64,000 nucleotides of DNA from a virus (taxonomy: Duplodnaviria > Caudoviricetes), in IMG/VR virus record IMGVR_UViG_3300021387_001758, positions 1-64,000 of that record. One strand, given 5' to 3'. The position numbers were made by a program, and so were the translations under genes. Below the pieces are notes generated by a model, which saw nothing but the letters and a program-made list of their open reading frames with translations, searched no databases and was not told where the DNA came from. This document shows positions 1 through 64,000 of the stretch, piece by piece. Position 1 is the stretch's first letter. Each line of letters begins with the position of its first letter.

Positions 1-2743
1 CTTCTGCGTCAAGGAAACCTTGTTTTTGATAACCTTCTATAGCCGTTGCCCGCTGTTCTGCAAAAGCTTTTTCATATTCTTTTGCATAAGTTGGACTGCT
101 TTTTACTAAAGAATCAACAATTCTTTCTTGTGATTCTTGGGCAAGTTTTGTATAGCCACCTTTATCGTTTTGCTGTCCCGCAAGCAATAAATCAGCAACA
201 TTTACACCATTACCTGCTTCTGCGTTTTTTGTTAATGATTTGGCAATACCTTTGTTAGTAAGTTGGCCAATCGTATCTAATTTCTTTGGATCAGGTGTAA
301 TTGCTTCATATAAAGCTTTATTCAAATCTTTTTTTAAGCCAGGATTGGTTTTTAAAATATAGCTTTGTTGAGAGGTGTTCATGCCACCCATTTTTTCTCC
401 AACATCACTAAAATTATAATTACCATATATAAAACGACCTTTTTCGATTTTTTCTGGTATAACTTTTCGATCGCCTTTTAATAAACCTCTAATATCTTTT
501 TCTGTTGTTCTAAATTCTGTTCTTTCTAAACCACCAGATGAATTTTTATTAGCGTTATTAATATCAGCCGCTTTAGGCATGGCGTTAAGTATTTGATCTA
601 ATTTACTAACAATTGGTTGGACTGTAGCAGCATTTTTTTCTTGAGTACGACCAGTGACACCAGCAAAGAAGCCACCTTTTACACTAGGGTCTATAGCCTT
701 TCCAAGAAATCCTAATCCACTATTAATAAATTTTCCAGCTACTTTTAAACCCATAAAAGCTGTTGATAAAGAAAGAACAGTTTTTGTAACGTCTTTTAAA
801 GGACCAGTAAGACTACTAACTTTATCAATAATTTTATTAATACCTTCAATAATTGTTGTGCCGAAATCAACTGCACCTTTAACAAATTTGTTATTGGCGA
901 TACTCATCGTAAATTGATCCCAAGCATTTTTAAATTTGTTCAGCTTGGCTTCCATAGAATCCAATGTTTTAGCAAACTGAACATTAGATGCTCCTGCAGC
1001 ATCATTAGCATAACCTACCAATTCCATGGTTCTACTATAATTAGATACCATAGCAATAAAACGGGATTGCTGTCTAGAACCGGCTGCGATAGTAGCTATA
1101 TATCTTTGTTGAGTTTGAGATAATCCATCCCATTTTTTCGAAATATCTAAAAACACATCATCCAAATCACGGAATTTATCTCTACTATCCATTAACTCTA
1201 CGCCAATGGTTTTTAATGCTTTGTCAACTCTGTTAAAGTTAACCTCTTCTCCTTCAACCTCAGAAATACCATAAGGATTTTCCTTCAATTCTTGGAAACG
1301 AGCAACAATTGTTTTCATCGCTGTACCCAAGTTCTCAGGAGCTTCTCTTGTGGTTTCAATCATGTTAGCAAGGAAAGCTGCCGTTGTTTCAAATTCCATA
1401 TTAGCTGAGTGAGCAATCGAAGCAGTACGCTCCATGGCTTCACCAAGCTCTCTCGTGTCTGATGCGGTTTTAGCGGCTAAGTTTGAATAAACATCATTAA
1501 TTCGTTTAGCAGAAGCCTCATTAAGCTCCATATTGAAACCACGAAGTGCCGCAGTCATCATATCTGTGGCTTCAGCAGCTTCAAGACCACCGATACGAGC
1601 CATTTTAAGAGTCTCAGTAGCAAGACCCATAGCTTGATCAGTTTCTAGACCCTGTTGATAGTAAAGAGTTGCCGCTTGATATACGTCATTAATAGTTGAT
1701 CCAAGTTCATTAGCACTTTTAGTATACTGTGGCAACATTTTCCACATATCACCAACACTAAAGTCAGTAACAACCGCTGTTTCAGTCATCGATGCATCAA
1801 GTTCTTTAATAGTTTCTACCGCATCTTGGATACCACGTTTCAATAACTGGAACATATTCTGCAAACTAAAGAAATAATTAGCTTGAGATTTTAATTGTTC
1901 CATTTGTTGATTAGCAGTTAAAATCCCATTGGCCGCGTCCATCGCGCCCTGTTCCATTTGGCGCAAACCACCTGCGGTATCTTCAGCACCAGACTTAATA
2001 GCGCTTAAATTACCAGTTACATTTTCTTTCTCTATGTTTACCGCATCATTTATTGCAGTATTCATCTTATCTAATTGAGGAAGAAATTCTTGAATTTCTT
2101 TCTCTCCCGCATCAAGTGCGGTAACCATAGCGGTTTTCATAGTTTGCCATTCTTGAGTGTCAAGCTTCTTACCATTATATCGTTCCATATAAGTAATAAG
2201 CTCTGCCCATTCTGAACTGGCTTTAGAAAGGTCTCCCGCATTAATGGCTCGAACTAATCCAGTATATATTTCTTTAGTTCTTGATCCATTCTTTAAAAGC
2301 TTGTCCATTCCCGAAAGCGCGCCCTGTAAATTAATAGTAGGATTAAACATCGCGCCTTTGGCCGCGGTTGACATTTCTTGTTTTATATCTTTAATTTGCT
2401 GTCTTAAATTAAGAATTTGTGTAGTATCTATATTTAAGTCAAGTATTTCTTGTCCACTAAGTTTACCTAAATCTTTTACAAATGTATTTAATAGTGAATC
2501 TGCTTTCTGTAATTCTTTTCCAAAGGAAGTAACATCTCCAGGCTTAGTGAAACCTTGAGCCTGTTGTGTTTGTAATTTCTCCATGGAAAGAATAATGTTA
2601 CTAATATCTTTTTCTAGTTTCCCACCAATTTTTTCAGGCATTTTAATACCACGCAAAGCAGTTTGAATTTGCTTTACGTTGCTAATAACATCTTTAAAAT
2701 CGCCTATCGCCCTAATTTTAAGCTCAACTGTGTTACCAGCCAT
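1..2743 (-). CDS. Phage tail tape measure protein, N-terminal part (runs off the left edge)
   Basis: ATG at 2743 after a GGAGGAGA RBS; hand-translated segments of this frame; TP901-type tape-measure core (LDASMTETAVVTDFSVGDMW...AATLYYQQG...LKMARIGGLEAAEATDMMTAALRGF). Absent from the ORF track, presumably because no stop lies in the window. Confidence 0.9.
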   Translation of the reverse strand, partial: MAGNTVELKIRAIGDFKDVISNVKQIQTALRGIKMPEKIGGKLEKDISNIILSMEKLQTQQAQGFTKPGDVTSFGKELQKADSLLNTFVKDLGKLSGQEILDLNIDTTQILNLRQQIKDIKQEMSTAAKGAMFNPTINLQGALSGMDKLLKNGSRTKEIYTGLVRAINAGDLSKASSEWAELITYMERYNGKKLDTQEWQTMKTAMVTALDAGEKEIQEFLPQLDKMNTAINDAVNIEKENVTGNLSAIKSGAEDTAGGLRQMEQGAMDAANGILTANQQMEQLKSQANYFFSLQNMFQLLKRGIQDAVETIKELDASMTETAVVTDFSVGDMWKMLPQYTKSANELGSTINDVYQAATLYYQQGLETDQAMGLATETLKMARIGGLEAAEATDMMTAALRGFNMELNEASAKRINDVYSNLAAKTASDTRELGEAMERTASIAHSANMEFETTAAFLANMIETTREAPENLGTAMKTIVARFQELKENPYGISEVEGEEVNFNRVDKALKTIGVELMDSRDKFRDLDDVFLDISKKWDGLSQTQQRYIATIAAGSRQQSRFIAMVSNYSRTMELVGYANDAAGASNVQFAKTLDSMEAKLNKFKNAWDQFTMSIANNKFVKGAVDFGTTIIEGINKIIDKVSSLTGPLKDVTKTVLSLSTAFMGLKVAGKFINSGLGFLGKAIDPSVKGGFFAGVTGRTQEKNAATVQPIVSKLDQILNAMPKAADINNANKNSSGGLERTEFRTTEKDIRGLLKGDRKVIPEKIEKGRFIYGNYNFSDVGEKMGGMNTSQQSYILKTNPGLKKDLNKALYEAITPDPKKLDTIGQLTNKGIAKSLTKNAEAGNGVNVADLLLAGQQNDKGGYTKLAQESQERIVDSLVKSSPTYAKEYEKAFAEQRATAIEGYQKQGFLDAE

Positions 2744-2801
2744 TCTCTTCTCCTCCTATAGCAATTAAAAAATGACGTTAATTAAATTAACGTCATTTCC
2801 A

Positions 2802-3590
2802 TTAAAAATCACTATCTATATCTTCATTTAAATAAAAAATTTCCATAGCCTTTCCCCGATAAGCGGGTCCAACTGGCAAGCCTAACCCAGAAAATCTACC
2901 GACAACTGGTTCAGCATTAGTGCCTAATGTTATAGATAAATCCGACGTTAATTTTAATTTTGGAATTTGTAAAATTCCAGTCTTTACTTGTCCGGTTATA
3001 TCATCTTTAACCTTTGTTCTCCCTTCACAAGAAACGTATCCGTTTATCGCTTCTTGGCCTATAGTCAATACCTTTACCTCATCTCCATAAATATACTCAT
3101 AATCCACTATAACATTAGTATATGGTAAAGATATATCAATTTCAGTGTCGGAAATCATCTGCGCGCCGGTAATCTTTTCTTTTGTTCCTTCGTTATAAAT
3201 AAAAATCCATGCTGAAGCAGGAGTTTTAGTTAAAGTAATAACACCATTCTCGTTTGATTCTAAATAGTCTCTTTGAGCTATGGATATTTGATTACTTTCG
3301 ACCGAAGACAGTTTACTATTTGTCATTAAAGCAAATTGTTTACTAGAAAAAATTCCTTGAGCAAAGTCTAATTTAATTCCTTTGGTGGTAGTCCAAATGA
3401 CTCTTATTCGGTTTTCTATACCACCTTCCGCAGCAACCATTTTCTTAATCTCTTGAAAATTGGCCAACATTATTTTGTCAAATGCTGCGATGACCTCACC
3501 TTCGGCATAATTGATTCCACCCATCTCTATAGGATAAGTGGCTTTAAAGACTACAGAGTATAGTTCTCTCATGCCAAATTCATTATTCAT
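2802..3590 (-). CDS. Tail-associated hypothetical protein
   Basis: 262 aa ORF between tail tube and tape measure genes. Confidence 0.5.
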   Translation of the reverse strand: MNNEFGMRELYSVVFKATYPIEMGGINYAEGEVIAAFDKIMLANFQEIKKMVAAEGGIENRIRVIWTTTKGIKLDFAQGIFSSKQFALMTNSKLSSVESNQISIAQRDYLESNENGVITLTKTPASAWIFIYNEGTKEKITGAQMISDTEIDISLPYTNVIVDYEYIYGDEVKVLTIGQEAINGYVSCEGRTKVKDDITGQVKTGILQIPKLKLTSDLSITLGTNAEPVVGRFSGLGLPVGPAYRGKAMEIFYLNEDIDSDF

Positions 3591-3662
3591 TTTTTGTCTC
3601 CTAGCAAAAAGTGGGGAGACACCGCCTCCCCACCTTAGTAGCCTTATTTAATTAATTAGTCA

Positions 3663-4631
3663 CTATTCTACTTCACTTGAAGGAAGCGAATCTTCTACCG
3701 GATTGCCACCAATCGTCGATAAACTAGCAGCCCAACCAGCATTTTCTACTGATTTTTTATCATACTTAGTTAATACGGATGCAACACCCTTATTCTTAGT
3801 GACATCACCAGATGTAGCGTCTTGCATTGTGTACTTAACAAGTCTGAACATAGCTCCATCAGCAGCTCTCAGAACGTTAATATTCATTGAGAATGTAGCC
3901 GGATCACCATCAGCTTCCATTGTCAGTGACAGATCTTCTGCAGAAACCTTTCCTTTCGGAATAATGAATTGAAGGAATTCATCCTGTCCATTCTGATAGT
4001 TTCTAGCATATGTATCACCAGTGATGTAATATGTTCCACCAAATGTAGAAGCATCAATTGTGATTTCCAGACCGTCAACCATTGCCTTAGTACCTGTTTG
4101 GTTTTCAGGTGGTACTGCTGTAACAGCATCTAAAATATCAAAAGTGATGAAATCAATTTGAGCTGCATTTGCGGCAACTGGTTTTACATCAGAACCCTGA
4201 TATACATAATAAGTAGCTTTACTCTTATCTAAGTATAAAGTGTATTTTCCAACTGGAATTTTCCAGAACTTCTGTTCCTGTGTAGTAGTACCAGCTGTTT
4301 CAATCTGTTCATATTGCACAGTTTTAAGAACTTCTTGATTAGCACCATTACTTTGAACTTTTCCACCAAACATAATAGCCAGTGATTTAACGCTGAACAG
4401 TGCATCCTCAAATGTAGCCGTAACTTCCTTATTTGTATCCCAAGAAATCAGCTTAACGTTACCTTTACCACCAGTAGCATCAACAACTTCAGCACTCTGC
4501 TCAATAGTTGAAACCTTTAATGTGTCCAGGTAAAGAACTGGAGCAGAAGGCGCACCTTTGCTATCCATTTCATAAAAGACAACATCAGCTACTTCTTTGA
4601 TACCATATTTATCAAGAATACTACTTGCCAT
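3663..4631 (-). CDS. Probable major tail (tube) protein
   Basis: 322 aa, beta-rich, G/T/D-rich (DATGGKGN, LTMEADGDPATFSMNI); synteny; hairpin at ~3609-3635 between it and the next gene. Confidence 0.65.
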   Translation of the reverse strand: MASSILDKYGIKEVADVVFYEMDSKGAPSAPVLYLDTLKVSTIEQSAEVVDATGGKGNVKLISWDTNKEVTATFEDALFSVKSLAIMFGGKVQSNGANQEVLKTVQYEQIETAGTTTQEQKFWKIPVGKYTLYLDKSKATYYVYQGSDVKPVAANAAQIDFITFDILDAVTAVPPENQTGTKAMVDGLEITIDASTFGGTYYITGDTYARNYQNGQDEFLQFIIPKGKVSAEDLSLTMEADGDPATFSMNINVLRAADGAMFRLVKYTMQDATSGDVTKNKGVASVLTKYDKKSVENAGWAASLSTIGGNPVEDSLPSSEVE

Positions 4632-4649
4632 ATTAAATAGCCTCCTATC

Positions 4650-5375
4650 TTATTTTATCCAATATTTTGGTTTAATCTTTTTAGAATCCGCCCCAGCTAA
4701 CAAGCATCTAATATCAATATCATATGCCTCTTTATTCTGATATGTTTCTATTAGATAAGCTACTGAAGCATAACTTATCTCTCCTATGTTAAGTGGATTC
4801 AGACCGATCCCCATACAACAAATTGCGGTCAATAAGCTACCCAATGTTTGCTTACTACGTCTTGCTTTAATTCGTTCTCTCATACGGCCTTTAGCCTTAA
4901 TCCTTTTAACACGAGGATCCTCATTGGGGTTAGGAGGTTCGATATCCTCTAATCCCATACAATTTCTAATTTTATTTTGAAATTCAAAATAATTATTTGC
5001 ATCTATTATTCTTGGGTTTACCAAATCTACATCAGGATCAATATCTTCTTCTTTCTTTCCAACTATTATTACTTCCAGCTCTGGAAAAATCGCAACAGGT
5101 TCTTTTAAGAAAAATTCAAACCCATCTAATAATTGTTGTCGATTTTTAACTTCTTGGTGATATGTAATTAATAAATATTCAAAAGGAGTAGGAATATAAT
5201 TTACACCAACTTCATCAGCATAAGCATCTTCTATTTCCTCTTGACTCAAAGTTAATGCTGCCCGATATATATTAAAATCTTCTAAACCCACAACGTCATT
5301 AACAGAAGGAGGATATATTTTACATATATCCTTATAAGCAATAGGTAACTTTAATAAAAGTTGTTCACTAATCAT
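4650..5375 (-). CDS. Hypothetical tail-region protein
   Basis: 241 aa ORF with RBS; position only. Confidence 0.45.
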   Translation of the reverse strand: MISEQLLLKLPIAYKDICKIYPPSVNDVVGLEDFNIYRAALTLSQEEIEDAYADEVGVNYIPTPFEYLLITYHQEVKNRQQLLDGFEFFLKEPVAIFPELEVIIVGKKEEDIDPDVDLVNPRIIDANNYFEFQNKIRNCMGLEDIEPPNPNEDPRVKRIKAKGRMRERIKARRSKQTLGSLLTAICCMGIGLNPLNIGEISYASVAYLIETYQNKEAYDIDIRCLLAGADSKKIKPKYWIK

Positions 5376-5859
5376 AAGTAATTAATGAGAACGTTTGTTC
5401 ATAAGCCGAAATCTCTTCTGTTAAGAAGTTTAAATCAAAATCTCCACCAACCATTTTTCCTAAACCGTTTATAGTTTTATCATTTAAAGACTTTTGTATC
5501 TCACCCATTATAGCGAATGGCCGCAAATTCGTTCCTTTTATAATCCATTGGGTTAAAGGAACAAAACTCTCAACCGCAACACTAATATTTTCAAACTCAC
5601 TATTAGTACGATTTCTGCGCCCGCGCGTAAAACGTATTGAAATAATTGAATGAGCTGTCTCTTTTGGGCCAACTCTAGGAATTATTTTAACTAATTTCTC
5701 AAATACTTCATTCTGTATTTGTTCTTCAGTAAGATCTGGTTGGGATAATGGATCTTTATCAGTATAATAAAGTAGTTTTAGAAGATTTTGATTTGCTAAT
5801 AAACGCTTCATAATTTTTTGAGCATTTTCACCTAACTCAATACAATTTCTTACTCCCAT
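5368..5859 (-). CDS. Putative tail terminator/completion protein
   Basis: 163 aa; synteny upstream of tail tube. Confidence 0.4.
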   Translation of the reverse strand: MGVRNCIELGENAQKIMKRLLANQNLLKLLYYTDKDPLSQPDLTEEQIQNEVFEKLVKIIPRVGPKETAHSIISIRFTRGRRNRTNSEFENISVAVESFVPLTQWIIKGTNLRPFAIMGEIQKSLNDKTINGLGKMVGGDFDLNFLTEEISAYEQTFSLITYD

Positions 5860-5861
5860 AA

Positions 5862-6587
5862 TTACTCACCCCCATTATTAAGCCAATAGAAATCTTCACT
5901 ATTGTCTTCTTCTGTTTGAACGGGTTTTTCACTATGGTCATATAAATAAATAGGATCGACTGTTACAAATTCTACACCTGGATTAGATTGTATGTCATGA
6001 CCAGTAACGCGATAAGCTTCAGTTATCGCACCACTAGTAATTTCTAAATAATCGTCTTTTCTTAAATAAGGAGTGGCAGGAAGAATAAAGAAACTTGTTT
6101 TTAAGTTTTCTGTATAAATAGTATCCATACGACTTCTTGAACGAATTTCGTCTTTCAACATATTATCTTCTTGCCCATACATATAAGCCCAAGAACTTCT
6201 CTCAACGCCCTCTCTATCTTTCCAGGTTATATAATGAGTCATCTTAATAACAAAATATCTGTTATATCCACTCGTTTTTATACTTTCTAAGTAATAAACT
6301 AACCACGGCTGCTCTTCTCCATCTTTATCTGGAATCATTAAAACTGTACCATGCGGCATATTTAATGTAAGTCGTGTCAAAAGATATTGAATAGTCTTTG
6401 TTTCATTCTGACTCTTTCTAACTAACTCGCCTTCCTGTTCTTTTCCATCATATAGAAACTGAACATAATAGATAGATTTTTCGAGTTGGCGCTCGAAGTT
6501 TTCTTCTCTTTGAGCTTGTAGGCGAGATTGAAAGTCGACACCATATCTATTTAATCTTTTTAAATAAATATCTTCATAATAACTCAT
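5862..6587 (-). CDS. Putative head closure/head-tail joining protein
   Basis: 241 aa; synteny downstream of capsid. Confidence 0.45.
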   Translation of the reverse strand: MSYYEDIYLKRLNRYGVDFQSRLQAQREENFERQLEKSIYYVQFLYDGKEQEGELVRKSQNETKTIQYLLTRLTLNMPHGTVLMIPDKDGEEQPWLVYYLESIKTSGYNRYFVIKMTHYITWKDREGVERSSWAYMYGQEDNMLKDEIRSRSRMDTIYTENLKTSFFILPATPYLRKDDYLEITSGAITEAYRVTGHDIQSNPGVEFVTVDPIYLYDHSEKPVQTEEDNSEDFYWLNNGGE

Positions 6588-6862
6588 TCGTCTTCACCTA
6601 CTTTAGTAATTAAAGACATACAATCAAAAATTGTGCTTCTAAAATATTCATATTTCAAATATCTTAAGGCCGCAATTTTATGATATAAAATGTAATAATT
6701 TATTGTGCGCTCGTCTTCGGAAAAACCTTCTAATTCAATAAGAATCGAATCAAGAAACTTCTCCCACTCGCGCCCCTTCTCAAACTCACAAAGTAATCCA
6801 AATAACTTGCTCTTTAATTTATTATGATACCCCTCTAATACTATTTCCGAACCTCTAGACAT
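6584..6862 (-). CDS. Hypothetical protein (likely start MSRGSE)
   Basis: ORF track 6584..6886; start re-placed at 6862, overlapping the upstream stop. Confidence 0.5.
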   Translation of the reverse strand: MSRGSEIVLEGYHNKLKSKLFGLLCEFEKGREWEKFLDSILIELEGFSEDERTINYYILYHKIAALRYLKYEYFRSTIFDCMSLITKVGEDE

Positions 6863-7295
6863 TCCCATCACCAGCAAGTCCAGCATAGTTATATGGCTTA
6901 TTATTTCTAGAACGATAATATACTCTTTCTAATTTAAGAGCATTATATCTTTCTTCTTCTAATAAACCTTTCAACTTATCAAGTAAATTAGCTTGAGAAA
7001 AGTCTCTTTCAACATAGAGGGGTTTAACATTTTCCCAAGTCATAATTGACCTATTGAGCCACTCGCACTTCATAAGCTGTGCAAGAATTTGGATTTCTTC
7101 ATTAGTAACATCGTCAACAAAAGCTTCTTCTTCCTCATCAATTTCCAAGCTAACTCTTGGAAATTTGAAATAAGGAATTGCAGCATCTAGTAAGGATCGC
7201 CAATCAGCTTTCAGTTCTTCTTCTGTCCAAGTTGCCCATTCATCTTCTGTTATTTTTGACAAAAAAGCATCATATACTAATTGTAACGAAGTCAT
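6855..7295 (-). CDS. Putative head-tail adaptor
   Basis: 146 aa helical acidic protein; synteny. Confidence 0.45.
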   Translation of the reverse strand: MTSLQLVYDAFLSKITEDEWATWTEEELKADWRSLLDAAIPYFKFPRVSLEIDEEEEAFVDDVTNEEIQILAQLMKCEWLNRSIMTWENVKPLYVERDFSQANLLDKLKGLLEEERYNALKLERVYYRSRNNKPYNYAGLAGDGNV

Positions 7296-7306
7296 TTCTC
7301 CCTCCT

Positions 7307-7801
7307 TTATTCAGTAATTGGATCAACTTCTTCTTTTGCCTTTCTATTCAATTTAATAGCAGTAATAATATCAGTTTGAGTTAACTCTTTTAAGTATTCA
7401 CACTTCTCGAAATCGGTATATTCTTTTTCGATAGCATATTCAACAAGAAGACGAACCTGTTCAATCGGAGCCTTATTAATCTCTGCTTTAAACTCACTAA
7501 GAGGCATAACTTTCATTAACCGATCCATTTTCTTTTCATCAAAGGTAATAATGTTAACAGGTTCAACAGCATCTTCAGGCTCTAAACCTAACGCTTTCTT
7601 AACCTCTAAATCATCTATACCTAAAATACCCTGCTTGAACATATACTCAACACCAGGGTCATAAATCAGCTCTTCTAAAACATCAAAATCAATAGTCTTA
7701 ACGGCGCCCCTGCGTTCCCAAACTCTTTTAAGTCTGAATTCATCGCTCTGAATAACAATTCTACCGTTAGTTAAACTTTCAATCTTAACTTTCTTATTCA
7801 T
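7307..7801 (-). CDS. Hypothetical head-region protein
   Basis: 164 aa directly after capsid gene. Confidence 0.5.
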   Translation of the reverse strand: MNKKVKIESLTNGRIVIQSDEFRLKRVWERRGAVKTIDFDVLEELIYDPGVEYMFKQGILGIDDLEVKKALGLEPEDAVEPVNIITFDEKKMDRLMKVMPLSEFKAEINKAPIEQVRLLVEYAIEKEYTDFEKCEYLKELTQTDIITAIKLNRKAKEEVDPITE

Positions 7802-7872
7802 TTCATTACTCCTTTTAACTCATAATTAGATGGGGAGAGAAGAACCTCTCCCCATTATTAACTACATTCTAA

Positions 7873-8928
7873 TTAAAATCCGTAAGGATTATCCTGTGTA
7901 TCAGTAATACCTGTATTCTTATAAGCACCCCAGTTATGCTCAGCTAAGATAGCAGCACCAAGCTTTCTGTAAGTGTGGATTTCCATTGACTGATCTCTGT
8001 TCTGGAAGTCATAAATCTGAGTATTTCCTTCCAGTACAACTTTAACAACCTTATCTCCACCTGTAGGCAGAACATAAGCAATCTGAGGACTCAGCCAAGT
8101 CTTAGTATTACTTTCATCCGTAAAGTTATTCGGCATCATAACGATCGGAGTACCTCTAAAGATATTGATGTAACCCTGGTTGTGAATAGCATCGATATCT
8201 TGCGGATGATAAACGCCACCATAGTTTCCACTTGCAGGAACTGGAACGATAGCATCTGGACCCATAGCCGCGATGAATTCAGGTGGTGCAAATATAACTG
8301 CGCCATTACCATAAGATCTAACAACTCTAACGAGGTTAAACATATCATCGCCATTAAATTTGTTGGCAACAACTTTATTTGTAGTTGAAGTATTACCAAC
8401 AGCGTCAACAGCAGCTTTCAGTGCTTTATGCACTTCCAGATAAACGGAATCAACCATACCTTCAGTTATAACTTCCATTAAGTCAGCCATAACTTCAGAA
8501 CCATCTAACATTCTTTCGAAGTCGATAGTAGTAGCTCCGCCGATAGCATGAGGCGTAACTTCGAAGTTCTTCACATCAAGTCTAAATGTCTCATATACAC
8601 CAGACAGACCAACTTGAGTGAGGAATTTTCTTGCTCTAGTCTTACCAATCTTCTGTTTGAAAACAGCTTTTTGGCCTTGACCAACTGTTCTAACTTCTGC
8701 AAACATACCAATCGCATCAATAACCTTTGCAGGAACGATTTCGTCTACAGTTTCAACAATAATTTCATAGATATCAAATCTATTTTTCATAAACTGGTTA
8801 ACTGAACCAGCCAGCTCTCTGAAACCATCTGCTAAAGCAGCATCAACACTTTCAACAGAATAATTAGCAGGAGCTTCATTCTTAGCAGCATACAGCGCTA
8901 ATTCTTTGAGTTCTTTTATAGTCATCAC
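7873..8928 (-). CDS. Major capsid protein (HK97-fold, inferred)
   Basis: 351 aa; strong GGGAGG RBS; downstream hairpin (~7830-7853); follows protease/scaffold. Confidence 0.75.
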   Translation of the reverse strand: MMTIKELKELALYAAKNEAPANYSVESVDAALADGFRELAGSVNQFMKNRFDIYEIIVETVDEIVPAKVIDAIGMFAEVRTVGQGQKAVFKQKIGKTRARKFLTQVGLSGVYETFRLDVKNFEVTPHAIGGATTIDFERMLDGSEVMADLMEVITEGMVDSVYLEVHKALKAAVDAVGNTSTTNKVVANKFNGDDMFNLVRVVRSYGNGAVIFAPPEFIAAMGPDAIVPVPASGNYGGVYHPQDIDAIHNQGYINIFRGTPIVMMPNNFTDESNTKTWLSPQIAYVLPTGGDKVVKVVLEGNTQIYDFQNRDQSMEIHTYRKLGAAILAEHNWGAYKNTGITDTQDNPYGF

Positions 8929-8942
8929 GTAACCTCCCCTAA

Positions 8943-9503
8943 TTAAGCTTCAAGTACTTGGAATTTCAGAGCAAACTGTCCATCAGGCATTGTAGTTCCT
9001 TCAACAACTTTTAGAATTGGACCAGCCTGTGGCTTAGTTTTAGTAACAAGGATTGCACCATTTGTGCCAACTCCACCATAAACAGGAGTAGCAGCCAGAG
9101 TAGCCTTTACTACAGCTGTCTTAAGAGCAGCATCATTAGCGAAATCAGTAGTGTCATAACCAATGCAGTTTGTAGTAAACAGATCACCTGCGGCAAGGTA
9201 ACCAATTCTCGGTAAGAATGTTCCTCTTTCCAGTTTGAAATCCTTTAAACCATTGTTGATGTTGTCATACATATGCTCAGCAGTATAGTTGATACCAATA
9301 GGCATATCTTTACTTGTATCTGCGAATTTAACCACACGATTGACTCTATCAACAGAAAGTAACATTCCGTTTTCAGCCGGAACATTAGCAAAGTCAGTGG
9401 CATCCAGCGCGCACTGAGCTTCAACTCTTCCATCTCTACGGAAAGCCGCGTTGTTTAATTCTAATTGACCGAATCCGTCAATAGTAAATCTTTTAAAAGC
9501 CAT
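8943..9503 (-). CDS. Probable capsid decoration/cement protein
   Basis: 186 aa Ala/Thr-rich protein between scaffold and capsid genes. Confidence 0.5.
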   Translation of the reverse strand: MAFKRFTIDGFGQLELNNAAFRRDGRVEAQCALDATDFANVPAENGMLLSVDRVNRVVKFADTSKDMPIGINYTAEHMYDNINNGLKDFKLERGTFLPRIGYLAAGDLFTTNCIGYDTTDFANDAALKTAVVKATLAATPVYGGVGTNGAILVTKTKPQAGPILKVVEGTTMPDGQFALKFQVLEA

Positions 9504-9518
9504 ATCTTTCCTCCAAAA

Positions 9519-10910
9519 TTATTCATACTTACTCAGAATTTTACCAAGACCAGTTTCTTCATCGTTATCTTTTGGATAGAGAGGAAGATCATTATCATTG
9601 GTGAAAAGGGTCGGAGTAGCAATAACTAAAGCAAAAGCTAATTCTTTTTCTAACTCTGTAGCTGTGTATTCAGCAATCTTCTCTTTCATATTATTAATGA
9701 AAGCTTCATCTAACTTCTCGGCATATTTATTAATAATAGCCATCTTTTCGGTAGTTTCGATGTTCAGTTTGTACTCTTTTAAAGTTTCAAGTTCTTTGTT
9801 AAGATCTTCAACAGTAGCTTCAGAATTGGTCAGATTTTCTAATGCATTATTTAATGCAACTTGCATTTCTCCCTTTTCTTCATTCAGAGAATTAATTGTA
9901 TTTTCATATTCATCAACTTTAGTAGCTAAAGTTTGATTATCATTTTGTAATTGCGAATAGTGAGTATCAATATTTTCAAAATCACTATTCAATTCATGTA
10001 AAGCTTCTAAAGCTTTCTTTTCTTTCTCGTTTACGTCTACGACATAAGCGACTTCCTGGTTAGTAATTTCTACTGAATCAGTTGCATCGTCTTTCGTATA
10101 GTAAACTCTCACATATCCGTTTTCATTCACATTGAAAGCAAGAGCATACTCATCATATACTTGACAAATCATATATGTGAGTTCCCATTCGCCTTCTTCA
10201 TTAAAATTCGGATTTAAAAGTGAAAACAGCATGTTACACTTCTGATTATCAGAAAGTTTATAATTAACTGTCATCTTTTCTCCTCCTTCGTTATTTTCTA
10301 AGGCATCTAAATTATAAGTTTCCAACTTATCTAAAATGCTTTCTAAACGAGTTAAGAAGTTTTGTTCTGTATAGAAGCTCGCGCCTTCAAAGCAAGGCTC
10401 TACATCACTTCCTAAAACTTGTAACCCTAAGAAGCATCCTTCTGTAAATACAAAATATTTTTTCCCATTTATATACTTCCAATCACCTTTAATTGATGGA
10501 GCATATAATTCCATGGATTGCGCTTGACCTACTATTTCATTTGCTTCTTTATAAATGCTAGTGAATAATAACACATCTACACAAGCATAATCTCTAGTTA
10601 CTCCATCTTCATCTACATGAGACTCCCATGCGAAATTTGGATTTTCAGGAACAATACCATAGATTCTACCCTCATAACGCTGGCGCCCATGATCGGTATA
10701 ATCTTCAGCTGTATTGTCGTAAATACCTTTTATTGGAGTATAGGGAAGAGTAGAAACAAGACTTTCCGCAAACTCATCCGTTATAAAAGTACGGTTTCTA
10801 TTACCCCCCTTATAGAAAATTCGGCATCTACCTTTAGTAAGAACTTGATTATATTCTTCAAGCGCGCCGTACAACGTAACGGGAAATTCAAATCTATCCT
10901 TATTCGCCAT
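9519..10910 (-). CDS. Prohead protease-scaffold fusion
   Basis: N-terminal globular domain (HGRQRYEGRIYG, QSMELY, VEPCFEGA) plus acidic coiled-coil C-terminus; GGAGG RBS supports start at 10910 (MANKDR). Confidence 0.65.
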   Translation of the reverse strand: MANKDRFEFPVTLYGALEEYNQVLTKGRCRIFYKGGNRNRTFITDEFAESLVSTLPYTPIKGIYDNTAEDYTDHGRQRYEGRIYGIVPENPNFAWESHVDEDGVTRDYACVDVLLFTSIYKEANEIVGQAQSMELYAPSIKGDWKYINGKKYFVFTEGCFLGLQVLGSDVEPCFEGASFYTEQNFLTRLESILDKLETYNLDALENNEGGEKMTVNYKLSDNQKCNMLFSLLNPNFNEEGEWELTYMICQVYDEYALAFNVNENGYVRVYYTKDDATDSVEITNQEVAYVVDVNEKEKKALEALHELNSDFENIDTHYSQLQNDNQTLATKVDEYENTINSLNEEKGEMQVALNNALENLTNSEATVEDLNKELETLKEYKLNIETTEKMAIINKYAEKLDEAFINNMKEKIAEYTATELEKELAFALVIATPTLFTNDNDLPLYPKDNDEETGLGKILSKYE

Positions 10911-12390
10911 TCGACTGGCCTCCATTCTTATCTAAAGATTCTTCATTAGCAATTGTCTTATCACTCTTTTCATCGTCATCTAGCGCAGGTCTACCCACTT
11001 CACTAGATTGAGTCCAAGACGTTTGTAATGGTTTTAATTTATCATATAATTGTAAAACATCCTCTTCCAGATCTTTTACCTCTCCTAAAGTTTTCTGAGA
11101 AAGTCCAAGAGCAATAGCTGGTAATAAGAAACTATAACCACTAGAAGCCAATTTAAAGCTATTATCCAAATATTTGCTTGTATTATAGTTCGTAATTGGT
11201 AATACAATATAACGAAAAGCAATATTACTATTCTTATATTGGCTATTAACAATTCTGGTAACAAATCTTTCTGCTTTTTTAGCAAAAGTCATCATTAAAG
11301 CTGTATCATTATTTAATGAAGATTCAAGAGCTAAGTTACTATCAGATCCAAATAACTGCTCACTTGCGCCGGCTTCATCATAAACATTTTTTAATGAAGC
11401 TGCCAAAATAGAAGTCGTACTATCACTAGTAGTCTTAGAAATAATAGCATCTACATCGGCATAAGTGGTAAGAACACTAACATTCTTATTATTCCGCATC
11501 ATGCCTACTGTACCTTTATGTATTTCCGCCGCTTCTTCTGGCTCAAATAATAATCCGCCATCCGGTAAATGAGGAATCTTTTGGACTATTATTTTACGAA
11601 TTTCTTCGAGGTCGCGCTCTTTATCAGTCTCAACTGCATCTTCATAATTAATAACAGCTGGAATAACGTGTAAAAAGTTAGGGTGTCCATCCAGGAATGG
11701 AAGACAAATACTATTTTCAGTACTAATATAAACCCATTTACTTCTCACTTTTCCTTTTTTATACCTGCGATACCAATTTACAGCTTCTTTCGGAAAAACT
11801 TTAAATGCTGCTCTTTGTTGATCTTTATCAGTTAAAGAATCAAAATAGGATACGTCAAATTCAATAACGTCGTTCCCACAAGCATCTTTAAAGCGTGACG
11901 CACAATACTTAGCTGGCAAAGTTAATACAGATAAAGTAGTATCATCAATATACTGCACTACTCCATAAAAACAACCATCGCGCAAAGCAGTAAGCGTCCA
12001 CTCAAACATTAGATTTGATAATCCAACACTTTCAACAAAATTAATTGCTTTAAAATACCTTTTCTTTATATAGTCTTCGGAGAGATCTTTCCCATAAGAG
12101 GGAGAAGGAACTAATAATCCAGAATAGGTAAGTATTGTTGCATAGTGAAGTAAAATCCTCTTATAAAGACCATCTTTTCTAAAATAGTTGCGTGACAACT
12201 CAATTTGAGTATCAATATCTCCTGACTCAATAATGTCTTCAACTTGTTGGAGAGTATAATCTCTAGAAGTATCGGAAATCTTTCTATTTCCCCACTCACC
12301 AATATTATAACTGCGCTCATTGGTACCAATTAAACAATCGGTTGAGAACTGAGACAGTTTTTGTTTTAATTGGTCATCATTTCTATCCAT
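10900..12390 (-). CDS. Portal protein
   Basis: 496 aa immediately downstream of terminase large subunit. Confidence 0.7.
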   Translation of the reverse strand: MDRNDDQLKQKLSQFSTDCLIGTNERSYNIGEWGNRKISDTSRDYTLQQVEDIIESGDIDTQIELSRNYFRKDGLYKRILLHYATILTYSGLLVPSPSYGKDLSEDYIKKRYFKAINFVESVGLSNLMFEWTLTALRDGCFYGVVQYIDDTTLSVLTLPAKYCASRFKDACGNDVIEFDVSYFDSLTDKDQQRAAFKVFPKEAVNWYRRYKKGKVRSKWVYISTENSICLPFLDGHPNFLHVIPAVINYEDAVETDKERDLEEIRKIIVQKIPHLPDGGLLFEPEEAAEIHKGTVGMMRNNKNVSVLTTYADVDAIISKTTSDSTTSILAASLKNVYDEAGASEQLFGSDSNLALESSLNNDTALMMTFAKKAERFVTRIVNSQYKNSNIAFRYIVLPITNYNTSKYLDNSFKLASSGYSFLLPAIALGLSQKTLGEVKDLEEDVLQLYDKLKPLQTSWTQSSEVGRPALDDDEKSDKTIANEESLDKNGGQSNGE

Positions 12391-14206
12391 TTATACCTCC
12401 CGTAAAGAAAACTAATTGACGTCCACCTAAAGAGCTTTTCCGACTCTTTTTCTTATAATGTTCCTCTTCTAATTCCTTAATGCGCCAAAGCCCATATGAG
12501 AAAGAAGAATATTTATCTTTTGGAAAACGAGAATTAATACGTTCTAAAACTATATCCAAGCTCGCGCCAGTACGTTTCAAACGTAAGTTACTCATTTCTT
12601 CAAACAAGCGAGTCGTCATTTCATGAGGCATTAATCTTTGAACTCTTTCCTCTGTAGACATCTTTTGGCCAACTTTCGTTGCCAAAAGAGCAGACTTAGC
12701 TTCTTGTTCTTTAATTAAAAATCTAACCATACCACTATTAATTCGAGAATAACAATTACCATGTATTTTAGAATTCAGCGGCCCATTAGCTTTTATACCA
12801 TAAAGAATTTGAGGTGCATCTTTTGGTTGGATTTTCTTATAATTATCATCATTTAAAAATCCAAAAGCTGGCAACAGTTTTCCGTTCTCATCATATTGGT
12901 CTTTTATTAATTCATCAGCTAAACCCACTCCCAAACCGTTAGTATCTATTACGACTTCTTTTGGATTGTAGTCTAAAATTAATCGCTTTAAATCCATAGC
13001 TTGGATAGTAAAGGGTTTAGTTTGAGCAGTACGTCCTAGAACAACCAAGTTAACCAAAGTAGCATAATATTTATCGTTCAAAACATTAACTCTAAATATA
13101 CTTACTGCGGTTTGGTCGGAAATCCTACCAACGTCCACTGATATTAAGTAAAATTGTTGACTGCCTGGTCTTTTAATTTCCCGTCTTTCCGGATTTTTTA
13201 TTTTTCTATACTTAGTTAACTTATCATAAGAGAACCAAGCTTCTTCAGAACTTCCTTGCCAAAGTGACATATATTCTGTTGCGAAAGCTTCAGCATTATA
13301 GGAAGGACTCATTTTTAACTTATTAATATATTGTTTATCTATTAACCCATGCATAGCTGGGATGCGCCAGTCGCATCCAAACACGAAAGCGTGCTCTGGA
13401 TCAATGATAGAAGTTTCAAAAGTATCAATTAATCTATCATATGCAAATGATGTTTTCGCGCCCGCACTGGTCGCGCAAATAATTTGTTGGTTAATTTCAG
13501 CTGGGTTTACTGTATTGTCTGGTAAACGACGAGAAACGTTTACAAGAGGAAGAACTACACTATTAATAGCTTCTTCATCACCATCACGGATCTCATCTAT
13601 AAGTCCACCATGTCTACGTCCACCACGCTGAGTATCACCAGCAAGCACAACATCAAGCACAGAGCCATTTCTAAATCTTAGCTGCACATAGTCTTTACCA
13701 AAGTTGCCAGGATATTCCTTAATTTCATTCCCTACCACTTCTTTCTTTAAGAGCGGCCAATGGTCATAAATTTCATAAAGTTTTTCTTTTGTAATTTGCG
13801 CCGCCTGTTGCTTTGTATTCGCGCAAATGAATATTTTTCGACCAGGAATGAATATGCACTGTAAAAAGAAGGCTAATATTGTTATGAAAGACTTAGAAAA
13901 AGCACGGGGCGCAGTAATAAATACATCACGGTAGCGCATGAGGGCGCGCAGTGTAAGTCTTTGATAAAAGAAAAGCTGAAATTCAGAATCAGTAGGTCGA
14001 ATTAAATCTAAATAATAGTCCGGATAAACTGTAAATAAGTTTGTCCATTCTCGTAAATCCTCTTCATGATCTACTAAATACTTTTGAGTTAAGACAGCTC
14101 CTTTCTCTAATTCTATTCCCTCTCTTTCTGCGACCTCAATATAATCATTCTCATTCATTAGCTTCTGGCGCGCAGTAAGTATAACTTTCTTTTTCTTCTC
14201 TTGCAT
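12383..14206 (-). CDS. terL: Terminase large subunit
   Basis: Walker A-like APRAFSKS, Walker B GLIDE, nuclease motifs ISVDVGR, VIDTNGLG, KDKYSS. Confidence 0.9.
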   Translation of the reverse strand: MQEKKKKVILTARQKLMNENDYIEVAEREGIELEKGAVLTQKYLVDHEEDLREWTNLFTVYPDYYLDLIRPTDSEFQLFFYQRLTLRALMRYRDVFITAPRAFSKSFITILAFFLQCIFIPGRKIFICANTKQQAAQITKEKLYEIYDHWPLLKKEVVGNEIKEYPGNFGKDYVQLRFRNGSVLDVVLAGDTQRGGRRHGGLIDEIRDGDEEAINSVVLPLVNVSRRLPDNTVNPAEINQQIICATSAGAKTSFAYDRLIDTFETSIIDPEHAFVFGCDWRIPAMHGLIDKQYINKLKMSPSYNAEAFATEYMSLWQGSSEEAWFSYDKLTKYRKIKNPERREIKRPGSQQFYLISVDVGRISDQTAVSIFRVNVLNDKYYATLVNLVVLGRTAQTKPFTIQAMDLKRLILDYNPKEVVIDTNGLGVGLADELIKDQYDENGKLLPAFGFLNDDNYKKIQPKDAPQILYGIKANGPLNSKIHGNCYSRINSGMVRFLIKEQEAKSALLATKVGQKMSTEERVQRLMPHEMTTRLFEEMSNLRLKRTGASLDIVLERINSRFPKDKYSSFSYGLWRIKELEEEHYKKKSRKSSLGGRQLVFFTGGING

Positions 14207-15189
14207 TACTGCTCACCTTCTTCTAAATCAGTTTGGAACTCTTCGTCCTCATAAAGCTTCTCAAACCCATCATTTTCATATTCGTCAAAATCTGTATCAG
14301 GCTGCAGATCATAATAGTTTTCTAACTGCGCCGCAGTTTTTAATGACTGAATACGCTGAGTAATCTCATCACCAATACCAGATTCATTGGTATAAAGACG
14401 TTGGTTCCAGCTCTGAATATTTTTAAGTGTCTCATCTACCTCATCACGAGTCGCGCCATCATAGAAACGGTTCTTAAACCCTCTCTTTTCGAGCCAGCGC
14501 ACTAACTCACCAGTAGATTCAAAGTCACTCGCGTTTTTTACGTTCTTTGGAGTAAATTCTCCTGTCTTAACCAGCTTATCATAAGAAGAAAGAAGCTTAT
14601 CAAAATCTTCTCCCTCTCTAATCCTGCAATCTATTTCATAAGAAATCTTACAAATCTTAACAGCTTGGTCGCCTTGTAGCGCGCCATTGATATTCTGAGT
14701 CAATAAAAGCCCATCATATAAATTTTCCAAATAATGAAGAGCTTCATCATCATAATTAAAACCCCATTTCTCTTGGAGTTCTCTCCTTTTGTCATCGCTA
14801 ACTAAAGGAATAACTTCAGATAAGCCGCCTTGATTTTTCAGGTCTATATAAGCATCATAATAATCTTTCCAACCTATTCCATCATACTCGGAAGCAAAAA
14901 ACATATTTGCATAAACTGGGAAAGCATCATCGCCATTAATATTCCTTAGTCTCTCAAATTCCTCCGGAATAAAAGGAATATCAATATACTGACAAAGCTT
15001 GTCAATAAAATCCCATTCAAAATTATGCTCTTTTAAAAGCTCCTCAATGCAATCATTACAAATTGGCAAATGCTTATCTTGATAGAAAATAGATTTGGTT
15101 CTAATATAGTTGGAAGAATTTTGCGGGCGGCCGCAGTGTTCGCACATCTTAGACGAGAAAACTGGTTTCGCATCAAAATTTCTATCCAT
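14206..15189 (-). CDS. Zn-finger protein, possible terminase small subunit
   Basis: CxxC...CxxC N-terminus; coupled to terL. Confidence 0.45.
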   Translation of the reverse strand: MDRNFDAKPVFSSKMCEHCGRPQNSSNYIRTKSIFYQDKHLPICNDCIEELLKEHNFEWDFIDKLCQYIDIPFIPEEFERLRNINGDDAFPVYANMFFASEYDGIGWKDYYDAYIDLKNQGGLSEVIPLVSDDKRRELQEKWGFNYDDEALHYLENLYDGLLLTQNINGALQGDQAVKICKISYEIDCRIREGEDFDKLLSSYDKLVKTGEFTPKNVKNASDFESTGELVRWLEKRGFKNRFYDGATRDEVDETLKNIQSWNQRLYTNESGIGDEITQRIQSLKTAAQLENYYDLQPDTDFDEYENDGFEKLYEDEEFQTDLEEGEQ

Positions 15190-15452
15190 TAATCTTTTCC
15201 TCTATCCTTATTAGCTTTTTTCATAATAAAAAGTAAGTTTCTTCTTTGGGCCTTTGACATTTTCGGAACTTTTTCAAAAAGCTCGTCAAAAAGTTCTTCT
15301 GCGCTTTTCGTAATCGTTCTTTCTTCATCTTTAAAAAGCTTGATTCCGCAAACCGTCAATAAACCCAAATATTCTTGGACTGGTAATTGTATAAGCTCTC
15401 TTGCGAACTTATCCATATACTTATTAAGCTTTCGCTCATTTTTATCTACCAT
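15189..15452 (-). CDS. Hypothetical protein
   Basis: 87 aa, coupled to neighbours. Confidence 0.5.
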   Translation of the reverse strand: MVDKNERKLNKYMDKFARELIQLPVQEYLGLLTVCGIKLFKDEERTITKSAEELFDELFEKVPKMSKAQRRNLLFIMKKANKDRGKD

Positions 15453-16849
15453 TATTTTTTCTTCTCCTTCTCTTTTTTCTTAGCATCGCGCCGTTCCTTT
15501 TCGCATCTCTTACATTTCGAGTTAAAACCTGTTGCAGATTTACTTTTCTTCACGAAATTCCTACTATGGAGAAGTAGGGTTCTCCCACAAAAATTACATT
15601 TTCTGAAGTTTTCCGGAAAGAACAAATTTCCAATAACCTCAAAATGGTATTCTGCGGCTTCATTAATTTTTTTAATAACCTTTTGCTTAAAGATAGTACT
15701 AATATAGTTTGTTGTATAATTCTTCCCATACTTTTGATTAATGAACTTTGCTATGTCCTGATTTCGCTCCCCTTGGATTTTTAGGCGCAAAATATCTTGT
15801 TGGGCGTCGCTAAGCTCCGCAAACTCCATGTAAAAGTAAAGCGTATCAAGTAAAGCCCCACTATTAGTTTCAAAGTTGAAGTCGGCTTCTGCTCTGGCCG
15901 CAGACTCTTCCAATTCCTGTATCATGGAAATGATCTGGTAAACGTCTTCTTGGCGGCGGAAATCAAGGAAGTTGGGGGTTTGGTTTAGTTCGGAAATTTT
16001 CTGCCAGTAAAATTGGGAAATGTAAGAAAGTTCAGAAGATGTATACTGCGCGGGGTCGAAGTCCAATCGAAAAATAAGCTGGGAGTAGTCTGAGTTAATG
16101 TTGAAAAGACCCAGCGGCGCAACTAAAACGTCACAATCCCAACTTATAGAGTCGTTTGCGGGCGGGCGCAACTCGTAGGAGGAAGGAAGTAGAGTCGGCG
16201 CATAGGAGTCCTTATACGTAAATTGCTGTTTACGAAGTTCGACTAATTCGTGACGTTTTTTAAGGTAGGAGTAGGGGTTGAGGTGGAGGGAACGCTCTTC
16301 GAGGGTTTTTTGTTCCTCTTCTGTAAATCGGTTCAAAAGCTCGTCGCGCGGTGGGGTTTTGCGTTTTCCGCTTCGTAAATCGTAGTAGTTTAGGGTAAGT
16401 TCGAGTTGGTCTATCGACCTCCATAACTCTTCTAAAATCGCTAAAATCTCTGGTGGAGCCGACTTACGAGCTGCCGCACGACTAAATGTAGCTTTGGGTT
16501 GGGTATAGTGGACCGGATCGTTCGTTAGGGTTGCTTCGTTGAAGGTGGGAGCTTCAATAAGGGCGTCAAGCGATTCAGTTTTTTCCTTTGTATCCCAAGT
16601 CCCATGACTCGTCTTAATCTCTATGCCGGCTTTAGCTGCTACGGTTTCTTTTTTGTTAAAGGTTTTTTGGGTTAGGGGTTCCTCGTTTTGGCTTGCGTTT
16701 AAGGCGCGGCCCCATAGAATGTAGTTACCCATTGTTTCGAGTTCGTCGGATGTTGGGTTGAAGTCAATACGTTGAAGATAGTCTTCGAGGAATTTTTTGC
16801 GTTCCTCGGCATCTATAATTGTAAAATCTAGGTGTAATCGGTTTGCCAT
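15452..16849 (-). CDS. HTH (sigma70 region-4/LuxR-like) plus C-terminal Zn-finger protein; possible late transcription regulator
   Basis: LSDAQQDILRLKIQGERNQDIAKFINQKYGKNYTTNYISTIF HTH-like; CNFC...CKRC; first gene of the structural operon. Confidence 0.55.
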   Translation of the reverse strand: MANRLHLDFTIIDAEERKKFLEDYLQRIDFNPTSDELETMGNYILWGRALNASQNEEPLTQKTFNKKETVAAKAGIEIKTSHGTWDTKEKTESLDALIEAPTFNEATLTNDPVHYTQPKATFSRAAARKSAPPEILAILEELWRSIDQLELTLNYYDLRSGKRKTPPRDELLNRFTEEEQKTLEERSLHLNPYSYLKKRHELVELRKQQFTYKDSYAPTLLPSSYELRPPANDSISWDCDVLVAPLGLFNINSDYSQLIFRLDFDPAQYTSSELSYISQFYWQKISELNQTPNFLDFRRQEDVYQIISMIQELEESAARAEADFNFETNSGALLDTLYFYMEFAELSDAQQDILRLKIQGERNQDIAKFINQKYGKNYTTNYISTIFKQKVIKKINEAAEYHFEVIGNLFFPENFRKCNFCGRTLLLHSRNFVKKSKSATGFNSKCKRCEKERRDAKKKEKEKKK

Positions 16850-16930
16850 ATATCTAATCTATGAATACGCTCGGCTTCGATTTGGTTTGTGGAGAGGTGA
16901 AGCGAACGTTAATTTTCCTCCTATAATATA

Positions 16931-16959
16931 AGTATAGCAGATTGCGGAGGAGAAGTCAA
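16931..16959 (-). promoter_or_regulatory. sigmaA-type promoter for the structural operon
   Basis: Minus strand TTGACT-N17-TATACT. Confidence 0.7.
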
Positions 16960-17674
16960 ATTTTAGAAGGCATAGGTTGAAAAAAATATCTTGTGGGGAT
17001 AATAGGTTCAGATTTTTGTTTCGTGGAGATAATGTAGGGGCCGTTTTTCTCTAACGCTTTCCAAAACCTTCCTTTTCCTAAAATAACCCCGGCCCTTCGA
17101 GCGATTGACTTTGTTAAATTTTTAACAACCTCTTCATCAATTCTCACTCAATTTTTCCGCAAGTTACTGTCGCCCAAAAGAACATATGTTCTTTTTTCTA
17201 TTGTCAAAAAATTTTTAGAATTTCGAAAGAATTCCTAAAAGGGGCCGGTCATTTTTTATTCACCCCTCTTCAATAAAAACCACCCCTCTTTTAGTCGAAC
17301 AAAGGAGATCCTATTCTGCGGGCCAGGGTCGCGAAAAAGAACATATGTTCTTTTATTTAGTCCGGACTTTGTTAAATTTTTAACAAAGTCGTAGTCCGGA
17401 CTTTGTTAAATTTTTAACAGGTGATCGTCTTATCTTTGGGACGTTTTAGTCCGGCCTTTGTTAAAAATTTAACAAAGTCCCGCGCGAGTTGGGGGGCCAA
17501 ACACTTTAGCGCATTAAAGTAGTAAAGCGAACCTCTTCATTTTGTATTGTGTATACAGTATACAAGGACAAAAAAATAAATTAAAAAGATAATAAAAAAA
17601 TAATAAAAAGGGGTTGACAAGTTATAGTATCCATGCTATTATATATATGTAAGAAAGAGAGAGGAGAAAAGGAA

Positions 17675-18085
17675 ATGACAAAGGCTTACTACTTCGATAT
17701 GGACGGCGTGCTCGCAAACTTCCATAAGGCATATAAAGAGGATAGAATGGTTGCTCTTAAGAGAGATAAGATGGCGAACCTTGAACCGTTCGAAGCAAAC
17801 GTGAAACTCGTTCGCAACCTTATCGCACATAACGAAGTAGTATATGTACTCACTAAGGCAGCCAACGAAGAGGCGATGGAAGGCAAGATTGAATGGCTTG
17901 CAAAGTACGTTCCTGAGATGGATAAAGAACACTTCATTTGCATCGTAGGTCATGGTAAGAAAGTTGACTTCATTCGTGAAGATGGCGTACTCGTTGATGA
18001 TGATATGAAGAACCTTAAGCCGTGGGCAAAGGAAGGACACGAAGTATACTACGTAGAAGAAAAGGGAATGGAAGTAGTATTCTAA
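17675..18085 (+). CDS. HAD-superfamily 5'(3')-nucleotidase-like protein, paralog 1
   Basis: DMDGVLANF motif I, LVDDD motif IV; own promoter at 17614-17642; start at 17675 by RBS. Confidence 0.75.
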   Translation: MTKAYYFDMDGVLANFHKAYKEDRMVALKRDKMANLEPFEANVKLVRNLIAHNEVVYVLTKAANEEAMEGKIEWLAKYVPEMDKEHFICIVGHGKKVDFIREDGVLVDDDMKNLKPWAKEGHEVYYVEEKGMEVVF

Positions 18086-18260
18086 AGATAGAAAGAGGGT
18101 AGATAAAAGGTTTACCCTCTTCATTTATAGATAGAAAATAGATAGATAAATAGACAGTGAAAAAAGTTTAACTAATTTGTAAAAAGGGGTTGACAGTACC
18201 TCTTCATTGTGGTATATTATAGTTAAGGAAAGGGAAGATAATTGAAAGGAAGGTAAACAA

Positions 18261-18437
18261 ATGAGGAATATAAACACTGAAAACATTATTATAGCAATTA
18301 CAATAATTGCGGCAATTATCGGAACAATCATTGGTATTATTGCAATCGTAAACGGACAGATAGTAGACAGTGAAACAGTTAGCCCCGCCAACCCAGCAAG
18401 TCCCGTTCATCAGTTAATGAAGAGTGTAATGTATTAA
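18261..18437 (+). CDS. Small single-pass membrane protein (58 aa)
   Basis: Hand-translated MRNINTENIIIAITIIAAIIGTIIGIIAIVNG...; promoter, RBS and terminator (18437-18458). Confidence 0.6.
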   Translation: MRNINTENIIIAITIIAAIIGTIIGIIAIVNGQIVDSETVSPANPASPVHQLMKSVMY

Positions 18438-18695
18438 AGAAGTCGAAAGACTTCTTTTCATTTACCAAGGGACGAACATACGTTCGCACCAAGCGAACAT
18501 ATGTTCGTCTACTGCGGGCGGCCGCGCGCACTTTAGCACGTTAAAGCATTAAAGCATTAGTATCGAGTTTGTTTGTTAATTAACAAACGACATATTTATA
18601 CATTGAAATGAATATTTATTTTTTTAATTTGAGGGTTGACAAATATATTCAGTTGTGGTATATTATAATTGACGAAAGGAAAGGAGAAAACACAA

Positions 18696-19439
18696 ATGAC
18701 AAAACTAATATTCGATACTGAGACTACTGGACTGGATAAGCCGTTCTGTTACAATGTGGGCTATATCATTGTTAATGATGAGGGTATGGTAGAGGTAAAG
18801 AAAGAGTATGTATGCGAGCAGGTATGGCATAATCCAATGCTATTTACTACTGCATACTATGCGAACAAAAGACCAATCTATGTTAACAGAATGAGAGCAA
18901 GACAGATAACAATGAAGAAATTCGGTTATATCTGTCAAGAGATGATTAGAGATATTGAGCGCTATAATGTTACAATGGCTTTTGCTTTCAATAGCGACTT
19001 TGACGAGAAAGTGTTCGACTTCAATTGTGAATGGTTCAAATGTAATAATCCTTTTGATAATGTGGAAATTAAGGATATTAGAGGTTTCGTTCATCACTTC
19101 TTAATTGATAACGAGTTTAAAGCATTTTGCGAAGAACACGAACTGTTTACAGAATGTGGTAACTATTCCACCACAGCCGAAACAATGTATAGATATATAA
19201 CTGATGATAATACTTTTGAGGAAGAGCACACGGCGTTAAGTGATAGCATTATTGAGTGGGAAGTATTGAAGAAATGTATTGAAAGGGGCGCTGATACTAC
19301 AGAGAATTATAAAGCGTATCGCTCAATTAAAAGAGATACCGAAAAGGTATTAACAATTGATAATAAAGGCGATATATATACAATTCCTTGTAAAGAGTAT
19401 AAAGTTTATAAAAGCAAAAATAAAATTGTAATTAAATAA
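18696..19439 (+). CDS. DEDDh 3'-5' exonuclease (DnaQ-like), paralog 1
   Basis: IFDTETTG, AFNSDFD, HTALSDS motifs. Confidence 0.85.
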   Translation: MTKLIFDTETTGLDKPFCYNVGYIIVNDEGMVEVKKEYVCEQVWHNPMLFTTAYYANKRPIYVNRMRARQITMKKFGYICQEMIRDIERYNVTMAFAFNSDFDEKVFDFNCEWFKCNNPFDNVEIKDIRGFVHHFLIDNEFKAFCEEHELFTECGNYSTTAETMYRYITDDNTFEEEHTALSDSIIEWEVLKKCIERGADTTENYKAYRSIKRDTEKVLTIDNKGDIYTIPCKEYKVYKSKNKIVIK

Positions 19440-19535
19440 AAAAGTTTTGAAAAAGGGGTTGACAAACCCCTTTTTCCATGTTATTATATGTATGTAAGAA
19501 AGAGAGAGAGTTAAAAAAAGAAAGGAAGTAAAAAA

Positions 19536-19736
19536 ATGAAGTTCTTTAAGATGATGAAGGCGGCGGTAATGATTGGTAAAATGTTCAGCGATGAGGAAAA
19601 AATCAAAGAGTTAATCGACGAATACTTTGCCGAAACCGGATTAACAGTCACTGTTGAAGAGGTAAAGGCAAACGATTCAGAAAAAGTCGACTGGTTTGCG
19701 GAATGGGTTTCTGATAAGGTTATCGCACAACTTTAA
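19536..19736 (+). CDS. Hypothetical protein
   Basis: 66 aa with own promoter and RBS. Confidence 0.6.
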   Translation: MKFFKMMKAAVMIGKMFSDEEKIKELIDEYFAETGLTVTVEEVKANDSEKVDWFAEWVSDKVIAQL

Positions 19737-19839
19737 AAAATAAAATAAAAAAATAAGCGAAAGGGGTTGACAAAACCCCTTTTGTATTGTATTATAATTA
19801 TAGAAAGAGAGAGGAAGAAAAGAAAGAGAGGTAAATAAA

Positions 19840-19998
19840 ATGACAAGAAAGATGGTAGAAGAAAGAATGAAATTCGTTGAAGAAAGACTTTTCTATATCG
19901 CGATGGTAGATATGCCGACCGCAAGAGATAAAGAACTTGAAAGAGAATTTGAACACGAACTCAAAGGACTTAAAGAACAGATGAAGGCGTTCGGTTGA
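19840..19998 (+). CDS. Hypothetical protein (52 aa)
   Basis: Hand-translated MTRKMVEERMKFVEERLFY...; promoter and RBS. Confidence 0.55.
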   Translation: MTRKMVEERMKFVEERLFYIAMVDMPTARDKELEREFEHELKGLKEQMKAFG

Positions 19999-20228
19999 CG
20001 GACGCTTTTTTATGTCAACCAAAAGAACATATGTTCGTCCTGGCGCGGGCGCGTCCACTTTAGCACACTAAAGCGTTAAAGTGTAGATCTTTCGGGCGCG
20101 CTTGTTAAAAATTTAACAAAGTTCCTCTTCAAAAAATTTTAAATTTTTTAAAATAAATACTTGACAAATAAATATATTTTATATATAATATATATAGAAA
20201 GAGAAAGGTAAAAGAAAGGAAAATAAAA

Positions 20229-20672
20229 ATGACTAAAGCAATTTACTTCGATATGGATGGAACAATCGCTAACCTTTACGGAGTTGAAAATTGGTTAGAT
20301 ATGCTTATCAATGGAGACGAAACACCATACAGAGTGGCGAAACCGATGATAAAAATGAATGTACTTGCAAGGTACTTAAACAAGTTACAGAGACATGGTT
20401 ATATAATCGGAATTGTTAGTTGGTTGTCTAAAGGTGGAAACACAGAATATAATAAAAAAGTAACAGAAACAAAAATCAAATGGTTGCATACTCACTTGAA
20501 AAGTGTTGAATGGAACGAAATAAAAATCGTTGAATACGGAACACCTAAAGAAACGATTGTAAACTATCCAAAAGGTATTCTGTTCGATGATGAAAAACAG
20601 AATAGAAAAAATTGGAAAGGTAAAGCATATAAAGAAAATCAGATTATGGAAGTGTTGAAAGCGATTGCATAA
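20229..20672 (+). CDS. HAD-superfamily nucleotidase-like protein, paralog 2
   Basis: FDMDGTIANL, LFDDE motifs. Confidence 0.75.
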   Translation: MTKAIYFDMDGTIANLYGVENWLDMLINGDETPYRVAKPMIKMNVLARYLNKLQRHGYIIGIVSWLSKGGNTEYNKKVTETKIKWLHTHLKSVEWNEIKIVEYGTPKETIVNYPKGILFDDEKQNRKNWKGKAYKENQIMEVLKAIA

Positions 20673-20757
20673 AATCGCTTTCAACCTTAAAAAAGGTATT
20701 GACAAGTTAAAAATTATATGCTATAATAAAAGCAGATAAAGGAAAGGGGAAAAGAAA

Positions 20758-21051
20758 ATGACACAGAGTATTATGCAGTTGGCGGAATTATTAGACGAGT
20801 GGAATATTCCTTATGAATTAACTGACGATGTATGCGGAAACGAAAATAATCAGTTATGGTATCCTAACTATAAACATAATATTTGTGATGTAATTTGTCA
20901 CGAATACAGTTACGGCGGAAAAGATGGCTTACTTGAAATAATGGGTTTAGTCCCTGAAGAGGTCGGCGATGATGTAGAAGGGTATTTAACAGTTGCGGAA
21001 GTATTCCACAGAATTCTGCAGGACTATTGCGAAAATAAAGTAAAAAATTAA
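20758..21051 (+). CDS. Hypothetical protein
   Basis: 97 aa; promoter and RBS. Confidence 0.65.
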   Translation: MTQSIMQLAELLDEWNIPYELTDDVCGNENNQLWYPNYKHNICDVICHEYSYGGKDGLLEIMGLVPEEVGDDVEGYLTVAEVFHRILQDYCENKVKN

Positions 21052-21142
21052 AAAGTTTTTTTCTAAAAAGGGTTGACAAACCCTTTTTTTCATGTTATAT
21101 TATATATGTAAGAAAGAGAGAGATAAAAGAAAGGAAAAGAAA

Positions 21143-21316
21143 ATGGCTTACGTAGAAATGTTCGATTATGTGCTTTCTGTAGAACAGTATGAACGCGAAC
21201 GCGCGCAGTACCACGAAGAATGGTTAGCGATGGATGATTGGGACCGTTCATGGTATGATGATGAAGAGGAATTCATCGAAGACCGTTTCCATTCCGCTTG
21301 CTATCCGGATGACTAA
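21143..21316 (+). CDS. Small acidic protein (57 aa)
   Basis: Start re-placed by RBS; terminator at ~21327-21352. Confidence 0.6.
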   Translation: MAYVEMFDYVLSVEQYERERAQYHEEWLAMDDWDRSWYDDEEEFIEDRFHSACYPDD

Positions 21317-21614
21317 AGAAAAGAAAAGTAAGCCGCAAGGCTTATTTTTTTCTATCCATCAAAAGAACATATGTTCGGGCGCGGCCGGCCGCACTTTAGC
21401 GCATTAAAGTAATAAAGTGCGCGACTTTCGCCGTCGATTGTTAAATTTTTAACAATTGATCCTATATATATATTATAATTCTCTTCCCATTATATCATAC
21501 CATACAAGAGAGATAATGTCAAGGGAAAAATTAAAAAAAATTTGTTAAATTTTCCCTTGACAGATTAAAAAACTCATGCTATAATAAAGACACAAAAGGA
21601 AAGGAGAGTAAAAA

Positions 21615-21851
21615 ATGAAAGCATTTGTTACGAAAGCAAACTCGGATTATTGGTACAAAATTAAAGAATTTGACACGATGGAAGATATTGCAAAATTTAT
21701 GAAAGAGGTTGAGTGCGGATTAATTATTGAAGAAAATGATTATACTGACGATGTACTTTTTGAATTTTGGGACGGAATGAAACAGGAAGACATTCCGATT
21801 ATTAAAGAATGTGCTTTACATATCACTATTTACAATGATTATGTAGAATAA
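21615..21851 (+). CDS. Hypothetical protein
   Basis: 78 aa; promoter, RBS, terminator at ~21872-21900. Confidence 0.65.
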   Translation: MKAFVTKANSDYWYKIKEFDTMEDIAKFMKEVECGLIIEENDYTDDVLFEFWDGMKQEDIPIIKECALHITIYNDYVE

Positions 21852-22065
21852 AAATTCTGATAAAGAGAAAAGAGTTAGTCTTTACTAACTCTTTTCTTTT
21901 GCGCGTCCCTCTTCAAAAAAAAACTTGACAAAATAAAAAAAATATGATATAATATATATAGAAAATAAAAAAGAAAAGAAAATTTGAAAAAAAATTAGAA
22001 AAAGGGTTGACAAACAAAATTTGAGTGGTATAATAATAGTAGAAAAAGAGAAAGGAGAAAAGAAA

Positions 22066-22422
22066 ATGGCTGTTAGTAGAAAAGTAGAAAGAGAACTTTT
22101 GAGAGAAGAGTATTTGAACAAACTGATTGAGTACTTTAAAGCCGATGAAGATGTTTTGAGAGTGAAAAGTAACGAAATCGCATTTCCTGTAGTTGGTTGT
22201 AACGATAGTGAGGATTTTATCGTAATTACAGTAAAAGTGCCTACGGGTGCAAACAAAGGTACAGAGCCTTACGATGGTTACGAACTTGCCGAAGAATACG
22301 AAATGAAGTTGAAAGAGAAAGAACAGAAAAAGAAAGAAAAGGCAATCGCAAAAGAAAAGAAAATCAAGCGTGACGAAGAAGTCAGACGCAAGAAAAAGGA
22401 AATCGCCGAAAAAGGAAAATAA
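22066..22422 (+). CDS. Hypothetical coiled-coil protein, MAVSRKVERE family paralog 1
   Basis: Close paralog of 27748..28107. Confidence 0.75.
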   Translation: MAVSRKVERELLREEYLNKLIEYFKADEDVLRVKSNEIAFPVVGCNDSEDFIVITVKVPTGANKGTEPYDGYELAEEYEMKLKEKEQKKKEKAIAKEKKIKRDEEVRRKKKEIAEKGK

Positions 22423-22510
22423 AAAAAATAAAAAATAAAAGAGAAAAGGGGTTGACAAAATCCCTTTTTTCATATATAATATAATTGTAAAGAGAAAGGG
22501 GAAAGAAAAA

Positions 22511-22693
22511 ATGAAAAAGAAATACAGACTGAATAAAGTAAAATTTATCCGTTTTATCTGCTTTACAATTATGCTTTTAATCATCGGTTGGTTCATGGTT
22601 TCATACATTGAAATTCTTTGTAAGAATATCACAGAAAATCCGACTTACAGCGACTGGAATTTTATCTTTGTTGCACAAAAACTTTTGAAATAA
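22511..22693 (+). CDS. Small membrane protein
   Basis: 60 aa with one hydrophobic segment. Confidence 0.6.
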   Translation: MKKKYRLNKVKFIRFICFTIMLLIIGWFMVSYIEILCKNITENPTYSDWNFIFVAQKLLK

Positions 22694-22914
22694 TCACCTT
22701 TTACCTCCTTTTTTACAATATATGGAAAAGGTCACCACTGAGTGGTGACTTTTTCCGCTCTTCAAAAAGAACATATGTTCGCCTCCGGCGCCGGACCGGA
22801 GATTGTTAAAAAATTAACAATTTCGGCACCGCGCACTTTAACGCTTTAACGTGGTAAAGTGTACGCAGACGGGCGCGCCCGCTTTAGCGCGCTAAAGTGG
22901 TAAAGGATTGTACT

Positions 22915-23470
22915 AAATAAAAAACATTAAAAAAGGTATTGACATTTAGGGCGGGCGGGTGTATACTATAATTGTTCCAAGGGAGGGACAAACGAAAATA
23001 AAAAAAATAAAAAAAGTTTGAAAAATCCCTTGACAAATCAAAGCCAATGTGCTAATATATACTTGAGGGTAGGAGAGTTAAGGGTTTACCTCACTACAAA
23101 GTAGCAAGCAGTCGCAAGTACAAGCACTACCGAAAAAACCCGAAAAAAGTTTAAAAAAAGTGTTGACAAACTAAAGCAAATGTGCTAATATATAATCAAG
23201 GAAAGGGAGATACTTCTGAGACTGTTCCCCAATACCGAAAGGCAAGAGAACTGTGAGCCAAATAAAATTTGTAGCCGCATAGGAAGTATCACCCGAAATC
23301 CTAAAAAAATCTAAAAAAGGTATTGACAAACTTGAAAAAGTATGTTAATATATAAATGTCAAGAGGGTCGTGGAGAGGTCGCCCCACGAAGTAGCGTAAG
23401 AGGATAACACACAGACCTAAATCGATAAGTGAAAACCTCTTGACAATATTACAAAAGTGTGATAATATAT
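22915..23470 (+). promoter_or_regulatory. Stack of five tandem sigmaA promoters with ORF-less intervals
   Basis: TTGACA near 22940, 23031, 23164, 23323, 23440, each with a -10-like hexamer. Confidence 0.75.
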
Positions 23471-23546
23471 AATCACAGAGAGGGAGACAGGAACTCCCAA
23501 AGGTAACTAAAAAGGGTCACGACCAACGTGAGAAAGTAGGTACACT

Positions 23547-23888
23547 ATGACTAACAGAGAATTCTTCGAAATGGTAATGAATGGTAACGTAACTGACGAG
23601 GTTAAGGCTCACGCTGAAATGTCGATTGAGAAACTCGATGCGCGCAACGCAAAGAGAGCATCTCAGCCGTCAAAGAGAGCGATTGAGAACGAACCTATCA
23701 AGGCTAACATCAGAGAGTATCTCGCTGATAAAGAGCCGACTACGGCAAGCGAAATTGCCAAGGGACTTGAACTGACTGTTCAGAAAGTTTCCGCACTGTG
23801 TAGACAGATGGTAAATGATGGTATTCTCACCGTTACCGAGGTTAAGGTAAAGGGAAAGGGCAATCAGAAAGCGTATGCTATCGGTTGA
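23547..23888 (+). CDS. Winged-HTH (MarR/ArsR-like) protein, paralog 1
   Basis: TTASEIAKGLELTVQKVSALCRQMVNDGIL. Confidence 0.75.
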   Translation: MTNREFFEMVMNGNVTDEVKAHAEMSIEKLDARNAKRASQPSKRAIENEPIKANIREYLADKEPTTASEIAKGLELTVQKVSALCRQMVNDGILTVTEVKVKGKGNQKAYAIG

Positions 23889-24181
23889 CAATAATTCCCA
23901 GCCGGGAAGAGAGAGAAAATCTCTCTCTTCCTTTTTTTACCATTCCGCGGTTAACAATAACAGGTATTATGTCAACCGCGACAATAATAATATTATTGTC
24001 AACCGGCCAAAAATCTTTATCCACAGATTGTTAAATTTTTAACAGGGCGGCCGGCCGCGCGCACTTTAGCGAGTTAAAGCGTTAAAGGATCGAGCCAAAA
24101 AAATAATTGGAAAAAAGTACTTGACAAGTCCTCTTCATTATGGTAATATATACTTGTAAGAAGGAGAAAGGAGAAATAAAA

Positions 24182-24373
24182 ATGACTTGTACTGAATGGA
24201 ATAAAGGGATTAAGTTCCTCACTACTGCAGAGGTAGGCGCGTGGGTTGACCACGAAGACCGCACAGTTATTATCGAGGAGATGTGCGGAGGCAGATATTT
24301 ACTCCTCGACCGCAAAGAAGTTTGCGGGGTGACCGATTCGGTCATCGAGGCGATGTCATTCCTTAGGGGATAG
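24182..24373 (+). CDS. Hypothetical protein
   Basis: 63 aa; start by RBS. Confidence 0.6.
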   Translation: MTCTEWNKGIKFLTTAEVGAWVDHEDRTVIIEEMCGGRYLLLDRKEVCGVTDSVIEAMSFLRG

Positions 24374-24527
24374 GCAACCGCCTTTTTTATTAACCAATGA
24401 ACGAACGTTCGCGCGGCCGGCCGCGCGCACTTTAGTCTGCTAAAGCATTAAAGGATCGAAAAAAAGTACTTGACAAATCCTCTTCATTATGGTAATATAT
24501 GGGTAGAAAGAGAAAAGGAGATAAAAA

Positions 24528-24701
24528 ATGAAAGTGATTTTTGCAGGGTATCTTATTGTAGTCTTTTCCCTTGGCGTTCATGGGATTTTTTATGATAAAA
24601 CCGATAAAAACGGAAATTTTAAAGTAAATTGGCCTTTTGGTTTATTTCTTTTCTTGTTTGGACTTACTCCCATAATTGCGAAAATATGTAATTTAATTTG
24701 A
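24528..24701 (+). CDS. Small two-TM membrane protein (57 aa)
   Basis: Hand-translated MKVIFAGYLIVVFSLGVHGIF...WPFGLFLFLFGLTPII. Confidence 0.55.
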   Translation: MKVIFAGYLIVVFSLGVHGIFYDKTDKNGNFKVNWPFGLFLFLFGLTPIIAKICNLI

Positions 24702-24770
24702 AATTGCACTTGACAAGTCCTCTTCATTGTGATATACTTATTATAGAAAGAAAGGAAAGGAGAAAGGAAA

Positions 24771-24938
24771 ATGAAAACGTACTTATTTGAAGATTTTGAA
24801 ACGGGTGAGAGATTCTTTGTTGAAGAGGAAACACCGGAAAAGGCAATTGCAGTTGCCGATGAATATTTTGACCACGCTATTTTCATGTGGGAAGTATCCG
24901 AAGAATGGGCGGACTTGGCAGGATTTGACACTTACTAA
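24771..24938 (+). CDS. Small acidic protein (55 aa)
   Basis: Hand-translated MKTYLFEDFETGERFFVEEE...; promoter and RBS. Confidence 0.6.
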   Translation: MKTYLFEDFETGERFFVEEETPEKAIAVADEYFDHAIFMWEVSEEWADLAGFDTY

Positions 24939-25042
24939 AAAAAATTAAAAAAGTTTTGAAAAAGGGTTGACAAGTTCAACCCTTTATGGTAATATATAAT
25001 CGTAAGGAAGAGAGAGTTAAAAAAAAGAGAAAGGAAAAAGAA

Positions 25043-25234
25043 ATGATGTACTTAGTAATTTTTATCGAAGAATACGTTGGCTACCACTTTGACGAACACA
25101 CCAAGTTTTTCAAGGATGAACAGTCGGCAAAGGAATATTGCCAGAAATTAAACGCCGAATTTGCCGAAGAAAATCATTGTTCGGTTGAAGATTTAGGTGA
25201 CTACTACACGGTTGAGTGGGTTAAGGAAGGTTAG
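25043..25234 (+). CDS. Small acidic protein
   Basis: Start by RBS; terminator at ~25250-25276. Confidence 0.6.
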   Translation: MMYLVIFIEEYVGYHFDEHTKFFKDEQSAKEYCQKLNAEFAEENHCSVEDLGDYYTVEWVKEG

Positions 25235-25586
25235 AAAGGACTAACCCACCAAAAAGAGGGCAACCTCTTTTTTTTTGTTCTGCCGGCGAACATACGTTCT
25301 CGGCGGCCGCCCTCGCGCACTTTAGCGTAGTAAAGTGGTAAAGTGGACGGATCCGGCGCCCGCGCATAAACATACATGAAAATGTATAAATATTTTTTTC
25401 AAAAAAGTATTGACAAAATTGATTATATATATTATACTATAATGGGGAAGTATGCCCAGGCGTAAAAGTGCGAATTTTCTGAATTGTCAGAAAATTAAAA
25501 CTTTTTATTTTGGGGTTGACAAATTCCGTTCTATCCCTTATAATAGTAACTGTAAGGTAAAGAGAAAAGGAAAGGAACGAAACAAC

Positions 25587-26252
25587 ATGAAAATCGACAA
25601 AAGAAAAAACTATTATCTGACAATCGACACGGAAACGGCAAACGGATTTGATGACCCGATTGTATACGATTTAGGCGGATGTATACATGACAAGAAAGGC
25701 AACGTAATGGAAACATTTTCCTTTATCATTTACGAAACCTTTTGCGGAATGAAAGATTTAATGCAGAGTGCCTACTACTCCGAAAAAATTCCGATGTATC
25801 AGAAAGAAATTGACGAGGGAAAAAGAAAAATCGTAACCTATACCACCGCCAAAAGATATATCAATGCACTTTGTAAAAAGTACAATGTCAAGGCAATAAT
25901 CGCCCACAATATGAGATTTGATTATAGGGCAACGACACGGACGCAAAGATATATCACGAAATCAAAAGTCAGATTTTTTCTTCCGTATGGCGTTGAATTG
26001 TGGGATACAATGAAAATGGCAAATGATACAATTTGCAAACAGAAAACATATATCAAGTGGTGTAAAGAAAACGGATATATGACAAAGAACGGACAAGTCA
26101 GAAAAACGGCGGAAATCCTTTACAAGTACATTTCAGGCAACTGGGATTTTGTGGAAAATCATACAGGACTTGAAGATGTGCTAATCGAAAAGGAAATCTT
26201 TTCCAAGTGTATGGCACAACATAAGCCGATGAGAAAATTATGTTTTGACTAA
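25587..26252 (+). CDS. DEDDh 3'-5' exonuclease, paralog 2
   Basis: IDTETANG, AHNMRFD, HTGLEDV. Confidence 0.85.
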   Translation: MKIDKRKNYYLTIDTETANGFDDPIVYDLGGCIHDKKGNVMETFSFIIYETFCGMKDLMQSAYYSEKIPMYQKEIDEGKRKIVTYTTAKRYINALCKKYNVKAIIAHNMRFDYRATTRTQRYITKSKVRFFLPYGVELWDTMKMANDTICKQKTYIKWCKENGYMTKNGQVRKTAEILYKYISGNWDFVENHTGLEDVLIEKEIFSKCMAQHKPMRKLCFD

Positions 26253-26335
26253 AAAAATTCTAAAAAAGGGGTTGACAAAGTCAGCCCCTTTTGGTATTAT
26301 AATTATAGAAAGAGAGAGAAAGAAAGGTAAGAAAA

Positions 26336-26488
26336 ATGTATATGGTATGGGTATTTGATGAAGATTTATATGATGATGTGTTGATTTTTGAAGGGTCATA
26401 TGAACAGTGCCAAGAGGTAGTAGCCGAAGGGCGCGCAATCGGTGAGGACCCGTATATCGTAGCCAGCGAGGACTACTACGAGGACTAA
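26336..26488 (+). CDS. Small acidic protein (50 aa)
   Basis: Hand-translated MYMVWVFDEDLYDD...; terminator at ~26499-26527. Confidence 0.55.
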   Translation: MYMVWVFDEDLYDDVLIFEGSYEQCQEVVAEGRAIGEDPYIVASEDYYED

Positions 26489-27029
26489 GCCGAAAAGGAT
26501 AAGCCGAAAGGCTTATCTTTTTTTTTGTTCTTAAAAAGAACATATGTTCGCGGCGGGCCGGTGGCGCGCACTTTAGTCTGCTAAAGCGTTAAAGCGATCC
26601 GCGCCGCTTGTTAAAAATTTAACAATCGATCCGGTCCGCCGATTGTTAAAAAATTAACAAAGATTTTTTTCAAAAAGGGGTTGACTTTTTCCCTATGTGG
26701 GTATATACTATAATTGTCAAGGGGAGAGGAAGCCGAGGGACTCACGAGGGCGCGCACTCCACGAGAGAAGGAAAAAAATTCTCGAAAAAAAATAAAAAAA
26801 CCCCTTGACACTATCACAAAAATGTGATAATATATAATTGACCCAAGGGGAGAGGTTAAAAACGAAAGTAGTAAAATATTACAACCCCGCGGGTGAAAAA
26901 AAGTTTTAAAAAGTACTTGACAAGATAGACAAAAGGTGCTATACTTAAGTCAAGGAAAGGGGAAAGACAGGAACTTTCCCAAAGGTAAATCTAAAAAGGG
27001 TTGTGACCAACACAAGAAAGAGGTGTCTT

Positions 27030-27374
27030 ATGACAAAGAGAGAATTCATGGAAATGGTTATCGCTGAGGTTACTAACGCAGAACTCAAGGCTTTTGCCCA
27101 GTCTGAAATCGAAAAGATGGACGCGCGCAACGCTAAGAGAGCCGAAACGCCTTCCAAGACGGCAATCGCTAACGAGCCTATCAAGGCACAGATTGTCGAA
27201 TTCCTGAAGGGTTGCGAGGAAAAGGTTACCGCTTCCGCTATCGCTTCCGAGGTTGAAATCTCAACGCAGAAGGCTTCCGCCCTTTGCAGACAGTTGGTAG
27301 CAGATGGTGTTCTGACCGTCGCAGATGTGAAGGTTAAGGGCAAGGGTACACAGAAGGGTTACGAAATCGCGTAG
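27030..27374 (+). CDS. Winged-HTH protein, paralog 2
   Basis: VTASAIASEVEISTQKASALCRQLVADGVL. Confidence 0.75.
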   Translation: MTKREFMEMVIAEVTNAELKAFAQSEIEKMDARNAKRAETPSKTAIANEPIKAQIVEFLKGCEEKVTASAIASEVEISTQKASALCRQLVADGVLTVADVKVKGKGTQKGYEIA

Positions 27375-27747
27375 CCTAACCCAAGCCGAGGAAGGGAAAA
27401 ATTTTCCCTTCCTTTTTTTACCATTCAGACGAACATATGTTCGTGGCAGAAATTGGAAGAACATATGTTCGCGAACATACGTTCGCGGTCGATCTGGTCC
27501 GGACTTTGTTAAAAATTTAACAATCGGGGCCGGCGCCGCGCACTTTAACACACTAAAGTGCTAAAGTCTTTCGATCCGGCGCGCGGTTTACATAATATTA
27601 TTATCGTTATGCGGTGCGGTTTACATAATATTATTATCGTTACGAAAAAATCCGAAAAAAATTTTTGAAAAAGGGTTGACAAATTGTGTTCTATCCCTTA
27701 TACTATATATAGAAAGTAAGAGTTGAGGTTAAGGAAAGGAGTTAACT

Positions 27748-28107
27748 ATGGCAGTATCGCGCAAGGTAGAAAGAGAAATCATCCGCAAACAGTATCTCGA
27801 AATGGTAGCCGAATTCCTCAAGGAAAAGGGTGAAGATGTTCTCCGTGTTAAGTCCAACGAAATCGCTTTTCCAGTCGTTGGATGTGAAGATAGCGAAGAT
27901 TTTCTCGTTATCACTTTCAAGGTGCCGACTGGCGCCAATAAGGGAATGGAACCGTATGACGGTTACGAAATGGCGGAAGAGTACGAAATGAAACTCAAAG
28001 CCAAAGAGGAAAAGGCGAAAGCCAACGCCGAAAAAAAGGCGAAGAAAATCGCTCGCGACAAAGAAATCAGAGCGAAAAAGGCAGAAATTGCCAACAAGGG
28101 AAAATAG
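27748..28107 (+). CDS. MAVSRKVERE family paralog 2
   Basis: Shares LRVKSNEIAFPVVGCxDSEDF and KVPTGANKG with 22066..22422. Confidence 0.75.
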   Translation: MAVSRKVEREIIRKQYLEMVAEFLKEKGEDVLRVKSNEIAFPVVGCEDSEDFLVITFKVPTGANKGMEPYDGYEMAEEYEMKLKAKEEKAKANAEKKAKKIARDKEIRAKKAEIANKGK

Positions 28108-28619
28108 CCATTTTCTTCCAGAGGGAAGAGGGTCGGTTGACCCTCTTCTTTTATTGTAAACCGCGCAACAATAATAATATTATGTCAACCACGAACATAT
28201 GTTCGCGGCAGCCGAATTTCAAAGGCGAACATATGTTCGCGGCCGGCCGTAGTTGTCCACTTTAACACACTAAAGCGATAAAGTGCGCGCCGGCGGGCGT
28301 CCACTTTAACACGTTAAAGTAGTGAAGTGCAGAAATCCGGGCCGCTCGTTAAATTTTTAACAAAGTCAAGTTTTCTGGCAACTATTCCGAAAATTAGTTT
28401 TTTAGGAATAGTTACAACCTCTTCACTATATATAGTATATTTCCCTCTTCAATACCACTATATATAGTATGTTTTGGTCGTGCCAACTATTCCGAAAAAA
28501 TGCTTTATCGGCATAGTTATACCGCCGAATTGTCAGAATATTCCAACTATTCAGAATTGTCAGAATATTCCAGCTTTTCGCTTTAGCGTACTAAAGCGTT
28601 AAAGCGTTGTCAAATTTTA

Positions 28620-28860
28620 AAATTTTTCCAGGAGCTGCGAAAGAGCTGCGATCGAAAATTTTTTTCACGGCCGTGGGGAGCTGCGATTTGACTTTTTTAT
28701 TTCGCATCCAGGAGCTGCAAAAAATTTGACTTTAAAAGTCAAATTTCTTTTATAAAATTCAAGGAGCTGCGCTTTGGAAATTTGACAAAAAAAGTCAAAT
28801 TTTTAAGGAGCTGCAACTTAGAGCTTTTGGGAATTTGACTTTAAAAGTCAAATTTTCAGC
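28620..28860. repeat. Cluster of GGAGCTGC direct repeats and TTTGAC-N7-GTCAAA palindromes
   Basis: GGAGCTGC at 28631, 28677, 28711, 28763, 28807; palindromes at 28722, 28778, 28832 (and ~29580). Confidence 0.8.
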
Positions 28861-29115
28861 GCGCACCCGCACGAACCTCTTCAAATTAAAATTTGAAAAA
28901 GCTCTAAAAATCTTTTATAATATATATAGAAAGTGAGGGAAGAAAAAAATAAAAAGCTCCTCCGCTGAAGAGGAAAGGGCAAAAGAAATTTTGACAAATC
29001 CTCAAAAATCTTATATAATATATATGTAAGATGAAGAGAGGGAAAAGTAACTTCCTTCTAAAGTAAAAACCATAACGTAACTGGGTGGTGACCTACACCA
29101 GAAAGAGAGTACAAA

Positions 29116-29457
29116 ATGACTAAGAGAGAAATGATGAACCTGATCGCTAACGGAACTATCAATGAAGAGGTTATGGCTTGGGCTGTCGGCCAGATCGAGA
29201 AGATGGATGCGGCTAACGAGAAGCGCAGAAACTCCGTTTCTAAGAAAGCGCTTGAGAACGCTCCGATCATCGACAGAATCGTGAACGAGATCCTCGGTGA
29301 GGAACCGATGACTGCTACTGATGTAGCTGGAGTTCTCGGAGTTTCTGTCCAGAAAGCATCTGCACTCCTGCGCACTGCCGTGAAGGAAGGTAGAGCTGCT
29401 GCCGAGGACGTGAAAGTTAAGGGCAAAGGCACTCAGAAGGGGTACACTCTCGCGTAG
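29116..29457 (+). CDS. Winged-HTH protein, paralog 3
   Basis: MTATDVAGVLGVSVQKASALLRTAVKEGRA. Confidence 0.75.
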   Translation: MTKREMMNLIANGTINEEVMAWAVGQIEKMDAANEKRRNSVSKKALENAPIIDRIVNEILGEEPMTATDVAGVLGVSVQKASALLRTAVKEGRAAAEDVKVKGKGTQKGYTLA

Positions 29458-29499
29458 TGCCGCGCGAGCTGTAGTAAACGGCTGAAGAGGGGAAATCAC

Positions 29500-30690
29500 C
29501 CCTCTTCTTTTTATTTTATACGTATACTTAGACGTATTAGAATACGTTTGAGTATTATTTTTTTAACTTTTAATAGGAAAATTTGACTTTTTAAGTCAAA
29601 TTATTAATAATTTTAAACTTTTTTAAAGAAAAAATTTGATTTTAGTCGATGTGTGCGGCACCCACCTATTTCTGACCATACCAACTTCTTTCATAATCCT
29701 CCAACTCCTTTCAAAACCCCTCAACTTCTTTCAAAAACACGCAACTTCTTTCATTTTCCCCTTCTGAACTACCCCCTTCTCCGAGATCTACTGCGCAGGA
29801 CCACCGCCCTCCCATGCCCCGTGGCAGTCTACCTCCCTATAACGTATTACTAAACTTCTACTTATACGTAAACTTATACGTAACAACCCGTTACCAGCTG
29901 GGTTATCCTTAGTCGTATACGTATACTTATACGTAGACTTATACGTTTTACCGTTACCCTTTTCCTACCTTTTTCGTTACCCTTTTCCTTATCCGTTTAC
30001 TTATCCTTTTTTGTTACCTTTTCCGGTACATTTCCCGTTATCCTTTTTCGTAAACCCTTTCCCGGTACCTTAAACATATACGTATACGTATACGTTTATC
30101 GTATTCGTTTTCGTAGAGGTAGAAAATAAAAAAGCTCCTTCCGCTAGAGGAAGAAGCTAAGTTAATCGTAGTAGTTGACCGTTACGGCTCCCTTGTTTTT
30201 CCCCACCGTTGGTGGTAAAACCTGCGGGAGCTTCACAACTAGTAGAAGGTTTTTAGATTTGAGGTACCTTAATATTATACGTTTATACGTATAAGTATAT
30301 GTATACGTATATTTATATTTTTTCCTTATACGTATAATAAGTGATTTTAGTTAAAAGAAGCTACAATTTTTTTCGTAAAACTGCGCGAGTCCGAAATTTT
30401 TCTGCAAAATTTTTTGGAAAATTTCTGCAAAATTTTTTGGAAAATTTTTTGGAAAATTTCTGACGCTGGAAATTTTTTGGAAAAAATTTTTTTGGAAAAT
30501 TTTTTGGAAAATTTTAAGCCAGGGAAATTTTTTGGAAAATTATTTTCCCAAAATTTTTCCCAAAATTATTGATATACGTAGACTGCGCGCTGTCAAAAAC
30601 CTACTGATTTTCCCAAAATTTTTTGGAGAATTTTTTGGAAAATTTTTGATTGCGCGCAGTCGAAATAAAAAAGGAAGCTACAAAGCTTCC
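29500..30690. repeat. Non-coding low-complexity repeat tract at the strand switch
   Basis: TATACGTA(TAC) repeats ~29860-30340, CCGTTA/CCTTTTT repeats ~29950-30070, GGAAAATTTTT repeats ~30400-30650. Confidence 0.8.
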
Positions 30691-30691
30691 C

Positions 30692-30874
30692 TTAAATCAA
30701 CCCGTATTTAACTACTGAATCTTCAAAGAGTTTCATAAACCGGTAGAACTTTCCGATCTCACTTTCATTAAAAATAAGTTCAACCTGTCTTGTCTCCTCT
30801 GGAGAAGTAGCAGTCGCGCTAATTGATAAATCATAACTCCCATCGGGAATTTCTATTGGTACTAAAATTTTCAA
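30692..30874 (-). CDS. Hypothetical protein
   Basis: 60 aa, overlapping operon. Confidence 0.45.
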   Translation of the reverse strand: MKILVPIEIPDGSYDLSISATATSPEETRQVELIFNESEIGKFYRFMKLFEDSVVKYGLI

Positions 30875-31083
30875 TTTAACAATCTCCTTTCTTCTTCCTC
30901 ATCTTCCATTGATTCATCATATACTATTATATAAGAGGAAATAATTACATATCCGTCATCTTCATAATAATTATGAATATAAGCTGCGGCACTTGGTAAA
31001 TCTCCTGCGCCGACTACTCCTCGCGCGTTATAAATTTTTCCCTCTTCTGACAGCATAGTTAGATCATATGCAAAGTATATCAT
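30871..31083 (-). CDS. Hypothetical protein
   Basis: 70 aa, coupled. Confidence 0.5.
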   Translation of the reverse strand: MIYFAYDLTMLSEEGKIYNARGVVGAGDLPSAAAYIHNYYEDDGYVIISSYIIVYDESMEDEEEERRLLN

Positions 31084-31309
31084 TCATTAGTTCTCCTTTT
31101 TCTATCTGCATTACATAAGCTGGAATATCAACGCTTGCAAATTCTTCGCCACCTACGATAAATGCAATATCAAAAACGTATTCGAGAATTTTTTCCGTTG
31201 ACTTAAGATCGGCTTCATTTTTATTACCAAAACCATGAACAGCGATGTAATAAATAGCAGACAGCTTTTTACCGATTTCATTCTTATTTTTTTCAGAAAT
31301 TAATTTCAT
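31064..31309 (-). CDS. Hypothetical protein
   Basis: 81 aa with RBS. Confidence 0.55.
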   Translation of the reverse strand: MKLISEKNKNEIGKKLSAIYYIAVHGFGNKNEADLKSTEKILEYVFDIAFIVGGEEFASVDIPAYVMQIEKGELMNDILCI

Positions 31310-31321
31310 CGCTTATTCTCC

Positions 31322-31588
31322 CTATTCACCCCTCATATCTGCACCGCATACAGCACAATAATTTTTCACACCTGTTATATCCTGTGTATGCAAACACTCT
31401 GAACATTTGTGATAATCTTTTCCGTTACTGCCTTTTACCAGTATCCACTTACCTTTCTTCCGTCCCGATCGCGCGGGTGGTAATTCATCAATAACGTCGA
31501 TGACCGCATCTTTCCATGATACACGATGCTCTATATTCATATCCAAAATCGCATCAATTGTTTGCTGCCTGCTAATTGAATCATCCAT
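31322..31588 (-). CDS. Small phage protein with C-terminal CxxC...CxxC Zn ribbon
   Basis: GKW...YHKCSEC...KNYCAVCGADMRGE. Confidence 0.7.
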   Translation of the reverse strand: MDDSISRQQTIDAILDMNIEHRVSWKDAVIDVIDELPPARSGRKKGKWILVKGSNGKDYHKCSECLHTQDITGVKNYCAVCGADMRGE

Positions 31589-31839
31589 TAGTTCTCCTTG
31601 AAAGCCTTCCTAATATCATCATACTCCATCAATCCGTCTTCTTCACTAATGTAGACTAGATTAATTGACTCAATCTCCTGCTCTCCATAATAATTTTCAA
31701 TATATGTCATAGCTTCAGAAAGGGAAGACGCGCAAACAACTCCTTTTGAAGTAATCATACCTTTACCAGTTTCCTCAAAATCATATTCGCTGAAATGTGT
31801 TACCTCGTATTTAATAAACCACATTATTATTCCTCCCAT
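31588..31839 (-). CDS. Hypothetical protein
   Basis: 83 aa. Confidence 0.5.
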   Translation of the reverse strand: MGGIIMWFIKYEVTHFSEYDFEETGKGMITSKGVVCASSLSEAMTYIENYYGEQEIESINLVYISEEDGLMEYDDIRKAFKEN

Positions 31840-32534
31840 TCTACTTCTTCAATTTTTCGATACAAAATTCTAAAATTTTCTTTAACACTTCTATCAATAT
31901 GATAATGTCCACAATACCATTTCCCATAATTAGGACAATAGTACAAAATACTATTCAACATCTGACTTGTTTTGTCAGAACGATAGTCATTACCATAAAG
32001 ATACTTTTTATAATCTGTTGGCGCCGCATGAGTGATGATAAGATCTGGCTTAAAATCAATCTTTTCTAAGTTCTTTAAAGCATTATTGAACTCAGTTTCG
32101 TTAGGCTCTTCCTCTGGCCACCAGTTCTCACCTTCTGTTCGCCAATATTTATCCGTAGACTGCGCGCCACCAAAAGCAAACAGAGTTCTGCCATCTATCT
32201 CAAACACCTCTCCTCTCATAAGGTGAATTACGCTTCGCATTATACGATGAACTTTTCCACCATGCCATTTCTCTACGTCATATGCGGCCAGTCGTGGAAA
32301 ACATTCATGGTTGCCATCGACAAATAAAGTTGTCCAAGGCGCGCCGTCAAGCCAATTTAATAAATCCTGCTCTCGATCTGTCATTCCTTTATAATTAAAG
32401 ATGACTCCAAAATCTCCACAAATTATTAAATAGTCCTCTTTCGTGAGGTTTTTACCCTCACGAAAGGCGAACTCATACAACTTATCAAAATCTATATAAC
32501 TATGTAAATCTCCTGTAACAAATATCTTTGACAT
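31827..32534 (-). CDS. Calcineurin-like metallophosphoesterase
   Basis: GDLH, GDFG, GNHE, THAAP, GHYH motifs. Confidence 0.9.
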   Translation of the reverse strand: MSKIFVTGDLHSYIDFDKLYEFAFREGKNLTKEDYLIICGDFGVIFNYKGMTDREQDLLNWLDGAPWTTLFVDGNHECFPRLAAYDVEKWHGGKVHRIMRSVIHLMRGEVFEIDGRTLFAFGGAQSTDKYWRTEGENWWPEEEPNETEFNNALKNLEKIDFKPDLIITHAAPTDYKKYLYGNDYRSDKTSQMLNSILYYCPNYGKWYCGHYHIDRSVKENFRILYRKIEEVEWEE

Positions 32535-32538
32535 TATC

Positions 32539-33129
32539 CTAACCTATTACCATTATCAAACCAAATTCTTCATTCTCATTCAATACAGCAAACTCACTAA
32601 TTTCTGACACAGCTTCACTAAGCACATTACAGATATACTCAACAGAATTTCTATTTATATATCCAACATGACCATATTCTGCACGATCTTCTGCGCCCAT
32701 CTCGGCATATACTTCTGCTGGTAAAACACCTGAAAGCTCGTACTCGATTACATCAGGACTATAATCAGTTCTAATAAGCATTTCCATTTCATTATGAGTT
32801 AAGTAACCTCTAATAACAATATCATTAGGATCAACCCATACTTCACTCATAGGAAGCCACTCACAAAGAAGATAATTCCAACCAGCTCGCGCGCCTTTGT
32901 CAGCCTTATCATAACCAACAAGTTTCTGAAGATCAGCTGACGCGATAGATACATTTATACCGATTGCTTTTTCCTCAAAATCTTCCCAATGGATAAAACT
33001 TTTAGAACGGCAATACAAACATTCTACTTTGAACTCCCCATTTTTATCTTTGTAATAAGGACCAATGACGTCTACTGCGCCAGTTTCTTTATTTCTTTTT
33101 CCTGCATAGAACATATAATAAGTACTCAT
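32539..33129 (-). CDS. Hypothetical protein
   Basis: 196 aa with own promoter (~33140-33200). Confidence 0.65.
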   Translation of the reverse strand: MSTYYMFYAGKRNKETGAVDVIGPYYKDKNGEFKVECLYCRSKSFIHWEDFEEKAIGINVSIASADLQKLVGYDKADKGARAGWNYLLCEWLPMSEVWVDPNDIVIRGYLTHNEMEMLIRTDYSPDVIEYELSGVLPAEVYAEMGAEDRAEYGHVGYINRNSVEYICNVLSEAVSEISEFAVLNENEEFGLIMVIG

Positions 33130-33241
33130 AATTTCATCTCCTTTCCCTTTCTATATATATTATATCAAAAATTTCTAGAAAATTCAAAATACAAATAGGA
33201 GAGGGATATACCCCTCCTACCTTTATATCCCAAAATTCACT

Positions 33242-33688
33242 TTACCAACTCACCATAAGCCACACTTCTCCTTCTTTAAAGGCTTCACGAACTGCGGCAT
33301 CGGCTTCATACCAAAGAGCAACTGCATGAGCTTCCCAATCTGCACCGAGATAGTAGCTGCTACCCTCATTAAAGATTCTATCCATCGTATACTCTATAAC
33401 ATTATAGAGATCACCAGTCTCATCTTCCCAGTTACGATAGTTAAGAACAAAGTCACGGAAATCATCATTCTTAAAGTAAGGCTCAATTGCTTTATAAAAA
33501 GTATTCCAATCTTCTTCGGAAATGCGGAAGTTATATTCACTTCCATCAGTGATTTCTACGTTTTCCATGAAAAAATTGGCGATTGCCCAAGTTTTTCTTC
33601 CGTAGGCAAGTTCGCTTTCAAGTTCTTCCTCTATTGACATATCATGGATGTCTTTAGTCCTCTTGTAAAGTACAAGATCAAGTCCCAT
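33242..33688 (-). CDS. Hypothetical acidic protein
   Basis: 148 aa; hairpin at ~33195-33222. Confidence 0.65.
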   Translation of the reverse strand: MGLDLVLYKRTKDIHDMSIEEELESELAYGRKTWAIANFFMENVEITDGSEYNFRISEEDWNTFYKAIEPYFKNDDFRDFVLNYRNWEDETGDLYNVIEYTMDRIFNEGSSYYLGADWEAHAVALWYEADAAVREAFKEGEVWLMVSW

Positions 33689-33708
33689 ATTGATTAGTTC
33701 TCCTTTCC

Positions 33709-33918
33709 TTAAATTATCTTTCCTTTTTCATGTTCCATTACAAAAAAGAAATCTTCTAATATTCTTTCAAAGTCATCATCTTCTAAATAGTACAGATCCC
33801 CATGTCCTGAAAATACCTTAAGATTTTCAATAAGTTGCCCAAAGCGCCAGTCCGGAACCTTAAGCCAATAGTATTCAAGCAGTTCCATCAAATGGGGAAT
33901 TCGTGAAATGTTTCTCAT
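33709..33918 (-). CDS. Small phage protein (MRNISRI...PDWRFGQL)
   Basis: 69 aa; motif common in small Firmicutes phage proteins. Confidence 0.6.
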   Translation of the reverse strand: MRNISRIPHLMELLEYYWLKVPDWRFGQLIENLKVFSGHGDLYYLEDDDFERILEDFFFVMEHEKGKII

Positions 33919-33919
33919 T

Positions 33920-34123
33920 TTATATCTCTACCTTTCGCGCATTTGCTAAATCTAACATATCAAGTATATCTTTTAAAAGAAGCTGATCAGATGGGTGTAA
34001 TATATCTCTTGAATACTCATCAAACAGACACTTATGAACAAGAAGGAATTCTACTGGAGAAAACTCAACATAAACAGAATTCACACAGTCCTCATCATTT
34101 ATAGCAACCATAATTCTTTTCAT
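33920..34123 (-). CDS. Hypothetical protein
   Basis: 67 aa. Confidence 0.5.
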   Translation of the reverse strand: MKRIMVAINDEDCVNSVYVEFSPVEFLLVHKCLFDEYSRDILHPSDQLLLKDILDMLDLANARKVEI

Positions 34124-34461
34124 CTAAACCACCCTACTACAAAACGATAACCATCTTTATTTACAACTTCATAGTTGAAATTATCTTCATTATCTATTTC
34201 CTGCTTCTCTTCAATCATCTCAATTAAGTCAGCCGCGCGCACTTGTTCGTCATATTCATTAAGAACAACATACTCGCCAGTATCAACTTTCTCTTTAATA
34301 AACTGAAGAAACTCATTATAATCTTGAAACCATTCACAGCTGTGAAAAAGAAAGCGCCAGCCCGCGGAAGACTTCCCAATATGAATTGGTTCTTCTATTG
34401 TTGGTCTATTTTTTACTGCAAAATAATTTGTTCCCATCGCTTTCTCCTTTTTTAATAACAA
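34120..34461 (-). CDS. Hypothetical protein (MGTNY...IHIGKSSAGWRFLF)
   Basis: Likely start at internal MGTNY. Confidence 0.6.
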   Translation of the reverse strand: MLLKKEKAMGTNYFAVKNRPTIEEPIHIGKSSAGWRFLFHSCEWFQDYNEFLQFIKEKVDTGEYVVLNEYDEQVRAADLIEMIEEKQEIDNEDNFNYEVVNKDGYRFVVGWFR

Positions 34462-35072
34462 CCTGCATAATCTATGATAACGGGATGATCTCCTAAATAA
34501 CCTACGTTACCTTCATGAATATCATGAAGTCCCATACCATCACAAAACTCTAATAACTTAAAAACTTTCTCTAACGGGTAATATACACTAAAAAGATTTA
34601 CAATAACTTCTGCATCATCATAACACATACCACTATTATGGAAACGAGCATCTGATTCATAAACTCCACTAGAAATATCTGATGCAATTTCATTTTCATC
34701 TACAAATGCCTTTTCCATTAAATAGAAATCAATATTGTGGAATGTGCCACCTTTCCAACATTTAGCAAAGTACTCTTCAAATCCATCGCCTTCGGCGTCT
34801 TTAAAGAAGTTAACTTCTCTCTCGCTTGCACTTTCGGATTCATCAACAAAATCGAATTTAATAACCCAATCGAAATCATTAATAACAAGAACTCCTCTAT
34901 AACAACCGCTTGCAATATGAAGCCAATCTGTTTTAGGCGAGTTCATTTCAAACTCTAACCAATCGTTATTTTTCCCACTATCAATAAAATTTTCAAAATA
35001 GGCAGAGTCTTCGTATAAACACTCGATGATTTCATAAGCTCTATCATTAATTTCTGTTAATGTCATTCCCAT
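34452..35072 (-). CDS. Protein kinase-like fold protein
   Basis: SGCYR loop, VIK, HDIHEGN catalytic loop, IDY. Confidence 0.65.
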   Translation of the reverse strand: MGMTLTEINDRAYEIIECLYEDSAYFENFIDSGKNNDWLEFEMNSPKTDWLHIASGCYRGVLVINDFDWVIKFDFVDESESASEREVNFFKDAEGDGFEEYFAKCWKGGTFHNIDFYLMEKAFVDENEIASDISSGVYESDARFHNSGMCYDDAEVIVNLFSVYYPLEKVFKLLEFCDGMGLHDIHEGNVGYLGDHPVIIDYAGCY

Positions 35073-35159
35073 TGTTAACTTCCTTTCTATATACCTTTCC
35101 TATTTTCTATATATATTATAAAAGAAATTTTAAAAAAAATCAAATTAAAAAAAAGAAGG

Positions 35160-35435
35160 CTAATAGCCTTCTTCCAAGTCATAGTTAAGTTTTTCGAGCC
35201 TCCGTTTATCAGCTATGGGCGGATCATATGCCGGTCCGTACCAACCTTTTCTTTTCCGATTTGATTTGCTTGCGCACAGAGGACAGCTACAATGGATTTT
35301 ATTTTTACTGTACTGATGCAAATTGTCAAACCATTCCCAATTACTATTATTAGATGAATATAGCTCTTTTGCGAGCCTACGTTTACGGCGCGCCTTCGAT
35401 ACATCGTTATGGCGCCGTTCAGCTCTTGTTCTCAT
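35160..35435 (-). CDS. Small basic protein
   Basis: 91 aa Arg/Lys-rich with HCSCPLC. Confidence 0.6.
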   Translation of the reverse strand: MRTRAERRHNDVSKARRKRRLAKELYSSNNSNWEWFDNLHQYSKNKIHCSCPLCASKSNRKRKGWYGPAYDPPIADKRRLEKLNYDLEEGY

Positions 35436-35453
35436 AGGATACCTCCTATCTAC

Positions 35454-35927
35454 TTATTGAACTATGCCTTCCTTTAAATATTTTTTAAGAAATTCATTGA
35501 AGCAACCGCGATTACCAAAGAATTTCTTCATAAAACACATCGCAATTCCTTTTTCCTCATCGAACTCTTCATCTTCTGCGCACGTTACAGTTGTAACTGT
35601 TTTATCTTTCCACAGAATTGTGGTTGTACGTTTTTTGTAATTGAAAAAAACTCTATCAATTGGATCTTGCGGCCGCGCCTTAACTTTTTCTTTAGGTTTA
35701 TAATCTAAAATTCTTGCCAAAGCATATTCCCATTCGCTCAATGGTATCTTCACTTGTCCAACTTTTATACTATTCCAATCATTTACGTATATTGGGTCAG
35801 TGCTGTAGAATTCATACGGCATAATGTATGTGCCAGTGCCAGTACCTGTTGTATTATAAGTGATGGTGTCGCCAGTTCCGGTGGTATAAGTGATAGGGTC
35901 GCCCGTATTTAATGTTACTTTACTCAT
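35454..35927 (-). CDS. Hypothetical protein
   Basis: 157 aa; TTILWKDKTVTTV...FDEEKGIAM. Confidence 0.6.
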   Translation of the reverse strand: MSKVTLNTGDPITYTTGTGDTITYNTTGTGTGTYIMPYEFYSTDPIYVNDWNSIKVGQVKIPLSEWEYALARILDYKPKEKVKARPQDPIDRVFFNYKKRTTTILWKDKTVTTVTCAEDEEFDEEKGIAMCFMKKFFGNRGCFNEFLKKYLKEGIVQ

Positions 35928-35958
35928 AATTAATTCCTCCTTTTAACGCTTTTATATA

Positions 35959-37770
35959 TTAGAAAAGTTCATATATTGATGTCTTATCATCATTCTTTGG
36001 GGTTACTTGTAAGAAAGAAGCAAAATTAAGAACACTTTTAATTCTGATGTTGGCTATTAATAGCTCATAAAGTCCTGAGTTTTCAGGAGTTGGAGTCCAA
36101 CTAGTTTCATCATTACCTCTCCAATATTTTGTAAATTGGGGTGGCTCACCTGTATTGAAACGTTCATCAGTTGTTTTACCTCTTTTCAATCCTGTGATTG
36201 TTGTATCTGGTTGTTTCATTAATTTATTCGCTTTATAATCTTCATCTAACCTTTTATTATTATATAATCTAAGTATAATTTCACTAACCGGTATTAATTT
36301 GTCACCACCTAAAAAATAAAAAGTATTGGTATGCTCGGGTTTTAAGCCATCTTTTACATTAAAGTTTAAAGCTCTCCAAATATACTTTTCTACATAATCT
36401 TTTAAAAAGCCCTTCATATTACCAACTTGTGAAGCAATAGAAGCATTAAACTTATAGTTAGCTATACTTGTAACTATATCATCACCTAAATTTGGAGCAA
36501 TTAATCCTAAGTCAGTATTAACTTCTATCGAGTCATATCCTTCTCTATCTACGTTTTTAACTTGTAGACCAATATCTTGTGTACCTATATCAGCACCTAG
36601 ATCTACCATAATTTGATAATCGCTACGTCCTTGACCACGATTAACTTCCACACCGCCTTTACTACTTTGTTCTACTCTATCGCCAATTATATGTCCTAAT
36701 TTTCCATCGAACTCTTTATTAGCTAAAGACGCATAATTAAGCGCGACATCAAGAGCAAATTCTCCAGGATTACCTAAAACACCTTTTATAAGGTTATCTC
36801 CCTCAAAGAAGAAATCTGTATCTAATTTATTCCAAGCCAAGTCAAAAGCGTCTTTTAACATTCCATCATCAGATACTTCTAATCTTTGTAATAAAAAATT
36901 TTTTACTTCTTCTCTTGCTTGATTAATTTTAGCAATTACTTCTTCATTTCCTTCATCTTTAGCCCTTTTAATATCACTTTTTTTGAATTTACTAAAGGGC
37001 AATTCTTCTTTTGGTAAATCTTGAGTAATAGTTTGTGTGGTTGAAGTGTTTTTTGGTGCGTCAGTCGACACGGTTATACCTGGAATGATTTGTTTTGCAA
37101 AAACATCAGACTCACCTAACTCATCTCCCAACCATATAGCAAGCGCTTTTGTATTAGTAGAATCGGGATCAAATTTACTAGTATTATATAAGTGACTTCT
37201 ATTAAATGGGTCAAAATTACGTTCAAAATTTTTAGGTATACCTTTAATGTAATTAACAATCTCCTTCATAAGACCTACGTCAGCTGTATTATTAATACTT
37301 AAGGTCATAGTATCACTTTCAAAAGCAAAAGAGCTATTCTTCCCTTTTAATTGTATTTTCCCCGCAGCTTCTTTTGTAATCGTTATTTTATAGTTAACGG
37401 GTACAGAATTAGATGTTATTGTATAATCATTTTTTAAAGAAGCATTTTTTAATCGAGCTATCTTTTGACCTGCGCGATCAGCTTTATTAAAAATTTCTCG
37501 CATTTTCTCTATAAAAGTTTTATAATCTGTCACTCCAGGGAAAAATTTTTGATAAAAAGCTATTTCCCTTTTTCTCGCATAGTCAATTGCATCTTGATAA
37601 TCTTGAACTATCGAAGCTACATGAAACATAGATTTAAAACTTTCAGACTTATCGTTAAAATAACCCACCGCCCCAAAATAACTACTATTTGTATGTAATA
37701 AGCCGTTGTGATATAGACTCATTCCTTTTCCTCCAAAATAAAAAGGGTAACTTTTTCCAAAGCTACCCAA
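35959..37770 (-). CDS. Large hypothetical protein
   Basis: 603 aa open frame; no motif recognised. Confidence 0.65.
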   Translation of the reverse strand: MGSFGKSYPFYFGGKGMSLYHNGLLHTNSSYFGAVGYFNDKSESFKSMFHVASIVQDYQDAIDYARKREIAFYQKFFPGVTDYKTFIEKMREIFNKADRAGQKIARLKNASLKNDYTITSNSVPVNYKITITKEAAGKIQLKGKNSSFAFESDTMTLSINNTADVGLMKEIVNYIKGIPKNFERNFDPFNRSHLYNTSKFDPDSTNTKALAIWLGDELGESDVFAKQIIPGITVSTDAPKNTSTTQTITQDLPKEELPFSKFKKSDIKRAKDEGNEEVIAKINQAREEVKNFLLQRLEVSDDGMLKDAFDLAWNKLDTDFFFEGDNLIKGVLGNPGEFALDVALNYASLANKEFDGKLGHIIGDRVEQSSKGGVEVNRGQGRSDYQIMVDLGADIGTQDIGLQVKNVDREGYDSIEVNTDLGLIAPNLGDDIVTSIANYKFNASIASQVGNMKGFLKDYVEKYIWRALNFNVKDGLKPEHTNTFYFLGGDKLIPVSEIILRLYNNKRLDEDYKANKLMKQPDTTITGLKRGKTTDERFNTGEPPQFTKYWRGNDETSWTPTPENSGLYELLIANIRIKSVLNFASFLQVTPKNDDKTSIYELF

Positions 37771-37920
37771 AGATATATGTATAAAGCCACTACCAATGGG
37801 TATGACTTGAATTTAATTTACTCTATTATTAAGTAAATTAAAGAAAAGGAAAGTATAAAATTTTAAAAACTTTTTTTCAATGGAGCTGGTGGAGGGACTT
37901 GAACCCCCAACCTAGTGATT

Positions 37921-38506
37921 CATACCACTACAGTTTTCACTGCCACTAAAATGTTTGTGGTCTGGACTTTCTCTTAGCCATAGATTAATCCTTAGGCTCT
38001 CCCTGTAAAGTCTCTACACACGACTATTTGTCTTGCTCGGGATTAGCATATAATGAATATTGTTTACGGTCTTTTCTACCCTTTCCTTTATTCGCGCCTT
38101 TGTAGGTTGCGGTTAAAGAATGACAGTTAGGACACAAAACTATTAAATTATCTTCAGAATTATTTTGATAGTTACCATCAATATGTTCAATCTCTAATGG
38201 TAAAGTATTAGTAAAAGGATTAATTTCACCCCATCCGCAACGCGCACATTTATAATTATATTTCTCAAACAAATATCGCTTCAGATGTTCGGAAATGCCA
38301 TATTTCCCTCTTAATCCAGTTTCTTGACCTTTTTTCCAACGAGTTACCCATTGTTTATGTTGGTAATCCATTTGGCATTGATTGCAACAATATTTAGTTT
38401 GTCTACCAGTTAATTCTTTTCCGCAATTTAAACATTTCATTACTTAGCCTTCCCCGAATTAGGGGAGTGTTCACTTATAAGTTTCCTTATAAGGTTGCAA
38501 TAATTT
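37921..38506 (-). mobile_element. Group I intron with HNH ORF
   Basis: Follows exon U, ends in G; P AATTCGGGGAA, Q AATCCCGAGC, R GTGTAGAGACT, S AAGAGAAAGTCC. Confidence 0.85.
38024..38440 (-). CDS. Intron-encoded HNH endonuclease
   Basis: CARC...LEIEHIDGNYQNNSEDNLIVLCPNCH. Confidence 0.9.
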   Translation of the reverse strand: MKCLNCGKELTGRQTKYCCNQCQMDYQHKQWVTRWKKGQETGLRGKYGISEHLKRYLFEKYNYKCARCGWGEINPFTNTLPLEIEHIDGNYQNNSEDNLIVLCPNCHSLTATYKGANKGKGRKDRKQYSLYANPEQDK

Positions 38507-38547
38507 ACAAATCACTTGCGCTACCAATTGCGCCACACCAGCACACT

Positions 38548-38720
38548 TAAGGGTAAGCTAGCTACTTCCTACCCTTATGGTGGTTATTTTTACTCACTAC
38601 TTGCAGAGTACCTCAACCCTGGTTTTACCGACTCCAGGGGAAACGGGTGGCTGACTTTCGTAAAATAACCAAACTACTTGGGGAGCCACAACCTATCCCT
38701 AGCACAGACAAAAGTCCTAC
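38548..38720 (-). ncRNA. Candidate structured RNA between tRNA-Asn and tRNA-Thr
   Basis: 9-bp closing stem (38582-90/38662-70), inner CCCTGG/CCAGGG stem, extra hairpin 38548-38577. Confidence 0.4.
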
Positions 38721-38727
38721 TGGGTAA

Positions 38728-38802
38728 TGGCGGGAAGGATAGGACTCGAACCTACAACCTCGTGCTTAACAGGCACTTGCTCCACCATTGAGCTACCAAC
38801 CC
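38728..38802 (-). tRNA. trnN: tRNA-Asn(GUU)
   Basis: Cloverleaf, CCA; two U-U mismatches in acceptor stem. Confidence 0.85.
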
Positions 38803-38812
38803 ACGCTCAAGT

Positions 38813-38953
38813 CTATTCAGACTGCGCGCCTTCAAGATTTCTAATCTGTCTCTTCAGTTTCCTCACTACACCAGAACTCTCACCGTTCTTTCCGTTCGAC
38901 TGAAGAAGATGCAGCCTATGTTTAAGACCTTCAATAGATTTTCCCTTTGCCAT
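38813..38953 (-). CDS. Small basic protein (46 aa)
   Basis: Hand-translated MAKGKSIEGLKHRLHLLQSNGKNGESSGVVRKLKRQIRNLEGAQSE; AAGGAG RBS. Confidence 0.55.
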   Translation of the reverse strand: MAKGKSIEGLKHRLHLLQSNGKNGESSGVVRKLKRQIRNLEGAQSE

Positions 38954-38978
38954 AAAATAAACTCCTTTCTTAAAGAGC

Positions 38979-39615
38979 AAACACCCTTTAATAAATATAT
39001 AATTAAGAGTCTTTCAACTTACTAACTACTAACGCCACTATATTTGACTAATGGGGAGACATACCCAAGCAATAAGGAGCGACCCTATTACTATATGCCC
39101 CGCTTGCGCCAAGCCCATAGAGGACTGATTACCTCTACCTTTCAGGTGATATTCGGCAATTTTTTAGAAAAGCAATCTCTCTATCTTCCTTGCTTCATAC
39201 CAAATAAATTAATATGCTTGAGTCTTCGCAGATTTACCCTACTCGGAGTTGACATACAAACGGTTATACACAGATTTCTCTGCTTCAACTGCAAAACGAA
39301 TTATTGGCATTTCTTAGGTTTGCCCCTGGGCAGCCAACCCAAAACCTAACTAAGATTCGGCGTTTGCTATTAACAAGCGCTTCTATTATTTCGCCCGTTC
39401 GTATTCTGTCTTTAGCTCACGTTAGCAGTAGCGCTACACCTTTGGTTTCGGCTTCCAACCTACACGATAGTCGTCACCGCCTATCGCACAGCCCCTTAAC
39501 GAGTATCCCCGTTTCTATGGACTGACCGCCCTTTCGGGTTGTTTCGGTGTACCTCAGCACTGCAATCAGCAACTCTTCACTGAGTTCTTATTTATATATT
39601 TATTAAAGAGTGTTT
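38979..39615 (-). ncRNA. Large (~630 nt) structured ncRNA candidate, possibly GOLLD-like
   Basis: No credible ORF; elevated GC; ~30-bp terminal inverted repeat; own promoter TTGACG(39668-63)-N17-TATAAT(39645-40). Confidence 0.6.
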
Positions 39616-39810
39616 CTCCTTTCTTTACCTTATATAAATATTATACCGAAAATTTGGATTTTCGTCAAATTTTCAGAAATATTTTTCTCTAAAAATTTTA
39701 TCTTGTTTAAAGGCTTTTGTTTATCGGTACGCCACAAGAGCCTTAACTCCCGCCACTACCCTACGTTTACCGTACAGACCCTCTCAAGCGAGCGCCAGTT
39801 AGTGGATTGA

Positions 39811-39885
39811 TGGCTACGGCGGCTGGGTTCGAACCAGCGAATGACGGAGTCAAAGTCCGTTGTGTTACCACTTCACCACGCCGCA
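39811..39885 (-). tRNA. trnQ: tRNA-Gln(UUG)
   Basis: ACGGA-CUUUGAC-UCCGU; CCA. Confidence 0.95.
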
Positions 39886-40030
39886 ATATAAGTGGCATAT
39901 TTTCCCCATATGCCGGAAGGGCGAGTTTAACGGCCCTCGCGCCGCCTATTGATTATGCCCTCAACAGGATAAGAGCTGTGGTGCGCCTGACTGGAGTCGA
40001 ACCAGCACGATCTCACAATCGAGGGATTTT

Positions 40031-40768
40031 CCTGCTACTCCATGTTGCCATGGCCGCGTCACCGCGTTGTAGTCTGGACTTTCTCTTCACCATGCGTTAA
40101 TACGTTTAGGTGCGCGCCGTCAAGTCTCTACACGTTCCTCATTTGAGGCTTCGCTCGGGATTGTCCACGTGGGAGTTTCCCCGAATTTGACGCGATTCAC
40201 ATGGGAGTTTCCAACCCAAGTGCTCTATTTTATATTTTTGGTTTTATATGTATCAGTAAAATAATGACAATTAGGACAAAGTATTTCGAGATTATCTAAA
40301 TGATTATTATTTTTATTGCCATCTTTATGATGTAACTCTAATGGAATAGGATTACCCAACCACTCAGTCAAGCCACAACGGCAACATTTTTTCTCGAAAA
40401 ATCCTTCGGCAAATAATCTATTTCTTAGTTTAAAAGAAGTAATTGCTTGTTCATTATTCAAATATTTTTCTATTGGAGTTCGATATTTTCCAATATTTTT
40501 TGTGTGTGCTTGACCAGTAAAATGAGAAGTATCAAAATTATATTTCTCACACATCTCTTTTATAGTCTTAATAGCAGAACCACCATCTGGATTATATCCT
40601 ACTTTATTAGCTAACTCTCTAAAAGATTCACTCTCAGCACACATTACTGATAACTGTTCAACAGTAAATTTTTCATACTTTTTCATACCTTTTCTCCTCT
40701 TATCTCTCTACTTATAAGTAGAAAAAAGGCAGACTAAATATAAAAAATTAAACCAAACCTATATCGAA
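40031..40768 (-). mobile_element. Group I intron with HNH ORF 5' of the core
   Basis: Ends in G; AAATTCGGGGAA, AATCCCGAGC, GTGTAGAGACT, AAGAGAAAGTCC all lie after the ORF. Confidence 0.85.
40225..40686 (-). CDS. Intron-encoded HNH endonuclease
   Basis: CCRC...LELHHKDGNKNNNHLDNLEILCPNCH. Confidence 0.9.
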   Translation of the reverse strand: MKKYEKFTVEQLSVMCAESESFRELANKVGYNPDGGSAIKTIKEMCEKYNFDTSHFTGQAHTKNIGKYRTPIEKYLNNEQAITSFKLRNRLFAEGFFEKKCCRCGLTEWLGNPIPLELHHKDGNKNNNHLDNLEILCPNCHYFTDTYKTKNIK

Positions 40769-40809
40769 AAGTCCCTTGCGTCTGCCTATTCCGCCACAAG
40801 CGCGCAGTT

Positions 40810-41058
40810 CTATTCATCAAAGAACTTCCAAATCGGATTCACAAAATCATAATCCCGATTAGAAACTCTATAATTGCCAAACAACTTTACCAACTCGTCA
40901 AGCGTTCCACCGATTTTCAAATAATCTTTCATGGCTTCAAAAGCCTTACTCTGCGCGGCGATCTTATTCTTTTCCTTGTCTTTGAACTGCTTTTCTGCAG
41001 CAAGGCAATCCTCAACTGTATCGTACTTCTTTCCGGTAATTTCACTTACAACATACAT
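40810..41058 (-). CDS. Hypothetical protein (start MYVVSEITGKKY)
   Basis: GAGGAG RBS; the longer ORF-track start overlaps an RNA gene. Confidence 0.6.
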   Translation of the reverse strand: MYVVSEITGKKYDTVEDCLAAEKQFKDKEKNKIAAQSKAFEAMKDYLKIGGTLDELVKLFGNYRVSNRDYDFVNPIWKFFDE

Positions 41059-41092
41059 ATTGGTTTTCTCCTCACTAACAAGACAATAATAC

Positions 41093-41173
41093 TGGTGGAG
41101 TCGATGGGAATCGAACCCATGTCCGAAACACTGCACTTTGGCCTTGATGCCCCGTCGAAACCATTCCGACCCC
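41093..41173 (-). ncRNA. ssrA: Minimal tmRNA: tRNA-like domain only (81 nt)
   Basis: GGGGUCG-GAAUGGUUUCGAC 5' end; GAC-AUGGG-UUCGAUU-CCCAU-CGACUCC-ACCA 3' end; G3-U70 pair; no mRNA-like domain. Confidence 0.8.
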
Positions 41174-41254
41174 ATAGAAGAAGGAGCTGAACGCTCCTTT
41201 CTTATATACCATATAGACAATGGTACGTAGGTGGTGAAACCTAAGAAATAAAAA

Positions 41255-41655
41255 ATGGTTTAATTCTGATTCCGTAAGGTGGGTCGCAGTATCCTTCTGC
41301 GACTAAACCAATAGGTTACTTTGCCTTCTTATTTGGTCAAGGTGCGTTTGCCACAAGGCCACATATCAATCAATGAAAGCATAGTCGAACTAACTAAATC
41401 TTATGAGACAATTGCCGGTGGTAGTTTACCTATTAAAATCCATGTTAACGCATCTGCTACTGACCATCTGAGTAGCGCAGGGCTTGACTTACATCGGCTC
41501 AAGCATACCTTGGAGAATTTAAGAACTAATCCTCAACCGCAATTCTCCTTACGATTACGTTCCGTCCGTAGACAACGCTTAGCCAGATTAGTAATTTGCT
41601 GAATTTATATCGTTAGTCAGCGACTCCGTACACGTTTAGGGTCGAGTAAAGACCA
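41255..41655 (-). ncRNA. Large (~400 nt) structured ncRNA candidate, ROOL-like
   Basis: No credible ORF; starts right after tRNA-Met CCA; GUCGCAG/CUGCGAC hairpin; CCAAGGUAUGCU and GUUAACAUGGA resemble ROOL as I recall it (unverified). Confidence 0.5.
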
Positions 41656-41656
41656 A

Positions 41657-41731
41657 TGGTTGCGGAAGTAGGATTCGAACCTACGACTTTTAGGTTATGA
41701 GCCTAAATTGCTACCGCTGCATCATTCCGCC
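41657..41731 (-). tRNA. trnM: tRNA-Met(CAU), initiator-like
   Basis: CAU anticodon; unpaired 1-72 (G-A); only two G-C pairs at the anticodon stem base. Confidence 0.8.
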
Positions 41732-41734
41732 ATA

Positions 41735-42128
41735 AAGGAACTTTGGACGCATCCTTAGTTCCTAGGCTTACTCCGAAGAGATAGGCCTCTATTCTTCATT
41801 TGCTACAACTTCGAGTTCGTTCCACGGATCCTTTCTCTATATTTCCGAAATTCTTGTGGTGATCAAATCCACGGTGAGTATTGTTGTATCGCATCCGTCC
41901 CTTTCGGAGACGCGACCTGTTGCTTCAGGCGACTCTCTCATAGACATTGTTCCGGAACTGCCTATGTTGGATTGTTGTATTTTATTGCAAACGCACTCCC
42001 ACTTTACTCAAGGCTTGTGACTTGCACGGCCTAAACCTCTGTTTAAGCTTGATGGCGTGGTTACGTTTAGCATCGAGAGGGGAGAAAAGGAAAGGAAGTA
42101 AGATTTATCTCCCCTCTCTTAACTTTCT
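41735..42128 (-). ncRNA. Candidate ~390-nt leader or ncRNA
   Basis: Promoter TTGACA(42163-58)-N17-TATAAT(42140-35); no credible ORF; several hairpins. Confidence 0.4.
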
Positions 42129-42173
42129 ATATATATTATAGCAAAGTTTTATAATTTTGTCAAAATTTCTTTC

Positions 42174-42404
42174 TTAGAGTGCGGCCCACTCATTACAAGC
42201 ATCATATCTATCGTCAGCTTGATCTTCCCAAGCGAACCGAATTCTCGCGCGAAGGTCTTCAATGTCCTGTGCGAGTTCACCGATGATCCATTCATCATCT
42301 TCATCTCCACGACCCCTTGCATCCTCAAGTGCAAACTCGAACTCTTCTTCCTTCATTTCAAGTTCCTTCTGGAGCATTATCGGATCTTCATAGTCTCTAT
42401 ACAT
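42174..42404 (-). CDS. Small acidic coiled-coil protein
   Basis: 76 aa with AGAAAGAAGG RBS. Confidence 0.6.
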   Translation of the reverse strand: MYRDYEDPIMLQKELEMKEEEFEFALEDARGRGDEDDEWIIGELAQDIEDLRARIRFAWEDQADDRYDACNEWAAL

Positions 42405-42597
42405 TTATAACCTTCTTTCTTAGTTTAATTTTGAGAGTTGAACGCGGCGTCTCGTTCGGATTAGTGGGAATTGAACCCTTGGCTCTTACCTACCATAAGT
42501 TTTTAACTTCGAGCCTTCTCTTACTTTTTCCTCTCTCTTAACTTTCTATATATATTATATAAGAAAATTATAAATATTTCAAATTATTTTTTATAAA

Positions 42598-42674
42598 TGG
42601 CGACGCTGACGGGACTCGAACCCGTGACCTTCAGCGTGACAGGCTGACATTCTAACCAACTGAACTACAGCGCC
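42598..42674 (-). tRNA. trnD: tRNA-Asp(GUC)
   Basis: Cloverleaf, CCA. Confidence 0.95.
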
Positions 42675-42734
42675 AAATAATGGGAGGGGTCCTACATCTC
42701 CCGCTTTTCCACAGAACAATTCTCTGGCAGGACC

Positions 42735-42808
42735 TGGAGCGGATAACGAGAATCGAACTCGTATTCTCAGCTTGGAAGGCTGACGCTCTACCATTAAACT
42801 ACATCCGC
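42735..42808 (-). tRNA. trnG: tRNA-Gly(UCC)
   Basis: Cloverleaf, CCA. Confidence 0.95.
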
Positions 42809-42817
42809 ATATAAGTT

Positions 42818-42894
42818 TGGTACTGCGACTGAGACTCGAACTCAGAACCTACGGATTAGAAGTCCGTTGCGCTCTCCAATTACGCTACCGCAGC
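42818..42894 (-). tRNA. trnR: tRNA-Arg(UCU)
   Basis: Cloverleaf, CCA. Confidence 0.95.
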
Positions 42895-42897
42895 ATA

Positions 42898-42972
42898 TGG
42901 CATAGGCTCAAGGACTTGAACCTCAATTAGTAGTTTTGGAGACTACCGTGCTACCAATTACACTAAGCCTAC
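42898..42972 (-). tRNA. trnW: tRNA-Trp(CCA)
   Basis: GUAGU-CUCCAAA-ACUAC. Confidence 0.9.
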
Positions 42973-42976
42973 ACAA

Positions 42977-43052
42977 TGGTGGAGAATAGGAGACTCGAAC
43001 TCCTGACCCCCTGCGTGCAAAGCAGGTGCTCTCCCATCTGAGCTAATTCCCC
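42977..43052 (-). tRNA. trnA: tRNA-Ala(UGC)
   Basis: Cloverleaf, G3-U70, CCA. Confidence 0.95.
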
Positions 43053-43058
43053 AAAAAA

Positions 43059-43134
43059 TGGTGCGGGTGACACGACTTGAACGTGCGGCCCCTTAGTCCC
43101 AAACCAAGCGCTCTACCAACTGAGCTACACCCAC
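43059..43134 (-). tRNA. trnP: tRNA-Pro(UGG)
   Basis: Cloverleaf, CCA. Confidence 0.9.
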
Positions 43135-43138
43135 AAAA

Positions 43139-43227
43139 TGGCGGAGGATGTAGGATTCGAACCCACGGGGCTTTCGCCACAACAGATTTCAAGTCTGCGC
43201 CGTTATGACCAACTTCGGTAATCCTCC
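43139..43227 (-). tRNA. trnS: tRNA-Ser(UGA)
   Basis: Long variable arm, CCA. Confidence 0.95.
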
Positions 43228-43230
43228 AAA

Positions 43231-43311
43231 TGGTGGGCAACCAGGGACTCGAACCCTGACCCGAAGACTAGTTCCTAAGACTAGCGCGCCTGCCAATTAC
43301 GCCAGTTGCCC
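43231..43311 (-). tRNA. trnL: tRNA-Leu(UAG)
   Basis: CUAGU-CUUAGGA-ACUAG. Confidence 0.95.
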
Positions 43312-43325
43312 AAATTAATTTTTAA

Positions 43326-43402
43326 TGGTGGGCATGGATGGATTTGAACCATCGACCTTCCGCTTATCAGACGGATGCGCTAACCAACTGCGCTACACGC
43401 CC
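43326..43402 (-). tRNA. trnI: tRNA-Ile(GAU)
   Basis: Cloverleaf, CCA. Confidence 0.95.
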
Positions 43403-43405
43403 ACA

Positions 43406-43480
43406 TGGTAGGGGGAGAAGGAGTTGAACCTTCCTCAAACGCTTATAAGACGCTTAGACTAACCGATGTCCTATCCCCCC
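43406..43480 (-). tRNA. trnI: tRNA-Ile(UAU)
   Basis: Anticodon loop CUUAUAA; CCA. Confidence 0.8.
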
Positions 43481-43490
43481 GTCAGATTTT

Positions 43491-43566
43491 TGGTGCGCCG
43501 CCCGAGACTCGAACTCGGCACGCCGTGATTAAAAGTCACGTGCTCTTCCTGATGAGCTAGCGGCGC
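43491..43566 (-). tRNA. trnK: tRNA-Lys(UUU)
   Basis: Cloverleaf, CCA. Confidence 0.95.
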
Positions 43567-43726
43567 ATAAATTCCCAGACGCTAATCTGAGAATTAAGTT
43601 TAATTTGTTAGCGCAAATTAAACTTTTTCGTGTTATTTCGGGAAACACCGAAAGCTATCTACTTCGTTGTAGCGTCACTTCCAAAACCCGCTAGTACTAA
43701 CTACTACATCTTTTACGATGTAGAAA

Positions 43727-43803
43727 TGGTGACGGTACACGGACTCGAACCGTGACTCTACAGGATGAAAACCTGTTGTGTTGACCTGTTACACTATACC
43801 GCC
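43727..43803 (-). tRNA. trnE: tRNA-Glu(UUC)
   Basis: Cloverleaf, CCA. Confidence 0.95.
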
Positions 43804-43867
43804 ATAACTTTCTTTTTTCATCGTATATATATTATATATAAAATTTTTCAGAAAATCAAATTATAAA

Positions 43868-43954
43868 TGGTGGAGGGAAGTGGATTTGAACCACTGAAGG
43901 CATAGCCAACGGATTTACAGTCCGCCCCTTTTGACCAGACTTAGGTATCCCTCC
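43868..43954 (-). tRNA. trnY: tRNA-Tyr(GUA)
   Basis: Long variable arm, CCA. Confidence 0.95.
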
Positions 43955-43963
43955 TTATTCTAA

Positions 43964-44038
43964 TGGGTGGATGTAACGGTAACGCTCCGTTGTCTCCTGG
44001 GCCACAACCAGGCGCTCTACTTTTGAGCTAACAACCAC
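43964..44038 (-). tRNA. trnH: tRNA-His(GUG), atypical T-loop
   Basis: G-1:C73; T-loop AGCGUUA instead of UUCRANY. Confidence 0.8.
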
Positions 44039-44043
44039 ATAAC

Positions 44044-44119
44044 TGGTGGCTTAGGGTGGAGTCGAACCACCGACGCGCGGATTTTCAGTCCACCGCTCTA
44101 CCTCCTGAGCTACCAAGCC
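44044..44119 (-). tRNA. trnF: tRNA-Phe(GAA)
   Basis: Cloverleaf, CCA. Confidence 0.95.
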
Positions 44120-44123
44120 ACGA

Positions 44124-44199
44124 TGGTGCGCGATACAGGACTTGAACCTGTGACTTTCTGCTTGTAAGGCAGGTACTCTCCCAGCTGAGTTAATCGCGC
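44124..44199 (-). tRNA. trnV: tRNA-Val(UAC)
   Basis: Cloverleaf, CCA. Confidence 0.95.
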
Positions 44200-44202
44200 A
44201 TA

Positions 44203-44277
44203 TGGTACTCCGTGTAGGATTCGAACCCACGTAAACTGCATCCGTAGTGCAGCGCCCATCCTCTAGACCAACGGAGC
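44203..44277 (-). tRNA. trnR: tRNA-Arg(ACG)
   Basis: CUGCA-CUACGGA-UGCAG. Confidence 0.9.
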
Positions 44278-44281
44278 AAAA

Positions 44282-44376
44282 TGGCGGGAAGAGAGGGATT
44301 CGAACCCTCGCGCCGTATCTCTACGACCTAATCGCTTAGCAGGCGATCCTCTTAAGCCAGACTTGAGTATCTCCCC
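44282..44376 (-). tRNA. trnS: tRNA-Ser(GCU)
   Basis: Long variable arm; starts directly after the upstream ORF stop. Confidence 0.95.
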
Positions 44377-44691
44377 TTATTTTCTACGACAACATTTCTC
44401 CCAATAATTTAACCAATCTTCGAGAGTAGGATAGTTAGTATAAATATAACCACTCAAAGCCCAACTTTCGTATTCTCGCTTAGCTTCTTCTTTTGTCCAA
44501 CGCCAGCAATAATCAGAAATATCATATGACTCTGTAATTCGCTTATAGTAGGACGGAGACTGCGCGCCGTCAGAATTTTTATTCATGCGTCTAACTCGTC
44601 TACTTGCAAGCTTTTTATTCTGATGTGTTGAGTTTCTTTTATGGTCATTAACCCAGGGATTTTTCTTATAGCTCCGAGACATTAAACTCAC
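44377..44691 (-). CDS. Small basic protein (MSRSYKKNPW...)
   Basis: 104 aa, Arg/Lys-rich N-terminus. Confidence 0.65.
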   Translation of the reverse strand: MSLMSRSYKKNPWVNDHKRNSTHQNKKLASRRVRRMNKNSDGAQSPSYYKRITESYDISDYCWRWTKEEAKREYESWALSGYIYTNYPTLEDWLNYWEKCCRRK

Positions 44692-45194
44692 TCCAATCTA
44701 TGAATAAAATATACAATAGGACTATTATAAATCCATCCATAAAGATACCAAGGATCGTCCGCTTCTAGTTCTATGTCAGTTTCTATAGGGCCTCGTCCAC
44801 ATTTTTCCTGCCATTTTCCATTACGAAAAACTCGAAAATGAAAATCGGTAGAGATGTAGAAAGAGTCGTTATCATATAAACCGACTCTAAAAGCAATTAA
44901 CTCCTCATTCTCTTTTTCCTTATACTGAGAAGGATTATCAATAAAAATTATCTCATCTCCAAAATCTTTATCTATTCCTTCAGTACACCTATCTAAAAGC
45001 TCGATCAACAACTCATCTAAGGTGTAATCACCAGTATCCCAAAGATCATTCACAAAATCATCATTAGGCTCATCCATCCCATCATCGGGTTGGTACCATT
45101 CTTCAATGTTGAGGGCAAAGCTGCCGCAATTAGTATCTTTTTGATTTTTTCTAAAAAAATTTTTGTCTGTATTAGTCGTGTAGTATAAACTCAT
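44688..45194 (-). CDS. Hypothetical acidic protein
   Basis: 168 aa; NCGSFAL...DFHF...WQEKCG. Confidence 0.6.
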   Translation of the reverse strand: MSLYYTTNTDKNFFRKNQKDTNCGSFALNIEEWYQPDDGMDEPNDDFVNDLWDTGDYTLDELLIELLDRCTEGIDKDFGDEIIFIDNPSQYKEKENEELIAFRVGLYDNDSFYISTDFHFRVFRNGKWQEKCGRGPIETDIELEADDPWYLYGWIYNSPIVYFIHRLE

Positions 45195-45732
45195 TATATG
45201 CCTTCCTAAAATTAGCGTTCAGCAGCTTTAAGGTCTTCCGCACATCAATGGTGTCTTTAAAGTAAGTAGCTGCGTATCTTGCTCCTTCTTGACGAAGCAT
45301 TTCTGCTCCTAAACATTCCTTACAAAAAACAAGATATTCCTCATAGTCCATATTCAGAAGGCGCGCTTCCAAAACATGATAGGAAACCTTTAAAGTTGGA
45401 ATGGGTATCTGATCGAAGTTATTTGTAATAATATATCTATCCTTGACTGTCGGGTGAGCATCCAAATAAAAAGCATCAATGTTAGGATTGTACTTCGCAT
45501 CGCAAGTCCACCTATCAATACTATCTTCCATGAAGTCGACTTTCGGCTCCGCGCCCAGTACGTGCCAATCAATCGGTTTCAGCTCTACTTCTTCAATCGT
45601 AAAGTTGGGATCGATGTATCTTTTGACCGTACCTGGCGATCTACCCACTTCTTTCGCGACAGCGGAATAAGTATGGTATATAAGATACAACTCATTCATT
45701 CTTTTTATTTCAGATTCAGTAACTCTTCCCAT
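45172..45732 (-). CDS. Protein with N-terminal HTH
   Basis: TYSAVAKEVGRSPGTVKRYI. Confidence 0.65.
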   Translation of the reverse strand: MGRVTESEIKRMNELYLIYHTYSAVAKEVGRSPGTVKRYIDPNFTIEEVELKPIDWHVLGAEPKVDFMEDSIDRWTCDAKYNPNIDAFYLDAHPTVKDRYIITNNFDQIPIPTLKVSYHVLEARLLNMDYEEYLVFCKECLGAEMLRQEGARYAATYFKDTIDVRKTLKLLNANFRKAYNEFILHD

Positions 45733-45926
45733 TACAGTCCTTTTTCATCCTTCCATCTTTTAAATCTTTCTGGAAGCTCCGCCCGCATCAGGCAAGTCTG
45801 ATCTTCCATCCTCAAATAACAATCGTTGCATGAGTTCCAAGCGTTCTGATTGCAGAAATTCGATACAATCTGCAGGGCTTCAACCACCAACGAATTAGGT
45901 ATCTCTTTCAAAGGTTTTCTCGGCAT
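45732..45926 (-). CDS. Small Cys-containing phage protein
   Basis: 64 aa. Confidence 0.55.
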   Translation of the reverse strand: MPRKPLKEIPNSLVVEALQIVSNFCNQNAWNSCNDCYLRMEDQTCLMRAELPERFKRWKDEKGL

Positions 45927-46147
45927 ATTATTCTCCTCTCTTTCATTCTATATATATTATATAAAAAAATTATAAAAAAATCAATTTTTAAAAATTTTCC
46001 AAATCCCTTCCTTTTATTAATCGCGCGCCTGCGCACGCGTGATTTTATCATAATTTTATTTTTAATTCAAACTTTCTCATTTATAGGAATTTTGATTTTC
46101 CAAGAAAAATTTGATATAATATATATAGAATTAGAGGAGGTTTAGAA

Positions 46148-46519
46148 ATGTCTGATTATGATTTATATGATAAAATAGTGGCTAGAACTCTTCAAGAATT
46201 TATTTGTAAAGGTGTTAATGGCGGAGCTGCTATTAACAACTATACAGAAAGAGAGCATAATAAGTTCTTTATTGAAGTAGGCAAAATGGCTAGTCATATA
46301 ATGAAAATGTCCTTCTATGTCCAGATGGGGTGGTTTTCATTTATTATTTATAAGTTAAGTAACTGGAGATTAATGAAAGGAGTCAAACGCTACCATGAAT
46401 CAAAGGGAATAAAATTAATATCGGTTACAGCATTAACTAATCAAATTAAAGAAGAGTTTAATTTAGAGGATGACACTATTTTCCAAGATATTTATGAGGA
46501 GTATTACAATATCAAATGA
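46148..46519 (+). CDS. Hypothetical protein
   Basis: 123 aa; GAGGAGG RBS; promoter at ~46092-46120. Confidence 0.65.
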   Translation: MSDYDLYDKIVARTLQEFICKGVNGGAAINNYTEREHNKFFIEVGKMASHIMKMSFYVQMGWFSFIIYKLSNWRLMKGVKRYHESKGIKLISVTALTNQIKEEFNLEDDTIFQDIYEEYYNIK

Positions 46520-47004
46520 GTAAATACGAAATGTGGGTTGATGGTTCCACAAAGAATAACGGACAAGAAGACACTTACGGCGGCTGGGGCGTTTATTGCC
46601 TTAAAGATGGAGAGTATGAGGTTTCTTGGAATGGTGGATCTTATGATACTACCAACCAGAGAATGGAACTAACTGCCGCGGTTGAAGCTACAAAGATGTT
46701 TCACAGAAGTAAGGAGAAAGAAGATAAATTAGTTATCTATACCGATAGTGCCTATCTTTATAATTGTTGGAAAGAAAGATGGTATAAAAAATGGGTTGAA
46801 AAGAAATGGCTTAATTCAAAGTCTCAACCTGTAGCTAATCGTGATTTGTGGGAACTATTAATTCCTTTCTTCAAAGATAAATCAATTCGTTTCGTTAAAG
46901 TTAAAGGTCATGCCGATAATGAGGGTAATATTGAAGCTGATCGACTGGCCACGGAAGCAGCAGCAAGAGTGGAGGCTTTTGAGAATGAAAATCGTAGTAA
47001 TTAA
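46516..47004 (+). CDS. rnhA: Ribonuclease HI
   Basis: VDGS, TTNQRMELTA, YTDSAY, VKGHADNEGNIEADRLA. Confidence 0.92.
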   Translation: MSKYEMWVDGSTKNNGQEDTYGGWGVYCLKDGEYEVSWNGGSYDTTNQRMELTAAVEATKMFHRSKEKEDKLVIYTDSAYLYNCWKERWYKKWVEKKWLNSKSQPVANRDLWELLIPFFKDKSIRFVKVKGHADNEGNIEADRLATEAAARVEAFENENRSN

Positions 47005-47572
47005 TGGACAAGGCGGCGCAGGTAAAGACACATTTGTAAACTTTTGTAAAGAAGGTGAAAGAGATATTTTTATCCATAACTATTCAATGGTAGATTTTGT
47101 GAAAATGATTGCAAAGGAATGTGAATGGGATGGAGAAAAGACTCAAAAAGCAAGACGTTTTCTTTCTGATCTTAAAGACGCTATGGCGAGATATAATGAT
47201 ATGCCTTTTTATTTCGTAGTAGAAGAGATCGAAAGAGCTTTATATGATTATAGGTCTTATGATATTGATACTAAAGATTTAGTTATCTTTATCCATGCGC
47301 GCGAGCCTGAAGACATTAGAAGATGGGTTAAAGATTTTAAAGCAAAAACACTTTTAATCCATCGTTCAAGTGAAGAGATTTTTAAGAATCATGCCGACCA
47401 AGAAGTATACACGATAGATTATGACTATACGATTGTCAACAACGAAGATTTAGAAAGCTTGAAAAAGAAAGCAAAAGAATTTATTACAAATATCAGAAAA
47501 GAAAATTGGGAAAGTGCAGGATATAATGAATTTTTTGAACTAATGCAGGAAAGGAGATTTGGTAGTAAATGA
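46985..47572 (+). CDS. P-loop nucleotide (dNMP-like) kinase
   Basis: INGQGGAGKDT; start MKIVV at 46985. Confidence 0.75.
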   Translation: MKIVVINGQGGAGKDTFVNFCKEGERDIFIHNYSMVDFVKMIAKECEWDGEKTQKARRFLSDLKDAMARYNDMPFYFVVEEIERALYDYRSYDIDTKDLVIFIHAREPEDIRRWVKDFKAKTLLIHRSSEEIFKNHADQEVYTIDYDYTIVNNEDLESLKKKAKEFITNIRKENWESAGYNEFFELMQERRFGSK

Positions 47573-48663
47573 CAATGATGATTGACGGTATTGATTTTCA
47601 TAATATTGATATTATGAAATATTGGAGTTTTCCTTCTACTTGGGAGCAAGAGAAGAAAAAGAAAACAGTTAATGAAAGAGTTTTCAGCGGCGAGTGGTAC
47701 GGCGCGCTTAAGCGTGATGGAGCGTTTTATAAATTTACCAAAGATATGGATGGCAATATGGAACTGACCGGCCGCAGTAAAAGTGTGAGTGGGGACTATC
47801 TTAATAAGTATGATTGGGTTCCTCATCTTCATAGCTTTTTTGAAAGTCTTCCGAATGGGACTTGCTTTCTTGGAGAACTCTACCTACCAAGTAAAGAAGA
47901 AGCAAAATCCACAACTTCTATAATGAATTGCCTTGTTAATAAGGCAATTAAGCGTCAAGAGAAAGAGCCTCTTCGTTACTATATCTTTGATGTACTTGCC
48001 TGGGGAGGTAAATCTTATATAGACGTTCCGGCTCTGGTTCGTTTCGACCAGCTAAATGAATGTTGGAAAACGTATGGAGAAGACTTCTATGAATGGGCGG
48101 AATATTTTTCTGGAAAAGAATTGTGGCACTGGCTTCAGATGTATTTGGAAAGAGGCTTGGAAGGAATTGTAATTACAAAGGGTGACGCGCCATATCGTCC
48201 TGGTAAGCGCCCATCGAAAGAAACTCTTAAAATTAAGAAAGAGCTTCAAGATACTATTGATTGTATTATAATTGGGGCGAATCCGCCTACAAAAGAATAT
48301 ACTGGTAAAGAGATTGAAAGCTGGGAATATTGGTATAATGAACAGACCAATACAAAGATCAATAAGAATATGTATAAGTCCTACGCTGAGGGCGCGCCAG
48401 TGATTCCAGTTACGAAAAACTGGTATTATGGTTGGGCAGGATCGCTTAAGCTTGGAATGTATAAAGATGGAAAGGTGGTTCAAGTTGGTAATCTTTCCGG
48501 AATAAGTGATGATATTAAAGAGAATTGGAAAGATTATGTAGGTCAGGTTGCGGAAGTAGCTGCGATGGAGATCATGGATACTGGTGGTATCCGACATCCT
48601 AAGTTCGTCCAGTTTAGACCAGACAAAGACCCCAAAGATTGTGTATATGAGAATTTGAAATAA
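47569..48663 (+). CDS. lig: ATP-dependent DNA ligase
   Basis: LKRDG motif I, YIFDVL, EGIVITK, LKIKK, IRHPKF. Confidence 0.85.
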   Translation: MTMMIDGIDFHNIDIMKYWSFPSTWEQEKKKKTVNERVFSGEWYGALKRDGAFYKFTKDMDGNMELTGRSKSVSGDYLNKYDWVPHLHSFFESLPNGTCFLGELYLPSKEEAKSTTSIMNCLVNKAIKRQEKEPLRYYIFDVLAWGGKSYIDVPALVRFDQLNECWKTYGEDFYEWAEYFSGKELWHWLQMYLERGLEGIVITKGDAPYRPGKRPSKETLKIKKELQDTIDCIIIGANPPTKEYTGKEIESWEYWYNEQTNTKINKNMYKSYAEGAPVIPVTKNWYYGWAGSLKLGMYKDGKVVQVGNLSGISDDIKENWKDYVGQVAEVAAMEIMDTGGIRHPKFVQFRPDKDPKDCVYENLK

Positions 48664-48708
48664 AAAAAAAGAGAGGATATAACTCCTCTCTTTTTTATTA
48701 CTCAGTTT

Positions 48709-49035
48709 TTATTCAGTAACTTCGTCTTCTTCCTCTACCTCTGGAAGCTCCACATCATCTAAGTCATCAATGTAGACTGTGTCTCCGCCTTCAATGAGCT
48801 GCTTAAACACCTGATGAAGTCCAGTAGAAGCCAAACCAGTTACTGCGCCGGCGCCAACACTCATAAGAGTAATTTCTTGCTTAGCTACACAACCAAGAAT
48901 AGCACCAAGAACTAACATAATTGTAGGAATCCATTTGTCATCAGCTGGAACCCATTTCTTAAAAACAAATCCCACACAAAGACAAATAACTAATACGATA
49001 GGGATATATAAATCCTTAATAAAACTTAAATCCAT
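48709..49035 (-). CDS. Holin
   Basis: Three hydrophobic segments, GLASTGLHQ; adjacent to endolysin. Confidence 0.8.
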   Translation of the reverse strand: MDLSFIKDLYIPIVLVICLCVGFVFKKWVPADDKWIPTIMLVLGAILGCVAKQEITLMSVGAGAVTGLASTGLHQVFKQLIEGGDTVYIDDLDDVELPEVEEEDEVTE

Positions 49036-49050
49036 TATACTACGCCTCCA

Positions 49051-50007
49051 TTATAACTTTTCTAAAAATCTCGTCTTACCATCAGAACTCTTTACACATA
49101 TAAATCCAGGTTTATTCAACCCTTTTTGCTTTGGAAAGTATGCCCATCTACCACGTTGTTTAGTAGATTTAAGCGTTACTCCTTTAGGTACACCACCAAT
49201 TATATCTGCCTTAGTAGTATAACCCGCTCTAACATTCATGTTTTCTAAAGTTTTATATTTTAAAACTCTTTGTCTATATTTAGAGAAATTTCCTTTATGG
49301 ATGAAATATCCCTTATATTTTCCTTTTGCAATTTTATACCAATTATCGCTATAAGGAATTAAAGTCATTTTCGTATTGAATTTGACTTGTCCAACCTTAT
49401 CAGCTTTTAAACTTGGTTTCTTTCGTACATTTACAACCTTTTTACTTACATAAAGTAAGGCTTTTTTAGAACCTTTAGTTTTCTTTTTCTTATATTGCGC
49501 CGGGTTGATAATCAGCCACTCTTGTCTATCAGCTGCTGCATAAGCAGACCACGGTGCTTTTTGTTGATAGTTAGAATATGAATATGGATCGCTGATATAA
49601 ACTGTTCCATTATCATATCCATAAAGTAAAATGAAGTGGCCGCCATGTGTCCAACGACTAGGTCCTACTAAACCAATAACCCAGTAGCCTTTCTTTAATG
49701 CTGTTTTAGCAGCTTCAGCGCTACCAGTTTGTTCTACATTAGTAATACCACCATGTTTTAAGATGGCTTTAATTCCTGTCCAGTATAAACCAGAATTGGC
49801 TGTCATATACCCATTCTGACAAGCCCATTTGAAGGTAGTTTTAGGTGTCCAAGTTGAATGAGTCAGCGCGCTGATGACGTTTACGCATGAGGTTGGCCCG
49901 CAACCAGATCCACCAATTGTTGGCCTACCTCCGCTTACTGGATAGGAATATGATGCCCATCGAGGGTCAATTTGTTTATAAAAGTTTGGTTTCATCATAT
50001 ATCCCAT
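49051..50007 (-). CDS. Endolysin (peptidase C39-like domain plus SH3b-like repeats)
   Basis: QIDPRW...GCGPTS...GGHFILL; VNVRKKPS, MNVRAG. Confidence 0.8.
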   Translation of the reverse strand: MGYMMKPNFYKQIDPRWASYSYPVSGGRPTIGGSGCGPTSCVNVISALTHSTWTPKTTFKWACQNGYMTANSGLYWTGIKAILKHGGITNVEQTGSAEAAKTALKKGYWVIGLVGPSRWTHGGHFILLYGYDNGTVYISDPYSYSNYQQKAPWSAYAAADRQEWLIINPAQYKKKKTKGSKKALLYVSKKVVNVRKKPSLKADKVGQVKFNTKMTLIPYSDNWYKIAKGKYKGYFIHKGNFSKYRQRVLKYKTLENMNVRAGYTTKADIIGGVPKGVTLKSTKQRGRWAYFPKQKGLNKPGFICVKSSDGKTRFLEKL

Positions 50008-50015
50008 TCATCTCC

Positions 50016-50606
50016 TTATTCAAGAATTTTCCATATGTGAGTAACTTCACCACTTAGAGCTGGAGTATAATTCATATCTCCCATTACTCGGCAATCGTTA
50101 TTAATGTAATTAACATCAACTAAGATTTCAAGTAAATTACCATAAGGATCAAGCCACCCTTCCCCATATAAAGTGTCGCAATATTTCTTCTGATCTGCAA
50201 TAATGCATTTGACCTTTTTGTCACCTATTTGGATAATGAATTTGTCGCCTACCGCGCCGTAGCTCTGTCCAAGAGCTATGCAAATGTAGTCGCCATAACG
50301 AAGAATACCATCGTCGCCTACCCAACCACTACGAGTTATTGCCCATTGAGGACTTGATGTATCGGTAATTGCGTGATAGTCCATCCATAGTTTTTGGGAG
50401 GTTATATTGTAGAGAGGAAGCTCTTCTACGTTTAGATTTCTTTCATGTTCTTTTACTATTTTAGATGTTTCTTTTAAGGTTTTTTTGGCATGATCTGTTA
50501 CCGCGCTGATTAGCATATCGGCTTCCGCAGCATAGGTGAAATTTGGCAGAAACATTAGTATTACAATAACGGGTATTAATGTTTTTTTCTTGAAAAAATT
50601 TCGCAT
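50016..50606 (-). CDS. Secreted cell-wall-active protein candidate (3D/DPBB-like)
   Basis: Signal-peptide-like N-terminus; ICIALGQSYGAVGDKF...IIAD...EILVD. Confidence 0.45.
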   Translation of the reverse strand: MRNFFKKKTLIPVIVILMFLPNFTYAAEADMLISAVTDHAKKTLKETSKIVKEHERNLNVEELPLYNITSQKLWMDYHAITDTSSPQWAITRSGWVGDDGILRYGDYICIALGQSYGAVGDKFIIQIGDKKVKCIIADQKKYCDTLYGEGWLDPYGNLLEILVDVNYINNDCRVMGDMNYTPALSGEVTHIWKILE

Positions 50607-50617
50607 ATAAACTCCTT

Positions 50618-51124
50618 TTATTTAATTCTAACGGCTTTTAATGTCCCAGATCGATCTGAAGTATTTGTACTAGGTAACATAGTACTTGATGCGGCTAAAG
50701 TACACCAAGTATTTTTAGTAACAATTTGTATATCTTGAACTGGAATTACCGCCCACCAACTATTACTCATATGGAAACGTGTTAACGTAAGCGGAGTAGT
50801 CAATGCCTGTTCTTGATTTCCAAAATATAATCTCGCACACAGCCCTCTTGTTCCACTAGTTCCACCACTTCTAAAAGCCACACGACCAGAAAGAATCCAT
50901 ACTCCTGGAGTCAATAATATAGAAGGACCTGCAACATAACTATCTAAATCTGCAGTGATAATATTTATGTCTCTTTTATCTGTTAACATCTCTCCAATTG
51001 GACCAGAATGACTAGCTAAATATAAATCTCCCTCTTTCGTGAGTTGAAAAGTTGGGTTTGCGATAGATGGCTTTTCATTGGTAAGATCTATAGAGGCTGT
51101 TTTTGTATTAGTAATGGTACTCAT
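50618..51124 (-). CDS. Tail fibre/tip-associated protein
   Basis: 168 aa beta-rich; LTPGVWILSGRV. Confidence 0.45.
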   Translation of the reverse strand: MSTITNTKTASIDLTNEKPSIANPTFQLTKEGDLYLASHSGPIGEMLTDKRDINIITADLDSYVAGPSILLTPGVWILSGRVAFRSGGTSGTRGLCARLYFGNQEQALTTPLTLTRFHMSNSWWAVIPVQDIQIVTKNTWCTLAASSTMLPSTNTSDRSGTLKAVRIK

Positions 51125-51139
51125 TTTCTCCCCCTTAAT

Positions 51140-53452
51140 TTAAACTGAATCTTTAATTGTATGGTTTACCGCTATTTTTTTATTAGCAGCTGCATCAAAA
51201 ACACTTTCATCTATTTTAAAGTTAATTCGATAAGCCTTTCTATTTGATTCTAAAATTTCTATAGGATCAATTATTATATCGCGTGTTATTGTTTGGTCAT
51301 TAAATTCAACTGAAAAATTGTCAATCCAACCGCTAGGTATATTATTTTTAAATATAACTGCTGTTATAGTAATAGATAATGTTGTTCCATTAGGAGAGAA
51401 TATACCGTTTGAATCAACTCGTTTTATAGAATTTAAACCAACAGTTGGGGTCCCGGTACTAAAAGCATTATAATGTAAGTAAGGACTAGAATTAATTATA
51501 AAATACCATCCTCTTGGAATGGACCGTCCTTTCAAAACAAGTGAATTATATGGATCAATTATGTATATATGATTATTTATATCCAAAAACATATTTTCAT
51601 AAGCTATAGCGTCCTGTTCTGTACTGTCGATATAAATATTTCCTTTTAAATTAATACATCCTGCAAACGTATATTGTAAATGCGCAGCTTTTATAACAAA
51701 ATTTGCAGGTAAATTTTCTAATTTTTTACAATTATAAAACATATAATCCATATTAACTACGTGCGATGTATCAAAATTAGTTAAGTTAAATGATAAGTTC
51801 TGACAGTTATAAAACATATATTGCATACGATAAGCACTAGATGTATTAAAGTTACCTAAATTTAGTTCTGTTAAATTTTCGCAGTTATAAAATACATAGA
51901 TCATGTCAACCATTGATGCCGTATTAAAATTACTTATATTTAACTTTACTAAATTTATACAATTATAAAACATAAAAGATATGTCACCTACATTAGTAAA
52001 ATTGCTTAAGTCTAATTCTGTTAAACCTAAACAAGAATAAAACATATTATTTGCAAGTTCAACATTAGATGTGTCAAAATTACTTAAATCTAACTCTGTC
52101 AAACTTTGGCAATCCTTAAACATATTATTCATATATTCAACATTAGATGTCCTAAAACTACTAATGTTTAAAGTAATTAAATTTATACAGCCCTCAAATA
52201 GATAGCTCATATCAGTAACATTAGATGTATTAAAATTACTTAAGTCCAATTCTGTCAAACTTTGACAGCTATTAAACATTTCACACATACTAGTAACATT
52301 AGATGTGTCAAAAGAACTTAAATTTAATTCCTTCAAATCTGTACAACACGCAAATACTCCGTCCATTCCATAAACATTAGATGTATCTAAATTATCTAAG
52401 TTATAAATTTTTTCTAAAGACCAACAATTTGAAAACAGGTAATCTATACTATAATCATTTAATGGGGCTTTGGTAGTTTTTTCAAAATAAAGATGTAAAG
52501 ATTCTTCTTTTGGATCAGTTACTATTTTAAGCTCTCCACGTTCATACTCATAATATGTTTTTTCTTCATCTATTTCAGAATCTAAAGTTAAAATATATTT
52601 TGCTCCTAACTGTATTTCTACTAAACTCATACACCCTTCAAATGTATTCTGCGCGTGAGTCAAGGAAGATAAGTTTGAATTTGATAAAAAAGGTACGTTA
52701 TGTAAATTTTGACAATTATAAAACATTTCACTCATATGGATTAAATAATCAAAATATATATCTGTATCTACGCTATATAGATTAGTACAACCAGAGAACA
52801 TACCTGTAGTATACATAACGTCATTTCGTGGCTCTTCCTGCCGAAAAATTAGATCTCTTAAACCTGTACAATTTTCAAACATATAAGAAACATCTGTTAT
52901 TCCAGGTTGAATAATATTAATCAATTCTAATTCGTGGTCTTCTAGATATGAATAAATGGAGTCTTCAATAATAGATCCACTAAATAGATGACTTAGCGAA
53001 GTAGCTTCAGACCAATCTATATTTTCTAATCCCATCATTTTTCCTTGCTCTACAGTAGAAAAACTATTCATTCCACTAAAGGTTCTGGCAGTAACAACTT
53101 GTGACAATCCTGAGAAAAGACATTTCATATCACCTATTGCTTTAATAGGCATATCATTTTCTCCCAATTCTGCAAAAACTTCTTTAATAGAAGAACTATA
53201 AAGTTGCCATGGAAAATATACTGTTGATAGTACAGTATGATTAATATCACCTTGTGGTAATTTACCATAGTCTTCTGAGTTAATTGGCTGCCTACTTGGT
53301 AACATACCTAAATTTTGGTCACCTAAGTCTTTAGATATTAAATTATGTTGGGTTGTCCTATCGTAATCACTACTCTTAATCGGGCGAAGCACTAAACGAC
53401 CCGTATCAGAAATCGACCACCGTACTCCGCCCCAAGCTCCATAATCTATCAT
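51140..53452 (-). CDS. BspA/DUF285-type leucine-rich-repeat protein (putative adhesin)
   Basis: Tandem LTELDLSNFDTSNVTxMxxMFxxC repeats. Confidence 0.85.
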   Translation of the reverse strand: MIDYGAWGGVRWSISDTGRLVLRPIKSSDYDRTTQHNLISKDLGDQNLGMLPSRQPINSEDYGKLPQGDINHTVLSTVYFPWQLYSSSIKEVFAELGENDMPIKAIGDMKCLFSGLSQVVTARTFSGMNSFSTVEQGKMMGLENIDWSEATSLSHLFSGSIIEDSIYSYLEDHELELINIIQPGITDVSYMFENCTGLRDLIFRQEEPRNDVMYTTGMFSGCTNLYSVDTDIYFDYLIHMSEMFYNCQNLHNVPFLSNSNLSSLTHAQNTFEGCMSLVEIQLGAKYILTLDSEIDEEKTYYEYERGELKIVTDPKEESLHLYFEKTTKAPLNDYSIDYLFSNCWSLEKIYNLDNLDTSNVYGMDGVFACCTDLKELNLSSFDTSNVTSMCEMFNSCQSLTELDLSNFNTSNVTDMSYLFEGCINLITLNISSFRTSNVEYMNNMFKDCQSLTELDLSNFDTSNVELANNMFYSCLGLTELDLSNFTNVGDISFMFYNCINLVKLNISNFNTASMVDMIYVFYNCENLTELNLGNFNTSSAYRMQYMFYNCQNLSFNLTNFDTSHVVNMDYMFYNCKKLENLPANFVIKAAHLQYTFAGCINLKGNIYIDSTEQDAIAYENMFLDINNHIYIIDPYNSLVLKGRSIPRGWYFIINSSPYLHYNAFSTGTPTVGLNSIKRVDSNGIFSPNGTTLSITITAVIFKNNIPSGWIDNFSVEFNDQTITRDIIIDPIEILESNRKAYRINFKIDESVFDAAANKKIAVNHTIKDSV

Positions 53453-55549
53453 TTAACTTTCCTCCTCTTCTGCGCCCATATAGAAAAATGAAATTGTACC
53501 AGTATCGTTTTGTTGTATAAACCAATCTTTTAGGAAAATACTTCCATCTCTATTAAGAACTATATTTTTACTTTGATCTTTAATAATAAAATTACCACTA
53601 AGCTCTACTTCATTTTCTTGTATTTCTTCGGCTTTAGTATCTGATAAATCTTCAATCGGTTGGAAAATACCAATTCTATCTCCATTAGCTGAAAAATCTA
53701 TTGTGAAAACTGCACGAGAAATAAAATCGGTTAAATTAATAGCATTTCCAGTTAAATCAATAGTATAATCGTTACTAACTTTTTTAGCTTCACCATTAAT
53801 TATTATATCATATTTAGTATCTAAATCAAAAATATTTCTGGCAGCATCAACATCATTTTCATTATCAGTTACCCAACCTTTTTCAATAGAAAGATTCGAG
53901 TCAGTAAAAGTCATGGTAAAAGTTTTTGTTAAATCACTGGAAATTGCTTTAACTTCATAAGTGGGATCAATATAATTGATTATTGGACTTTGATATACTT
54001 CTTCTCCAGTTGTTTCATTAGTAGTATATAAATACTTAAAAATATATGGCGCGCCTTCTATAAATAATCGTATTAAGGCACTTGTGCCAGTGTCATTTTG
54101 TTTATAAGTCCATGTACCCGCATCTTCTATAGCATCTGCTCTTACTATATTATTTGAAGTTATATTTAAAAGCTGCGACCCAGTCCATACTGGGTTAATT
54201 GTTAAATTTTTAGCTGGCATTTTATCGTTCAGCTCAATAGTTTCACCACTATCAGTATCCCATATTTGCCATTCTTTTAAGCTATAATGAGAATAATAAG
54301 CATTATCATTAATTTGTTCATAATATTGTGATAAATTAGCTTTTATTGGAACAGAGACAACTTCATAACTATCACTACTTTCGTTATAAATGTAATAAGT
54401 TTTAGAACTATCAACTTCAGTATCAGAAGTTTTATTATATATAACATTTAAAACTTTTATATAATTTATAATAGGATAATTTGGCAAAAAAGTTATAGGA
54501 GTATTATAACTCCATGAAAATTGATTTGTACTAAAATTTTCAATAGGGGGATAATTTATACATCTATTCCCATCTCGATGTGGATCATCAACAGTTATGA
54601 TAAAATCTTTCTGCCAAATAGCCTTTAGAGTAATTGATTCAGTAGAATTGGCTACATTTATCGTGTCTCCTGGTTTATATTTTACATTTCCTTCTGTTCT
54701 TAACCAATACATAAAAGCATATTCTTCATCTTCGTATACTCGCGCGGGAGTTGTGATTGGTATTGTATAAGAAGAAGTATATTTTCTAGTTCCATTTGGT
54801 GGTATATTGGATGTACCGTCACCATTCGCATCAAATGTTACTGGATAAGAATTTTCAGACCAGTTGGCTGTTAAAGTCCTAGATGTGTTGCCGAGTATAT
54901 TATTTGGTATAGTATTATTAGCAACGTATTTATTTGTACCTAACGTCCAATTTTGAAAAGTATACCCCATTTTCGTTGGTGTCGCATTAGATGGTATTGT
55001 ATAAGAATAATCATAATAATATGAACCAGAGGTAATTGCTGTCGCTCCCGCGCCACTATTATATGTTATTGCATACTTTGGCCTTGCTGGAATAGTTATT
55101 GTTGCATTTGAAGTAACAGAAAAGGTTTCTGTAGCTCCAAGACCAGATACATTACCACCAGAAGATATACTATATGTATCAAAATGACCACTAACTGTTT
55201 GAGAAAAACTAAGTACAATATCGGAAGTTCCTCTGGTATAGGTATGAGTATGTTTACTGTATGGACCATACGTATAAGTATGGGTCTTAGTATCGTCAAA
55301 ACCTTTAGCAGAATATGTTCCATTCTGCATATAATAGTTTCCCTTACTATCTTTAACATTGGCTGTTAGTTTTTTATGCTCCATTATATGTCTAGTAGTA
55401 CCGGATCTTTTAGTGGTATGTACCTCATATCCATTCTGAACAGTTACCGTTCTTGTGGTATTTGTGGTTTCTGTTACAGTAAATACTATAAACGCTCTAA
55501 TTTTTATATTTGTCGTTAAAGTTTTCCAATTTCCATAACTTGTTGCCAT
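53453..55549 (-). CDS. Tail-associated protein with InlB B-repeat-like domains
   Basis: YAITYNSG...PTKMGYTFQNW; VTFDANG...TLKAIW. Confidence 0.7.
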   Translation of the reverse strand: MATSYGNWKTLTTNIKIRAFIVFTVTETTNTTRTVTVQNGYEVHTTKRSGTTRHIMEHKKLTANVKDSKGNYYMQNGTYSAKGFDDTKTHTYTYGPYSKHTHTYTRGTSDIVLSFSQTVSGHFDTYSISSGGNVSGLGATETFSVTSNATITIPARPKYAITYNSGAGATAITSGSYYYDYSYTIPSNATPTKMGYTFQNWTLGTNKYVANNTIPNNILGNTSRTLTANWSENSYPVTFDANGDGTSNIPPNGTRKYTSSYTIPITTPARVYEDEEYAFMYWLRTEGNVKYKPGDTINVANSTESITLKAIWQKDFIITVDDPHRDGNRCINYPPIENFSTNQFSWSYNTPITFLPNYPIINYIKVLNVIYNKTSDTEVDSSKTYYIYNESSDSYEVVSVPIKANLSQYYEQINDNAYYSHYSLKEWQIWDTDSGETIELNDKMPAKNLTINPVWTGSQLLNITSNNIVRADAIEDAGTWTYKQNDTGTSALIRLFIEGAPYIFKYLYTTNETTGEEVYQSPIINYIDPTYEVKAISSDLTKTFTMTFTDSNLSIEKGWVTDNENDVDAARNIFDLDTKYDIIINGEAKKVSNDYTIDLTGNAINLTDFISRAVFTIDFSANGDRIGIFQPIEDLSDTKAEEIQENEVELSGNFIIKDQSKNIVLNRDGSIFLKDWFIQQNDTGTISFFYMGAEEEES

Positions 55550-55562
55550 ACCTTTTCTCCTT

Positions 55563-58500
55563 TTACCTTATATTTTTAATAGTCAAATGACCATTGTCTC
55601 TTGCATATATAATCAAATTACCGGTTCCATTTTCTTCATCCGGACGTTTTGCTGCCTCATATCTTGGATAAGCGTTAGAGAAATATAAATCATCACTATT
55701 TAATGATGTTGCATTTACCCAAGTGTGAGCAAATTCAGTTTCTACTTCCGTATTAAAGAATTCAATTCTATCGGCTGTTAAATTAACATAACTTTGAAGT
55801 ACCGGTTTCTCCGCGCCTTCAGGGGTTATCCCCTTAAATAACCTTACGTATTCGGGTTTTATTTCTATTGCGGCGTTAATTTCTCCCGCAGTTTCCACAA
55901 CATTATTTATTTGTGTTATTAAAGATCCCTTTACTAAATCTTCTTCTCCACCAATAATGTCAATATCCTTAACTCTAATTGCTAGTGTTTTGTTACCATT
56001 ATTAGTGTAATAAGCTATATATTGCTCATCATTACCAAGGTACATATTATCTGTAAATATACCTTGGGTTCCGCGCATATAATTATAAATATCATCATTG
56101 ACTTTATTTTCCGGTTGAGTTGTCATATCTGGTAATGTACCAAATACGCCCTTATAATTGAGTCCTACACCTTGAAAGCGATCTTCGTCAATATTTCCTT
56201 CATATTCAAAAAGAGTAATAGCTTTTTCTGGCGCCATTGTATCGCTATTAGAACTATTAATAGCAATCCCATAATTATCTGATACGGTTGAAGTTTCAAA
56301 GTCAAAGTGCGCTAATGAGACAATAGCTGAACCTATTATATCTTCAAAAACCACTGGCTGTAAAGCCTTCTCATAGTAAGATTGAATATATTCAATGCTG
56401 GGTTCTGAAACTAAATCATAAGTTTGGGTTTCATTATTATAAATATAATATTCTTTTCCCTCAACGATAGTTTCATCTTCGGTCTTAATATATCCATCAA
56501 TACCTAATTCAAAACCTTCTAAAATATAATGACCATCTTCTTTTATTAATGTATAATAGCCACCATCATAACCTAATTTACAATAATCTCCAGAGTTAAA
56601 TATATCAGGATTTTCTATAATAACTTCTGTACCTACAACATCACCATTATGATAAGATCCTACAATATCTTTAATCGTAGAGCTTGGTCTAACAACTACT
56701 ATACCACCAATAGCATTTATTTCTTCATATTCAAATACTGCTGCCTTAATCGAACCTTTAATGCTTACATTATTAAATACAGCATTACCGTCATCATCAG
56801 TTTTAAATACTTCTAAATCAGCATCATTTCTAATTGACATTCCATAGCGAGTAGGGTAGTGGTCCTCATCGAATTCTAACGCACCAATCTTAATTTTAGT
56901 TATCTCATCATTCGGTCCTAAAACTTTAACTACTCTAATGTCATTATCTTTAGAAATTGAAACATAGCCGCCAAGCTGTTTTACTAATTCATAATAACTA
57001 TCTATTTCACTTTGCTTATATGGTTTTTGAACAGGAACATATTGATTATCACTATTTAATTGATAATAGGTTTTCGAATCATCTGGTGCAGCATCAGAAG
57101 TTTTCTCATATATATCTTTAGTATAAGAATTTCTAATAAAGAATCCATTCCAAGTTAGTCCAAATGAAGCTTCATTTTCAATATCTTCCGGCGAAGATGG
57201 CACGAAGTCAAGATTATTATCAATCCCATATAAACCATATTTATCTAATCTAACATAGGTTGATAAATCATACAAATTATCATCTTCTGTTCTTTCATAA
57301 TAATTTGCTATATCTTCATCTTTTGGGTTCTCAACTGGAACATATTCTTCCCCATCTTGTTCATAATAGGTCTTAGATGGATTAACTGTTTGGTCCGTAG
57401 TTTTGGTATAAACATAATTCTCACTTTGATCAAATGAATAAGCTGTAATACCATCCTTATCCCATCTAAATGAAGGGTAATTCCCATCCATTATATTGAT
57501 AGTACCAGCATCAATAATACCAGCCTTTATATATTTAATATCAATACCATCTGGTGAAACGATTGTGCGCCATGTGACTCCTGCATCTTCTGAAACCATT
57601 AACCCTTTCGGACTTAACTTCATTTGATTAATAGTTCTAGTAATATCAGTAACTACAATACCATCTCTATCAACATAAGCCGCGCCAATGGCAGAAATAC
57701 CAAATCTTGAACCACTAATATTATTTAAAGAAGCTGTAAGTAAGTTTGAATTAATCAATCCATTACTATCCAACATACTGGCCGCGCGCTGATAAGCTCC
57801 TTGGTTATATTCAACCGATTGAACTGCCGCGCCAATGCGTTGGAACAAATCTTCAAATTGTGTTTTATAATTTTGAATTGTAATTTGATTTTCTTCGGGT
57901 TGATCTAAGTTCCAAACAACCTCAGAAACAATTACCTCTTCCTTAATCGGGGTTTTTAATCCACTTTGTAGGGTCCAACCAAAGAATTCTGTATCTTCGA
58001 TATAAGTTTTATCTCCTACATCGAATAAATAATTCTCTAATCCTTCTAACTCGCTAACCTCAACTACATTAATCGTATAAGTAACTTTCGGCTGCGCGCT
58101 AGTATTAGAAACTTGTAACGCATCGAGGTAATATAAATTATTATCCACGTAGTCTTCAGAAGTCCAAGTTCCTTCTTGAATAAAACGCCCATATTTTTCA
58201 AAAAAGTTTTTCTCTAACGCATCTTTCTCTTTTTGTTTTTCTTCTATTTGAGCTTTAATACTTTCATTATCTGTTTCAGTATTTGGTAATAAGTAGAAAA
58301 GGTGTGCTTGATTTGCGGCTAAATTTACAGTACCATTTATAACCTTATCCTTCTTACCATCATATATCTTATATTTACTACTTAATATATCACTTAATTG
58401 GAACTCAACCTGGCAAGGACCAGTAAGATCTGTATAAGAATAGGTTTTATTAGATAAATTTAACTTAGCTATTTTTGTAGTCGTCCCATTGGTTAAAGTA

Positions 58501-61500
58501 CAAGTAAGACCACCCACAAAATCATCACTACTAACAATCGTTTGTTCATCCGATAAGCTAATAGTAATTTCGTACACTTGCGCGCCGTCTGCTTTTAACT
58601 GAAGATTCTTATATTCATTTAGTAACTGAGTAGTAATTCCGCCATAGTTTCCTTGAACCTGCTCCGCGGTTAAAATTTCCGCCAAGTAGTCCATAACAAC
58701 TTCATCAGATTTATCTGTACGTTTGGTACTATTGATATAATTCTCATATGAAGTTGCTCCAGTAATTTTTTCCAGGTCATCTTCAGCATCTTGGGCAAAC
58801 TCTGGCGCGACATCCATAGTTATAGAATAAACTGTTAAGGTACTATCTATTCTAGTCATGGCGGCTTGAATATCTTCATATTCTTTGCTTAGCCTATCTA
58901 TTTCAATATTCTTTTCTTTTAAATCTTTTTGGAACTGAGTGAACTCTTCATAGAAAGAACCATCAATTAATCCTTGATTTAAATAATAAGAGAAATTAAG
59001 AATGTAACTTTCTCCACTAGGATTCGCGTCTGCTTTTCTAATAGTTAATACTCCACCATCTACATATTCACTAGCTGGTTGTGCAACTATCATTTTACTA
59101 ACAAACTCATTAGAATCTAAAGTCCTTTGAATAGAACTTAAATTAATACCATATTTAAATCCTGCAAAATTATCTTTGCCAGCATATTCGTGGAAAGAAA
59201 CTTTCTTAATTGCCTTTCCGTCTTTTGTCGTTGCAATACTACCATTTTCATTATGTGCAACAGTAAATTTTGCCCAACATTCAAACTTTTCACAAAGCTC
59301 TTGAATTATATTGAAATAATTAGATTCTTTAACTTCTATAGAAGTTATTTTATCATAATCATTATTATAAACTTGGATAATATTATCTACACTCACTCCT
59401 AAATCAGTTGCTAAAGCGTCAAGAGTGAAATAGGTTTTTACTTTTTCCTTATCTTTTAAAGTGTCATCTTTAATATAGTAATAATCTACTTCATTGTTTG
59501 TCGCTTCCGGCGCGCTGCCAGGAATTAGGGTATGGCCATTACTATCTTGTCTGTATTTAAAGAATTCTATGTCTCTGACCCAATAAGATTTTGCTGTATT
59601 TGCACAGTTAATAACAAAAAGACCAATATTCTTAGCCTTCAATTCTTCTGCACTAATTGATCTCAAGCAATCAGCCTTAATGCTCCAATAATTAACCCCA
59701 CTTTTCTGCGGCGCGTCTGGACCATTTTTTGATACATATTGATCTTCAACATTAGACCATACATATTCTTTATTTTGCCCTTCTTCTTCTGCTATATACA
59801 CATATTTTCTAGAAGGAGGAATTGTATCTTTTCCCCAAGGCATTTCTTTAACATAAGTTTTATGGGTATTATCAAGGAAATAACCGCCAGTTATTTCATT
59901 ATTACTTTTCTCATAATTTACAGGCTCATTATTTCCACTTGGCTTAAATTCAAAATATTTTTTTGAAAGGTCGGGCTGATAATATGTTACTTTATCACCA
60001 TTAATTTCTATTGTTTTTACTTCATAATCAGCTACAACAAGGCCTAAAACCGGCACGGTAGCTGGCTGACTTTGATCAGTTTGGTCGGGATTCGGATTAT
60101 ACTTCGCGCGGAAGATATATTCTTCCCCTTTAGAGAACCCTCCAATTAAACTAGCATTATCTCGAATACCAGAGTTAAAAATAGCATTGTCAATACCTGT
60201 TCCTTTAAAAGTCATTAATAAACAAGCATCAGTATCACCTAACTCTTGTAAATTTTTAGGGAATTTATCATATCCTTCTTCTTCTGGACCGAAAATATCT
60301 TTTGGATAAGTAGAAAACTGTATATTGTTTGAATCCGCTATTGAAGCTTTTATTGACCCCCTATTACCATAAGGCGACCAACCCGAAATACTTGATTTAA
60401 AAATATCAAAGTCAGTACCATTAGTAAAACTATTAAATAATATATCAGAAGTCAGATATTCGTAATCTTTATAATGGTATATATATTTCGTGATTGTTTC
60501 TTCATAAGTAACTTGATACAGATCCACATATTTTTCTGTTAATGGATCCCATTTACTTACTGGCGCATAGTTTAAACGATAGCCTTGAAATTCTAAATTA
60601 ATGATAAAACCTGGCTGTCTATCTAATTCAAAGTAAGTAGGTAAATCAGCTGAAACTGGATTTTCTACTTCTACATAATCATTATTTTGTTTTATATAAT
60701 AAGTTTTATTAGGATTTATTTCTGTATCAGTTGTATGAAAATATATATCAATATTATTACTTACAATATCAGGCTTATCACCTGTATAAGTAAGCGAATT
60801 TCGTAACATATAATTAGAGCCTTTAACTACATTATTATCATCAAAAACCCACTTACCTTCTTCTCTATCTAAATCTCTTAAAACCTGTATATTTTCAGTT
60901 CTTTTTTGAATTATATCACTATAAAAGAAATAAATAACTTCACCCTTAGCTAAAGTTACTTCTTCTTTTTCAAGCATTTCATCAGTCTTAATGTTTTGAA
61001 TTAGCTGTGCCTTATATAAGGGTTCTTGCACCCACTGCCTAATAGATTCAGAAGCTTTTTTATCAACTTCCCAATCCGTAGATTCTAAAACCCTTTCTGC
61101 CAGTTCTGTAACAGTTCCTTGATTATTCCCAAGTTCCTGCGCCAGCTCGACATTATATCCCGTTTTAGCTAACTCGTTTACCCATAAATCAGTACAAGAA
61201 TACTGGAAGGTATCAGCTTCGGAAGACTCTTCACAATTTTTTATAATAAAATCATACCATTCATCACCATACTTAAGTTTAACTTTACGTTCATTAACCA
61301 TATATGGAATAAGTGGATTGAAAATTTCTTCTCCCAAGTCATTATCAAAATAACGATGTAGCATTGAAAAAGTAAAAGTCACTTCTCCATTTACATTTTT
61401 AGTAAGCTGTGGAGAAAATGCTCTACTAGGAGAAGTCATAGTATCACTACCAATAATAGCAATCATTTCTTCATTAAAACGATTGTCATTAGTAGGGACA

Positions 61501-61547
61501 TCTTTCCATATTGAAATTTGATATGGTTTTTTAAGCTGTTCGTTCAT
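55563..61547 (-). CDS. Large tail tip/host-specificity protein
   Basis: 1994 aa; follows Dit; coiled coil; DAGTINIMDG tail-tip motif. Confidence 0.75.
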   Translation of the reverse strand: MNEQLKKPYQISIWKDVPTNDNRFNEEMIAIIGSDTMTSPSRAFSPQLTKNVNGEVTFTFSMLHRYFDNDLGEEIFNPLIPYMVNERKVKLKYGDEWYDFIIKNCEESSEADTFQYSCTDLWVNELAKTGYNVELAQELGNNQGTVTELAERVLESTDWEVDKKASESIRQWVQEPLYKAQLIQNIKTDEMLEKEEVTLAKGEVIYFFYSDIIQKRTENIQVLRDLDREEGKWVFDDNNVVKGSNYMLRNSLTYTGDKPDIVSNNIDIYFHTTDTEINPNKTYYIKQNNDYVEVENPVSADLPTYFELDRQPGFIINLEFQGYRLNYAPVSKWDPLTEKYVDLYQVTYEETITKYIYHYKDYEYLTSDILFNSFTNGTDFDIFKSSISGWSPYGNRGSIKASIADSNNIQFSTYPKDIFGPEEEGYDKFPKNLQELGDTDACLLMTFKGTGIDNAIFNSGIRDNASLIGGFSKGEEYIFRAKYNPNPDQTDQSQPATVPVLGLVVADYEVKTIEINGDKVTYYQPDLSKKYFEFKPSGNNEPVNYEKSNNEITGGYFLDNTHKTYVKEMPWGKDTIPPSRKYVYIAEEEGQNKEYVWSNVEDQYVSKNGPDAPQKSGVNYWSIKADCLRSISAEELKAKNIGLFVINCANTAKSYWVRDIEFFKYRQDSNGHTLIPGSAPEATNNEVDYYYIKDDTLKDKEKVKTYFTLDALATDLGVSVDNIIQVYNNDYDKITSIEVKESNYFNIIQELCEKFECWAKFTVAHNENGSIATTKDGKAIKKVSFHEYAGKDNFAGFKYGINLSSIQRTLDSNEFVSKMIVAQPASEYVDGGVLTIRKADANPSGESYILNFSYYLNQGLIDGSFYEEFTQFQKDLKEKNIEIDRLSKEYEDIQAAMTRIDSTLTVYSITMDVAPEFAQDAEDDLEKITGATSYENYINSTKRTDKSDEVVMDYLAEILTAEQVQGNYGGITTQLLNEYKNLQLKADGAQVYEITISLSDEQTIVSSDDFVGGLTCTLTNGTTTKIAKLNLSNKTYSYTDLTGPCQVEFQLSDILSSKYKIYDGKKDKVINGTVNLAANQAHLFYLLPNTETDNESIKAQIEEKQKEKDALEKNFFEKYGRFIQEGTWTSEDYVDNNLYYLDALQVSNTSAQPKVTYTINVVEVSELEGLENYLFDVGDKTYIEDTEFFGWTLQSGLKTPIKEEVIVSEVVWNLDQPEENQITIQNYKTQFEDLFQRIGAAVQSVEYNQGAYQRAASMLDSNGLINSNLLTASLNNISGSRFGISAIGAAYVDRDGIVVTDITRTINQMKLSPKGLMVSEDAGVTWRTIVSPDGIDIKYIKAGIIDAGTINIMDGNYPSFRWDKDGITAYSFDQSENYVYTKTTDQTVNPSKTYYEQDGEEYVPVENPKDEDIANYYERTEDDNLYDLSTYVRLDKYGLYGIDNNLDFVPSSPEDIENEASFGLTWNGFFIRNSYTKDIYEKTSDAAPDDSKTYYQLNSDNQYVPVQKPYKQSEIDSYYELVKQLGGYVSISKDNDIRVVKVLGPNDEITKIKIGALEFDEDHYPTRYGMSIRNDADLEVFKTDDDGNAVFNNVSIKGSIKAAVFEYEEINAIGGIVVVRPSSTIKDIVGSYHNGDVVGTEVIIENPDIFNSGDYCKLGYDGGYYTLIKEDGHYILEGFELGIDGYIKTEDETIVEGKEYYIYNNETQTYDLVSEPSIEYIQSYYEKALQPVVFEDIIGSAIVSLAHFDFETSTVSDNYGIAINSSNSDTMAPEKAITLFEYEGNIDEDRFQGVGLNYKGVFGTLPDMTTQPENKVNDDIYNYMRGTQGIFTDNMYLGNDEQYIAYYTNNGNKTLAIRVKDIDIIGGEEDLVKGSLITQINNVVETAGEINAAIEIKPEYVRLFKGITPEGAEKPVLQSYVNLTADRIEFFNTEVETEFAHTWVNATSLNSDDLYFSNAYPRYEAAKRPDEENGTGNLIIYARDNGHLTIKNIR

Positions 61548-61556
61548 AACTCCTCC

Positions 61557-62999
61557 TTAGAAATAAAGATAATCATACATAATTTTTGGCGCGCCATTAC
61601 CTGATAAGGTTGTACTAAATTTAATTTGTCCTTCAAAAGCGCCGCAACTATCTTCCATATCTTCATCATATTCTTCTAAGTTACGACTACTATTTATTGT
61701 AAAGAAGTTGCCGCCTTCTATAAAATTATTATATAATGTACCTGTAGTTTTATAACTATTATCATCAGTTTTTTGAACACCTTCAACTAATTGATTTTTG
61801 GTATTAATAATAATACCATCGTCTAAATTCTTAGTAGCAATATCTACCATTTTCTTCAATGCTGAGTTCCATGTTTTTGTGACTCTGGTTATAGTACCAA
61901 ATCTCAGCTGCGCGCCTTCGACGGCAATATAGCTATCTTCATCTTCATTATATTCTTCTAACGTCATAGAAAAAGCATCAATAGTATCACTAGTAAAAGG
62001 TATATAAAGTAAGAAAGGTGTGTCTATATCTCCTGGATTATATACTTTCATTTGGCTTATACCTGTTTTTTTATAGTAAGTAGTTCCTTGTATCGGATCT
62101 TTATCTATTGTTAAAACATATGTACTACCATTTAGTACATAAAGCTTTAATTTTTGAGGGTTATCCCCCTGCTGTGTGGTATATGCCTCATATTCTACAT
62201 CCGTTTCATCATATGTATCATACCCTTCTAACGAATTTTTCAATCCAGAGGTGTCTTTCCACTCTTCTATATTATCATAATCTACATATTCAGCTAATGT
62301 TTTAGAAGGCGCGTGAGCAAAAGGTTCATAAGCTACTAAATTAATTTCACCTTCACCCTTATAAATACGTTCTGTTTTATCGGTATAAGTATGAGGATAA
62401 ATTTTTTCCCTAGTAATTGTTGTCACTTTTTTATAATAATCTTTATTAGCTTGAACTTCTTCGTCCTCAGTCAATAAATATTCGTCATCTATTAATACAT
62501 ACCACGTATGCTCTTTAGGATTGATTGGCGCTGTATAATCTTGCATATTTATTTTTTCAAAAGAAACTTCTCTATCTGCTACGCGGAGTCCATCTTGTCC
62601 TTCTTGTTCTTCATCAACGACAATTTGTTTTTCATCGAAACAAATTGTATCCAAAGAAATAGGACTCTCTAATTTGACCTTATAGCACTTATACGGCGCC
62701 TCATCGTAAATTAAAGTCCCAGGTTTTCTCGTACTAAAAATCCTTCTGATTTTTCTATACTGCATTTCAGTAAGATGATCGAAGGCAATATTTATAGTAA
62801 ATTTTTTACTTTTATAATAACTGCCAAAATAATAAATGCCATCTCCACCTGGAATATCCACAGTAGCATCATCAAATTCTGGCGTTAATTCATCTTTATA
62901 TCTATCTCCATCACTAACTCTAACAATTCCCAAATCTTTACTATGGAAACCATTAAAAGAGAATCCAGTAAAATCTCCCATTTTATAACTCCTAAACAA
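61557..62999 (-). CDS. Distal tail protein (Dit) with insertions
   Basis: FSFNGFHSKDLGIV, IPGGDGIYYFGS, GTLIYDEAPYKCY, AYEPFAH. Confidence 0.75.
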   Translation of the reverse strand: MFRSYKMGDFTGFSFNGFHSKDLGIVRVSDGDRYKDELTPEFDDATVDIPGGDGIYYFGSYYKSKKFTINIAFDHLTEMQYRKIRRIFSTRKPGTLIYDEAPYKCYKVKLESPISLDTICFDEKQIVVDEEQEGQDGLRVADREVSFEKINMQDYTAPINPKEHTWYVLIDDEYLLTEDEEVQANKDYYKKVTTITREKIYPHTYTDKTERIYKGEGEINLVAYEPFAHAPSKTLAEYVDYDNIEEWKDTSGLKNSLEGYDTYDETDVEYEAYTTQQGDNPQKLKLYVLNGSTYVLTIDKDPIQGTTYYKKTGISQMKVYNPGDIDTPFLLYIPFTSDTIDAFSMTLEEYNEDEDSYIAVEGAQLRFGTITRVTKTWNSALKKMVDIATKNLDDGIIINTKNQLVEGVQKTDDNSYKTTGTLYNNFIEGGNFFTINSSRNLEEYDEDMEDSCGAFEGQIKFSTTLSGNGAPKIMYDYLYF

Positions 63000-63162
63000 A
63001 ATGCGCCCGTTTGACCGCGCGCAATTATAGTAATATTCTAATTTATCAAATTACGCCTTTCTCACCTATATTATAATTATACTCCTTTTCTATAATTAAG
63101 TCAAGTTTTTGGACATAACATATATGTTTTTAATGTAATAAAAAAGAAGTACATATGTACTT

Positions 63163-64000
63163 CTATATCTCAAAGCGTGATTTATCCGGGAAGCTTTCTC
63201 TAATATAATCACCTATAACTCCATTAAGAAAACTTCCTTCTTCAGTAGATACATAAGGTAAAGTTTTGTCTATTGGGCGACTATTATCAGAATATTTAAC
63301 ATCATTAATAAGCTTTGCTTCTACTCCTGCATAATTTCCATAGATATTTTTAAAATTAGAAATATTAGGATATAAATTTAAAACCTCTAAAGCTTTTTCT
63401 TTATTAATTAACATTGGTAAATGTAAAGCATAATTAACTGTTGAAAGACCTTGACGTTTTAAAAACATCAAACACTCTCTTAAAAGATTCGAATAAGAGC
63501 TTCTTTTCTTCAGCCTATCCTCCAACATTAAAACTCTAAAGGCTAAATCTCCATCAGTATAAGCGGGGTACTGCTTATTCGGCGCCATTACGAAAAAATC
63601 ATCATTGAATAGCCAAAAATTCTCAGAAATCTCTTCATTCTCACAAATTTTCCTCAAAGTATAACATACTTTATCCCATTTAGTATTACCTTTTTGGTCT
63701 ATTGGTAGCGCGCAATCTGGTCGTAAAAACTTCGGCTGGCCGCCCGCAAACCAAACCTTATTATACCTAAAATTTTCTAATGAGCGAAGAGAATAACGAA
63801 GTTCTTCCGGACTATCGTCAATATCATTTCGCAATACGTATACTATATCCCATAATGGTTCTTCTTCTTTTTGATTTAAAAAATTTTCTATTGCCGGATT
63901 TTCAAATTTTTCACGAACCTCTGGCGTTTGTCTTTTTTTATCTATAAGTCCTCTAATAGCAATACCAATAGCAAATCCTACTATTAATAAAACTATTCCA
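63163..64000 (-). CDS. Membrane-anchored Stealth-family-like protein, 5' partial
   Basis: Frame open to the window edge (GIVLLIVGFAIGI TM); WDIVYVL (CR1-like), ELRYSLRSLE, ISENFWLFNDDFF (CR2-like). Confidence 0.65.
   Translation of the reverse strand, partial: GIVLLIVGFAIGIAIRGLIDKKRQTPEVREKFENPAIENFLNQKEEEPLWDIVYVLRNDIDDSPEELRYSLRSLENFRYNKVWFAGGQPKFLRPDCALPIDQKGNTKWDKVCYTLRKICENEEISENFWLFNDDFFVMAPNKQYPAYTDGDLAFRVLMLEDRLKKRSSYSNLLRECLMFLKRQGLSTVNYALHLPMLINKEKALEVLNLYPNISNFKNIYGNYAGVEAKLINDVKYSDNSRPIDKTLPYVSTEEGSFLNGVIGDYIRESFPDKSRFEI

Follow-up and report, generated by a model that had tools for sequence, protein, structure and literature searches.

The window analysed here (64,000 bp; positions 1 to 64,000 of IMG/VR record IMGVR_UViG_3300021387_001758) carries an array of small genes whose long spacers contain an ordered set of repeated palindromes, which raises the question of which proteins these sites serve and what their occupancy would do. 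The source phage is a large, rumen-type virulent siphophage, presumably infecting Clostridia of the rumen or gut, with a genome of ~118 kb according to the CheckV completeness estimate (contig of 78,387 bp) and a terminase ~35% identical to the SPbeta-type YonF terminases. No integrase was found in the contig or in the complete relatives, so the operator arrays are not prophage switches.

The array occupies an early (host-takeover type) gene island (16900-29500, plus strand) with positive GC skew, flanked by minus-strand modules; a sigma-like gene (15452-16849, minus strand) is divergent from the first early gene. Small genes with Shine-Dalgarno sites were called 21 times on the plus strand, from 17675 to 29457, compared with the approximately 22 counted in the first-pass annotation. 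A consensus scan revealed 85 promoter-like sites (33.3 +/- 5.6 in shuffles), including ~30 plus-strand sigmaA promoters scoring 10-12 of 12 with spacers of 16-17 nt, and 27 terminator-like sites (9.8 +/- 3.5 in shuffles), with ~12 terminators counted. The earlier description of most cassettes as having their own near-consensus sigmaA promoter and many a terminator is confirmed. The island genes are self-contained cassettes, in each of which a small ORF stands between a strong sigmaA promoter and a terminator.

The cassettes encode (i) two paralogous HAD/NT5C-type 5'-deoxyribonucleotidase-like proteins, H1 (17675-18085, plus strand; PF06941, 4.8e-10; phrog_2643, 4e-17) and H2 (20229-20672); (ii) two paralogous DEDD-exonuclease-like proteins, X1 (18696-19439, plus strand; phrog_20187) and X2 (25587-26252); (iii) a 118-aa protein with a lysine-rich tail, K1 (22066-22422, plus strand), for which no family was found, and its 74% identical paralogue K2 (27748-28107); and (iv) the winged-helix protein W1 (23547-23888, plus strand) and its paralogues W2 (27030-27374) and W3 (29116-29457). 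The W fold is a confident winged helix (pLDDT 91), and each W gene is fed by 2-5 tandem promoters, those of W1 forming an ORF-free stack (22939-23546, plus strand) of five strong promoters (22939, 23030, 23163, 23323 and 23440).

The spacer kit is found in 11 spacers of the island and nowhere else on the contig. Its order, which was recovered as originally described, is: terminator T-run, ~10-14 nt, LexA box, G+C-only block (12-20 nt), CACTTTA motif, TTGTTAA motif, A-tract and promoter. The starts of the LexA box and the CACTTTA motif are separated by 27-34 nt in seven blocks and by 65-68 nt in two, where a Rex-like box lies in between. GAAC-N4-GTTC occurs 18 times on the contig, 15 times inside 17180-28238, and the same interval holds all 11 exact GAACATATGTTC cores of the contig. 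The island also contains every contig copy of CTTTA-N6-TAAAG-N3-TAAAG (14) and every perfect copy of TTGTTAA-N4-TTAACAA (nine, in addition to three one-mismatch copies), as well as 13 of the 14 copies of CCTCTTCA; CACTTTA-N6-TAAAG is present 14 times in the kit spacers. Altogether, ~40 near-perfect copies of LexA, HisR, Rex and NrdR sites lie between the early genes. Between copies in the window the motif cores hardly vary, unlike the sequence that separates them.

A left-end operator cluster (17111-17527), placed between the sigma-like gene and the first early gene, contains Rex-type sites (17111, 17369, 17403 and 17458), LexA boxes (17180 and 17339) and a HisR-type site (17502). Kits are then found at 18474-18554 (LexA 18474 and 18495, G+C block, HisR-type 18529), 20025-20119 (LexA 20025, HisR-type 20056, Rex-type 20102), 21365-21455 (LexA 21365, HisR-type 21392, Rex-type 21438), 22769-22907 (LexA 22769, Rex-type 22803, HisR-type 22834 and 22880), 24028-24087 (Rex-type 24028, HisR-type 24062), 24399-24453 (LexA-type 24399, with four mismatches to the 14-mer but intact arms, G+C palindrome, HisR-type 24428), 25288-25343 (LexA 25288, HisR-type 25318 with no mismatch to the 20-bp consensus), 26538-26660 (LexA 26538, HisR-type 26569, Rex-type 26608 and 26643) and 27431-27566 (LexA 27431, 27459 and 27473, Rex-type 27506, HisR-type 27541). 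The right-end island (28167-28607) carries LexA boxes (28193 and 28227), HisR-type sites (28258, 28302 and 28579), a Rex-like site (28345) and a pair of NrdR-like boxes (28424 and 28456). Neither end cluster has a promoter or gene of its own.

The corresponding host proteins are linked to the SOS response (LexA), histidine (HisR, of the TrpR family), the NADH/NAD+ ratio (Rex) and dNTP supply (NrdR). The proposal of multiplexed docks for host regulators is supported, at the level of sequence, by the operator matches, the bacterial HisR loci, the NrdR-like pair and the lack of phage homologues described below, although HisR and NrdR are pathway-specific and not global regulators. Fourteen of the 15 LexA boxes are within 0-2 mismatches of the consensus CGAACATATGTTCG (PMC8270828), five of them perfect, and nine sites show no mismatch to the clostridial Rex consensus TTGTTAANNNNTTAACAA; the LexA and Rex likenesses seen at first pass are thus full-length and consensus-grade. 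The third, CACTTTA-type motif, which had been left unnamed, is the 20-bp palindrome cacTTTAnnnnnnTAAAgtg published as the HisR consensus of Firmicutes, which has been validated in vitro, histidine acting as the corepressor (PMC9413887); 12 sites differ from it by 0-2 mismatches. The phage-derived HisR pattern matches at least 120 bacterial contigs, mostly of gut or rumen Clostridia, and among 50 bacterial loci with an ORF just downstream, this ORF encodes a homologous SBP_bac_3 lipoprotein in 28, a HisZ-like protein in 6 and a Trp_repressor-family protein in 1. In gut Clostridia the motif precedes hisX-like, hisZ and hisR genes, and the bacterial operator is reported to control the his operon, the hisXYZ transporter and hisR (PMC9413887). 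Bacterial sites at the loci examined commonly overlap the promoter or sit just after it, and three candidates are reported for R. gnavus (PMC9413887), whereas the phage has 12-14, none at a promoter. The NrdR-like boxes start 32 bp apart, which corresponds to the canonical 16-bp spacer. CodY-like sites (at least 13 of 15 matches), also listed at first pass, show no significant enrichment (three inside the island vs. four outside).

Neither LexA_DNA_bind, Trp_repressor, Rex N-domain nor HTH_3 was found in the contig or the complete relatives. That three full-length agreements with published host consensus sequences should arise independently by coincidence is very unlikely. The long spacers and both array ends probably carry operators of host repressors, as predicted from these motifs, and not of a phage regulator, and there is a good chance that host proteins do bind the boxes.

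The same slot is filled differently in other phages. The LexA box is retained in eight relatives at ~65-78% DNA identity, and kit order, spacing and post-terminator placement are fixed in the window and in relatives; the expectation that related phages would share the motifs thus holds for a subset, the others having private palindromes in their place. These sister phages possess the same cassette layout, with 19-bp palindromes placed 9 nt before the -35 and centred near -54 at nearly every early promoter, which match no known host operator; a search of 401 Clostridia genomes gave no match to the type TTAGAYGT-N3-ACRTCTAA. Each genome has one palindrome type and the types differ between genomes, which indicates concerted evolution. 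The best analogue of the private palindromes is provided by the stoperators of cluster A mycobacteriophages, likewise many copies of a short, lineage-specific intergenic site co-evolving within a genome. Stoperators, however, are asymmetric sites bound by the immunity repressor of temperate phages, and neither repressor nor integrase was found in the phages analysed here.

The private palindromes, for which no known host operator is a match, favour a reading in which the boxes, too, are operators of phage proteins such as W1-W3, with a specificity coinciding with or copied from that of the host repressors. The three motif classes then parallel the three W paralogues of the window, whose winged-helix fold and tandem promoters fit the role; the proteins, taken to be highly expressed, would turn the whole early region off or on together, as might be the case for the sister palindromes. 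We consider this improbable. Phages that differ in their palindromes share a conserved W recognition helix (STQKASAL), so that helix and motif do not covary, and three W paralogues are encoded even by phages with only one palindrome class. Ten early proteins of a private-palindrome phage yielded no DNA-binding domain. The lack of phage-encoded LexA, TrpR-family, Rex or XRE-type domains and the three host-consensus matches count against it as well.

If host repressors are the ligands, their titration appears to be the most likely main consequence, a reading that we hold tentatively. Sampled Clostridia genomes have 0-3 copies each of the exact GAACATATGTTC core (41 genomes, 19 sites in total) vs. 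11 in 11 kb of the island, and perfect Rex sites number 15 in 61 sampled genomes vs. nine in the same 11 kb, so that the island exceeds any sampled host-class genome in perfect LexA and Rex sites. Because the sites combine maximal predicted affinity with numbers above those of a whole host genome and a location outside promoters, the main effect is taken to be exerted in trans. Phage DNA would sequester LexA, HisR, Rex and NrdR, increasingly so as it replicates, and the SOS, ribonucleotide-reductase, fermentation and histidine-supply regulons would be derepressed to the benefit of the phage. Clustered high-affinity sites that lower the amount of free DNA-binding protein are known in the form of chromosomal DnaA titration sites (PMC12371093) and, as mentioned in PMC8457756, synthetic transcription-factor decoy arrays, but neither are phage-borne or multiplexed for several regulators, and no description of a phage DNA sponge for host repressors was found in the literature. 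Against titration stand the single genome copy present when early genes act and, more speculatively, the small gain to be expected should host DNA be destroyed by the early proteins of exonuclease-like (two) and dNMPase-like (two) type. DNA modification might also alter binding; a thymidylate-synthase-type hydroxymethylase, the sole modification enzyme sought, is absent from the two complete LexA-type relatives. A pure sink would also need neither a fixed kit order nor LexA boxes ~10-14 nt after the terminator T-run, features expected of a cis-acting nucleoprotein structure (roadblock or insulator), and the sister palindromes, exactly 9 nt upstream of each -35 and not found in the 401 Clostridia genomes, point to cis regulation by some factor.

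These features fit an explanation that is nearly as likely, if doubtful in itself, in which the same host repressors act on the phage's own early cassettes. As a host-state gate, a protein bound ~12 nt after each terminator would halt RNA polymerase while it is on the T-run, making termination tighter, and boxes 20-75 nt before the -35 would interfere with UP-element contacts, making early expression dependent on host DNA damage, redox state, histidine and dNTP levels. As an insulator, the boxes would shield early expression whatever the host state, since at least one of three proteins would always be bound. A precedent exists in the virulent Bacillus phages phi29 and Nf, in which Spo0A boxes repress early promoters and block replication, and parS sites are also present (PMC2731898). 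There, as is predicted here, a virulent Firmicutes phage has several host-regulator sites in its early region and couples infection to host physiology; yet phi29 and Nf use one regulator, for which repression has been shown directly and whose boxes overlap early promoters as well as origins of replication, whereas the island has ~40 consensus-grade predicted sites for three or four unrelated repressors, none over a promoter, and promoterless clusters. SPbeta, also a large Firmicutes siphophage with GAAC-N4-GTTC boxes, has 10 SOS boxes, with LexA binding in vitro recorded for three promoter regions in the account of PMC8270828 (data of Au et al. 2005). It is temperate, and its boxes are described there as having 3-5 mismatches and being spread over 134 kb in promoter regions, whereas the virulent phage has 15 within 11 kb, placed after terminators and for the most part 0-2 mismatches from the consensus. 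Less easily reconciled with cis control is the finding, in line with the first-pass annotation, that no box overlaps a -35, promoter spacer or -10, all lying upstream of the next -35 at variable distances (20-690 bp). In the right-end cluster there is no promoter or gene to control, SOS off, histidine high, NADH low and dATP high do not define a coherent single host state, and read-through would add little because every cassette has its own strong promoter.

Whichever way bound repressors act, cassette exchange probably also uses the identical short sequences as crossover points. That the kits and promoter/terminator units are mainly short homologies for shuffling, with protein binding incidental, seems unlikely to us. 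Gene order, which was compared across 20 relatives and is not invariant, differs together with accessory content around a core of four families, and concerted evolution of the palindrome type is in keeping with such exchange. Promoter-early stem-loops (PeSLs) of T4-type phages, reportedly described by Arbiol et al. in 2010, consist of an early promoter joined to a stem-loop and belong to hyperplastic early regions with small ORFs shuffled between relatives. Six compact spacers of the island recall that design, the -35 TTGACA lying in the loop of the terminator hairpin at 19449-19487 (plus strand) and the -35 again within the hairpin at ~19757, 21065, 22448, 24964 and 26268; PeSLs are not known to carry a host operator kit, whereas the long spacers here have three or four protein-binding motifs in addition. 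A 24-nt motif is present in two direct copies at 27585-27641 (minus strand) and a third at 28167-28190 (plus strand), with no match expected by chance; the likeness to dif noted at first pass is presumed. However, plain homology needs no exact identity to three host operators, and copies differ in the central N3 or N4 but not in the dyad arms, the signature of selection for a dimeric binder and not of copy-and-paste. No recombinase gene was found, and all relatives, at ~65-78% DNA identity, are too distant for a crossover to be mapped. The duplicated cassettes, earlier taken as a sign of shuffling, are ancient paralogues (31-74% identical) present in every relative and do not per se indicate recent exchange.

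Adjoining the array is an iteron-like zone (28620-28860) with six GAGCTGC repeats and three AATTTGAC..GTCAAATT palindromes, found in the same position in relatives whatever their palindrome type. It brings up the notion, to which we give very little credence, that the island, as in T5 or SPO1, enters the cell first or forms a long terminal repeat, its repeat-rich non-coding zones having a role in injection by steps, in protecting the ends or in starting replication. This would leave the identity to host operators unexplained, and the complete relatives close as circles with assembly overlaps of only 107-127 bp. On the side of an entry or end function are the conserved zone itself, the early dNMPase-like genes, which recall T5 dmp, and the size of the island (12.6 kb), similar to that of the T5 and SPO1 terminal repeats.

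The window covers the first 64 kb of a viral contig of 78,387 bp. This contig has an estimated completeness of 66% (CheckV), which corresponds to a genome of about 118 kb. The gene content of the window includes a large terminase, a portal, a Dit-type tail protein, a sigma-like protein and an array of 21 tRNA genes (38728-44376, minus strand). The terminase shares 43% identity with the Geobacillus virus E3 terminase; its identity to the SPbeta-type YonF terminases is about 35%. A search for tyrosine and serine recombinases found none, either in the contig or among the complete relatives (115-126 kb), and the latter also lack an XRE-type repressor. On the basis of the terminase matches and of the absence of both protein types from the complete relatives, the phage is treated here as a virulent siphovirus of Firmicutes; a temperate lifestyle was rejected, as no such recombinase was found. 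As regards hmU-type DNA modification, a thymidylate-synthase-like gene is absent from both complete relatives of the LexA type.

The early island (16.9-29.5 kb) is located on the plus strand, shows a reversed GC skew and is flanked by minus-strand modules. It gave no megablast match among 50,697 phage records, and no known RNA family was found between 16.5 and 30.6 kb. The first-pass annotation had described about 22 small genes, most with near-consensus sigmaA promoters and many with terminators, and this picture holds: 21 genes with ribosome-binding sites were called, and both promoter-like (85 vs. 33 ± 6) and terminator-like sites (27 vs. 10 ± 3.5) are more numerous than in shuffled sequences. 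About 30 plus-strand sigmaA promoters match the consensus at 10-12 of 12 positions, and every cassette has a promoter of its own. Two types of spacers were distinguished: (i) short spacers (n = 6), composed of a terminator hairpin whose loop contains the -35 sequence TTGACA, and (ii) long spacers (n = 11, both array ends included), which contain an ordered kit of motifs. Tandem stacks of five, three and two near-consensus promoters precede the winged-helix genes W1, W2 and W3 (22939-23546, 26681-27029 and 28893-29115, respectively), with 70-130 nt of non-coding DNA after each; this would mean that these genes are expressed very strongly early on or that short leader RNAs are made. An asymmetric 8-mer, CCTCTTCA, has 13 copies in the island (17129-28883), often between -35 and -10, and one elsewhere; in relatives it often stands directly 5' of the LexA box.

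The kit of the long spacers was recovered as initially described, with motif counts and an alignment of ten blocks in agreement. Its order (terminator, LexA box, G+C-only block, CACTTTA motif, TTGTTAA motif, A-tract, promoter) is fixed, as is the position of the LexA box about 12 nt behind each T-run. The island holds 15 of the 18 contig copies of GAAC-N4-GTTC and all contig copies of the exact GAACATATGTTC core (11), of TTGTTAA-N4-TTAACAA (9) and of CTTTA-N6-TAAAG-N3-TAAAG (14). In the ten-block alignment the motif cores are near-invariant and the sequence between them is non-conserved; the starts of the LexA box and the CACTTTA motif are 27-34 nt apart, with a G/C-only block, often an 8-bp GC palindrome, in between. 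Such blocks, with the palindromes GCGGCCGC and GGCCGGCC, occupy positions 18510-18528, 21378-21391, 24411-24428, 25301-25317 and 28239-28250, in a genome of 35% G+C, and GCCCGGGC is found at the equivalent place in relatives. The earlier claim that the boxes lie off the promoters was also confirmed, since no overlap was detected and the next -35 is 20-690 bp downstream; the LexA boxes, none of which overlaps a promoter, are 59-688 bp upstream of it. At both array ends the sites form dense clusters that lack a regulatory target of their own. The gene of the sigma-like protein (465 aa; 15452-16849, minus strand) is divergent from the left-end cluster; the C-terminal 160 residues of this protein match a phage sigma-factor PHROG (2.6e-14), and no Pfam family match was obtained.

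The 15 LexA boxes comprise five perfect 14-mers, seven with one mismatch, two with two and one with four relative to CGAACATATGTTCG. By sequence (dyad GAAC-N4-GTTC, optimum CGAACATATGTTCG) they belong to the Firmicutes LexA (Cheo/SOS) boxes; by position they differ from such boxes, which are found at the promoters of damage-inducible genes, as none of them overlaps a promoter. CGAACATATGTTCG is the LexA consensus, and SPbeta carries ten SOS boxes, LexA binding having been measured in vitro (PMC8270828); the same dyad was obtained by DAP-seq of Clostridium thermocellum LexA (PMC8457756). A prophage SOS switch, with LexA as the lysogeny repressor, was rejected, given the lack of an integrase, an HTH_3 and a LexA domain and the location of the boxes outside promoters. 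The Rex-type sites, nine perfect and three with one mismatch to the 18-bp palindrome TTGTTAANNNNTTAACAA, occur in the island only and are by sequence clostridial-type Rex operators; TTGTTAANNNNTTAACAA is the clostridial Rex consensus of the literature, and the Rex motif of C. thermocellum resembles that of C. acetobutylicum.

The third motif, left unnamed in the first-pass annotation, is named here as a HisR-type operator. Twelve sites have 0-2 mismatches to the 20-bp palindrome cacTTTAnnnnnnTAAAgtg and two further sites start with CGCTTTA. The phage-derived pattern, scanned against a bacterial genome collection, matched at least 120 bacterial contigs, overwhelmingly of gut and rumen Clostridia, in which the motif is commonly located within or just 3' of a promoter. 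At 35 of the 50 bacterial loci with an ORF just downstream, the product of this ORF is a HisX-like binding protein (28 loci, homologous SBP_bac_3 lipoproteins), HisZ-like (6) or of the Trp_repressor family (1). These genes match the published HisR regulon, and thus both sequence and bacterial gene context assign the motif to the operators of HisR (TrpR family). cacTTTAnnnnnnTAAAgtg is the Firmicutes HisR consensus, validated in vitro with HisR of Ruminococcus gnavus and histidine as the corepressor (PMC9413887).

CodY-like sites, also listed in the first reading, did not hold up: matches at 13 or more of 15 positions number three inside and four outside the island, the best (14/15 to AATTTTCWGAAAATT) being at 25482, and without enrichment over background they are not assigned to the CodY box (AATTTTCWGAAAATT). 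One 24-mer of the island is present in three copies and is presumably dif-like. Two NrdR-like boxes start at 28424 and 28456, i.e., 32 bp apart, which yields the canonical 16-bp spacer, and each differs at about one position from the NrdR box consensus. The spacing agrees with that of NrdR sites (two 16-bp boxes, 15-16 bp apart; PMC12051234). Whereas NrdR sites overlap promoters of ribonucleotide reductase operons, the pair has neither a gene nor a strong plus-strand promoter near it, the next gene being at 29116.

The exonuclease-like early protein (33-76% identity) is encoded at 21 IMG/VR loci. The cassette layout is retained at all of them, as are four core families, namely W (winged-helix), X (exonuclease-like), K and H (dNMPase-like). 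The expectation that the spacer motifs recur in related phages was borne out in part: eight relatives have the LexA box after the terminator in common, some of them with HisR and Rex-like motifs as well, whereas other lineages carry private palindromes instead. These are TTAGAYGT-N3-ACRTCTAA (19 bp, 13-28 copies; loci L009, L011 and L008 of sister phages, and record G003 at 27-43 kb) or TCGTACGT-N3-ACGTACGA (8-13 copies), placed exactly 9 nt upstream of -35 at nearly every early promoter. In every genome the sites are restricted to the early island. The palindrome arms are invariant and the central bases variable, a mark of selection exerted by a dimeric binding protein. A search of 401 Clostridia genomes did not find TTAGAYGT-N3-ACRTCTAA (control: perfect Rex consensus in 8 of 61 genomes), and it was rejected as a common host operator; given this absence, the binder of the private palindromes would seem to be a phage factor or a narrow-range (genus-specific) host factor.

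Cassette order proved not to be invariant, as gene order differs among 20 relatives and accessory genes differ too. This variability, together with the six hairpins bearing -35 in the loop, places the island among T4-type PeSL cassette regions, which have an early promoter fused to a stem-loop between small ORFs and a variable cassette order; for the hairpins of the island a recombination role is putative. It is very likely that the repeated units promote the exchange of cassettes as well; a role as recombination anchors, one of the alternatives raised at first, is improbable as their only one. All relatives share only about 65-78% DNA identity, a distance at which no recombination junction is mappable. 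The paralogous cassettes have 31-74% identity and occur in all relatives, and recent duplication was rejected as their origin. An integron-like cassette array, which would have an adjacent integrase and attC-type recombination sites, was also rejected: neither the contig nor the complete relatives encode a tyrosine or serine recombinase, and each cassette has its own promoter.

The sites could be operators of phage proteins, a view to which we give little credence, since LexA_DNA_bind, HTH_3, Trp_repressor (TrpR-family) and Rex N-domains are all absent from the contig and the complete relatives. W, with three paralogues, each behind 2-5 tandem promoters, is the one DNA-binding family that could be recognised in the island. 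Its recognition helix is conserved across palindrome types and shows no covariation with the spacer motifs. A confident model of W1 (pLDDT 91) gave only generic winged-helix matches in a fold search (ArsR, MarR, PadR and Z-alpha; best E about 1e-3); the weak Z-alpha-type matches may or may not relate to the GC palindromes. Among ten early proteins of one private-palindrome relative, none has a DNA-binding Pfam domain. On sequence grounds, it is not reasonable to put three full-length matches to consensus operators of the host down to chance, and from them we infer that host LexA, HisR and Rex are the likely binders of the sites.

The exact GAACATATGTTC core occurs 19 times in 41 Clostridia genomes, with a maximum of three per genome, vs. 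11 copies in the island, and perfect Rex sites number 15 in 61 genomes vs. nine in the island. In predicted quality as well as in number, the sites of the island exceed those of a host genome. A titration sink for host repressors is the reading that we tentatively rank first, on the ground that functions of use to a replicating phage would be raised once each of the four repressors is lost from its operators. Possibly, though with some doubt, the phage carries a multi-repressor sponge titrating LexA, Rex, HisR and NrdR at once. Non-coding DNA of the early region, multiplied by replication, would titrate the four repressors together, and the host SOS response, fermentation, amino-acid supply and dNTP synthesis would thus be reprogrammed without any phage protein. 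Instead of such a sink, the sites might act in cis, in roadblock-assisted termination, insulation or host-state gating; the fixed kit order, the constant distance of about 12 nt from each T-run, the palindromes of sister phages locked to promoters and the precedent of phi29 and Nf (PMC2731898) all speak for this role, which we rank second, as somewhat less likely than the sink. A DNA-entry or terminal function of the sites is most improbable.

The takeover of host transcription by phages is known to work by means of proteins, and a small number of phages sense a single host regulator via sites at their promoters. Host-regulator sites on phage genomes are already known from phi29 (PMC2731898) and SPbeta (PMC8270828), and the searchable literature yielded no description of an array in which consensus operators of three or four host repressors are multiplexed away from promoters. 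The present virulent phage has about 40 sites of predicted maximal affinity for three to four unrelated host repressors, outside all promoters. Should they act as a titration sink, host takeover would proceed by DNA sequence alone, a phage mechanism for which no literature report was found; should they act in cis, the phage would read DNA damage and redox state jointly with histidine and dNTP status. Under either reading, the arrays provide a computational marker of the host clade (Clostridia-type Rex site plus HisR) and a source of natural high-affinity operator parts.

An iteron-like zone (28620-28860 and 29570-29640), with GAGCTGC repeats and AATTTGAC..GTCAAATT palindromes, follows the cassette array and may be an origin of replication or an element for packaging. 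It recurs in relatives of every palindrome type (L008, 11790-12000; L009, 11740-11880; L011, 13440-13690). A stretch of about 850 bp without genes (29500-30350) holds 17 of the 24 contig copies of TATACGTA-type repeats. Within the early island of one LexA-type relative (record G002 of locus L015), two tandem arrays (93565-93760 and 96631-96760) are built of a repeat of about 26 bp containing the palindrome GGTTAGTTGAAACTAACC.

Follow-up and report, generated by a model that had tools for sequence, protein, structure and literature searches.

We identified 15 boxes resembling the operator of Gram-positive LexA in the early-gene array of an uncultured, large siphophage of roughly 120 kb from the gut or rumen. 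In our best explanation, to which we give a probability of about 0.45, these boxes would be high-affinity operators for the host LexA, set in a docking array for several host repressors that are titrated by it. Occupancy of the boxes by LexA is in itself probable; that titration is the net function is a more tentative proposition, falling somewhat short of an even chance. In either event, the array probably serves one of two roles, titrating repressors as phage DNA accumulates or reporting the state of the host.

LexA-type boxes in the early-gene array

Searching for the motif GAAC-N4-GTTC, we recovered in place all 15 of the copies that a preliminary description had reported between 17180 and 28238, including a genuine triple, against 0.19 expected in the 12-kb array from shuffles of the array. 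Across the window (the whole 64-kb stretch of DNA analysed), the comparison with shuffled sequence that this description had proposed returned 17 copies, against 0.62 in shuffles and a shuffle maximum of 3. Over the 78-kb record of the phage, 15 of the 18 copies fall in 11 kb, and the remaining 66 kb holds just three loose matches. The confinement of the boxes to the array was thus borne out, but not the accompanying remark that there were none elsewhere in the window, as loose matches in coding DNA are present at 4266 and 5389. These two have non-consensus centres, are near chance level in number, and probably arose by chance, outside the system.

All 15 boxes have the GAAC and GTTC arms, with 0-2 mismatches to the LexA consensus per box. 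The exact 12-mer core GAACATATGTTC is present in 11 boxes and the variants GAACATACGTTC and GAACGAACGTTC in three and one, respectively; six of the 15 have the flank form aGAAC..GTTCg. The published Gram-positive LexA consensus, CGAACATATGTTCG, follows the pattern CGAAC-N4-GTTCG, a palindrome of 14 bp whose centre is A/T-rich (Au 2005, as quoted in PMC8270828). Information content drops to background beyond 14 bp, both for the 15 boxes of the window and for a pool of 114 boxes taken from relatives. Judged by sequence, this is the LexA operator of Gram-positive bacteria, having its 14-bp palindrome, matching the published consensus exactly and being conserved over the same 14 bp only. The Bacillus-type consensus suggested earlier agrees with this assignment, with the qualification that only four of the 15 boxes are the full 14-mer. 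Perfect 12-mers number 0-3 in each of 61 Clostridia genomes (31 in all, approximately 4-fold over control); the phage has 11 in 11 kb.

Putative multi-repressor spacer modules

The early-gene array is a plus-strand island of approximately 25 small genes, flanked by minus-strand structural genes, with 29 consensus sigma-A-type promoters. In an unbiased dyad scan, just three families were enriched in the array, and the other 66 kb had 0-1 copies of each; the three correspond to the published operators of LexA, HisR and Rex. All three are restricted to the array. The HisR motif, cacTTTA-N6-TAAAgtg, is present in 14 copies, and the Rex motif, TTGTTAA-N4-TTAACAA, in 12 copies with at most one mismatch, where shuffles give 0.03; of the Bacillus-type Rex variant TTGTGAA-N4-TTCACAA there are no copies. 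The former corresponds to the HisR operator cacTTTAnnnnnnTAAAgtg, a 20-bp palindrome that, in Firmicutes encoding HisR, lies upstream of genes for histidine biosynthesis and transport (PMC9413887), and the latter to the literature consensus of the clostridial Rex operator, TTGTTAANNNNTTAACAA. We additionally identified the HisR motif independently, as Clostridia chromosomes carry the 26-mer as a single site just 3' of the -10 box, preceding hisZ, hisG and SBP_bac_3 transporter genes. Among 17 Firmicute regulator consensus sequences tested, strong enrichment was seen only for LexA and Rex, the two whose strings were taken from the literature. The LexA boxes are one third of a predicted three-operator module.

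The modules (Table 1) repeat the order of terminator, one to three LexA boxes, linker (15-22 nt, 74-100% G+C), HisR operator, often a Rex operator, and next early promoter. The LexA box is the first element of the module in every case, and relatives keep the same order. Spacer modules part the transcription units of the array, and genes within one unit are joined without them. The modules also repeat one another, with 60-80% identity over 57-76 nt (families D9 and D20).

The LexA boxes form 11 clusters, of which nine lie just 3' of an intrinsic terminator by reading (eight by a strict script), at distances of 8-45 nt, in accordance with the earlier remark that the boxes usually follow a terminator. 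The other two clusters are at the left edge of the array, ahead of the first promoter. From the boxes to the next -35 downstream is a distance of 71-275 nt, and none of the 15 boxes overlaps any of the 29 early promoters. Across this array and 14 related ones, 0 of 118 intergenic boxes overlap a promoter window, against 19.3 expected. A LexA operator is placed in or beside the promoter of the gene that it represses, whereas these boxes are placed after terminators; as they never overlap a promoter, they are not classical operators of the early genes.

Table 1. Positions of the early-gene array, its modules and the loose matches (LexA, HisR and Rex assignments are predicted from sequence)
Feature	Position	Strand	Terminator before	LexA-type boxes	HisR boxes	Rex boxes	Other
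Early-gene array	17000..29600	+					Delimited by GC-skew flip, ORFs, promoters, terminators and motif map
Module 1 (left edge of array)	17111..17191	.	No	17180-17191 (aGAACATATGTTCt)		17111-17128	
Module 2	17339..17527	.		17339-17350	17502-17527	17369-17386, 17403-17420 (1 mismatch), 17458-17475	Next promoter 17614
Module 3	18474..18586	.	Yes	18474-18485 (CGAACATACGTTCG), 18495-18506 (perfect 14-mer)	18529-18554		82% G+C linker; degenerate Rex-like palindrome 18569-18586
Module 4	20025..20119	.	Yes	20025-20036	20056-20081	20102-20119	G+C-rich linker; next -35 at 20161
Module 5	21365..21455	.	Yes	21365-21376	21392-21417	21438-21455	100% G+C linker with GGCCGGCC
Module 6	22769..22905	.	Yes	22769-22780	22834-22859 (degenerate), 22880-22905	22803-22820	Next -35 at 22939
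Module 7	24017..24087	.		None	24062-24087	24028-24045 (1 mismatch)	Perfect DnaA-box 9-mer 24017-24025
Module 8	24399..24453	.	Yes	24399-24410 (variant GAACGAACGTTC)	24428-24453		100% G+C linker; next -35 at 24470
Module 9	25288..25343	.	Yes	25288-25299 (CGAACATACGTTCt)	25318-25343		G+C-rich linker
Module 10	26538..26660	.	Yes	26538-26549	26569-26594	26608-26625, 26643-26660	G+C-rich linker; next -35 at 26681
Module 11	27431..27566	.	Yes	27431-27442, 27459-27470, 27473-27484 (triple)	27541-27566	27506-27523	
Module 12 (promoter-less island)	28193..28604	.	Yes	28193-28204, 28227-28238 (perfect 14-mers)	28258-28283, 28302-28327, 28579-28604	28346-28363 (1 mismatch)	NrdR-like pair 28424-28438, 28456-28470; CodY-like 15-mers at 28528, 28555
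Loose match	4266..4277	.		GAACTTCTGTTC			Inside minus-strand ORF
Loose match	5389..5400	.		GAACGTTTGTTC			Inside minus-strand ORF

Phage, host and relatives

The 78-kb record covers approximately 66% of the phage genome, with 34% outside it. An SPbeta-like phage of Brevibacillus has a YonF-type terminase with which the large terminase shares approximately 35% identity. Profile searches of the 78 kb gave no match to LexA_DNA_bind, Peptidase_S24, Rex-N or Trp_repressor, and we found no LexA, Rex or TrpR/HisR homologues there. The absence of an integrase or CI-like repressor, noted previously, extends to the 78 kb, in which we found neither an integrase nor a LexA/CI-type (S24) repressor. The integrase fold PF00589 was likewise without a match in this 66%-complete record and in a complete relative (G307, 129.5 kb), in which we found no integrase or resolvase. 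The array encodes three winged-helix paralogues, for which the predicted model shows a PadR/MarR-like fold of a generic kind; its top 50 matches include no LexA chain. The winged-helix and 118/119-aa families are also present in box-less arrays and in the box-free complete relative.

The most likely host belongs to the Clostridia of the gut or rumen. In Clostridia MAGs with related phage arrays, lexA is present and is preceded by CGAATAAATGTTCG or GAAAATTTGTTC, and recA is preceded by CGAACATTTGTACA; these boxes, in candidate hosts, are of the same type as in the phage.

Dozens of contigs from uncultured phages carry similar box arrays, and the same box is found in contigs of very different G+C content and in unrelated sequence contexts. 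High-G+C contigs with box arrays use other flanks (TAGAAC..GTTCTA), and in two contigs (L021 and L119) runs of boxes are phased at 21 bp. The complete relative has the same array with zero LexA or Rex boxes, indicating that the boxes are an accessory feature. The slot is occupied there by the palindrome TTAGACGT-N3-ACGTCTAA, for which 301 Clostridia genomes gave no match; thus, the occupant of the slot need not be recognisable as a host operator.

Proposed titration and alternative explanations

The array would most likely act by sequestering the host LexA. Each phage genome would supply more perfect-consensus LexA sites than one whole host chromosome, and the sites on replicating phage DNA may compete with the weaker operators on the chromosome and deplete them of LexA. 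The same would apply to HisR and Rex, and the SOS, histidine and redox regulons would be derepressed even in the absence of DNA damage. For the SPbeta boxes, which have 3-5 mismatches, the Kd for LexA is 3.9-12 nM (PMC8270828). Several observations sit less easily with this explanation. The strict placement right after terminators is not predicted by a pure sponge. The missing third of the genome could encode a binder, and the complete relative holds its other palindrome in the slot of the LexA and Rex boxes. LexA and HisR are as a rule autoregulated, which would buffer titration and counts against a sponge.

The placement after terminators would be expected if LexA, HisR and Rex acted as barriers to read-through 3' of terminators, insulating the early units as a sensor of host state or conditional roadblock, an alternative that we consider rather unlikely. 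All three would be DNA-bound in an undamaged, histidine-replete, low-NADH host; they would be released upon DNA damage, histidine starvation or high NADH, altering read-through and with it the timing of the phage programme, as a Firmicute counterpart of the 'lytic deferment' associated with CtrA. The nine clusters close behind terminators, the leading position of the LexA box and the shared module order in relatives are consistent with such barriers, as is the fact that each of the three repressors reports on host physiology; tandem and triple boxes and the 21-bp phased runs fit a stable barrier, and sites for host regulators on lytic phages have precedent (PMC9437464; PMC2731898). However, each downstream unit has its own consensus promoter, leaving a block to read-through without obvious pay-off; gene junctions within units lack such modules; the variable gap to the next promoter argues against direct control; and the boxes are missing from the complete relative. 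The preliminary description had proposed a LexA-held carrier state or LexA titration, and only titration remains a live reading. In the carrier state, host LexA would directly keep the early genes repressed, and the phage latent, up to the SOS response, as in the tectivirus GIL01, and the absence from the 78 kb of any integrase or S24 repressor, the lack of integrase and resolvase in the complete relative, and the known LexA-controlled phage switches are compatible with this. A latent state of this kind is nonetheless not supported, and we regard it as very improbable: no box overlaps an early promoter, there are just 11 clusters for 29 promoters, and the complete relative has the same array free of boxes.

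A phage-encoded DNA-binding protein, rather than host LexA, might instead use the boxes as dispersed operators, in the manner of SPBRE and MrpR/SroF in SPbeta, with the likeness to the LexA consensus being convergent or derived from a captured DNA-binding domain. This precedent, the other palindromes in the slots of relatives (one of them unmatched in Clostridia genomes), the three winged-helix paralogues and the 34% of the genome outside the record all speak for such a binder. Against it, the match to the 14-bp consensus is exact and conservation is restricted to those positions, the two neighbouring motifs are equally exact for two other host repressors, and one box is kept across contigs of widely differing G+C. 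Moreover, LexA-, Rex- and TrpR-like domains were not found in the 78 kb, the winged-helix model is generic, and its family and the 118/119-aa family occur where there are no boxes; we consider a phage binder improbable. Least credible of all is that the boxes bind nothing, being conserved linkers that spread as cassette boundaries were duplicated or recombined. The identity between spacer modules does indicate that the copies share ancestry, but the 14 bp are intact between flanks that have decayed to background, boxes of this kind are found in unrelated contexts and at very different G+C, and the identity to the LexA consensus would be left unexplained.

Comparison with known systems

LexA boxes on phages are already known from SPbeta and GIL01. 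In the literature searched, we found no description of decoy arrays for LexA, HisR or Rex, or on phage genomes.

SPbeta belongs to a distantly related lineage of large siphophages and similarly has several GAAC-N4-GTTC boxes in its early region, often with aGAAC..GTTCt flanks, some of which bind LexA in vitro (PMC8270828). Its approximately 10 SOS boxes have 3-5 mismatches and are spread over 134 kb, in promoter regions, with one of them controlling an antirepressor (PMC8270828), and in SPbeta and phi3T LexA controls the sar antirepressor (PMC8270828; bioRxiv 10.1101/2025.11.27.690993). In contrast, the phage studied here packs its 15 boxes into 11 kb, at 0-2 mismatches each, outside promoters and accompanied by HisR and Rex operators. 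The SPbeta element SPBRE, bound by the phage-coded repressor MrpR (SroF) at promoters (PMC10516654), is likewise a short motif repeated between early-region genes of a large siphophage, at approximately 10 places, but unlike the boxes it matches no host operator. No integrase-fold master repressor, of the kind that acts at SPBRE operators in the SPbeta-type switch from LexA through Sar to SroF/MrpR, was found in the 66%-complete 78-kb record or in the complete relative.

The tectivirus GIL01, a 15-kb linear plasmid prophage, reportedly employs LexA together with gp7 at promoter P1, gp7 being, it is said, a small phage co-factor of approximately 50 aa that stabilises LexA on DNA. Both phages would use the host LexA in place of a CI-type repressor, as predicted here from the sites. 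The boxes of GIL01, however, overlap the repressed lytic promoter and need gp7, whereas none of ours overlaps a promoter, and our phage is a far larger siphophage.

The virulent Bacillus phages phi29 and Nf carry Spo0A boxes and Spo0J parS sites (PMC2731898), and thus are Firmicute phages with sites for regulators that report host state. Their Spo0A boxes are few, and overlap and repress early promoters and replication origins, in contrast to the many consensus copies off promoters here. Clusters of CtrA sites in phages of Alphaproteobacteria, associated with 'lytic deferment', are a signature that evolved repeatedly (PMC9437464). As in those, dense, high-scoring sites for a host regulator occupy a restricted non-coding part of the genome of a lytic phage, and our boxes, strongly skewed and dense in distribution, are nearer to consensus than host or SPbeta boxes. 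CtrA sites, however, prefer promoter regions and regulate phage genes, whereas our boxes avoid promoters; CtrA is a cell-cycle response regulator and not a repressor, whereas three repressors are multiplexed here.

The datA locus of E. coli is a sink for DnaA. Transcription-factor decoy arrays have been built as a synthetic system in yeast (PMC3322331). In such arrays, repeated high-affinity sites that lack a target promoter sequester a DNA-binding protein, and the array described here, with its many predicted high-affinity sites and no associated promoter, may titrate LexA, HisR and Rex in the same manner.

The phage and its early-gene array

The record spans 78,387 bp, of which the window is the first 64 kb, and was estimated by CheckV to be 66% complete. 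Its genes include those for a large terminase, a portal, a Dit protein, a DNA ligase and a sigma-like protein, and a 1,994-aa ORF of the tail module is, from its position and size, probably the tape measure. The terminase shows 43% identity to its counterpart in Geobacillus virus E3 and approximately 35% identity to the YonF-type terminase of a SPbeta-like Brevibacillus phage, similarities that point to an uncultured large siphophage, distantly related to the SPbeta-like phages.

Inside the minus-strand structural genes lies a plus-strand island (17.0-29.6 kb), at which the GC skew flips, and which contains approximately 25 small genes, along with 29 promoters close to the consensus TTGACA-N17-TATAAT. 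This array is an early-gene region, transcribed by the host sigma-A polymerase. A related-locus search with the sigma-like protein that adjoins the array found no relatives. In agreement with the preliminary description, no integrase was found: neither a tyrosine integrase nor a resolvase-type recombinase was identified in the 78 kb, nor in G307, a complete relative (129,514 bp, CheckV 100%, containing locus L063) with a syntenic structural module and an 81% identical terminase, and the clade is probably non-integrating.

We additionally identified unusual elements within transcription units of the array, in which a terminator-like hairpin (GGGGTTGACAAACCCC and then T's) carries the TTGACA -35 hexamer in its loop, so that a single element closes one gene and opens the next. 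We take these hairpins to resemble the promoter-early stem-loops of T4-type phages. Three to five tandem consensus promoters, free of ORFs, precede each winged-helix paralogue (22939-23546, 26681-27029, and also upstream of 29116), and may give rise to small RNAs or long leader transcripts. Where the array ends on the right (28600-28860 and 29580), five GGAGCTGC repeats are interspersed with three AATTTGAC-N-GTCAAATT palindromes, and may serve as an origin of replication or as a site for another protein; GAGCTGC repeats were also found at the end of the human-gut contig MT837012.1 (L018).

Coordinates of features in the window and in IMG/VR loci (L-numbers)
Feature	Coordinates	Strand	Remarks
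G+C-rich linkers	18507-18528, 20037-20055, 21377-21391, 24411-24427, 25300-25317, 26550-26568, 28239-28257		
Hairpins with -35 hexamer in loop	19449-19476, 19757-19785, 21065-21088, 22444-22470		
Three winged-helix paralogues	23547-23888, 27030-27374, 29116-29457		113-114 aa; in the array
Two paralogous proteins	22066-22422, 27748-28107		118/119 aa; lysine-rich tails; no Pfam match
21 tRNA genes	38728-44376	-	
tmRNA-like gene	41093-41173	-	81 nt; Rfam alignment spans the full 374-position tmRNA model
ROOL RNA	38989-39608	-	
21-bp phased boxes	L021 9690-9893; L119 3081-3283; L304 5035-5123		

LexA-type boxes and other enriched dyads

Every one of the 15 GAAC-N4-GTTC boxes of the preliminary description was recovered at its position, as GAACATATGTTC (11/15), GAACATACGTTC (3/15) or GAACGAACGTTC (1/15), against a chance level in shuffled sequence of 0.62 per window and 0.19 per 12-kb array. 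Outside the array, the 78-kb record contained three loose matches to this pattern, with other centres, all in coding DNA. The full 14-mer CGAACATATGTTCG, which is the published LexA consensus of Bacillus subtilis (Au et al. 2005, tabulated in PMC8270828), is present in four boxes, and aGAAC..GTTCg in six.

Information content was calculated for these 15 boxes and for a pool of 114 boxes from 11 related arrays; the search pattern itself dictates the GAAC/GTTC arms, which thus carry no evidence, and the four central bases held 0.9-1.6 bits, with one central position reaching 2.0 in the window set. In the pooled set the values were 1.3 bits for the flanking C, 0.8 bits for the flanking G and 0-0.5 bits for positions beyond these; the window's 15 copies had approximately 1 bit at one further base per side. 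This restriction of the information to the centre and the flanking C/G shows that conservation covers the LexA footprint rather than any longer sequence peculiar to the phage. Across 61 Clostridia genomes, the perfect 12-mer was found 0-3 times per genome (31 in total; reversed control 7), compared to 11 times in 11 kb of the phage. The phage boxes appear to be nearer to the consensus than any known natural set of SOS boxes.

An unbiased scan for every 5-nt inverted dyad, with spacers of 0-8 nt, identified only three families enriched in the array: CTTTA-N6-TAAAG (14 copies), TTGTTAA-N4-TTAACAA (10-12 copies) and GAACAT/ATGTTC (11 copies), each with 0-1 copies in the remaining 66 kb. The second corresponds to TTGTTAANNNNTTAACAA, the Rex operator given for Clostridia in seven papers; the Bacillus-type Rex variant, TTGTGAA-N4-TTCACAA, is absent from the array.

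The CTTTA-N6-TAAAG family, with the fuller motif CACTTTAR-N4-YTAAAG-N3-TAAAG, was identified by its genomic context. At least 120 bacterial contigs contain it, mostly MAGs of gut and rumen Clostridia, plus Jeotgalicoccus, and in bacterial chromosomes it is a single site directly 3' of the -10 box, preceding SBP_bac_3 lipoprotein genes, hisZ and hisG, which is the HisR regulon. The published HisR consensus is cacTTTAnnnnnnTAAAgtg, and the HisR of Ruminococcus gnavus binds it in vitro only with L-histidine (PMC9413887). HisR operators with an extra third half-site were found at 13-14 sites in the window (17502-28604) and in IMG/VR loci L020-L132; they occur in at least 115 IMG/VR contigs, at up to 25 per 13 kb (L021, L116). 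Such sites seem not to have been described on phage DNA so far.

That three independent dyads should all be operators of host repressors cannot reasonably be a coincidence, and since all three equal such operators, it becomes more likely that the LexA-type box is a genuine LexA site; we consider it probable that host LexA docks on the boxes. If they titrate or read their repressors, the operators would also offer a clue to the host from sequence alone, as the Rex variant is the clostridial one and the HisR operator implies a HisR-bearing host.

Among 17 consensus strings of Firmicute regulators, only LexA and clostridial Rex were strongly enriched. The strings for Cre, Fur, PerR, CtrS/CtsR-type, CIRCE, Spo0A, TnrA, Crp/Fnr, parS, PurR and FapR were not enriched in the array, and its single DnaA box could be due to chance. 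Matches to CodY-like (3 versus 0.33) and NrdR-like (2 versus 0.22) strings were marginal and statistically too few to claim; they consist of three CodY-like 15-mers (28528-28569 and 25482-25496) and of two CACTATATATAGTAT copies 32 nt apart, in NrdR-like spacing (28424-28470), and similar boxes were found in the corresponding island of the relative L088.

Anatomy of the operator modules

The LexA boxes are grouped in 11 clusters, nine of which start 8-45 nt 3' of an intrinsic terminator hairpin and T tract (8/11 by a strict script for terminator-then-box), and the two others are leftmost in the array, ahead of its first promoter. The usual order of a module, that is, of an operator-bearing spacer between transcription units, is terminator, one to three LexA boxes, a G+C-rich linker, a HisR box and the next promoter, with zero to three Rex boxes before or after the HisR box. 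The distance from LexA box to next promoter is 71-275 nt. The LexA-HisR linkers are 15-22 nt long and have 74-100% G+C, in a genome of approximately 35% G+C; they often contain GGCCGGCC, and relatives have GCCCGGGC at the equivalent place.

None of 118 intergenic boxes overlapped any of 272 promoters in 15 arrays (that of the window and 14 from IMG/VR), compared to 19.3 overlaps expected from uniform placement in intergenic DNA, a figure that is not a true probability as the arrays are related; for the window alone there were 0 overlaps versus 3.3 expected. On this zero overlap, promoter occlusion by the boxes was rejected. An RNA element was likewise rejected, because the boxes are 3' of terminators.

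Distribution in related phages

Pattern scans of IMG/VR identified the same module in contigs with array proteins at 45-77% identity (L088/G311, 12 boxes; L016, 7; L009, 7; L112, 4). Loci L052 and L056 have GAACATTTGTTC at every box, tandem perfect boxes occur in 38 contigs, and the densest arrays contain up to 20 LexA and 10 Rex boxes in 11.5 kb (L275). In contigs of 55-59% G+C, the flanks of the box read TAGAAC..GTTCTA. Five to six perfect GAACATATGTTC boxes, phased at 21 bp (two helical turns), were found in A+T-rich DNA of three loci (Table), a spacing at which bound dimers would all share the same helical face.

We additionally identified contigs of 13-14.8 kb in which each end has a HisR box approximately 37 nt inward, the two being inverted (L030, L039, L040, L096), or with a perfect LexA box pair 60-220 nt from each end, also inverted (L279, L284, L283, L298). 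These look like small linear phages, with inverted terminal repeats that carry host-repressor sites. A blastn comparison of the spacers with isolated phages found only early-promoter matches to Staphylococcus Herelleviridae, along with one human-gut contig, which has HisR and Rex boxes and no LexA box.

The whole G307 genome contains no GAAC-N4-GTTC match, Rex boxes are likewise absent and HisR boxes number just four, showing that the LexA boxes are an accessory, lineage-specific feature. In G307 the slot 3' of terminators holds TTAGACGT-N3-ACGTCTAA palindromes and TTAGACGTCAAA half-sites (G307 about 55-64 kb, L264-L270; L063). This palindrome had no match in 301 Clostridia genomes at ≤1 mismatch; thus, some slot motifs are not recognisable as host operators, and the idea that all of them are host operators found no support.

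Candidate hosts, binding proteins and function

Two Acutalibacteraceae MAGs with related phage arrays have CGAATAAATGTTCG or GAAAATTTGTTC upstream of lexA and CGAACATTTGTACA upstream of recA, suggesting that candidate hosts use this class of box, in versions weaker than those of the phage.

We rank first, at a probability of roughly 0.4-0.45, that the net function of the operators is titration of the repressors. Consensus operators on phage DNA would draw repressors away from the chromosome as replication multiplies the sites. This reading rests on the excess of perfect phage sites over those of a whole chromosome, on the avoidance of promoters, and on copies that would rise with replication. 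LexA, HisR and Rex are all repressors, and the freed regulons could be useful to the phage, as SOS functions, histidine supply and NADH reoxidation. Even the boxes of SPbeta, with 3-5 mismatches, bind LexA at 3.9-12 nM (PMC8270828). More tentatively, the phage genome may be a multi-target sponge for LexA, HisR and Rex, which would turn on SOS, histidine-supply and redox regulons without a phage protein, and which would be common among the large phages of Firmicutes from gut and rumen. Neither classical repression of the early promoters nor a LexA-held latent state of the GIL01 type, at which the preliminary description had hinted, fits the anatomy, as no box overlaps a promoter.

As a second, less probable reading, the bound repressors may instead serve as a roadblock, in a conditional barrier or a sensor of host state; the fixed place directly 3' of terminators and the phased tandem boxes fit a roadblock, and LexA, HisR and Rex all leave DNA under stress. 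Binding of the boxes by a phage-coded protein is improbable, in a record that is 66% complete: its 78 kb contained no match to LexA_DNA_bind, Peptidase_S24, the Rex N-terminal domain or Trp_repressor (TrpR/HisR). The AlphaFold model of the winged-helix protein (pLDDT 88.5) has a generic PadR/MarR-like fold, which holds no information on DNA specificity, and no LexA chain was among its top 50 PDB matches. The winged-helix family was found in 14/20 box-bearing loci versus 7/26 loci without boxes, and the 118/119-aa family in 13/20 versus 4/26, counts that are confounded by relatedness; both families are also present in the box-free G307, and neither was retained as a binder that tracks the boxes.

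Comparison with known systems

If the operators do titrate or read these three repressors, they would be a DNA-level manipulation or sensing of the host, invisible to gene annotation, and, if the sponge is true, a non-coding takeover of host functions. For SOS-box predictions in viromes, dense LexA boxes need not imply lysogeny or SOS-inducible genes. Our literature search found no paper on HisR or Rex operators on phage DNA, nor on LexA decoy arrays on phages.

Sites for host regulators are already known from phage genomes, and the arrangement described here is a variant of these. SPbeta has approximately 10 weaker SOS boxes, located at promoters, and LexA controls its Sar antirepressor (PMC8270828; bioRxiv 10.1101/2025.11.27.690993), and in the Bacillus tectivirus GIL01, LexA and gp7 act at one promoter (PMC4551915). 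Phages of Alphaproteobacteria contain dense clusters of CtrA sites, mostly in promoters (PMC9437464), phi29 and Nf have Spo0A boxes on promoters and replication origins (PMC2731898), and SPBRE of SPbeta is a repeated operator for a phage repressor (PMC10516654). Phages are known to exploit a host regulator at a single promoter or a handful of them, whereas here the consensus operators of three repressors are stacked off-promoter, in a promoter-avoiding layout of non-coding spacers that recurs in dozens of uncultured phages.

Follow-up and report, generated by a model that had tools for sequence, protein, structure and literature searches.

Rex-type boxes in the early-region spacers of an uncultured Bacillota phage as candidate docking sites for host Rex

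Phages are known to reprogram their hosts by means of proteins, and few are known to read a single host regulator through a few operators. Host LexA is put to use by GIL01 (together with gp7) and by CTXphi, temperate elements that carry one or few operators for it at the promoter of the lysogeny switch. The phage described here resembles them in that a host repressor would be exploited through phage operators, but its sites form arrays in the spacers of a large phage, and no lysogeny module is visible in the 78 kb of its record. Another precedent is provided by the virulent Bacillus phages phi29 and Nf, which carry boxes for host Spo0A (PMC2731898). There, as here, sites for a host global regulator lie in the early region of a lytic phage and may couple infection to host physiology. 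The Spo0A boxes, however, overlap or abut early promoters and origins and repress directly, whereas the Rex-type boxes avoid promoters, are far more numerous, are arranged in tandem and are multiplexed with sites for other host repressors.

In E. coli, datA serves as a natural titration locus for DnaA. More generally, natural titration loci and the decoy arrays of synthetic biology (PMC7826281, PMC3322331, PMC8599769) resemble the phage boxes in that a factor can be titrated by consensus sites that are repeated but control no gene, and the expression of its regulon shifts as a result; unlike in those systems, titration by the phage boxes is what we infer. Our literature search found neither a natural phage-borne decoy for host repressors nor a paper on a phage Rex-box array.

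The Rex operator (ROP) of S. aureus and Streptomyces is TTGTGAA-W4-TTCACAA (PMC2883068, PMC8457756, PMC9600882), and the Clostridiaceae-specific consensus, due to Ravcheev 2012 and taken here as quoted in PMC9600882 and PMC8457756, is TTGTTAA-N4-TTAACAA; in C. thermocellum, it has been validated by DAP-seq and EMSA (PMC9600882, PMC8457756). Bacterial ROPs lie at redox and fermentation promoters, a handful per genome and mostly imperfect. In the five Bacillota genomes with T-type tandem sites that we found, one Rex gene each was present; the tandem motif lay upstream of NuoE/NuoF-like hydrogenase subunits and an acyl-CoA dehydrogenase, and in two of the five a site stood directly upstream of rex itself.

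Twelve Rex-type boxes in the spacers of the early block

The window, i.e., the whole 64,000-nt stretch of DNA analysed (positions 1 to 64,000 of the IMG/VR record IMGVR_UViG_3300021387_001758), belongs to a phage with a genome of about 120-130 kb, whose host setting is the Firmicutes of gut or rumen. The record searched comprises 78,387 bp (66% complete) and is coded G000 in the comparisons. Host placement reaches Bacillota only, probably Clostridia; MAG bins with related contigs point to Clostridia (Christensenellales, Acutalibacteraceae, Lachnospiraceae), binning being weak evidence.

An exact search for TTGTTAA-N4-TTAACAA returned nine perfect sites, the only ones in the whole record, and the search with one mismatch raised the number to twelve. 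Both searches agree with the initial annotation, which had counted twelve sites, nine of them perfect, and had assigned them to the Clostridiaceae Rex consensus; the assignment likewise matches that consensus in the form in which the two papers quote it. The perfect palindrome did not occur in any of 100 dinucleotide-preserving shuffles, and a reversed-pattern control gave no hit in the 78,387-bp record. The 4-nt spacer consists of A/T only in 12/12 boxes, so that the motif reads TTGTTAA-W4-TTAACAA and falls within the general 18-bp Rex inverted repeat TTGTKAA-W4-TTMACAA. When the boxes were aligned, the information was concentrated in the 18-bp core, while the flanks varied between copies. 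All twelve are intergenic, lying in the spacers of an 11-kb early block. The features are as follows.

16850..17613, unstranded: head operator island, non-coding, with four Rex boxes, two Cheo boxes and one TAAAG motif
17614..29457, plus strand: early block of small genes with about 35 near-consensus sigma-70 promoters
28108..28990, unstranded: tail operator island with two Cheo boxes, two to three TAAAG motifs and Rex box 12
17111..17128, unstranded: Rex-type box 1, perfect (TTGTTAA-ATTT-TTAACAA), head operator island
17369..17386, unstranded: box 2, perfect, head island
17403..17420, unstranded: box 3, one mismatch (last base G), 16 bp after box 2
17458..17475, unstranded: box 4, perfect, head island
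18569..18586, unstranded: degenerate 13th site, two mismatches, where a cassette would have its Rex box, behind two Cheo boxes and one TAAAG motif
20102..20119, unstranded: box 5, perfect, in the order terminator, Cheo box, TAAAG motif, Rex box; next -35 41 bp on
21438..21455, unstranded: box 6, perfect, in the order terminator, Cheo box, TAAAG motif, Rex box; next -35 101 bp on
22803..22820, unstranded: box 7, perfect, preceded by a terminator and a Cheo box
24028..24045, unstranded: box 8, one mismatch, after the terminator at 23904-23932, with a DnaA-box-like TTATCCACA 2 bp upstream
26608..26625, unstranded: box 9, perfect, first member of a tandem pair
26643..26660, unstranded: box 10, perfect, with exactly 20 bp between its end and the downstream -35 at 26681
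27506..27523, unstranded: box 11, perfect, preceded by three Cheo boxes
28346..28363, unstranded: box 12, one mismatch (TCG...), in the promoter-poor tail island

A further site with two mismatches, at position 229, is probably due to chance. The head island marks the junction of the late (minus-strand) and early (plus-strand) genes. Among the products of the early block are two NT5C-like nucleotidases, a pair of DnaQ-like exonuclease paralogs and three paralogous wHTH proteins; many of its ORFs have no recognisable family.

The initial annotation had overlooked that the Rex boxes are parts of composite cassettes, sharing their spacers with LexA-type, NrdR-type and TrpR-like-type boxes; about 15 Cheo-type LexA boxes lie in the Rex-box spacers. 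Also in the tail island are a pair of NrdR-like boxes at a distance of 32 bp, a pair of CodY-like boxes and four palindromes resembling iterons. CIRCE and cre sites were absent from this phage.

We rejected the idea that the palindrome is an RNA hairpin or a terminator because the stems are A/T-rich, with folding energies that are weak (mostly of -2 to -9 kcal/mol), and because the sites lie downstream of the real terminators, in untranscribed DNA.

Phage boxes and bacterial ROPs share the 18-bp inverted repeat with its A/T spacer, the choice of T or G at position 5 and the occurrence in tandem pairs. The phage boxes differ in that twelve near-perfect copies are packed into 11 kb, in non-transcribed spacers, off promoter cores and with no adjoining metabolic gene. 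The five Bacillota genomes (1.3-2.0 Mb) bear two to three perfect sites and four to seven with at most one mismatch, the corresponding numbers for the phage being 9 and 12.

Arrays in other phages and the host-class variant

A nearest-neighbour search of INPHARED at the DNA level gave no useful match, and related-locus searches with the portal (viral contigs) and the endolysin (genome contigs) gave no confirmed relative; relatives were reached by scans for the composite motif. In IMG/VR, tandem pairs were found in 44 contigs for TTGTTAA and in 19 for TTGTGAA, and in none for the control variant TTGTAAA. Among the 337 sites in related contigs, position 5/14 was T/A in 237, G/C in 60, hybrid in 33 and other in 7, T/A and G/C being the two known Rex variants. 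The statement of the initial annotation that no phage with a Rex-box array was known thus does not hold at the level of sequence. What sets the case apart is that consensus arrays of putative Rex operators lie outside promoters, mixed with other global-repressor operators, and do so in two cultured phages as well as in over 60 IMG/VR contigs of uncultured phages.

The cultured phages are the Enterococcus phages EF1 and VRE9_4, whose homologous early block carries TTGTGAA-W4-TTCACAA, the Bacilli Rex box. In sequence terms, the motif variant tracks the host class, the Enterococcus phages having the Bacilli type. The box number among relatives ranges from 3 to more than 24. In the nearest relative, L030, the homologous head island holds ten boxes with an exact 24-bp period, which leaves no room for promoters. 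Four cultured distant relatives (Brevibacillus Sundance, Alicyclobacillus KKP_3916, B. subtilis FADO and Lactococcus phiL47) lack arrays, and the feature is therefore not universal in the broad group.

Placement relative to promoters

In all loci compared, only 2 of 430 sites overlapped a promoter core, vs. 7% under a local-shift null. Since promoter cores are almost never covered, the boxes are not classical off-switches of phage promoters. Nor are they positioned to block early promoters, as the phi29 sites are, and their neighbours are small early phage genes, not the redox or fermentation promoters that bacterial Rex operators overlap or abut. Most boxes of this phage are separated from the next -35 by 41-627 bp. 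A small peak was seen across loci at 19-21 bp upstream of the -35, formed by only about 17 of the 430 sites: position 26643 here, 7979 and 11798 in L023, and three of the five boxes in G002, where one of the three sits between divergent promoters.

This peak bears on the view that the boxes are host Rex operators acting in cis as a physiological gate, which we consider rather unlikely for the phage as a whole. Rex, LexA and other host repressors in the spacers would damp or time the early promoters according to the redox and nutritional state, such that the phage would hold back in starved, low-NADH cells, just as phi29 does via host Spo0A. The boxes are indeed found solely in the promoter-dense early region, the recurrent distance would let a box cover the distal UP-element zone, and the Spo0A case shows that a lytic phage can read a host regulator (PMC2731898). 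However, few sites stand at this distance, the promoter core as the usual place of Rex repression is rarely covered, and most boxes of this phage are farther from the next -35; moreover, about 35 promoters face 12 boxes, and there is nothing for the pure tandem arrays and the promoter-poor islands to control. The boxes may also serve as cis-acting sensors, and the G002 boxes together with the small cross-locus peak argue for such a role at least there.

In at least eight spacers, the order is terminator, cassette, promoter. This would suit host repressors used as passive building blocks and not for the signals they carry, either as roadblocks or insulators behind terminators, the bound dimers stopping read-through from occluding the next strong promoter, or as part of a nucleoprotein complex at which the DNA that enters first would pause or become anchored. 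The latter has reportedly been proposed for the repeat-rich injection-stop region of T5. The combination of several unrelated repressor sites would leave one or more of them occupied whatever the physiological state, and the early block is bounded on both sides by operator islands, here and in VRE9_4. But intrinsic terminators are already in place, the ten back-to-back boxes of L030 are more than a roadblock would call for, and no ParB-type partner was found; we regard this explanation as improbable. A partition centromere of the parS or sopC type, in which a tandem palindrome array goes with a ParA/ParB-type operon, finds no support either: ParB_N was absent from this phage and from four complete relatives.

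Candidate binders and a possible decoy for host Rex

Six-frame searches for the Rex N-domain, LexA and Trp_repressor were likewise negative in the phage (66% complete) and in the four complete relatives. No DNA-binding protein co-occurs with the boxes as a cognate repressor would with its operators, although an unrecognised protein would escape a domain search. Two candidates were dismissed. The wHTH paralogs were rejected as binders because they are missing from G002, G003 and G005, all of which keep boxes; phrog_20187, a conserved early protein family, has a DnaQ-type DTETT (ExoI) motif and is thus an exonuclease-like enzyme. A PDB sequence search with the sigma-like protein, one wHTH paralog and phrog_20187 gave nothing significant.

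We give little credence to the idea that the boxes are operators of a phage-encoded protein sharing or copying Rex specificity, such as an early-to-middle shut-off factor or an architectural protein. Repeated operators for a phage's own regulator are common, three to four MarR-like wHTH paralogs lie inside the array in G000 and G001, the families of many early ORFs escape recognition, and the missing third of the record could hold a binder; yet the four complete relatives lack the tested domains. The only early protein family common as far as the Enterococcus phages is the DnaQ-like exonuclease. Furthermore, the boxes alternate between exactly the two host Rex variants, with the variant matching the host class in the cultured phages, and the motifs beside them give separate matches to LexA, NrdR, cre and a host TrpR-linked operator across the phages compared, which would demand several phage mimics.

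The reading that we tentatively prefer, judging from the sequence, is that the palindromes are Rex-type operators that may dock host Rex, mainly as a decoy. The cell's own Rex dimer, rather than a phage protein, would bind the boxes at a low NADH/NAD+ ratio and leave them as NADH rises. Placed past an intrinsic terminator and ahead of the next early promoter, the boxes would form, with their LexA-type, NrdR-type and TrpR-like-type neighbours, a high-affinity sink, each phage genome offering perhaps two to three times the Rex sites of a whole host-like chromosome. As replication multiplies the sites, the chromosomal targets would lose Rex to the phage, with derepression of fermentation and redox genes during phage replication. 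For the minority of boxes that stand exactly 20 bp from a downstream -35, tuning of the promoter concerned is a probable second role.

The perfect consensus, the avoidance of promoter cores, the post-terminator cassettes, the variable copy number and the tandem array of L030 are decoy-type features, and by count the phage carries many putative high-affinity sites without a regulated promoter, outnumbering genomic targets. Against the decoy stands the confinement of the boxes to the early region, a restriction that suggests some connection with early transcription rather than a location-free sink, and relatives with three to five boxes would be weak sponges. In addition, the DnaQ-like exonucleases and NT5C-like nucleotidases of the early block recall what we take to be the host-DNA-degrading pre-early set of T5; early destruction of host DNA, if real, would make derepression of host genes pointless.

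If Rex binds, the arrays would represent either a new way of sensing the host metabolic state or a DNA-only takeover by titration, and they bear on how gut and rumen phages alter host fermentation. A broader version, which we find slightly more doubtful, would make the early region a takeover device that works without protein: a multiplexed DNA sponge drawing in several global repressors of the host, namely Rex, LexA, NrdR and a TrpR-like factor for this phage, and Rex, CcpA and CodY for the Enterococcus phages. The non-coding arrays, made up of perfect operators, would grow in number with replication and strip the repressors from the chromosome, turning on fermentation, SOS, ribonucleotide reductase and uptake genes to the advantage of the phage. 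In EF1 and VRE9_4, perfect CcpA cre palindromes adjoin the Rex boxes, and since both phages are cultured on hosts of known Rex and CcpA biology, the question is directly testable there.

Rex-type boxes and their match to bacterial operators

An exact search of the window revealed nine perfect TTGTTAA-N4-TTAACAA palindromes between 17111 and 27523, and the perfect palindrome did not occur in 100 dinucleotide-preserving shuffles. Three further boxes with one mismatch were found at 17403, 24028 and 28346, so the twelve sites proposed in the initial annotation were all recovered; a two-mismatch site at 18569 also lies within the early block. In the remainder of the 78,387-bp IMG/VR record, whose initial 64 kb form the window and whose CheckV completeness is 66%, no additional Rex-type site was detected, and the reversed-pattern control was also zero. 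In all twelve boxes the 4-nt spacer consists of A/T only, and outside the 18-bp core the information content extends only to a loosely CCGG-rich left flank. Beyond that, the flanking sequence differs from copy to copy, so the boxes are more than duplicates of a single long repeat. All twelve are intergenic, 104-391 bp past the preceding ORF and 20-627 bp ahead of the next −35.

The genes as far as 16849, including those for the portal, the large terminase and a sigma-like protein, are on the minus strand. The other relevant features are as follows.

Features of the record
17614 to ~29.4 kb, + strand: early block; small genes and ~35 sigma-70 promoters close to consensus
17675-18085, 20229-20672, 18696-19439 and 25587-26252, early block: two NT5C/HAD-type nucleotidases (NT5C-like deoxyribonucleotidases) and two phrog_20187 paralogs (DnaQ-like)
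28423 and 28455 (28423-28470), 32 bp apart: two NrdR-like boxes CACTATATATAGTAT, each after CCTCTTCA
38728-44376, − strand: cluster of 21 tRNA genes

Several early-block promoters bear an extended −10. Both phrog_20187 paralogs carry a DnaQ-type DTETT exonuclease motif at the N-terminus, and the nucleotidase and exonuclease set recalls the pre-early host-DNA-degradation functions of T5. The block also encodes three MarR-like winged-helix (wHTH) paralogs. Runs of strong promoters (TTGACA-17-TAATAT), five at 22939-23468 and three at 26681-26945, spaced by about 100-130 bp, are situated upstream of wHTH paralog genes without an intervening ORF and could give rise to small RNAs or leaders. Besides the tRNA genes, the rest of the record comprises tail genes of siphovirus type and a C39_2+SH3 endolysin, whose closest Atlas clusters are viral or Bacillota; the portal has only distant matches (23-31% identity) among large Firmicute siphophages.

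In PMC9600882 and PMC8457756, TTGTTAANNNNTTAACAA is cited from Ravcheev et al. 2012 as a Rex consensus specific to Clostridiaceae, and the DAP-seq motif of C. thermocellum Rex, confirmed by EMSA, agrees with it. This bears out the consensus given in the initial annotation; the S. aureus Rex box is TTGTGAAW4TTCACAA (PMC2883068). Among 185,579 species genomes scanned, 20 stretches carried tandem pairs of the TTGTTAA (T-type) box. On clearly bacterial contigs the pairs precede NuoE/NuoF-like hydrogenase subunits, acyl-CoA dehydrogenase or class-V aminotransferase. Each of those five bacterial genomes has one Rex gene, directly preceded by a site in two of them, and position 5 of their Rex sites is a mixture of T and G. 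These genomes (1.3-2.0 Mb) hold 2-3 perfect sites and 4-7 at no more than one mismatch, whereas the phage has nine perfect sites, and 12 at the near-perfect level, within 11 kb. We consider it likely that host Rex binds the phage boxes.

Shared cassettes and companion motifs

About eleven GC-rich spacers are common to the Rex-type boxes and three other over-represented motifs, all restricted to the early block: the Cheo box GAACATATGTTC, which is the Firmicute LexA consensus, the motif ACTTTAGC..TAAAG..TAAAG (about 14 copies) and CCTCTTCA. The usual cassette runs from an intrinsic terminator through the Cheo box, the TAAAG motif and the Rex box to a promoter. Since at least eight cassettes are preceded by a terminator (hairpin and T-run), the DNA holding the Rex-type boxes is probably not transcribed.

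The Cheo-type boxes, about 15 in number (GAACATATGTTC or GAACATACGTTC, 17180-28238), occur in the same spacers only and are partly tandem or triple (27431, 27459, 27473). The TAAAG motif has the architecture CTTTA-N3-CTTTA-N6-TAAAG-N3-TAAAG, with phage copies at 17503-28327; an 8-bp repeat period like this one is also seen with E. coli TrpR. Three of these five bacterial genomes have a single copy each (contigs L111, 3173-3204; L112, 2423-2446; L113, 2709-2732), always on the promoter that serves an amino-acid ABC-transporter operon adjoining a Trp_repressor-family (YerC/YecD-like) gene. The motif may be the operator of that regulator, whose family was not found by six-frame search in the phages. 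The NrdR-like pair, the sole one in the record, fits the tandem NrdR-box pattern. By resemblance, then, the companion motifs also look like host operators. CCTCTTCA is the only one of these motifs to overlap promoters, falling within the −35/−10 spacer of several early ones (18190, 24121, 24470, 24710), and may thus be where a shut-off factor encoded by the phage binds, for example the wHTH paralogs.

Two CodY-like boxes AATTGTCAGAATATT (28528-28570) are followed by four iteron-like units at 28600-28860, also 29580, each a GGAGCTGCR word with the palindrome AATTTGAC-N7-GTCAAATT, which could be a replication origin or a further operator family.

Related phages

Composite-motif scans of IMG/VR revealed a phage family of ~125-135 kb with the same cassettes. 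Its complete 135-kb member G001 has 13 boxes in 11 kb, with identical half-sites and different spacers (TTTA), as well as Cheo-type boxes; the relatives G002-G005 have 3-4 boxes apiece and lack Cheo-type boxes. Tandem pairs were present on 44 viral contigs for the T-type and 19 for the G-type (TTGTGAA), and on none for the TTGTAAA control. Some G-type contigs (L068, L069, L073, L084) belong to the same family. At position 5/14, the 337 in-frame sites split into T/A (237), G/C (60), hybrid (33) and other (7), counts biased by ascertainment toward the two symmetric classes; additional sites per locus, though free to vary there, did not. The copy number is very unstable, with 24 boxes at L033, 17 in 5.6 kb at L091 and 10 in 630 bp at L028. 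Contig L030, one of the closest relatives (80% identity in the terminase), has ten boxes with an exact 24-bp period, a 240-bp array, in an island homologous to 16850-17613. The GC-rich mini-palindromes flanking the operator boxes are lineage-specific: TCCGGA in the phage studied, GCCCGGGC in G001, TGCCGGCA in G002 and G003.

The cultured phages EF1 (host E. faecalis) and VRE9_4 (host E. faecium), distant relatives by portal, bear five and six G-type boxes, respectively, three perfect in each, restricted to two short regions, with a control of zero. In VRE9_4 these regions are two ~1-kb non-coding islands on either side of 9 kb of small genes; this stretch has some 25 strong promoters and encodes a phrog_20187 homolog, thus indicating a homologous early block. 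The G-type boxes suggest that the box variant matches the host class. The same regions contain perfect cre palindromes TGTAAGCGCTTACA, which is the CcpA site, and a CodY-like box, so that the multi-operator design appears to recur for another combination of host regulators. The VRE9_4 islands (118.5-119.2 and 127.0-128.2 kb) also carry many copies of TGTTATTTTA / AAAATAACA and a TGAATGAACAGATGTACATATATTCATATG-like repeat.

Binding protein and possible function

Six-frame searches of the phage and four complete relatives found no Rex N-domain, LexA DNA-binding domain, Trp_repressor or ParB_N, one third of the phage genome being missing from the search, which leaves some room for an unrecognised phage-encoded protein that binds the boxes. 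We regard such a protein as improbable, since G002, G003 and G005 retain Rex boxes without the wHTH paralogs of the phage and G001, the widely shared early family (phrog_20187) is exonuclease-like, and phage mimicry would be an unlikely account of several independent resemblances to host regulator sites.

Across all loci, only 2 of 430 boxes lie over the −35 to −10 core, compared with 7% under a null in which each site was shifted locally by up to 150 bp (binomial P ~1e-11, indicative only because the sites are non-independent); positions upstream of promoters are enriched for boxes. With host Rex as the binder, the boxes may serve as a sink for it. The perfect consensus, the avoidance of promoters and transcripts, the unstable copy number, the pure tandem arrays and the promoter-poor islands fit a sink better than a classical operator. 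Nevertheless, the decoy function is put forward tentatively, as the boxes are restricted to the early region and few in some relatives, and the exonuclease and nucleotidase set could destroy host DNA early, which would make derepression moot. Full-text literature searches turned up no account of phage genomes with Rex boxes or of phages that naturally carry decoys for host repressors; among known systems, the Spo0A boxes of phi29 and Nf come closest (PMC2731898).

That the boxes gate phage promoters in cis is rather unlikely given the near-absence of overlap with promoter cores, and the probability left by the decoy and the cis gate goes to a roadblock or architectural role. Still, a minority of boxes end 19-21 bp ahead of a −35 (26643 in the window; 7979 and 11798 in L023, the G003 locus; three of five in G002, of which one lies between divergent promoters), which suggests that these fixed-distance boxes also tune some promoters.

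Follow-up and report, generated by a model that had tools for sequence, protein, structure and literature searches.

HisR (YerC in B. subtilis) is a histidine-dependent repressor of the TrpR family that is widespread in Eubacteriales and whose regulon has been surveyed over 635 operons in 387 genomes (PMC9413887). Its operator in Firmicutes has the consensus cacTTTAnnnnnnTAAAgtg, that is cacTTTA-N6-TAAAgtg, a 20-bp palindrome that was confirmed in vitro, using HisR of R. gnavus and histidine, in assays of the EMSA or fluorescence polarisation type; phages go unmentioned in that work (Ashniev et al. 2022, PMC9413887). TrpR half-sites occur at 8-bp spacing and are bound by tandem cooperative dimers (PMC9413887, PMC8745587). 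Lytic phages are also known to carry sites for host master regulators near their early promoters or genome ends that couple infection to host state, as with the Spo0A boxes of phi29 and Nf, which affect transcription and replication (PMC2731898), and the CtrA boxes of alphaproteobacterial phages (PMC9437464).

In the 64,000-nt stretch of phage DNA analysed here (the window) a repeat occurs in 14 copies, all of which, judging by their sequence, are very probably HisR-type operators. The window is part of a 78,387-bp record that is around 66% complete. Its source is taken to be an uncultured phage that infects Clostridia of the gut or rumen; we estimate the phage genome at above 110 kb, and the host is assumed from its lineage to possess hisR.

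Sequence and geometry of the repeat

A pattern scan of the window for CTTTA-N6-TAAAG-N3-TAAAG returned 13 exact matches, 12 of them on the + strand and the other, at 22836-22859, on the - strand, against a chance expectation of 0, there being no match in any of 100 dinucleotide-preserving shuffles. A 14th copy at 28304-28327 retains the exact palindrome and differs by one base in its last unit (TGAAG). The copies are confined to 17504-28604 and none occurs in the rest of the record. The 14 copies, the rigid spacing and the single reversed copy of the original prediction were thus all recovered, with coordinates shifted by 2 because the conserved CA flank had been included there. The early region that holds the array and the predicted HisR-type operator sites within it are as follows.

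17100..28610, +, early region with the array: approximately 28 consensus sigma-A promoters, approximately 21 small genes and 11 terminator-to-promoter gaps
17504..17527, +, site 1: three units, exact; 87 nt upstream of the -35 at 17614; preceded by four Rex-type and two LexA-type boxes
18531..18554, +, site 2: three units, exact; next -35 at 18636; preceded by a gene ending at 18437, then a terminator, with LexA-type boxes at 18474 and 18495
20058..20081, +, site 3: three units, exact; LexA-type box at 20025, Rex-type box at 20103; upstream of a HAD-like gene (20229-20672)
21394..21417, +, site 4: three units, exact; LexA-type box at 21365, Rex-type box at 21439
22836..22859, -, site 5: three units, exact; the sole reversed copy
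22882..22905, +, site 6: three units, exact; ends 33 nt before the -35 at 22939
24064..24087, +, site 7: three units, exact; ends 33 nt before the -35 at 24121; Rex-type box at 24029
24430..24453, +, site 8: three units, exact; nearest to a promoter, ending 16 nt before the -35 at 24470
25320..25343, +, site 9: three units, exact; after a terminator (25251-25272) and a LexA-type box at 25288
26571..26594, +, site 10: three units, exact; after a terminator (26492-26523) and a LexA-type box at 26538, before two Rex-type boxes
27543..27566, +, site 11: three units, exact; after a terminator (27388-27414), three LexA-type boxes and one Rex-type box
28260..28283, +, site 12: three units, exact; first of three in a promoter-less operator island (28157-28607)
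28304..28327, +, site 13: two-unit palindrome exact, third unit degenerate (TGAAG)
28581..28604, +, site 14: three units, exact; end of the operator island

The palindrome CTTTA-N6-TAAAG is exact in all 14 sites and is preceded by CA in 12 of them, and the third unit lies exactly 8 bp further on in every site, with its sequence exact in 13. The spacers do differ from copy to copy as had been stated, but they are non-random, the N6 reading mostly R-C-R-C-R-Y and the N3 beginning with Y-R, which gives a consensus for the window of CA-CTTTA-N6-TAAAG-YR. The motif is best read as three contiguous 8-bp units of which the first is inverted, [CTTTANNN][NNNTAAAG][NNNTAAAG].

Inverted-repeat geometry together with one inverted copy speaks for a recombinase core with an accessory arm, as had been proposed, or else for a structural hairpin or a chance repeat, all of which we consider highly improbable. 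The N6 is not conserved between copies as a recombination core should be, the genes around the inverted copy keep their orientation with no rearrangement or inversion seen there, and no recombinase-type family was matched among the early-region ORFs examined. Stems of 5 bp of A/T are too weak for stable hairpins, the shuffles never reached a single match, and the same architecture serves as an operator in host genomes.

Correspondence with HisR and TrpR operators

The first 20 bp of the phage motif match the published Firmicutes HisR consensus (PMC9413887), and the motif is found at the promoters of histidine biosynthesis, histidine uptake and putative hisR genes in the host lineage, so that the earlier statement of no match to a known host operator is not supported. 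We scanned the extended motif across 185,579 species genomes and obtained 115 loci, mostly from Clostridia of animal guts. A gene for HisZ or an amino-acid ABC substrate-binding protein flanks 77 of these (36 and 41 respectively), and putative YerC/HisR-like genes of 97-98 aa, judged by the look of their sequences, adjoin the sites at four loci (L184, L194, L215 and L230). The same 20-bp palindrome fronts his operons, hisXYZ-type transporters and putative hisR genes in Clostridia, and at many host loci the motif starts directly after a TTGACA/TATAAT promoter's -10 box.

The phage sites differ from these operators in several respects. They are not beside histidine genes, they are flanked by G+C-rich blocks, and there are 14 of them (seven in the strict form) within 11 kb of DNA as against approximately 1-3 per bacterial genome; a sample of 201 genomes had 0-2 copies each of the strict 20-bp form. 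Rather than overlapping or abutting a core promoter they lie in untranscribed gaps, 16-140 nt upstream of the -35. The phage sites are predicted HisR operators by sequence and not classical repressor sites by placement. The exact third unit, near-constant in the phage (13/14 sites), is rare in sampled host genomes (1/19 unbiased sites, P = 3e-7), where operators of 3-5 units do exist, for example at locus L234.

An extra half-site offset by exactly 8 bp is also the arrangement of E. coli TrpR tandem operators, from which the phage sites differ in the half-site itself (TAAAG as opposed to GNACT for TrpR). The last three N6 bases followed by TA (C-R-Y-T-A) resemble the partner half-site that a shifted dimer would contact, and phi29-like phages extend the 8-bp series to 3-8 units, which fits tandem stacking of TrpR-family dimers. 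By analogy with TrpR, the third TAAAG may accommodate a second HisR dimer, stacked in tandem with the first, and the original suggestion of a cooperative protein-binding site is supported to the extent that these are predicted sites built for cooperative binding. Contiguous 8-bp units would also fit the geometry of ribbon-helix-helix repeat operators (omega heptads, ParG tetramer boxes, MetJ metboxes), a reading that is not needed to explain the sites, which match HisR operators exactly.

Placement in the early region and conservation among phages

The operator clusters are carried by the 11 untranscribed gaps, each of which is opened by an intrinsic terminator, and no site overlaps a -35/-10 core. 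LexA-type GAAC-N4-GTTC boxes (15 copies) and clostridial Rex-type TGTTAA-N4-TTAACA boxes (12 copies) are likewise confined to the early region, with a near-constant spacing of 29-36 bp from LexA box to HisR box. A G+C-rich block stands 5' of every site, the 18 bp upstream of the motif having a G+C content of 81% compared with a background of 36%. Sites 5 and 6 form a divergent pair 22 bp apart with all genes on either side on the + strand, and 13/14 sites here (27/33 across the phage group) are co-oriented with early transcription.

In related phages the motif is conserved, both in large relatives and in phi29-like phages, a conservation on which the original prediction had been made to depend. 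At least 115 viral contigs carry the three-unit form and at least 118 the perfect palindrome. Large relatives contain 1-7 clustered copies compared with 0 for a reversed-pattern control, and the number of copies per genome ranges from 1 to 14 among relatives. The site upstream of the HAD-like gene recurs at the orthologue of that gene in four relatives. In phi29-like phages the 3-8 tandem units are located within the inverted terminal repeats, 40-130 nt from both genome ends and ahead of the first promoter.

Clusters placed always at unit boundaries directly after terminators, with unrelated operator types packed together alongside G+C-rich blocks, would suit structural docks acting in cis, as barriers or insulators between highly active early units, as boundaries of supercoil domains or as part of the end and origin architecture of phi29-like genomes. 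Any abundant and conserved host DNA-binding protein would suffice for this, tandem extension would favour stable occupancy, and the phi29-like arrays occupy what we take to be the position at which phi29 assembles its p6 nucleoprotein complex. We nevertheless regard this explanation as unlikely, with intrinsic terminators already in place and with occupancy that depends on histidine, NADH and LexA cleavage making for unreliable barriers.

Possible titration or host sensing, and candidate binders

We tentatively read the copies as HisR operators whose proposed role is the docking and titration of host HisR, at only slightly under even likelihood, and titration as their actual purpose is likewise a cautious call that falls somewhat short of an even chance. 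Docking and titration appear the likeliest role because the sites miss the promoter cores and far outnumber host sites. HisR binds DNA only when loaded with L-histidine; units 1 and 2 would provide its canonical 20-bp palindrome, and the third TAAAG 8 bp on would admit a second stacked dimer and make for a stronger cooperative site. Replicating phage DNA could then titrate HisR-histidine and derepress histidine synthesis and uptake in the host, as one channel in a sponge of operators for several repressors. It is not obvious what a phage would gain by lifting the repression of histidine genes in particular.

The orientation bias, the near-constant LexA-to-HisR spacing and the retention of the HAD-like gene's upstream site in several relatives are each a hint that the sites may act in cis and not purely by titration. 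Such a function could be that of a nutrient sensor in which HisR-histidine, bound upstream of early promoters and beside the replication origins of phi29-like phages, tunes early transcription or replication to the histidine state of the host, with LexA reporting DNA damage and Rex the redox state. The sites do stand upstream of strong early promoters, some of them at -53 to -93, and the phi29-like arrays precede the first promoter; Spo0A sites in phi29 (PMC2731898) and CtrA sites in alphaproteobacterial phages (PMC9437464) offer precedents. Those boxes lie over promoters or origin complexes, and their regulatory effects have been demonstrated, whereas the present array would answer to an amino-acid repressor and lies in promoter-free gaps shared with operators of other repressors. 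We consider a cis sensor rather unlikely given that no site touches a promoter core, that promoter distances vary from 16 to 140 nt with one island lacking a promoter altogether, and that copy number varies so widely among relatives. Moreover the presumed factors, all of them repressors, bind when the cell is replete and healthy, and by simple repression they would slow the phage when conditions are good.

Titration of HisR could form part of a broader scheme, and it is conceivable, if somewhat doubtful, that the early region is a multiplexed sponge of consensus, tandem-strengthened operators for HisR, LexA, Rex and perhaps NrdR-, Fur- and CodY-type factors. Were this the case, accumulating phage DNA would strip repressors off the chromosome, and the histidine, SOS, redox and dNTP regulons would be turned on with no phage protein involved, a strategy that would be common to phages of gut Clostridia from the 13-kb phi29-like viruses to those above 100 kb. 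A parallel is datA, a chromosomal and self-regulatory titration locus for DnaA, at which clustered high-affinity sites sequester a DNA-binding protein rather than regulate an adjacent gene; the present array differs in being phage-borne. Our literature search found no description of a phage-borne multi-repressor sponge.

A phage protein with HisR-like specificity could instead bind the sites and regulate early genes. Three winged helix-turn-helix (wHTH) paralogs, proposed in the original prediction as binders, are encoded in or next to the array.

23547..23888, +, wHTH paralog a: weak MarR_2/HTH_24 matches
27030..27374, +, wHTH paralog b: judged an unlikely binder
29116..29457, +, wHTH paralog c: flanked by a TTTGAC-N5-GTCAAA palindrome

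That three such genes should be encoded inside the array favours a binder of this kind, and as around a third of the genome is missing from the record a phage-encoded binder, such as a HisR-like HTH protein, could lie in that part. One complete relative (G010) has a reading frame with three HTH domains, the last of which resembles that of HisR, with a 29-bit Trp_repressor match and 40-46% identity to the host HisR HTH. This frame is interrupted by an in-frame TAG and has no homologue in our record. No Trp_repressor-family (PF01371) gene was found in the record as it stands, nor among six small phi29-type records or two near-complete large relatives; four of the small records are CheckV-complete, and these four and the two large relatives carry the motif. 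Overall, PF01371 gave no match in 9/10 other phage records searched. Homologues of the wHTH paralogs are limited to large relatives (L096, L087, L081, L091 and L013) and the motif is present in complete phi29-like phages and bacterial chromosomes without them, which makes these paralogs unlikely as its binders. With a motif identical to working host operators, we think any phage-encoded binder improbable.

The palindrome TTTGAC-N5-GTCAAA that flanks wHTH paralog c is different from the tripartite motif and has 4 copies. As the target of a phage protein it would be a better candidate than the tripartite motif.

The TAAAG motif and its early-region setting

The original prediction of 14 rigidly spaced copies, one of them reversed, was borne out by an exact search for CTTTA-N6-TAAAG-N3-TAAAG, which returned 12 + strand copies and a single - strand copy (22836-22859), 13 in all, together with a 14th at 28304 whose final unit reads TGAAG. 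None of 100 dinucleotide-preserving shuffles held any match to the motif and no copy was found outside 17.5-28.6 kb when the whole 78,387-bp record was searched. Aligning the copies yields CA-CTTTA-(R-C-R-C-R-Y)-TAAAG-(Y-R-N)-TAAAG as consensus, and the simplest description of the motif is three contiguous 8-bp units, the first of them inverted. Each copy is preceded by a stretch of 15-20 bp that is rich in G+C (~81%, compared with 36% for the genome as a whole).

The record, from an uncultured phage, is 66% complete by CheckV estimate and encodes a terminase, a phage sigma-factor-like gene, a tail protein and 21 tRNA genes. In a DNA comparison with ~50,000 deposited phages megablast gave no match and blastn only a 100-bp match to Staphylococcus phages. 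Only in the motif region does a long + strand block occur; it has ~28 TTGACA-17-TATAAT consensus promoters, with strong Shine-Dalgarno sites, and ~21 small genes, among them paralogous HAD-type nucleotidases, putative exonucleases (called from DEDD-like N-terminal motifs, a family search giving no match) and three winged helix-turn-helix (wHTH) proteins. All copies of the motif fall outside transcription units, their 11 clusters each following an intrinsic terminator and preceding the next promoter. Three paralogous pairs were recognised in the region:

17675-18085 and 20229-20672: HAD-type nucleotidase
18696-19439 and 25587-26252: putative DEDD-type exonuclease (no family match)
22066-22422 and 27748-28107: unknown lysine-rich protein

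Relatives have these pairs in shuffled order, suggesting that the early paralogs turn over in the manner of cassettes. Five consensus promoters, 90-160 nt apart at 22939-23540, have no credible ORFs behind them and may drive short early RNAs; an Rfam search of 16.8-30.6 kb, this promoter run included, gave no match.

Identification, by sequence, as a HisR-type operator

Scanning prokaryotes with the extended motif, using one genome per species, identified at least 115 loci, mostly in Clostridia from animal guts. Among the matches listed, the motif in many bacterial loci begins right after a TTGACA/TATAAT promoter, and clustering of the flanking genes showed that two families cover 77 of the 115 genome loci, with 41 amino-acid ABC substrate-binding proteins and 36 HisZ. 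Genes of 97-98 aa that adjoin some of the bacterial sites are YerC/HisR-like by sequence, a likeness judged without a family model. The published Firmicutes consensus for HisR, a histidine-dependent repressor of the TrpR family, is cacTTTAnnnnnnTAAAgtg, its targets include the his operons, hisXYZ*, yuiF and hisR, and binding of such a site by the R. gnavus protein required L-histidine (Ashniev et al. 2022, PMC9413887). As the bacterial loci match both the described regulon and the consensus, the first two units of the phage motif are, judged from sequence, a HisR operator, and the earlier statement that no host operator could be matched to it no longer holds. To our knowledge none of cre, CIRCE, parS, TnrA, CtsR, dif, RTP Ter sites or Chi fits the motif, their spacing or half-sites being different. 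With stems of only 5 A/T pairs the motif is unsuited to a hairpin or terminator. Nor is it taken as a promoter recognised by the phage sigma-like protein (15452-16849), its geometry being wrong for that and its role in hosts being that of an operator. The geometry could suit an RHH-type repeat operator, a reading made unnecessary by the HisR match.

For the third unit, 19 host sites of the strict two-unit form, chosen regardless of whether a further unit followed, were taken from 201 genomes belonging to a single order; an exact third unit was present in one of these 19 in comparison with 13 of 14 sites in the window (14 of 14 if TGAAG is admitted; P ~3e-7). Perfect palindromes in viral contigs carried it in 52 of 171 cases (P = 0.03 against the same 1/19), a redundant count whose comparison is weakened by many near-identical contigs from a single metagenome. 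Operators of 3-5 units exist in hosts but are uncommon, one example lying before a transporter gene (L234). TrpR half-sites at 8-bp spacing and cooperative tandem dimers have been described (PMC9413887, PMC8745587) and, as in TrpR tandem operators, the third TAAAG of the phage motif falls exactly 8 bp on, the position required for another dimer shifted along the site. The final N6 bases with TA (C-R-Y-T-A) appear to resemble that dimer's other half-site, and the architecture predicts cooperative binding of HisR as stacked dimers. In phages the operator would usually be of a stronger, tandem type than in host genomes.

The sites are also numerous. Sampled host genomes hold 0-2 strict sites each and 635 HisR-regulated operons have been reported over 387 genomes (PMC9413887), while the phage has 7 strict sites and 14 in total within 11 kb. 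The motif itself is already known; its arrayed, tandem-strengthened use by phages is absent from PMC9413887 and was not found in the literature searched. An orphan repeat gains a named predicted binder and a testable ligand, histidine.

Distribution among phages and the likely binder

At least 115 viral contigs carry the motif. Six 13-kb contigs (L011, L036, L042, L044, L065, L079) are of phi29 type, family matches having been checked in L011, which encodes a Gp16 ATPase, a protein-primed-type PolB, a phi29 capsid protein and a connector. In the 13-kb phages the motif lies in the inverted terminal repeats with a TAAAG unit every 8 bp, up to eight times, and the arrays are 40-130 nt from both ends, the first inward promoter following ~110 nt downstream. 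As in phi29, these terminal repeats begin with AAAGT and then a C-run. Sequencing-adapter remnants (TCCGATCT) persist at some contig ends.

The large relatives share the terminase (~72-81% identity), sigma-like, HAD, exonuclease and wHTH genes and have 1, 1, 3, 6 and 7 copies of the motif, whereas a reversed-pattern control gave 0 copies in them. A lack of positional conservation in related phages had been named as evidence against the original prediction; the copies instead always form early-region clusters beside the sigma-like/terminase block, and despite the shuffled gene order the window and four relatives all have a site upstream of the HAD-like gene. The third unit points along early transcription in 27 of 33 sites of the window and its relatives. 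The operator of an amino-acid repressor is widespread in phages of gut and rumen Clostridia, both in large-phage early regions and in phi29-like terminal repeats. Lactobacillales rely on T-boxes in place of HisR, and their phages are predicted to be without the motif.

Searches for a Trp_repressor-family gene found none here, in two near-complete large relatives or in six small phi29-type records, of which four are CheckV-complete. The complete relative G010 (139.7 kb) has a frame (L240:1174-1731) with three HTH repeats and one in-frame TAG, the last HTH scoring 29 bits to the Trp_repressor family and being 40-46% identical to host HisR HTHs; the frame may be a pseudogene, or the phage may recode TAG. 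In the records searched, then, no phage-encoded binder of the TrpR family was recognised and one is judged improbable, this sole match being HTH-only, TAG-broken and lacking a homologue in the present record. The wHTH paralogs, previously put forward as candidate binders, have homologues in the large relatives only, and phi29-type phages also carry the motif. Given this restriction and the undetected Trp_repressor-family gene, host HisR is the most economical binder of the phage sites.

Neighbouring boxes and possible roles

Two other palindromes share the gaps with the TAAAG motif, one of Gram-positive LexA type (GAACATATGTTC, 15 copies) and one of clostridial Rex type. Their spans, and those of further elements in and near the array, are:

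17112-27522: TGTTAA-N4-TTAACA palindromes, 12 copies, in the same gaps as the TAAAG motif
17180-28238: the LexA-type palindromes, GAAC-N4-GTTC, 15 copies, mostly (A/C)GAACATATGTTCG, early region only; presumably of LexA/Cheo-box type
5' of TAAAG sites (e.g. 24045-24063, 24411-24429): G+C-rich blocks of 15-20 bp with GGCCGG/CGGCCG cores
28630-29605: TTTGAC-N5-GTCAAA palindromes, 4 copies, interleaved with about six GGAGCTGC repeats and flanking the third wHTH gene (29116-29457)

Most often a LexA box comes first, followed by the G+C block, the TAAAG motif and a Rex box; the published clostridial Rex consensus, TTGTTAA-N4-TTAACAA, is an extended form of the TGTTAA palindrome. LexA-type boxes usually lie 29-36 bp upstream of the HisR-type site and occur as doublets, plus a triplet at 27431-27484. 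Among the matches listed, a Rex-type box lies within 70 bp of 24% of viral-contig sites versus 3% of genome loci; such boxes adjoin the motif in unrelated viral contigs too, with alternating arrays in L029 and L204. Like G+C-rich blocks were seen 5' of the motif in unrelated phage contigs (L007, L073, L078, L091), and host operators are without them. A 450-bp island (28157-28607) has three HisR-type sites, two LexA-type boxes and no promoter, together with what we take to be an NrdR-like box pair (28424 and 28456, 32 bp apart), two CodY-like repeats (28531, 28558) and a Fur-family-like palindrome (28171).

The sites are clear of promoter cores, with 16-140 nt between site end and next -35, and one island lacks a promoter, making classical repression of early genes by the TAAAG sites unlikely. 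The presumed factors in the gaps are all repressors that bind DNA in a replete, undamaged cell, and functions needing binding alone, either titration or a barrier or architectural role in cis, are the most economical fit to the array. As phage DNA replicates, the array sites would titrate host repressors, and titration is our preferred, if tentative, reading; the barrier or architectural role seems improbable. That the HisR-type sites act as a sensor in cis is supported by their orientation bias, their partial positional conservation and the phi29/Spo0A (PMC2731898) and CtrA (PMC9437464) precedents, and we consider it possible though rather unlikely. If the sites do titrate or sense HisR, phages would have a protein-free way to rewire or read host metabolism. 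The HisR, clostridial Rex and Gram-positive LexA operator types could also be used as host-lineage markers for uncultured phages.

For the phage's own wHTH proteins the TTTGAC-N5-GTCAAA palindromes, downstream of the island, offer a more plausible target than the TAAAG motif does. Where the + strand early region gives way to the - strand genes, dense TATACGT-type repeats with a 12-bp periodicity run in both orientations (29500-30350), a candidate replication origin or iteron field.
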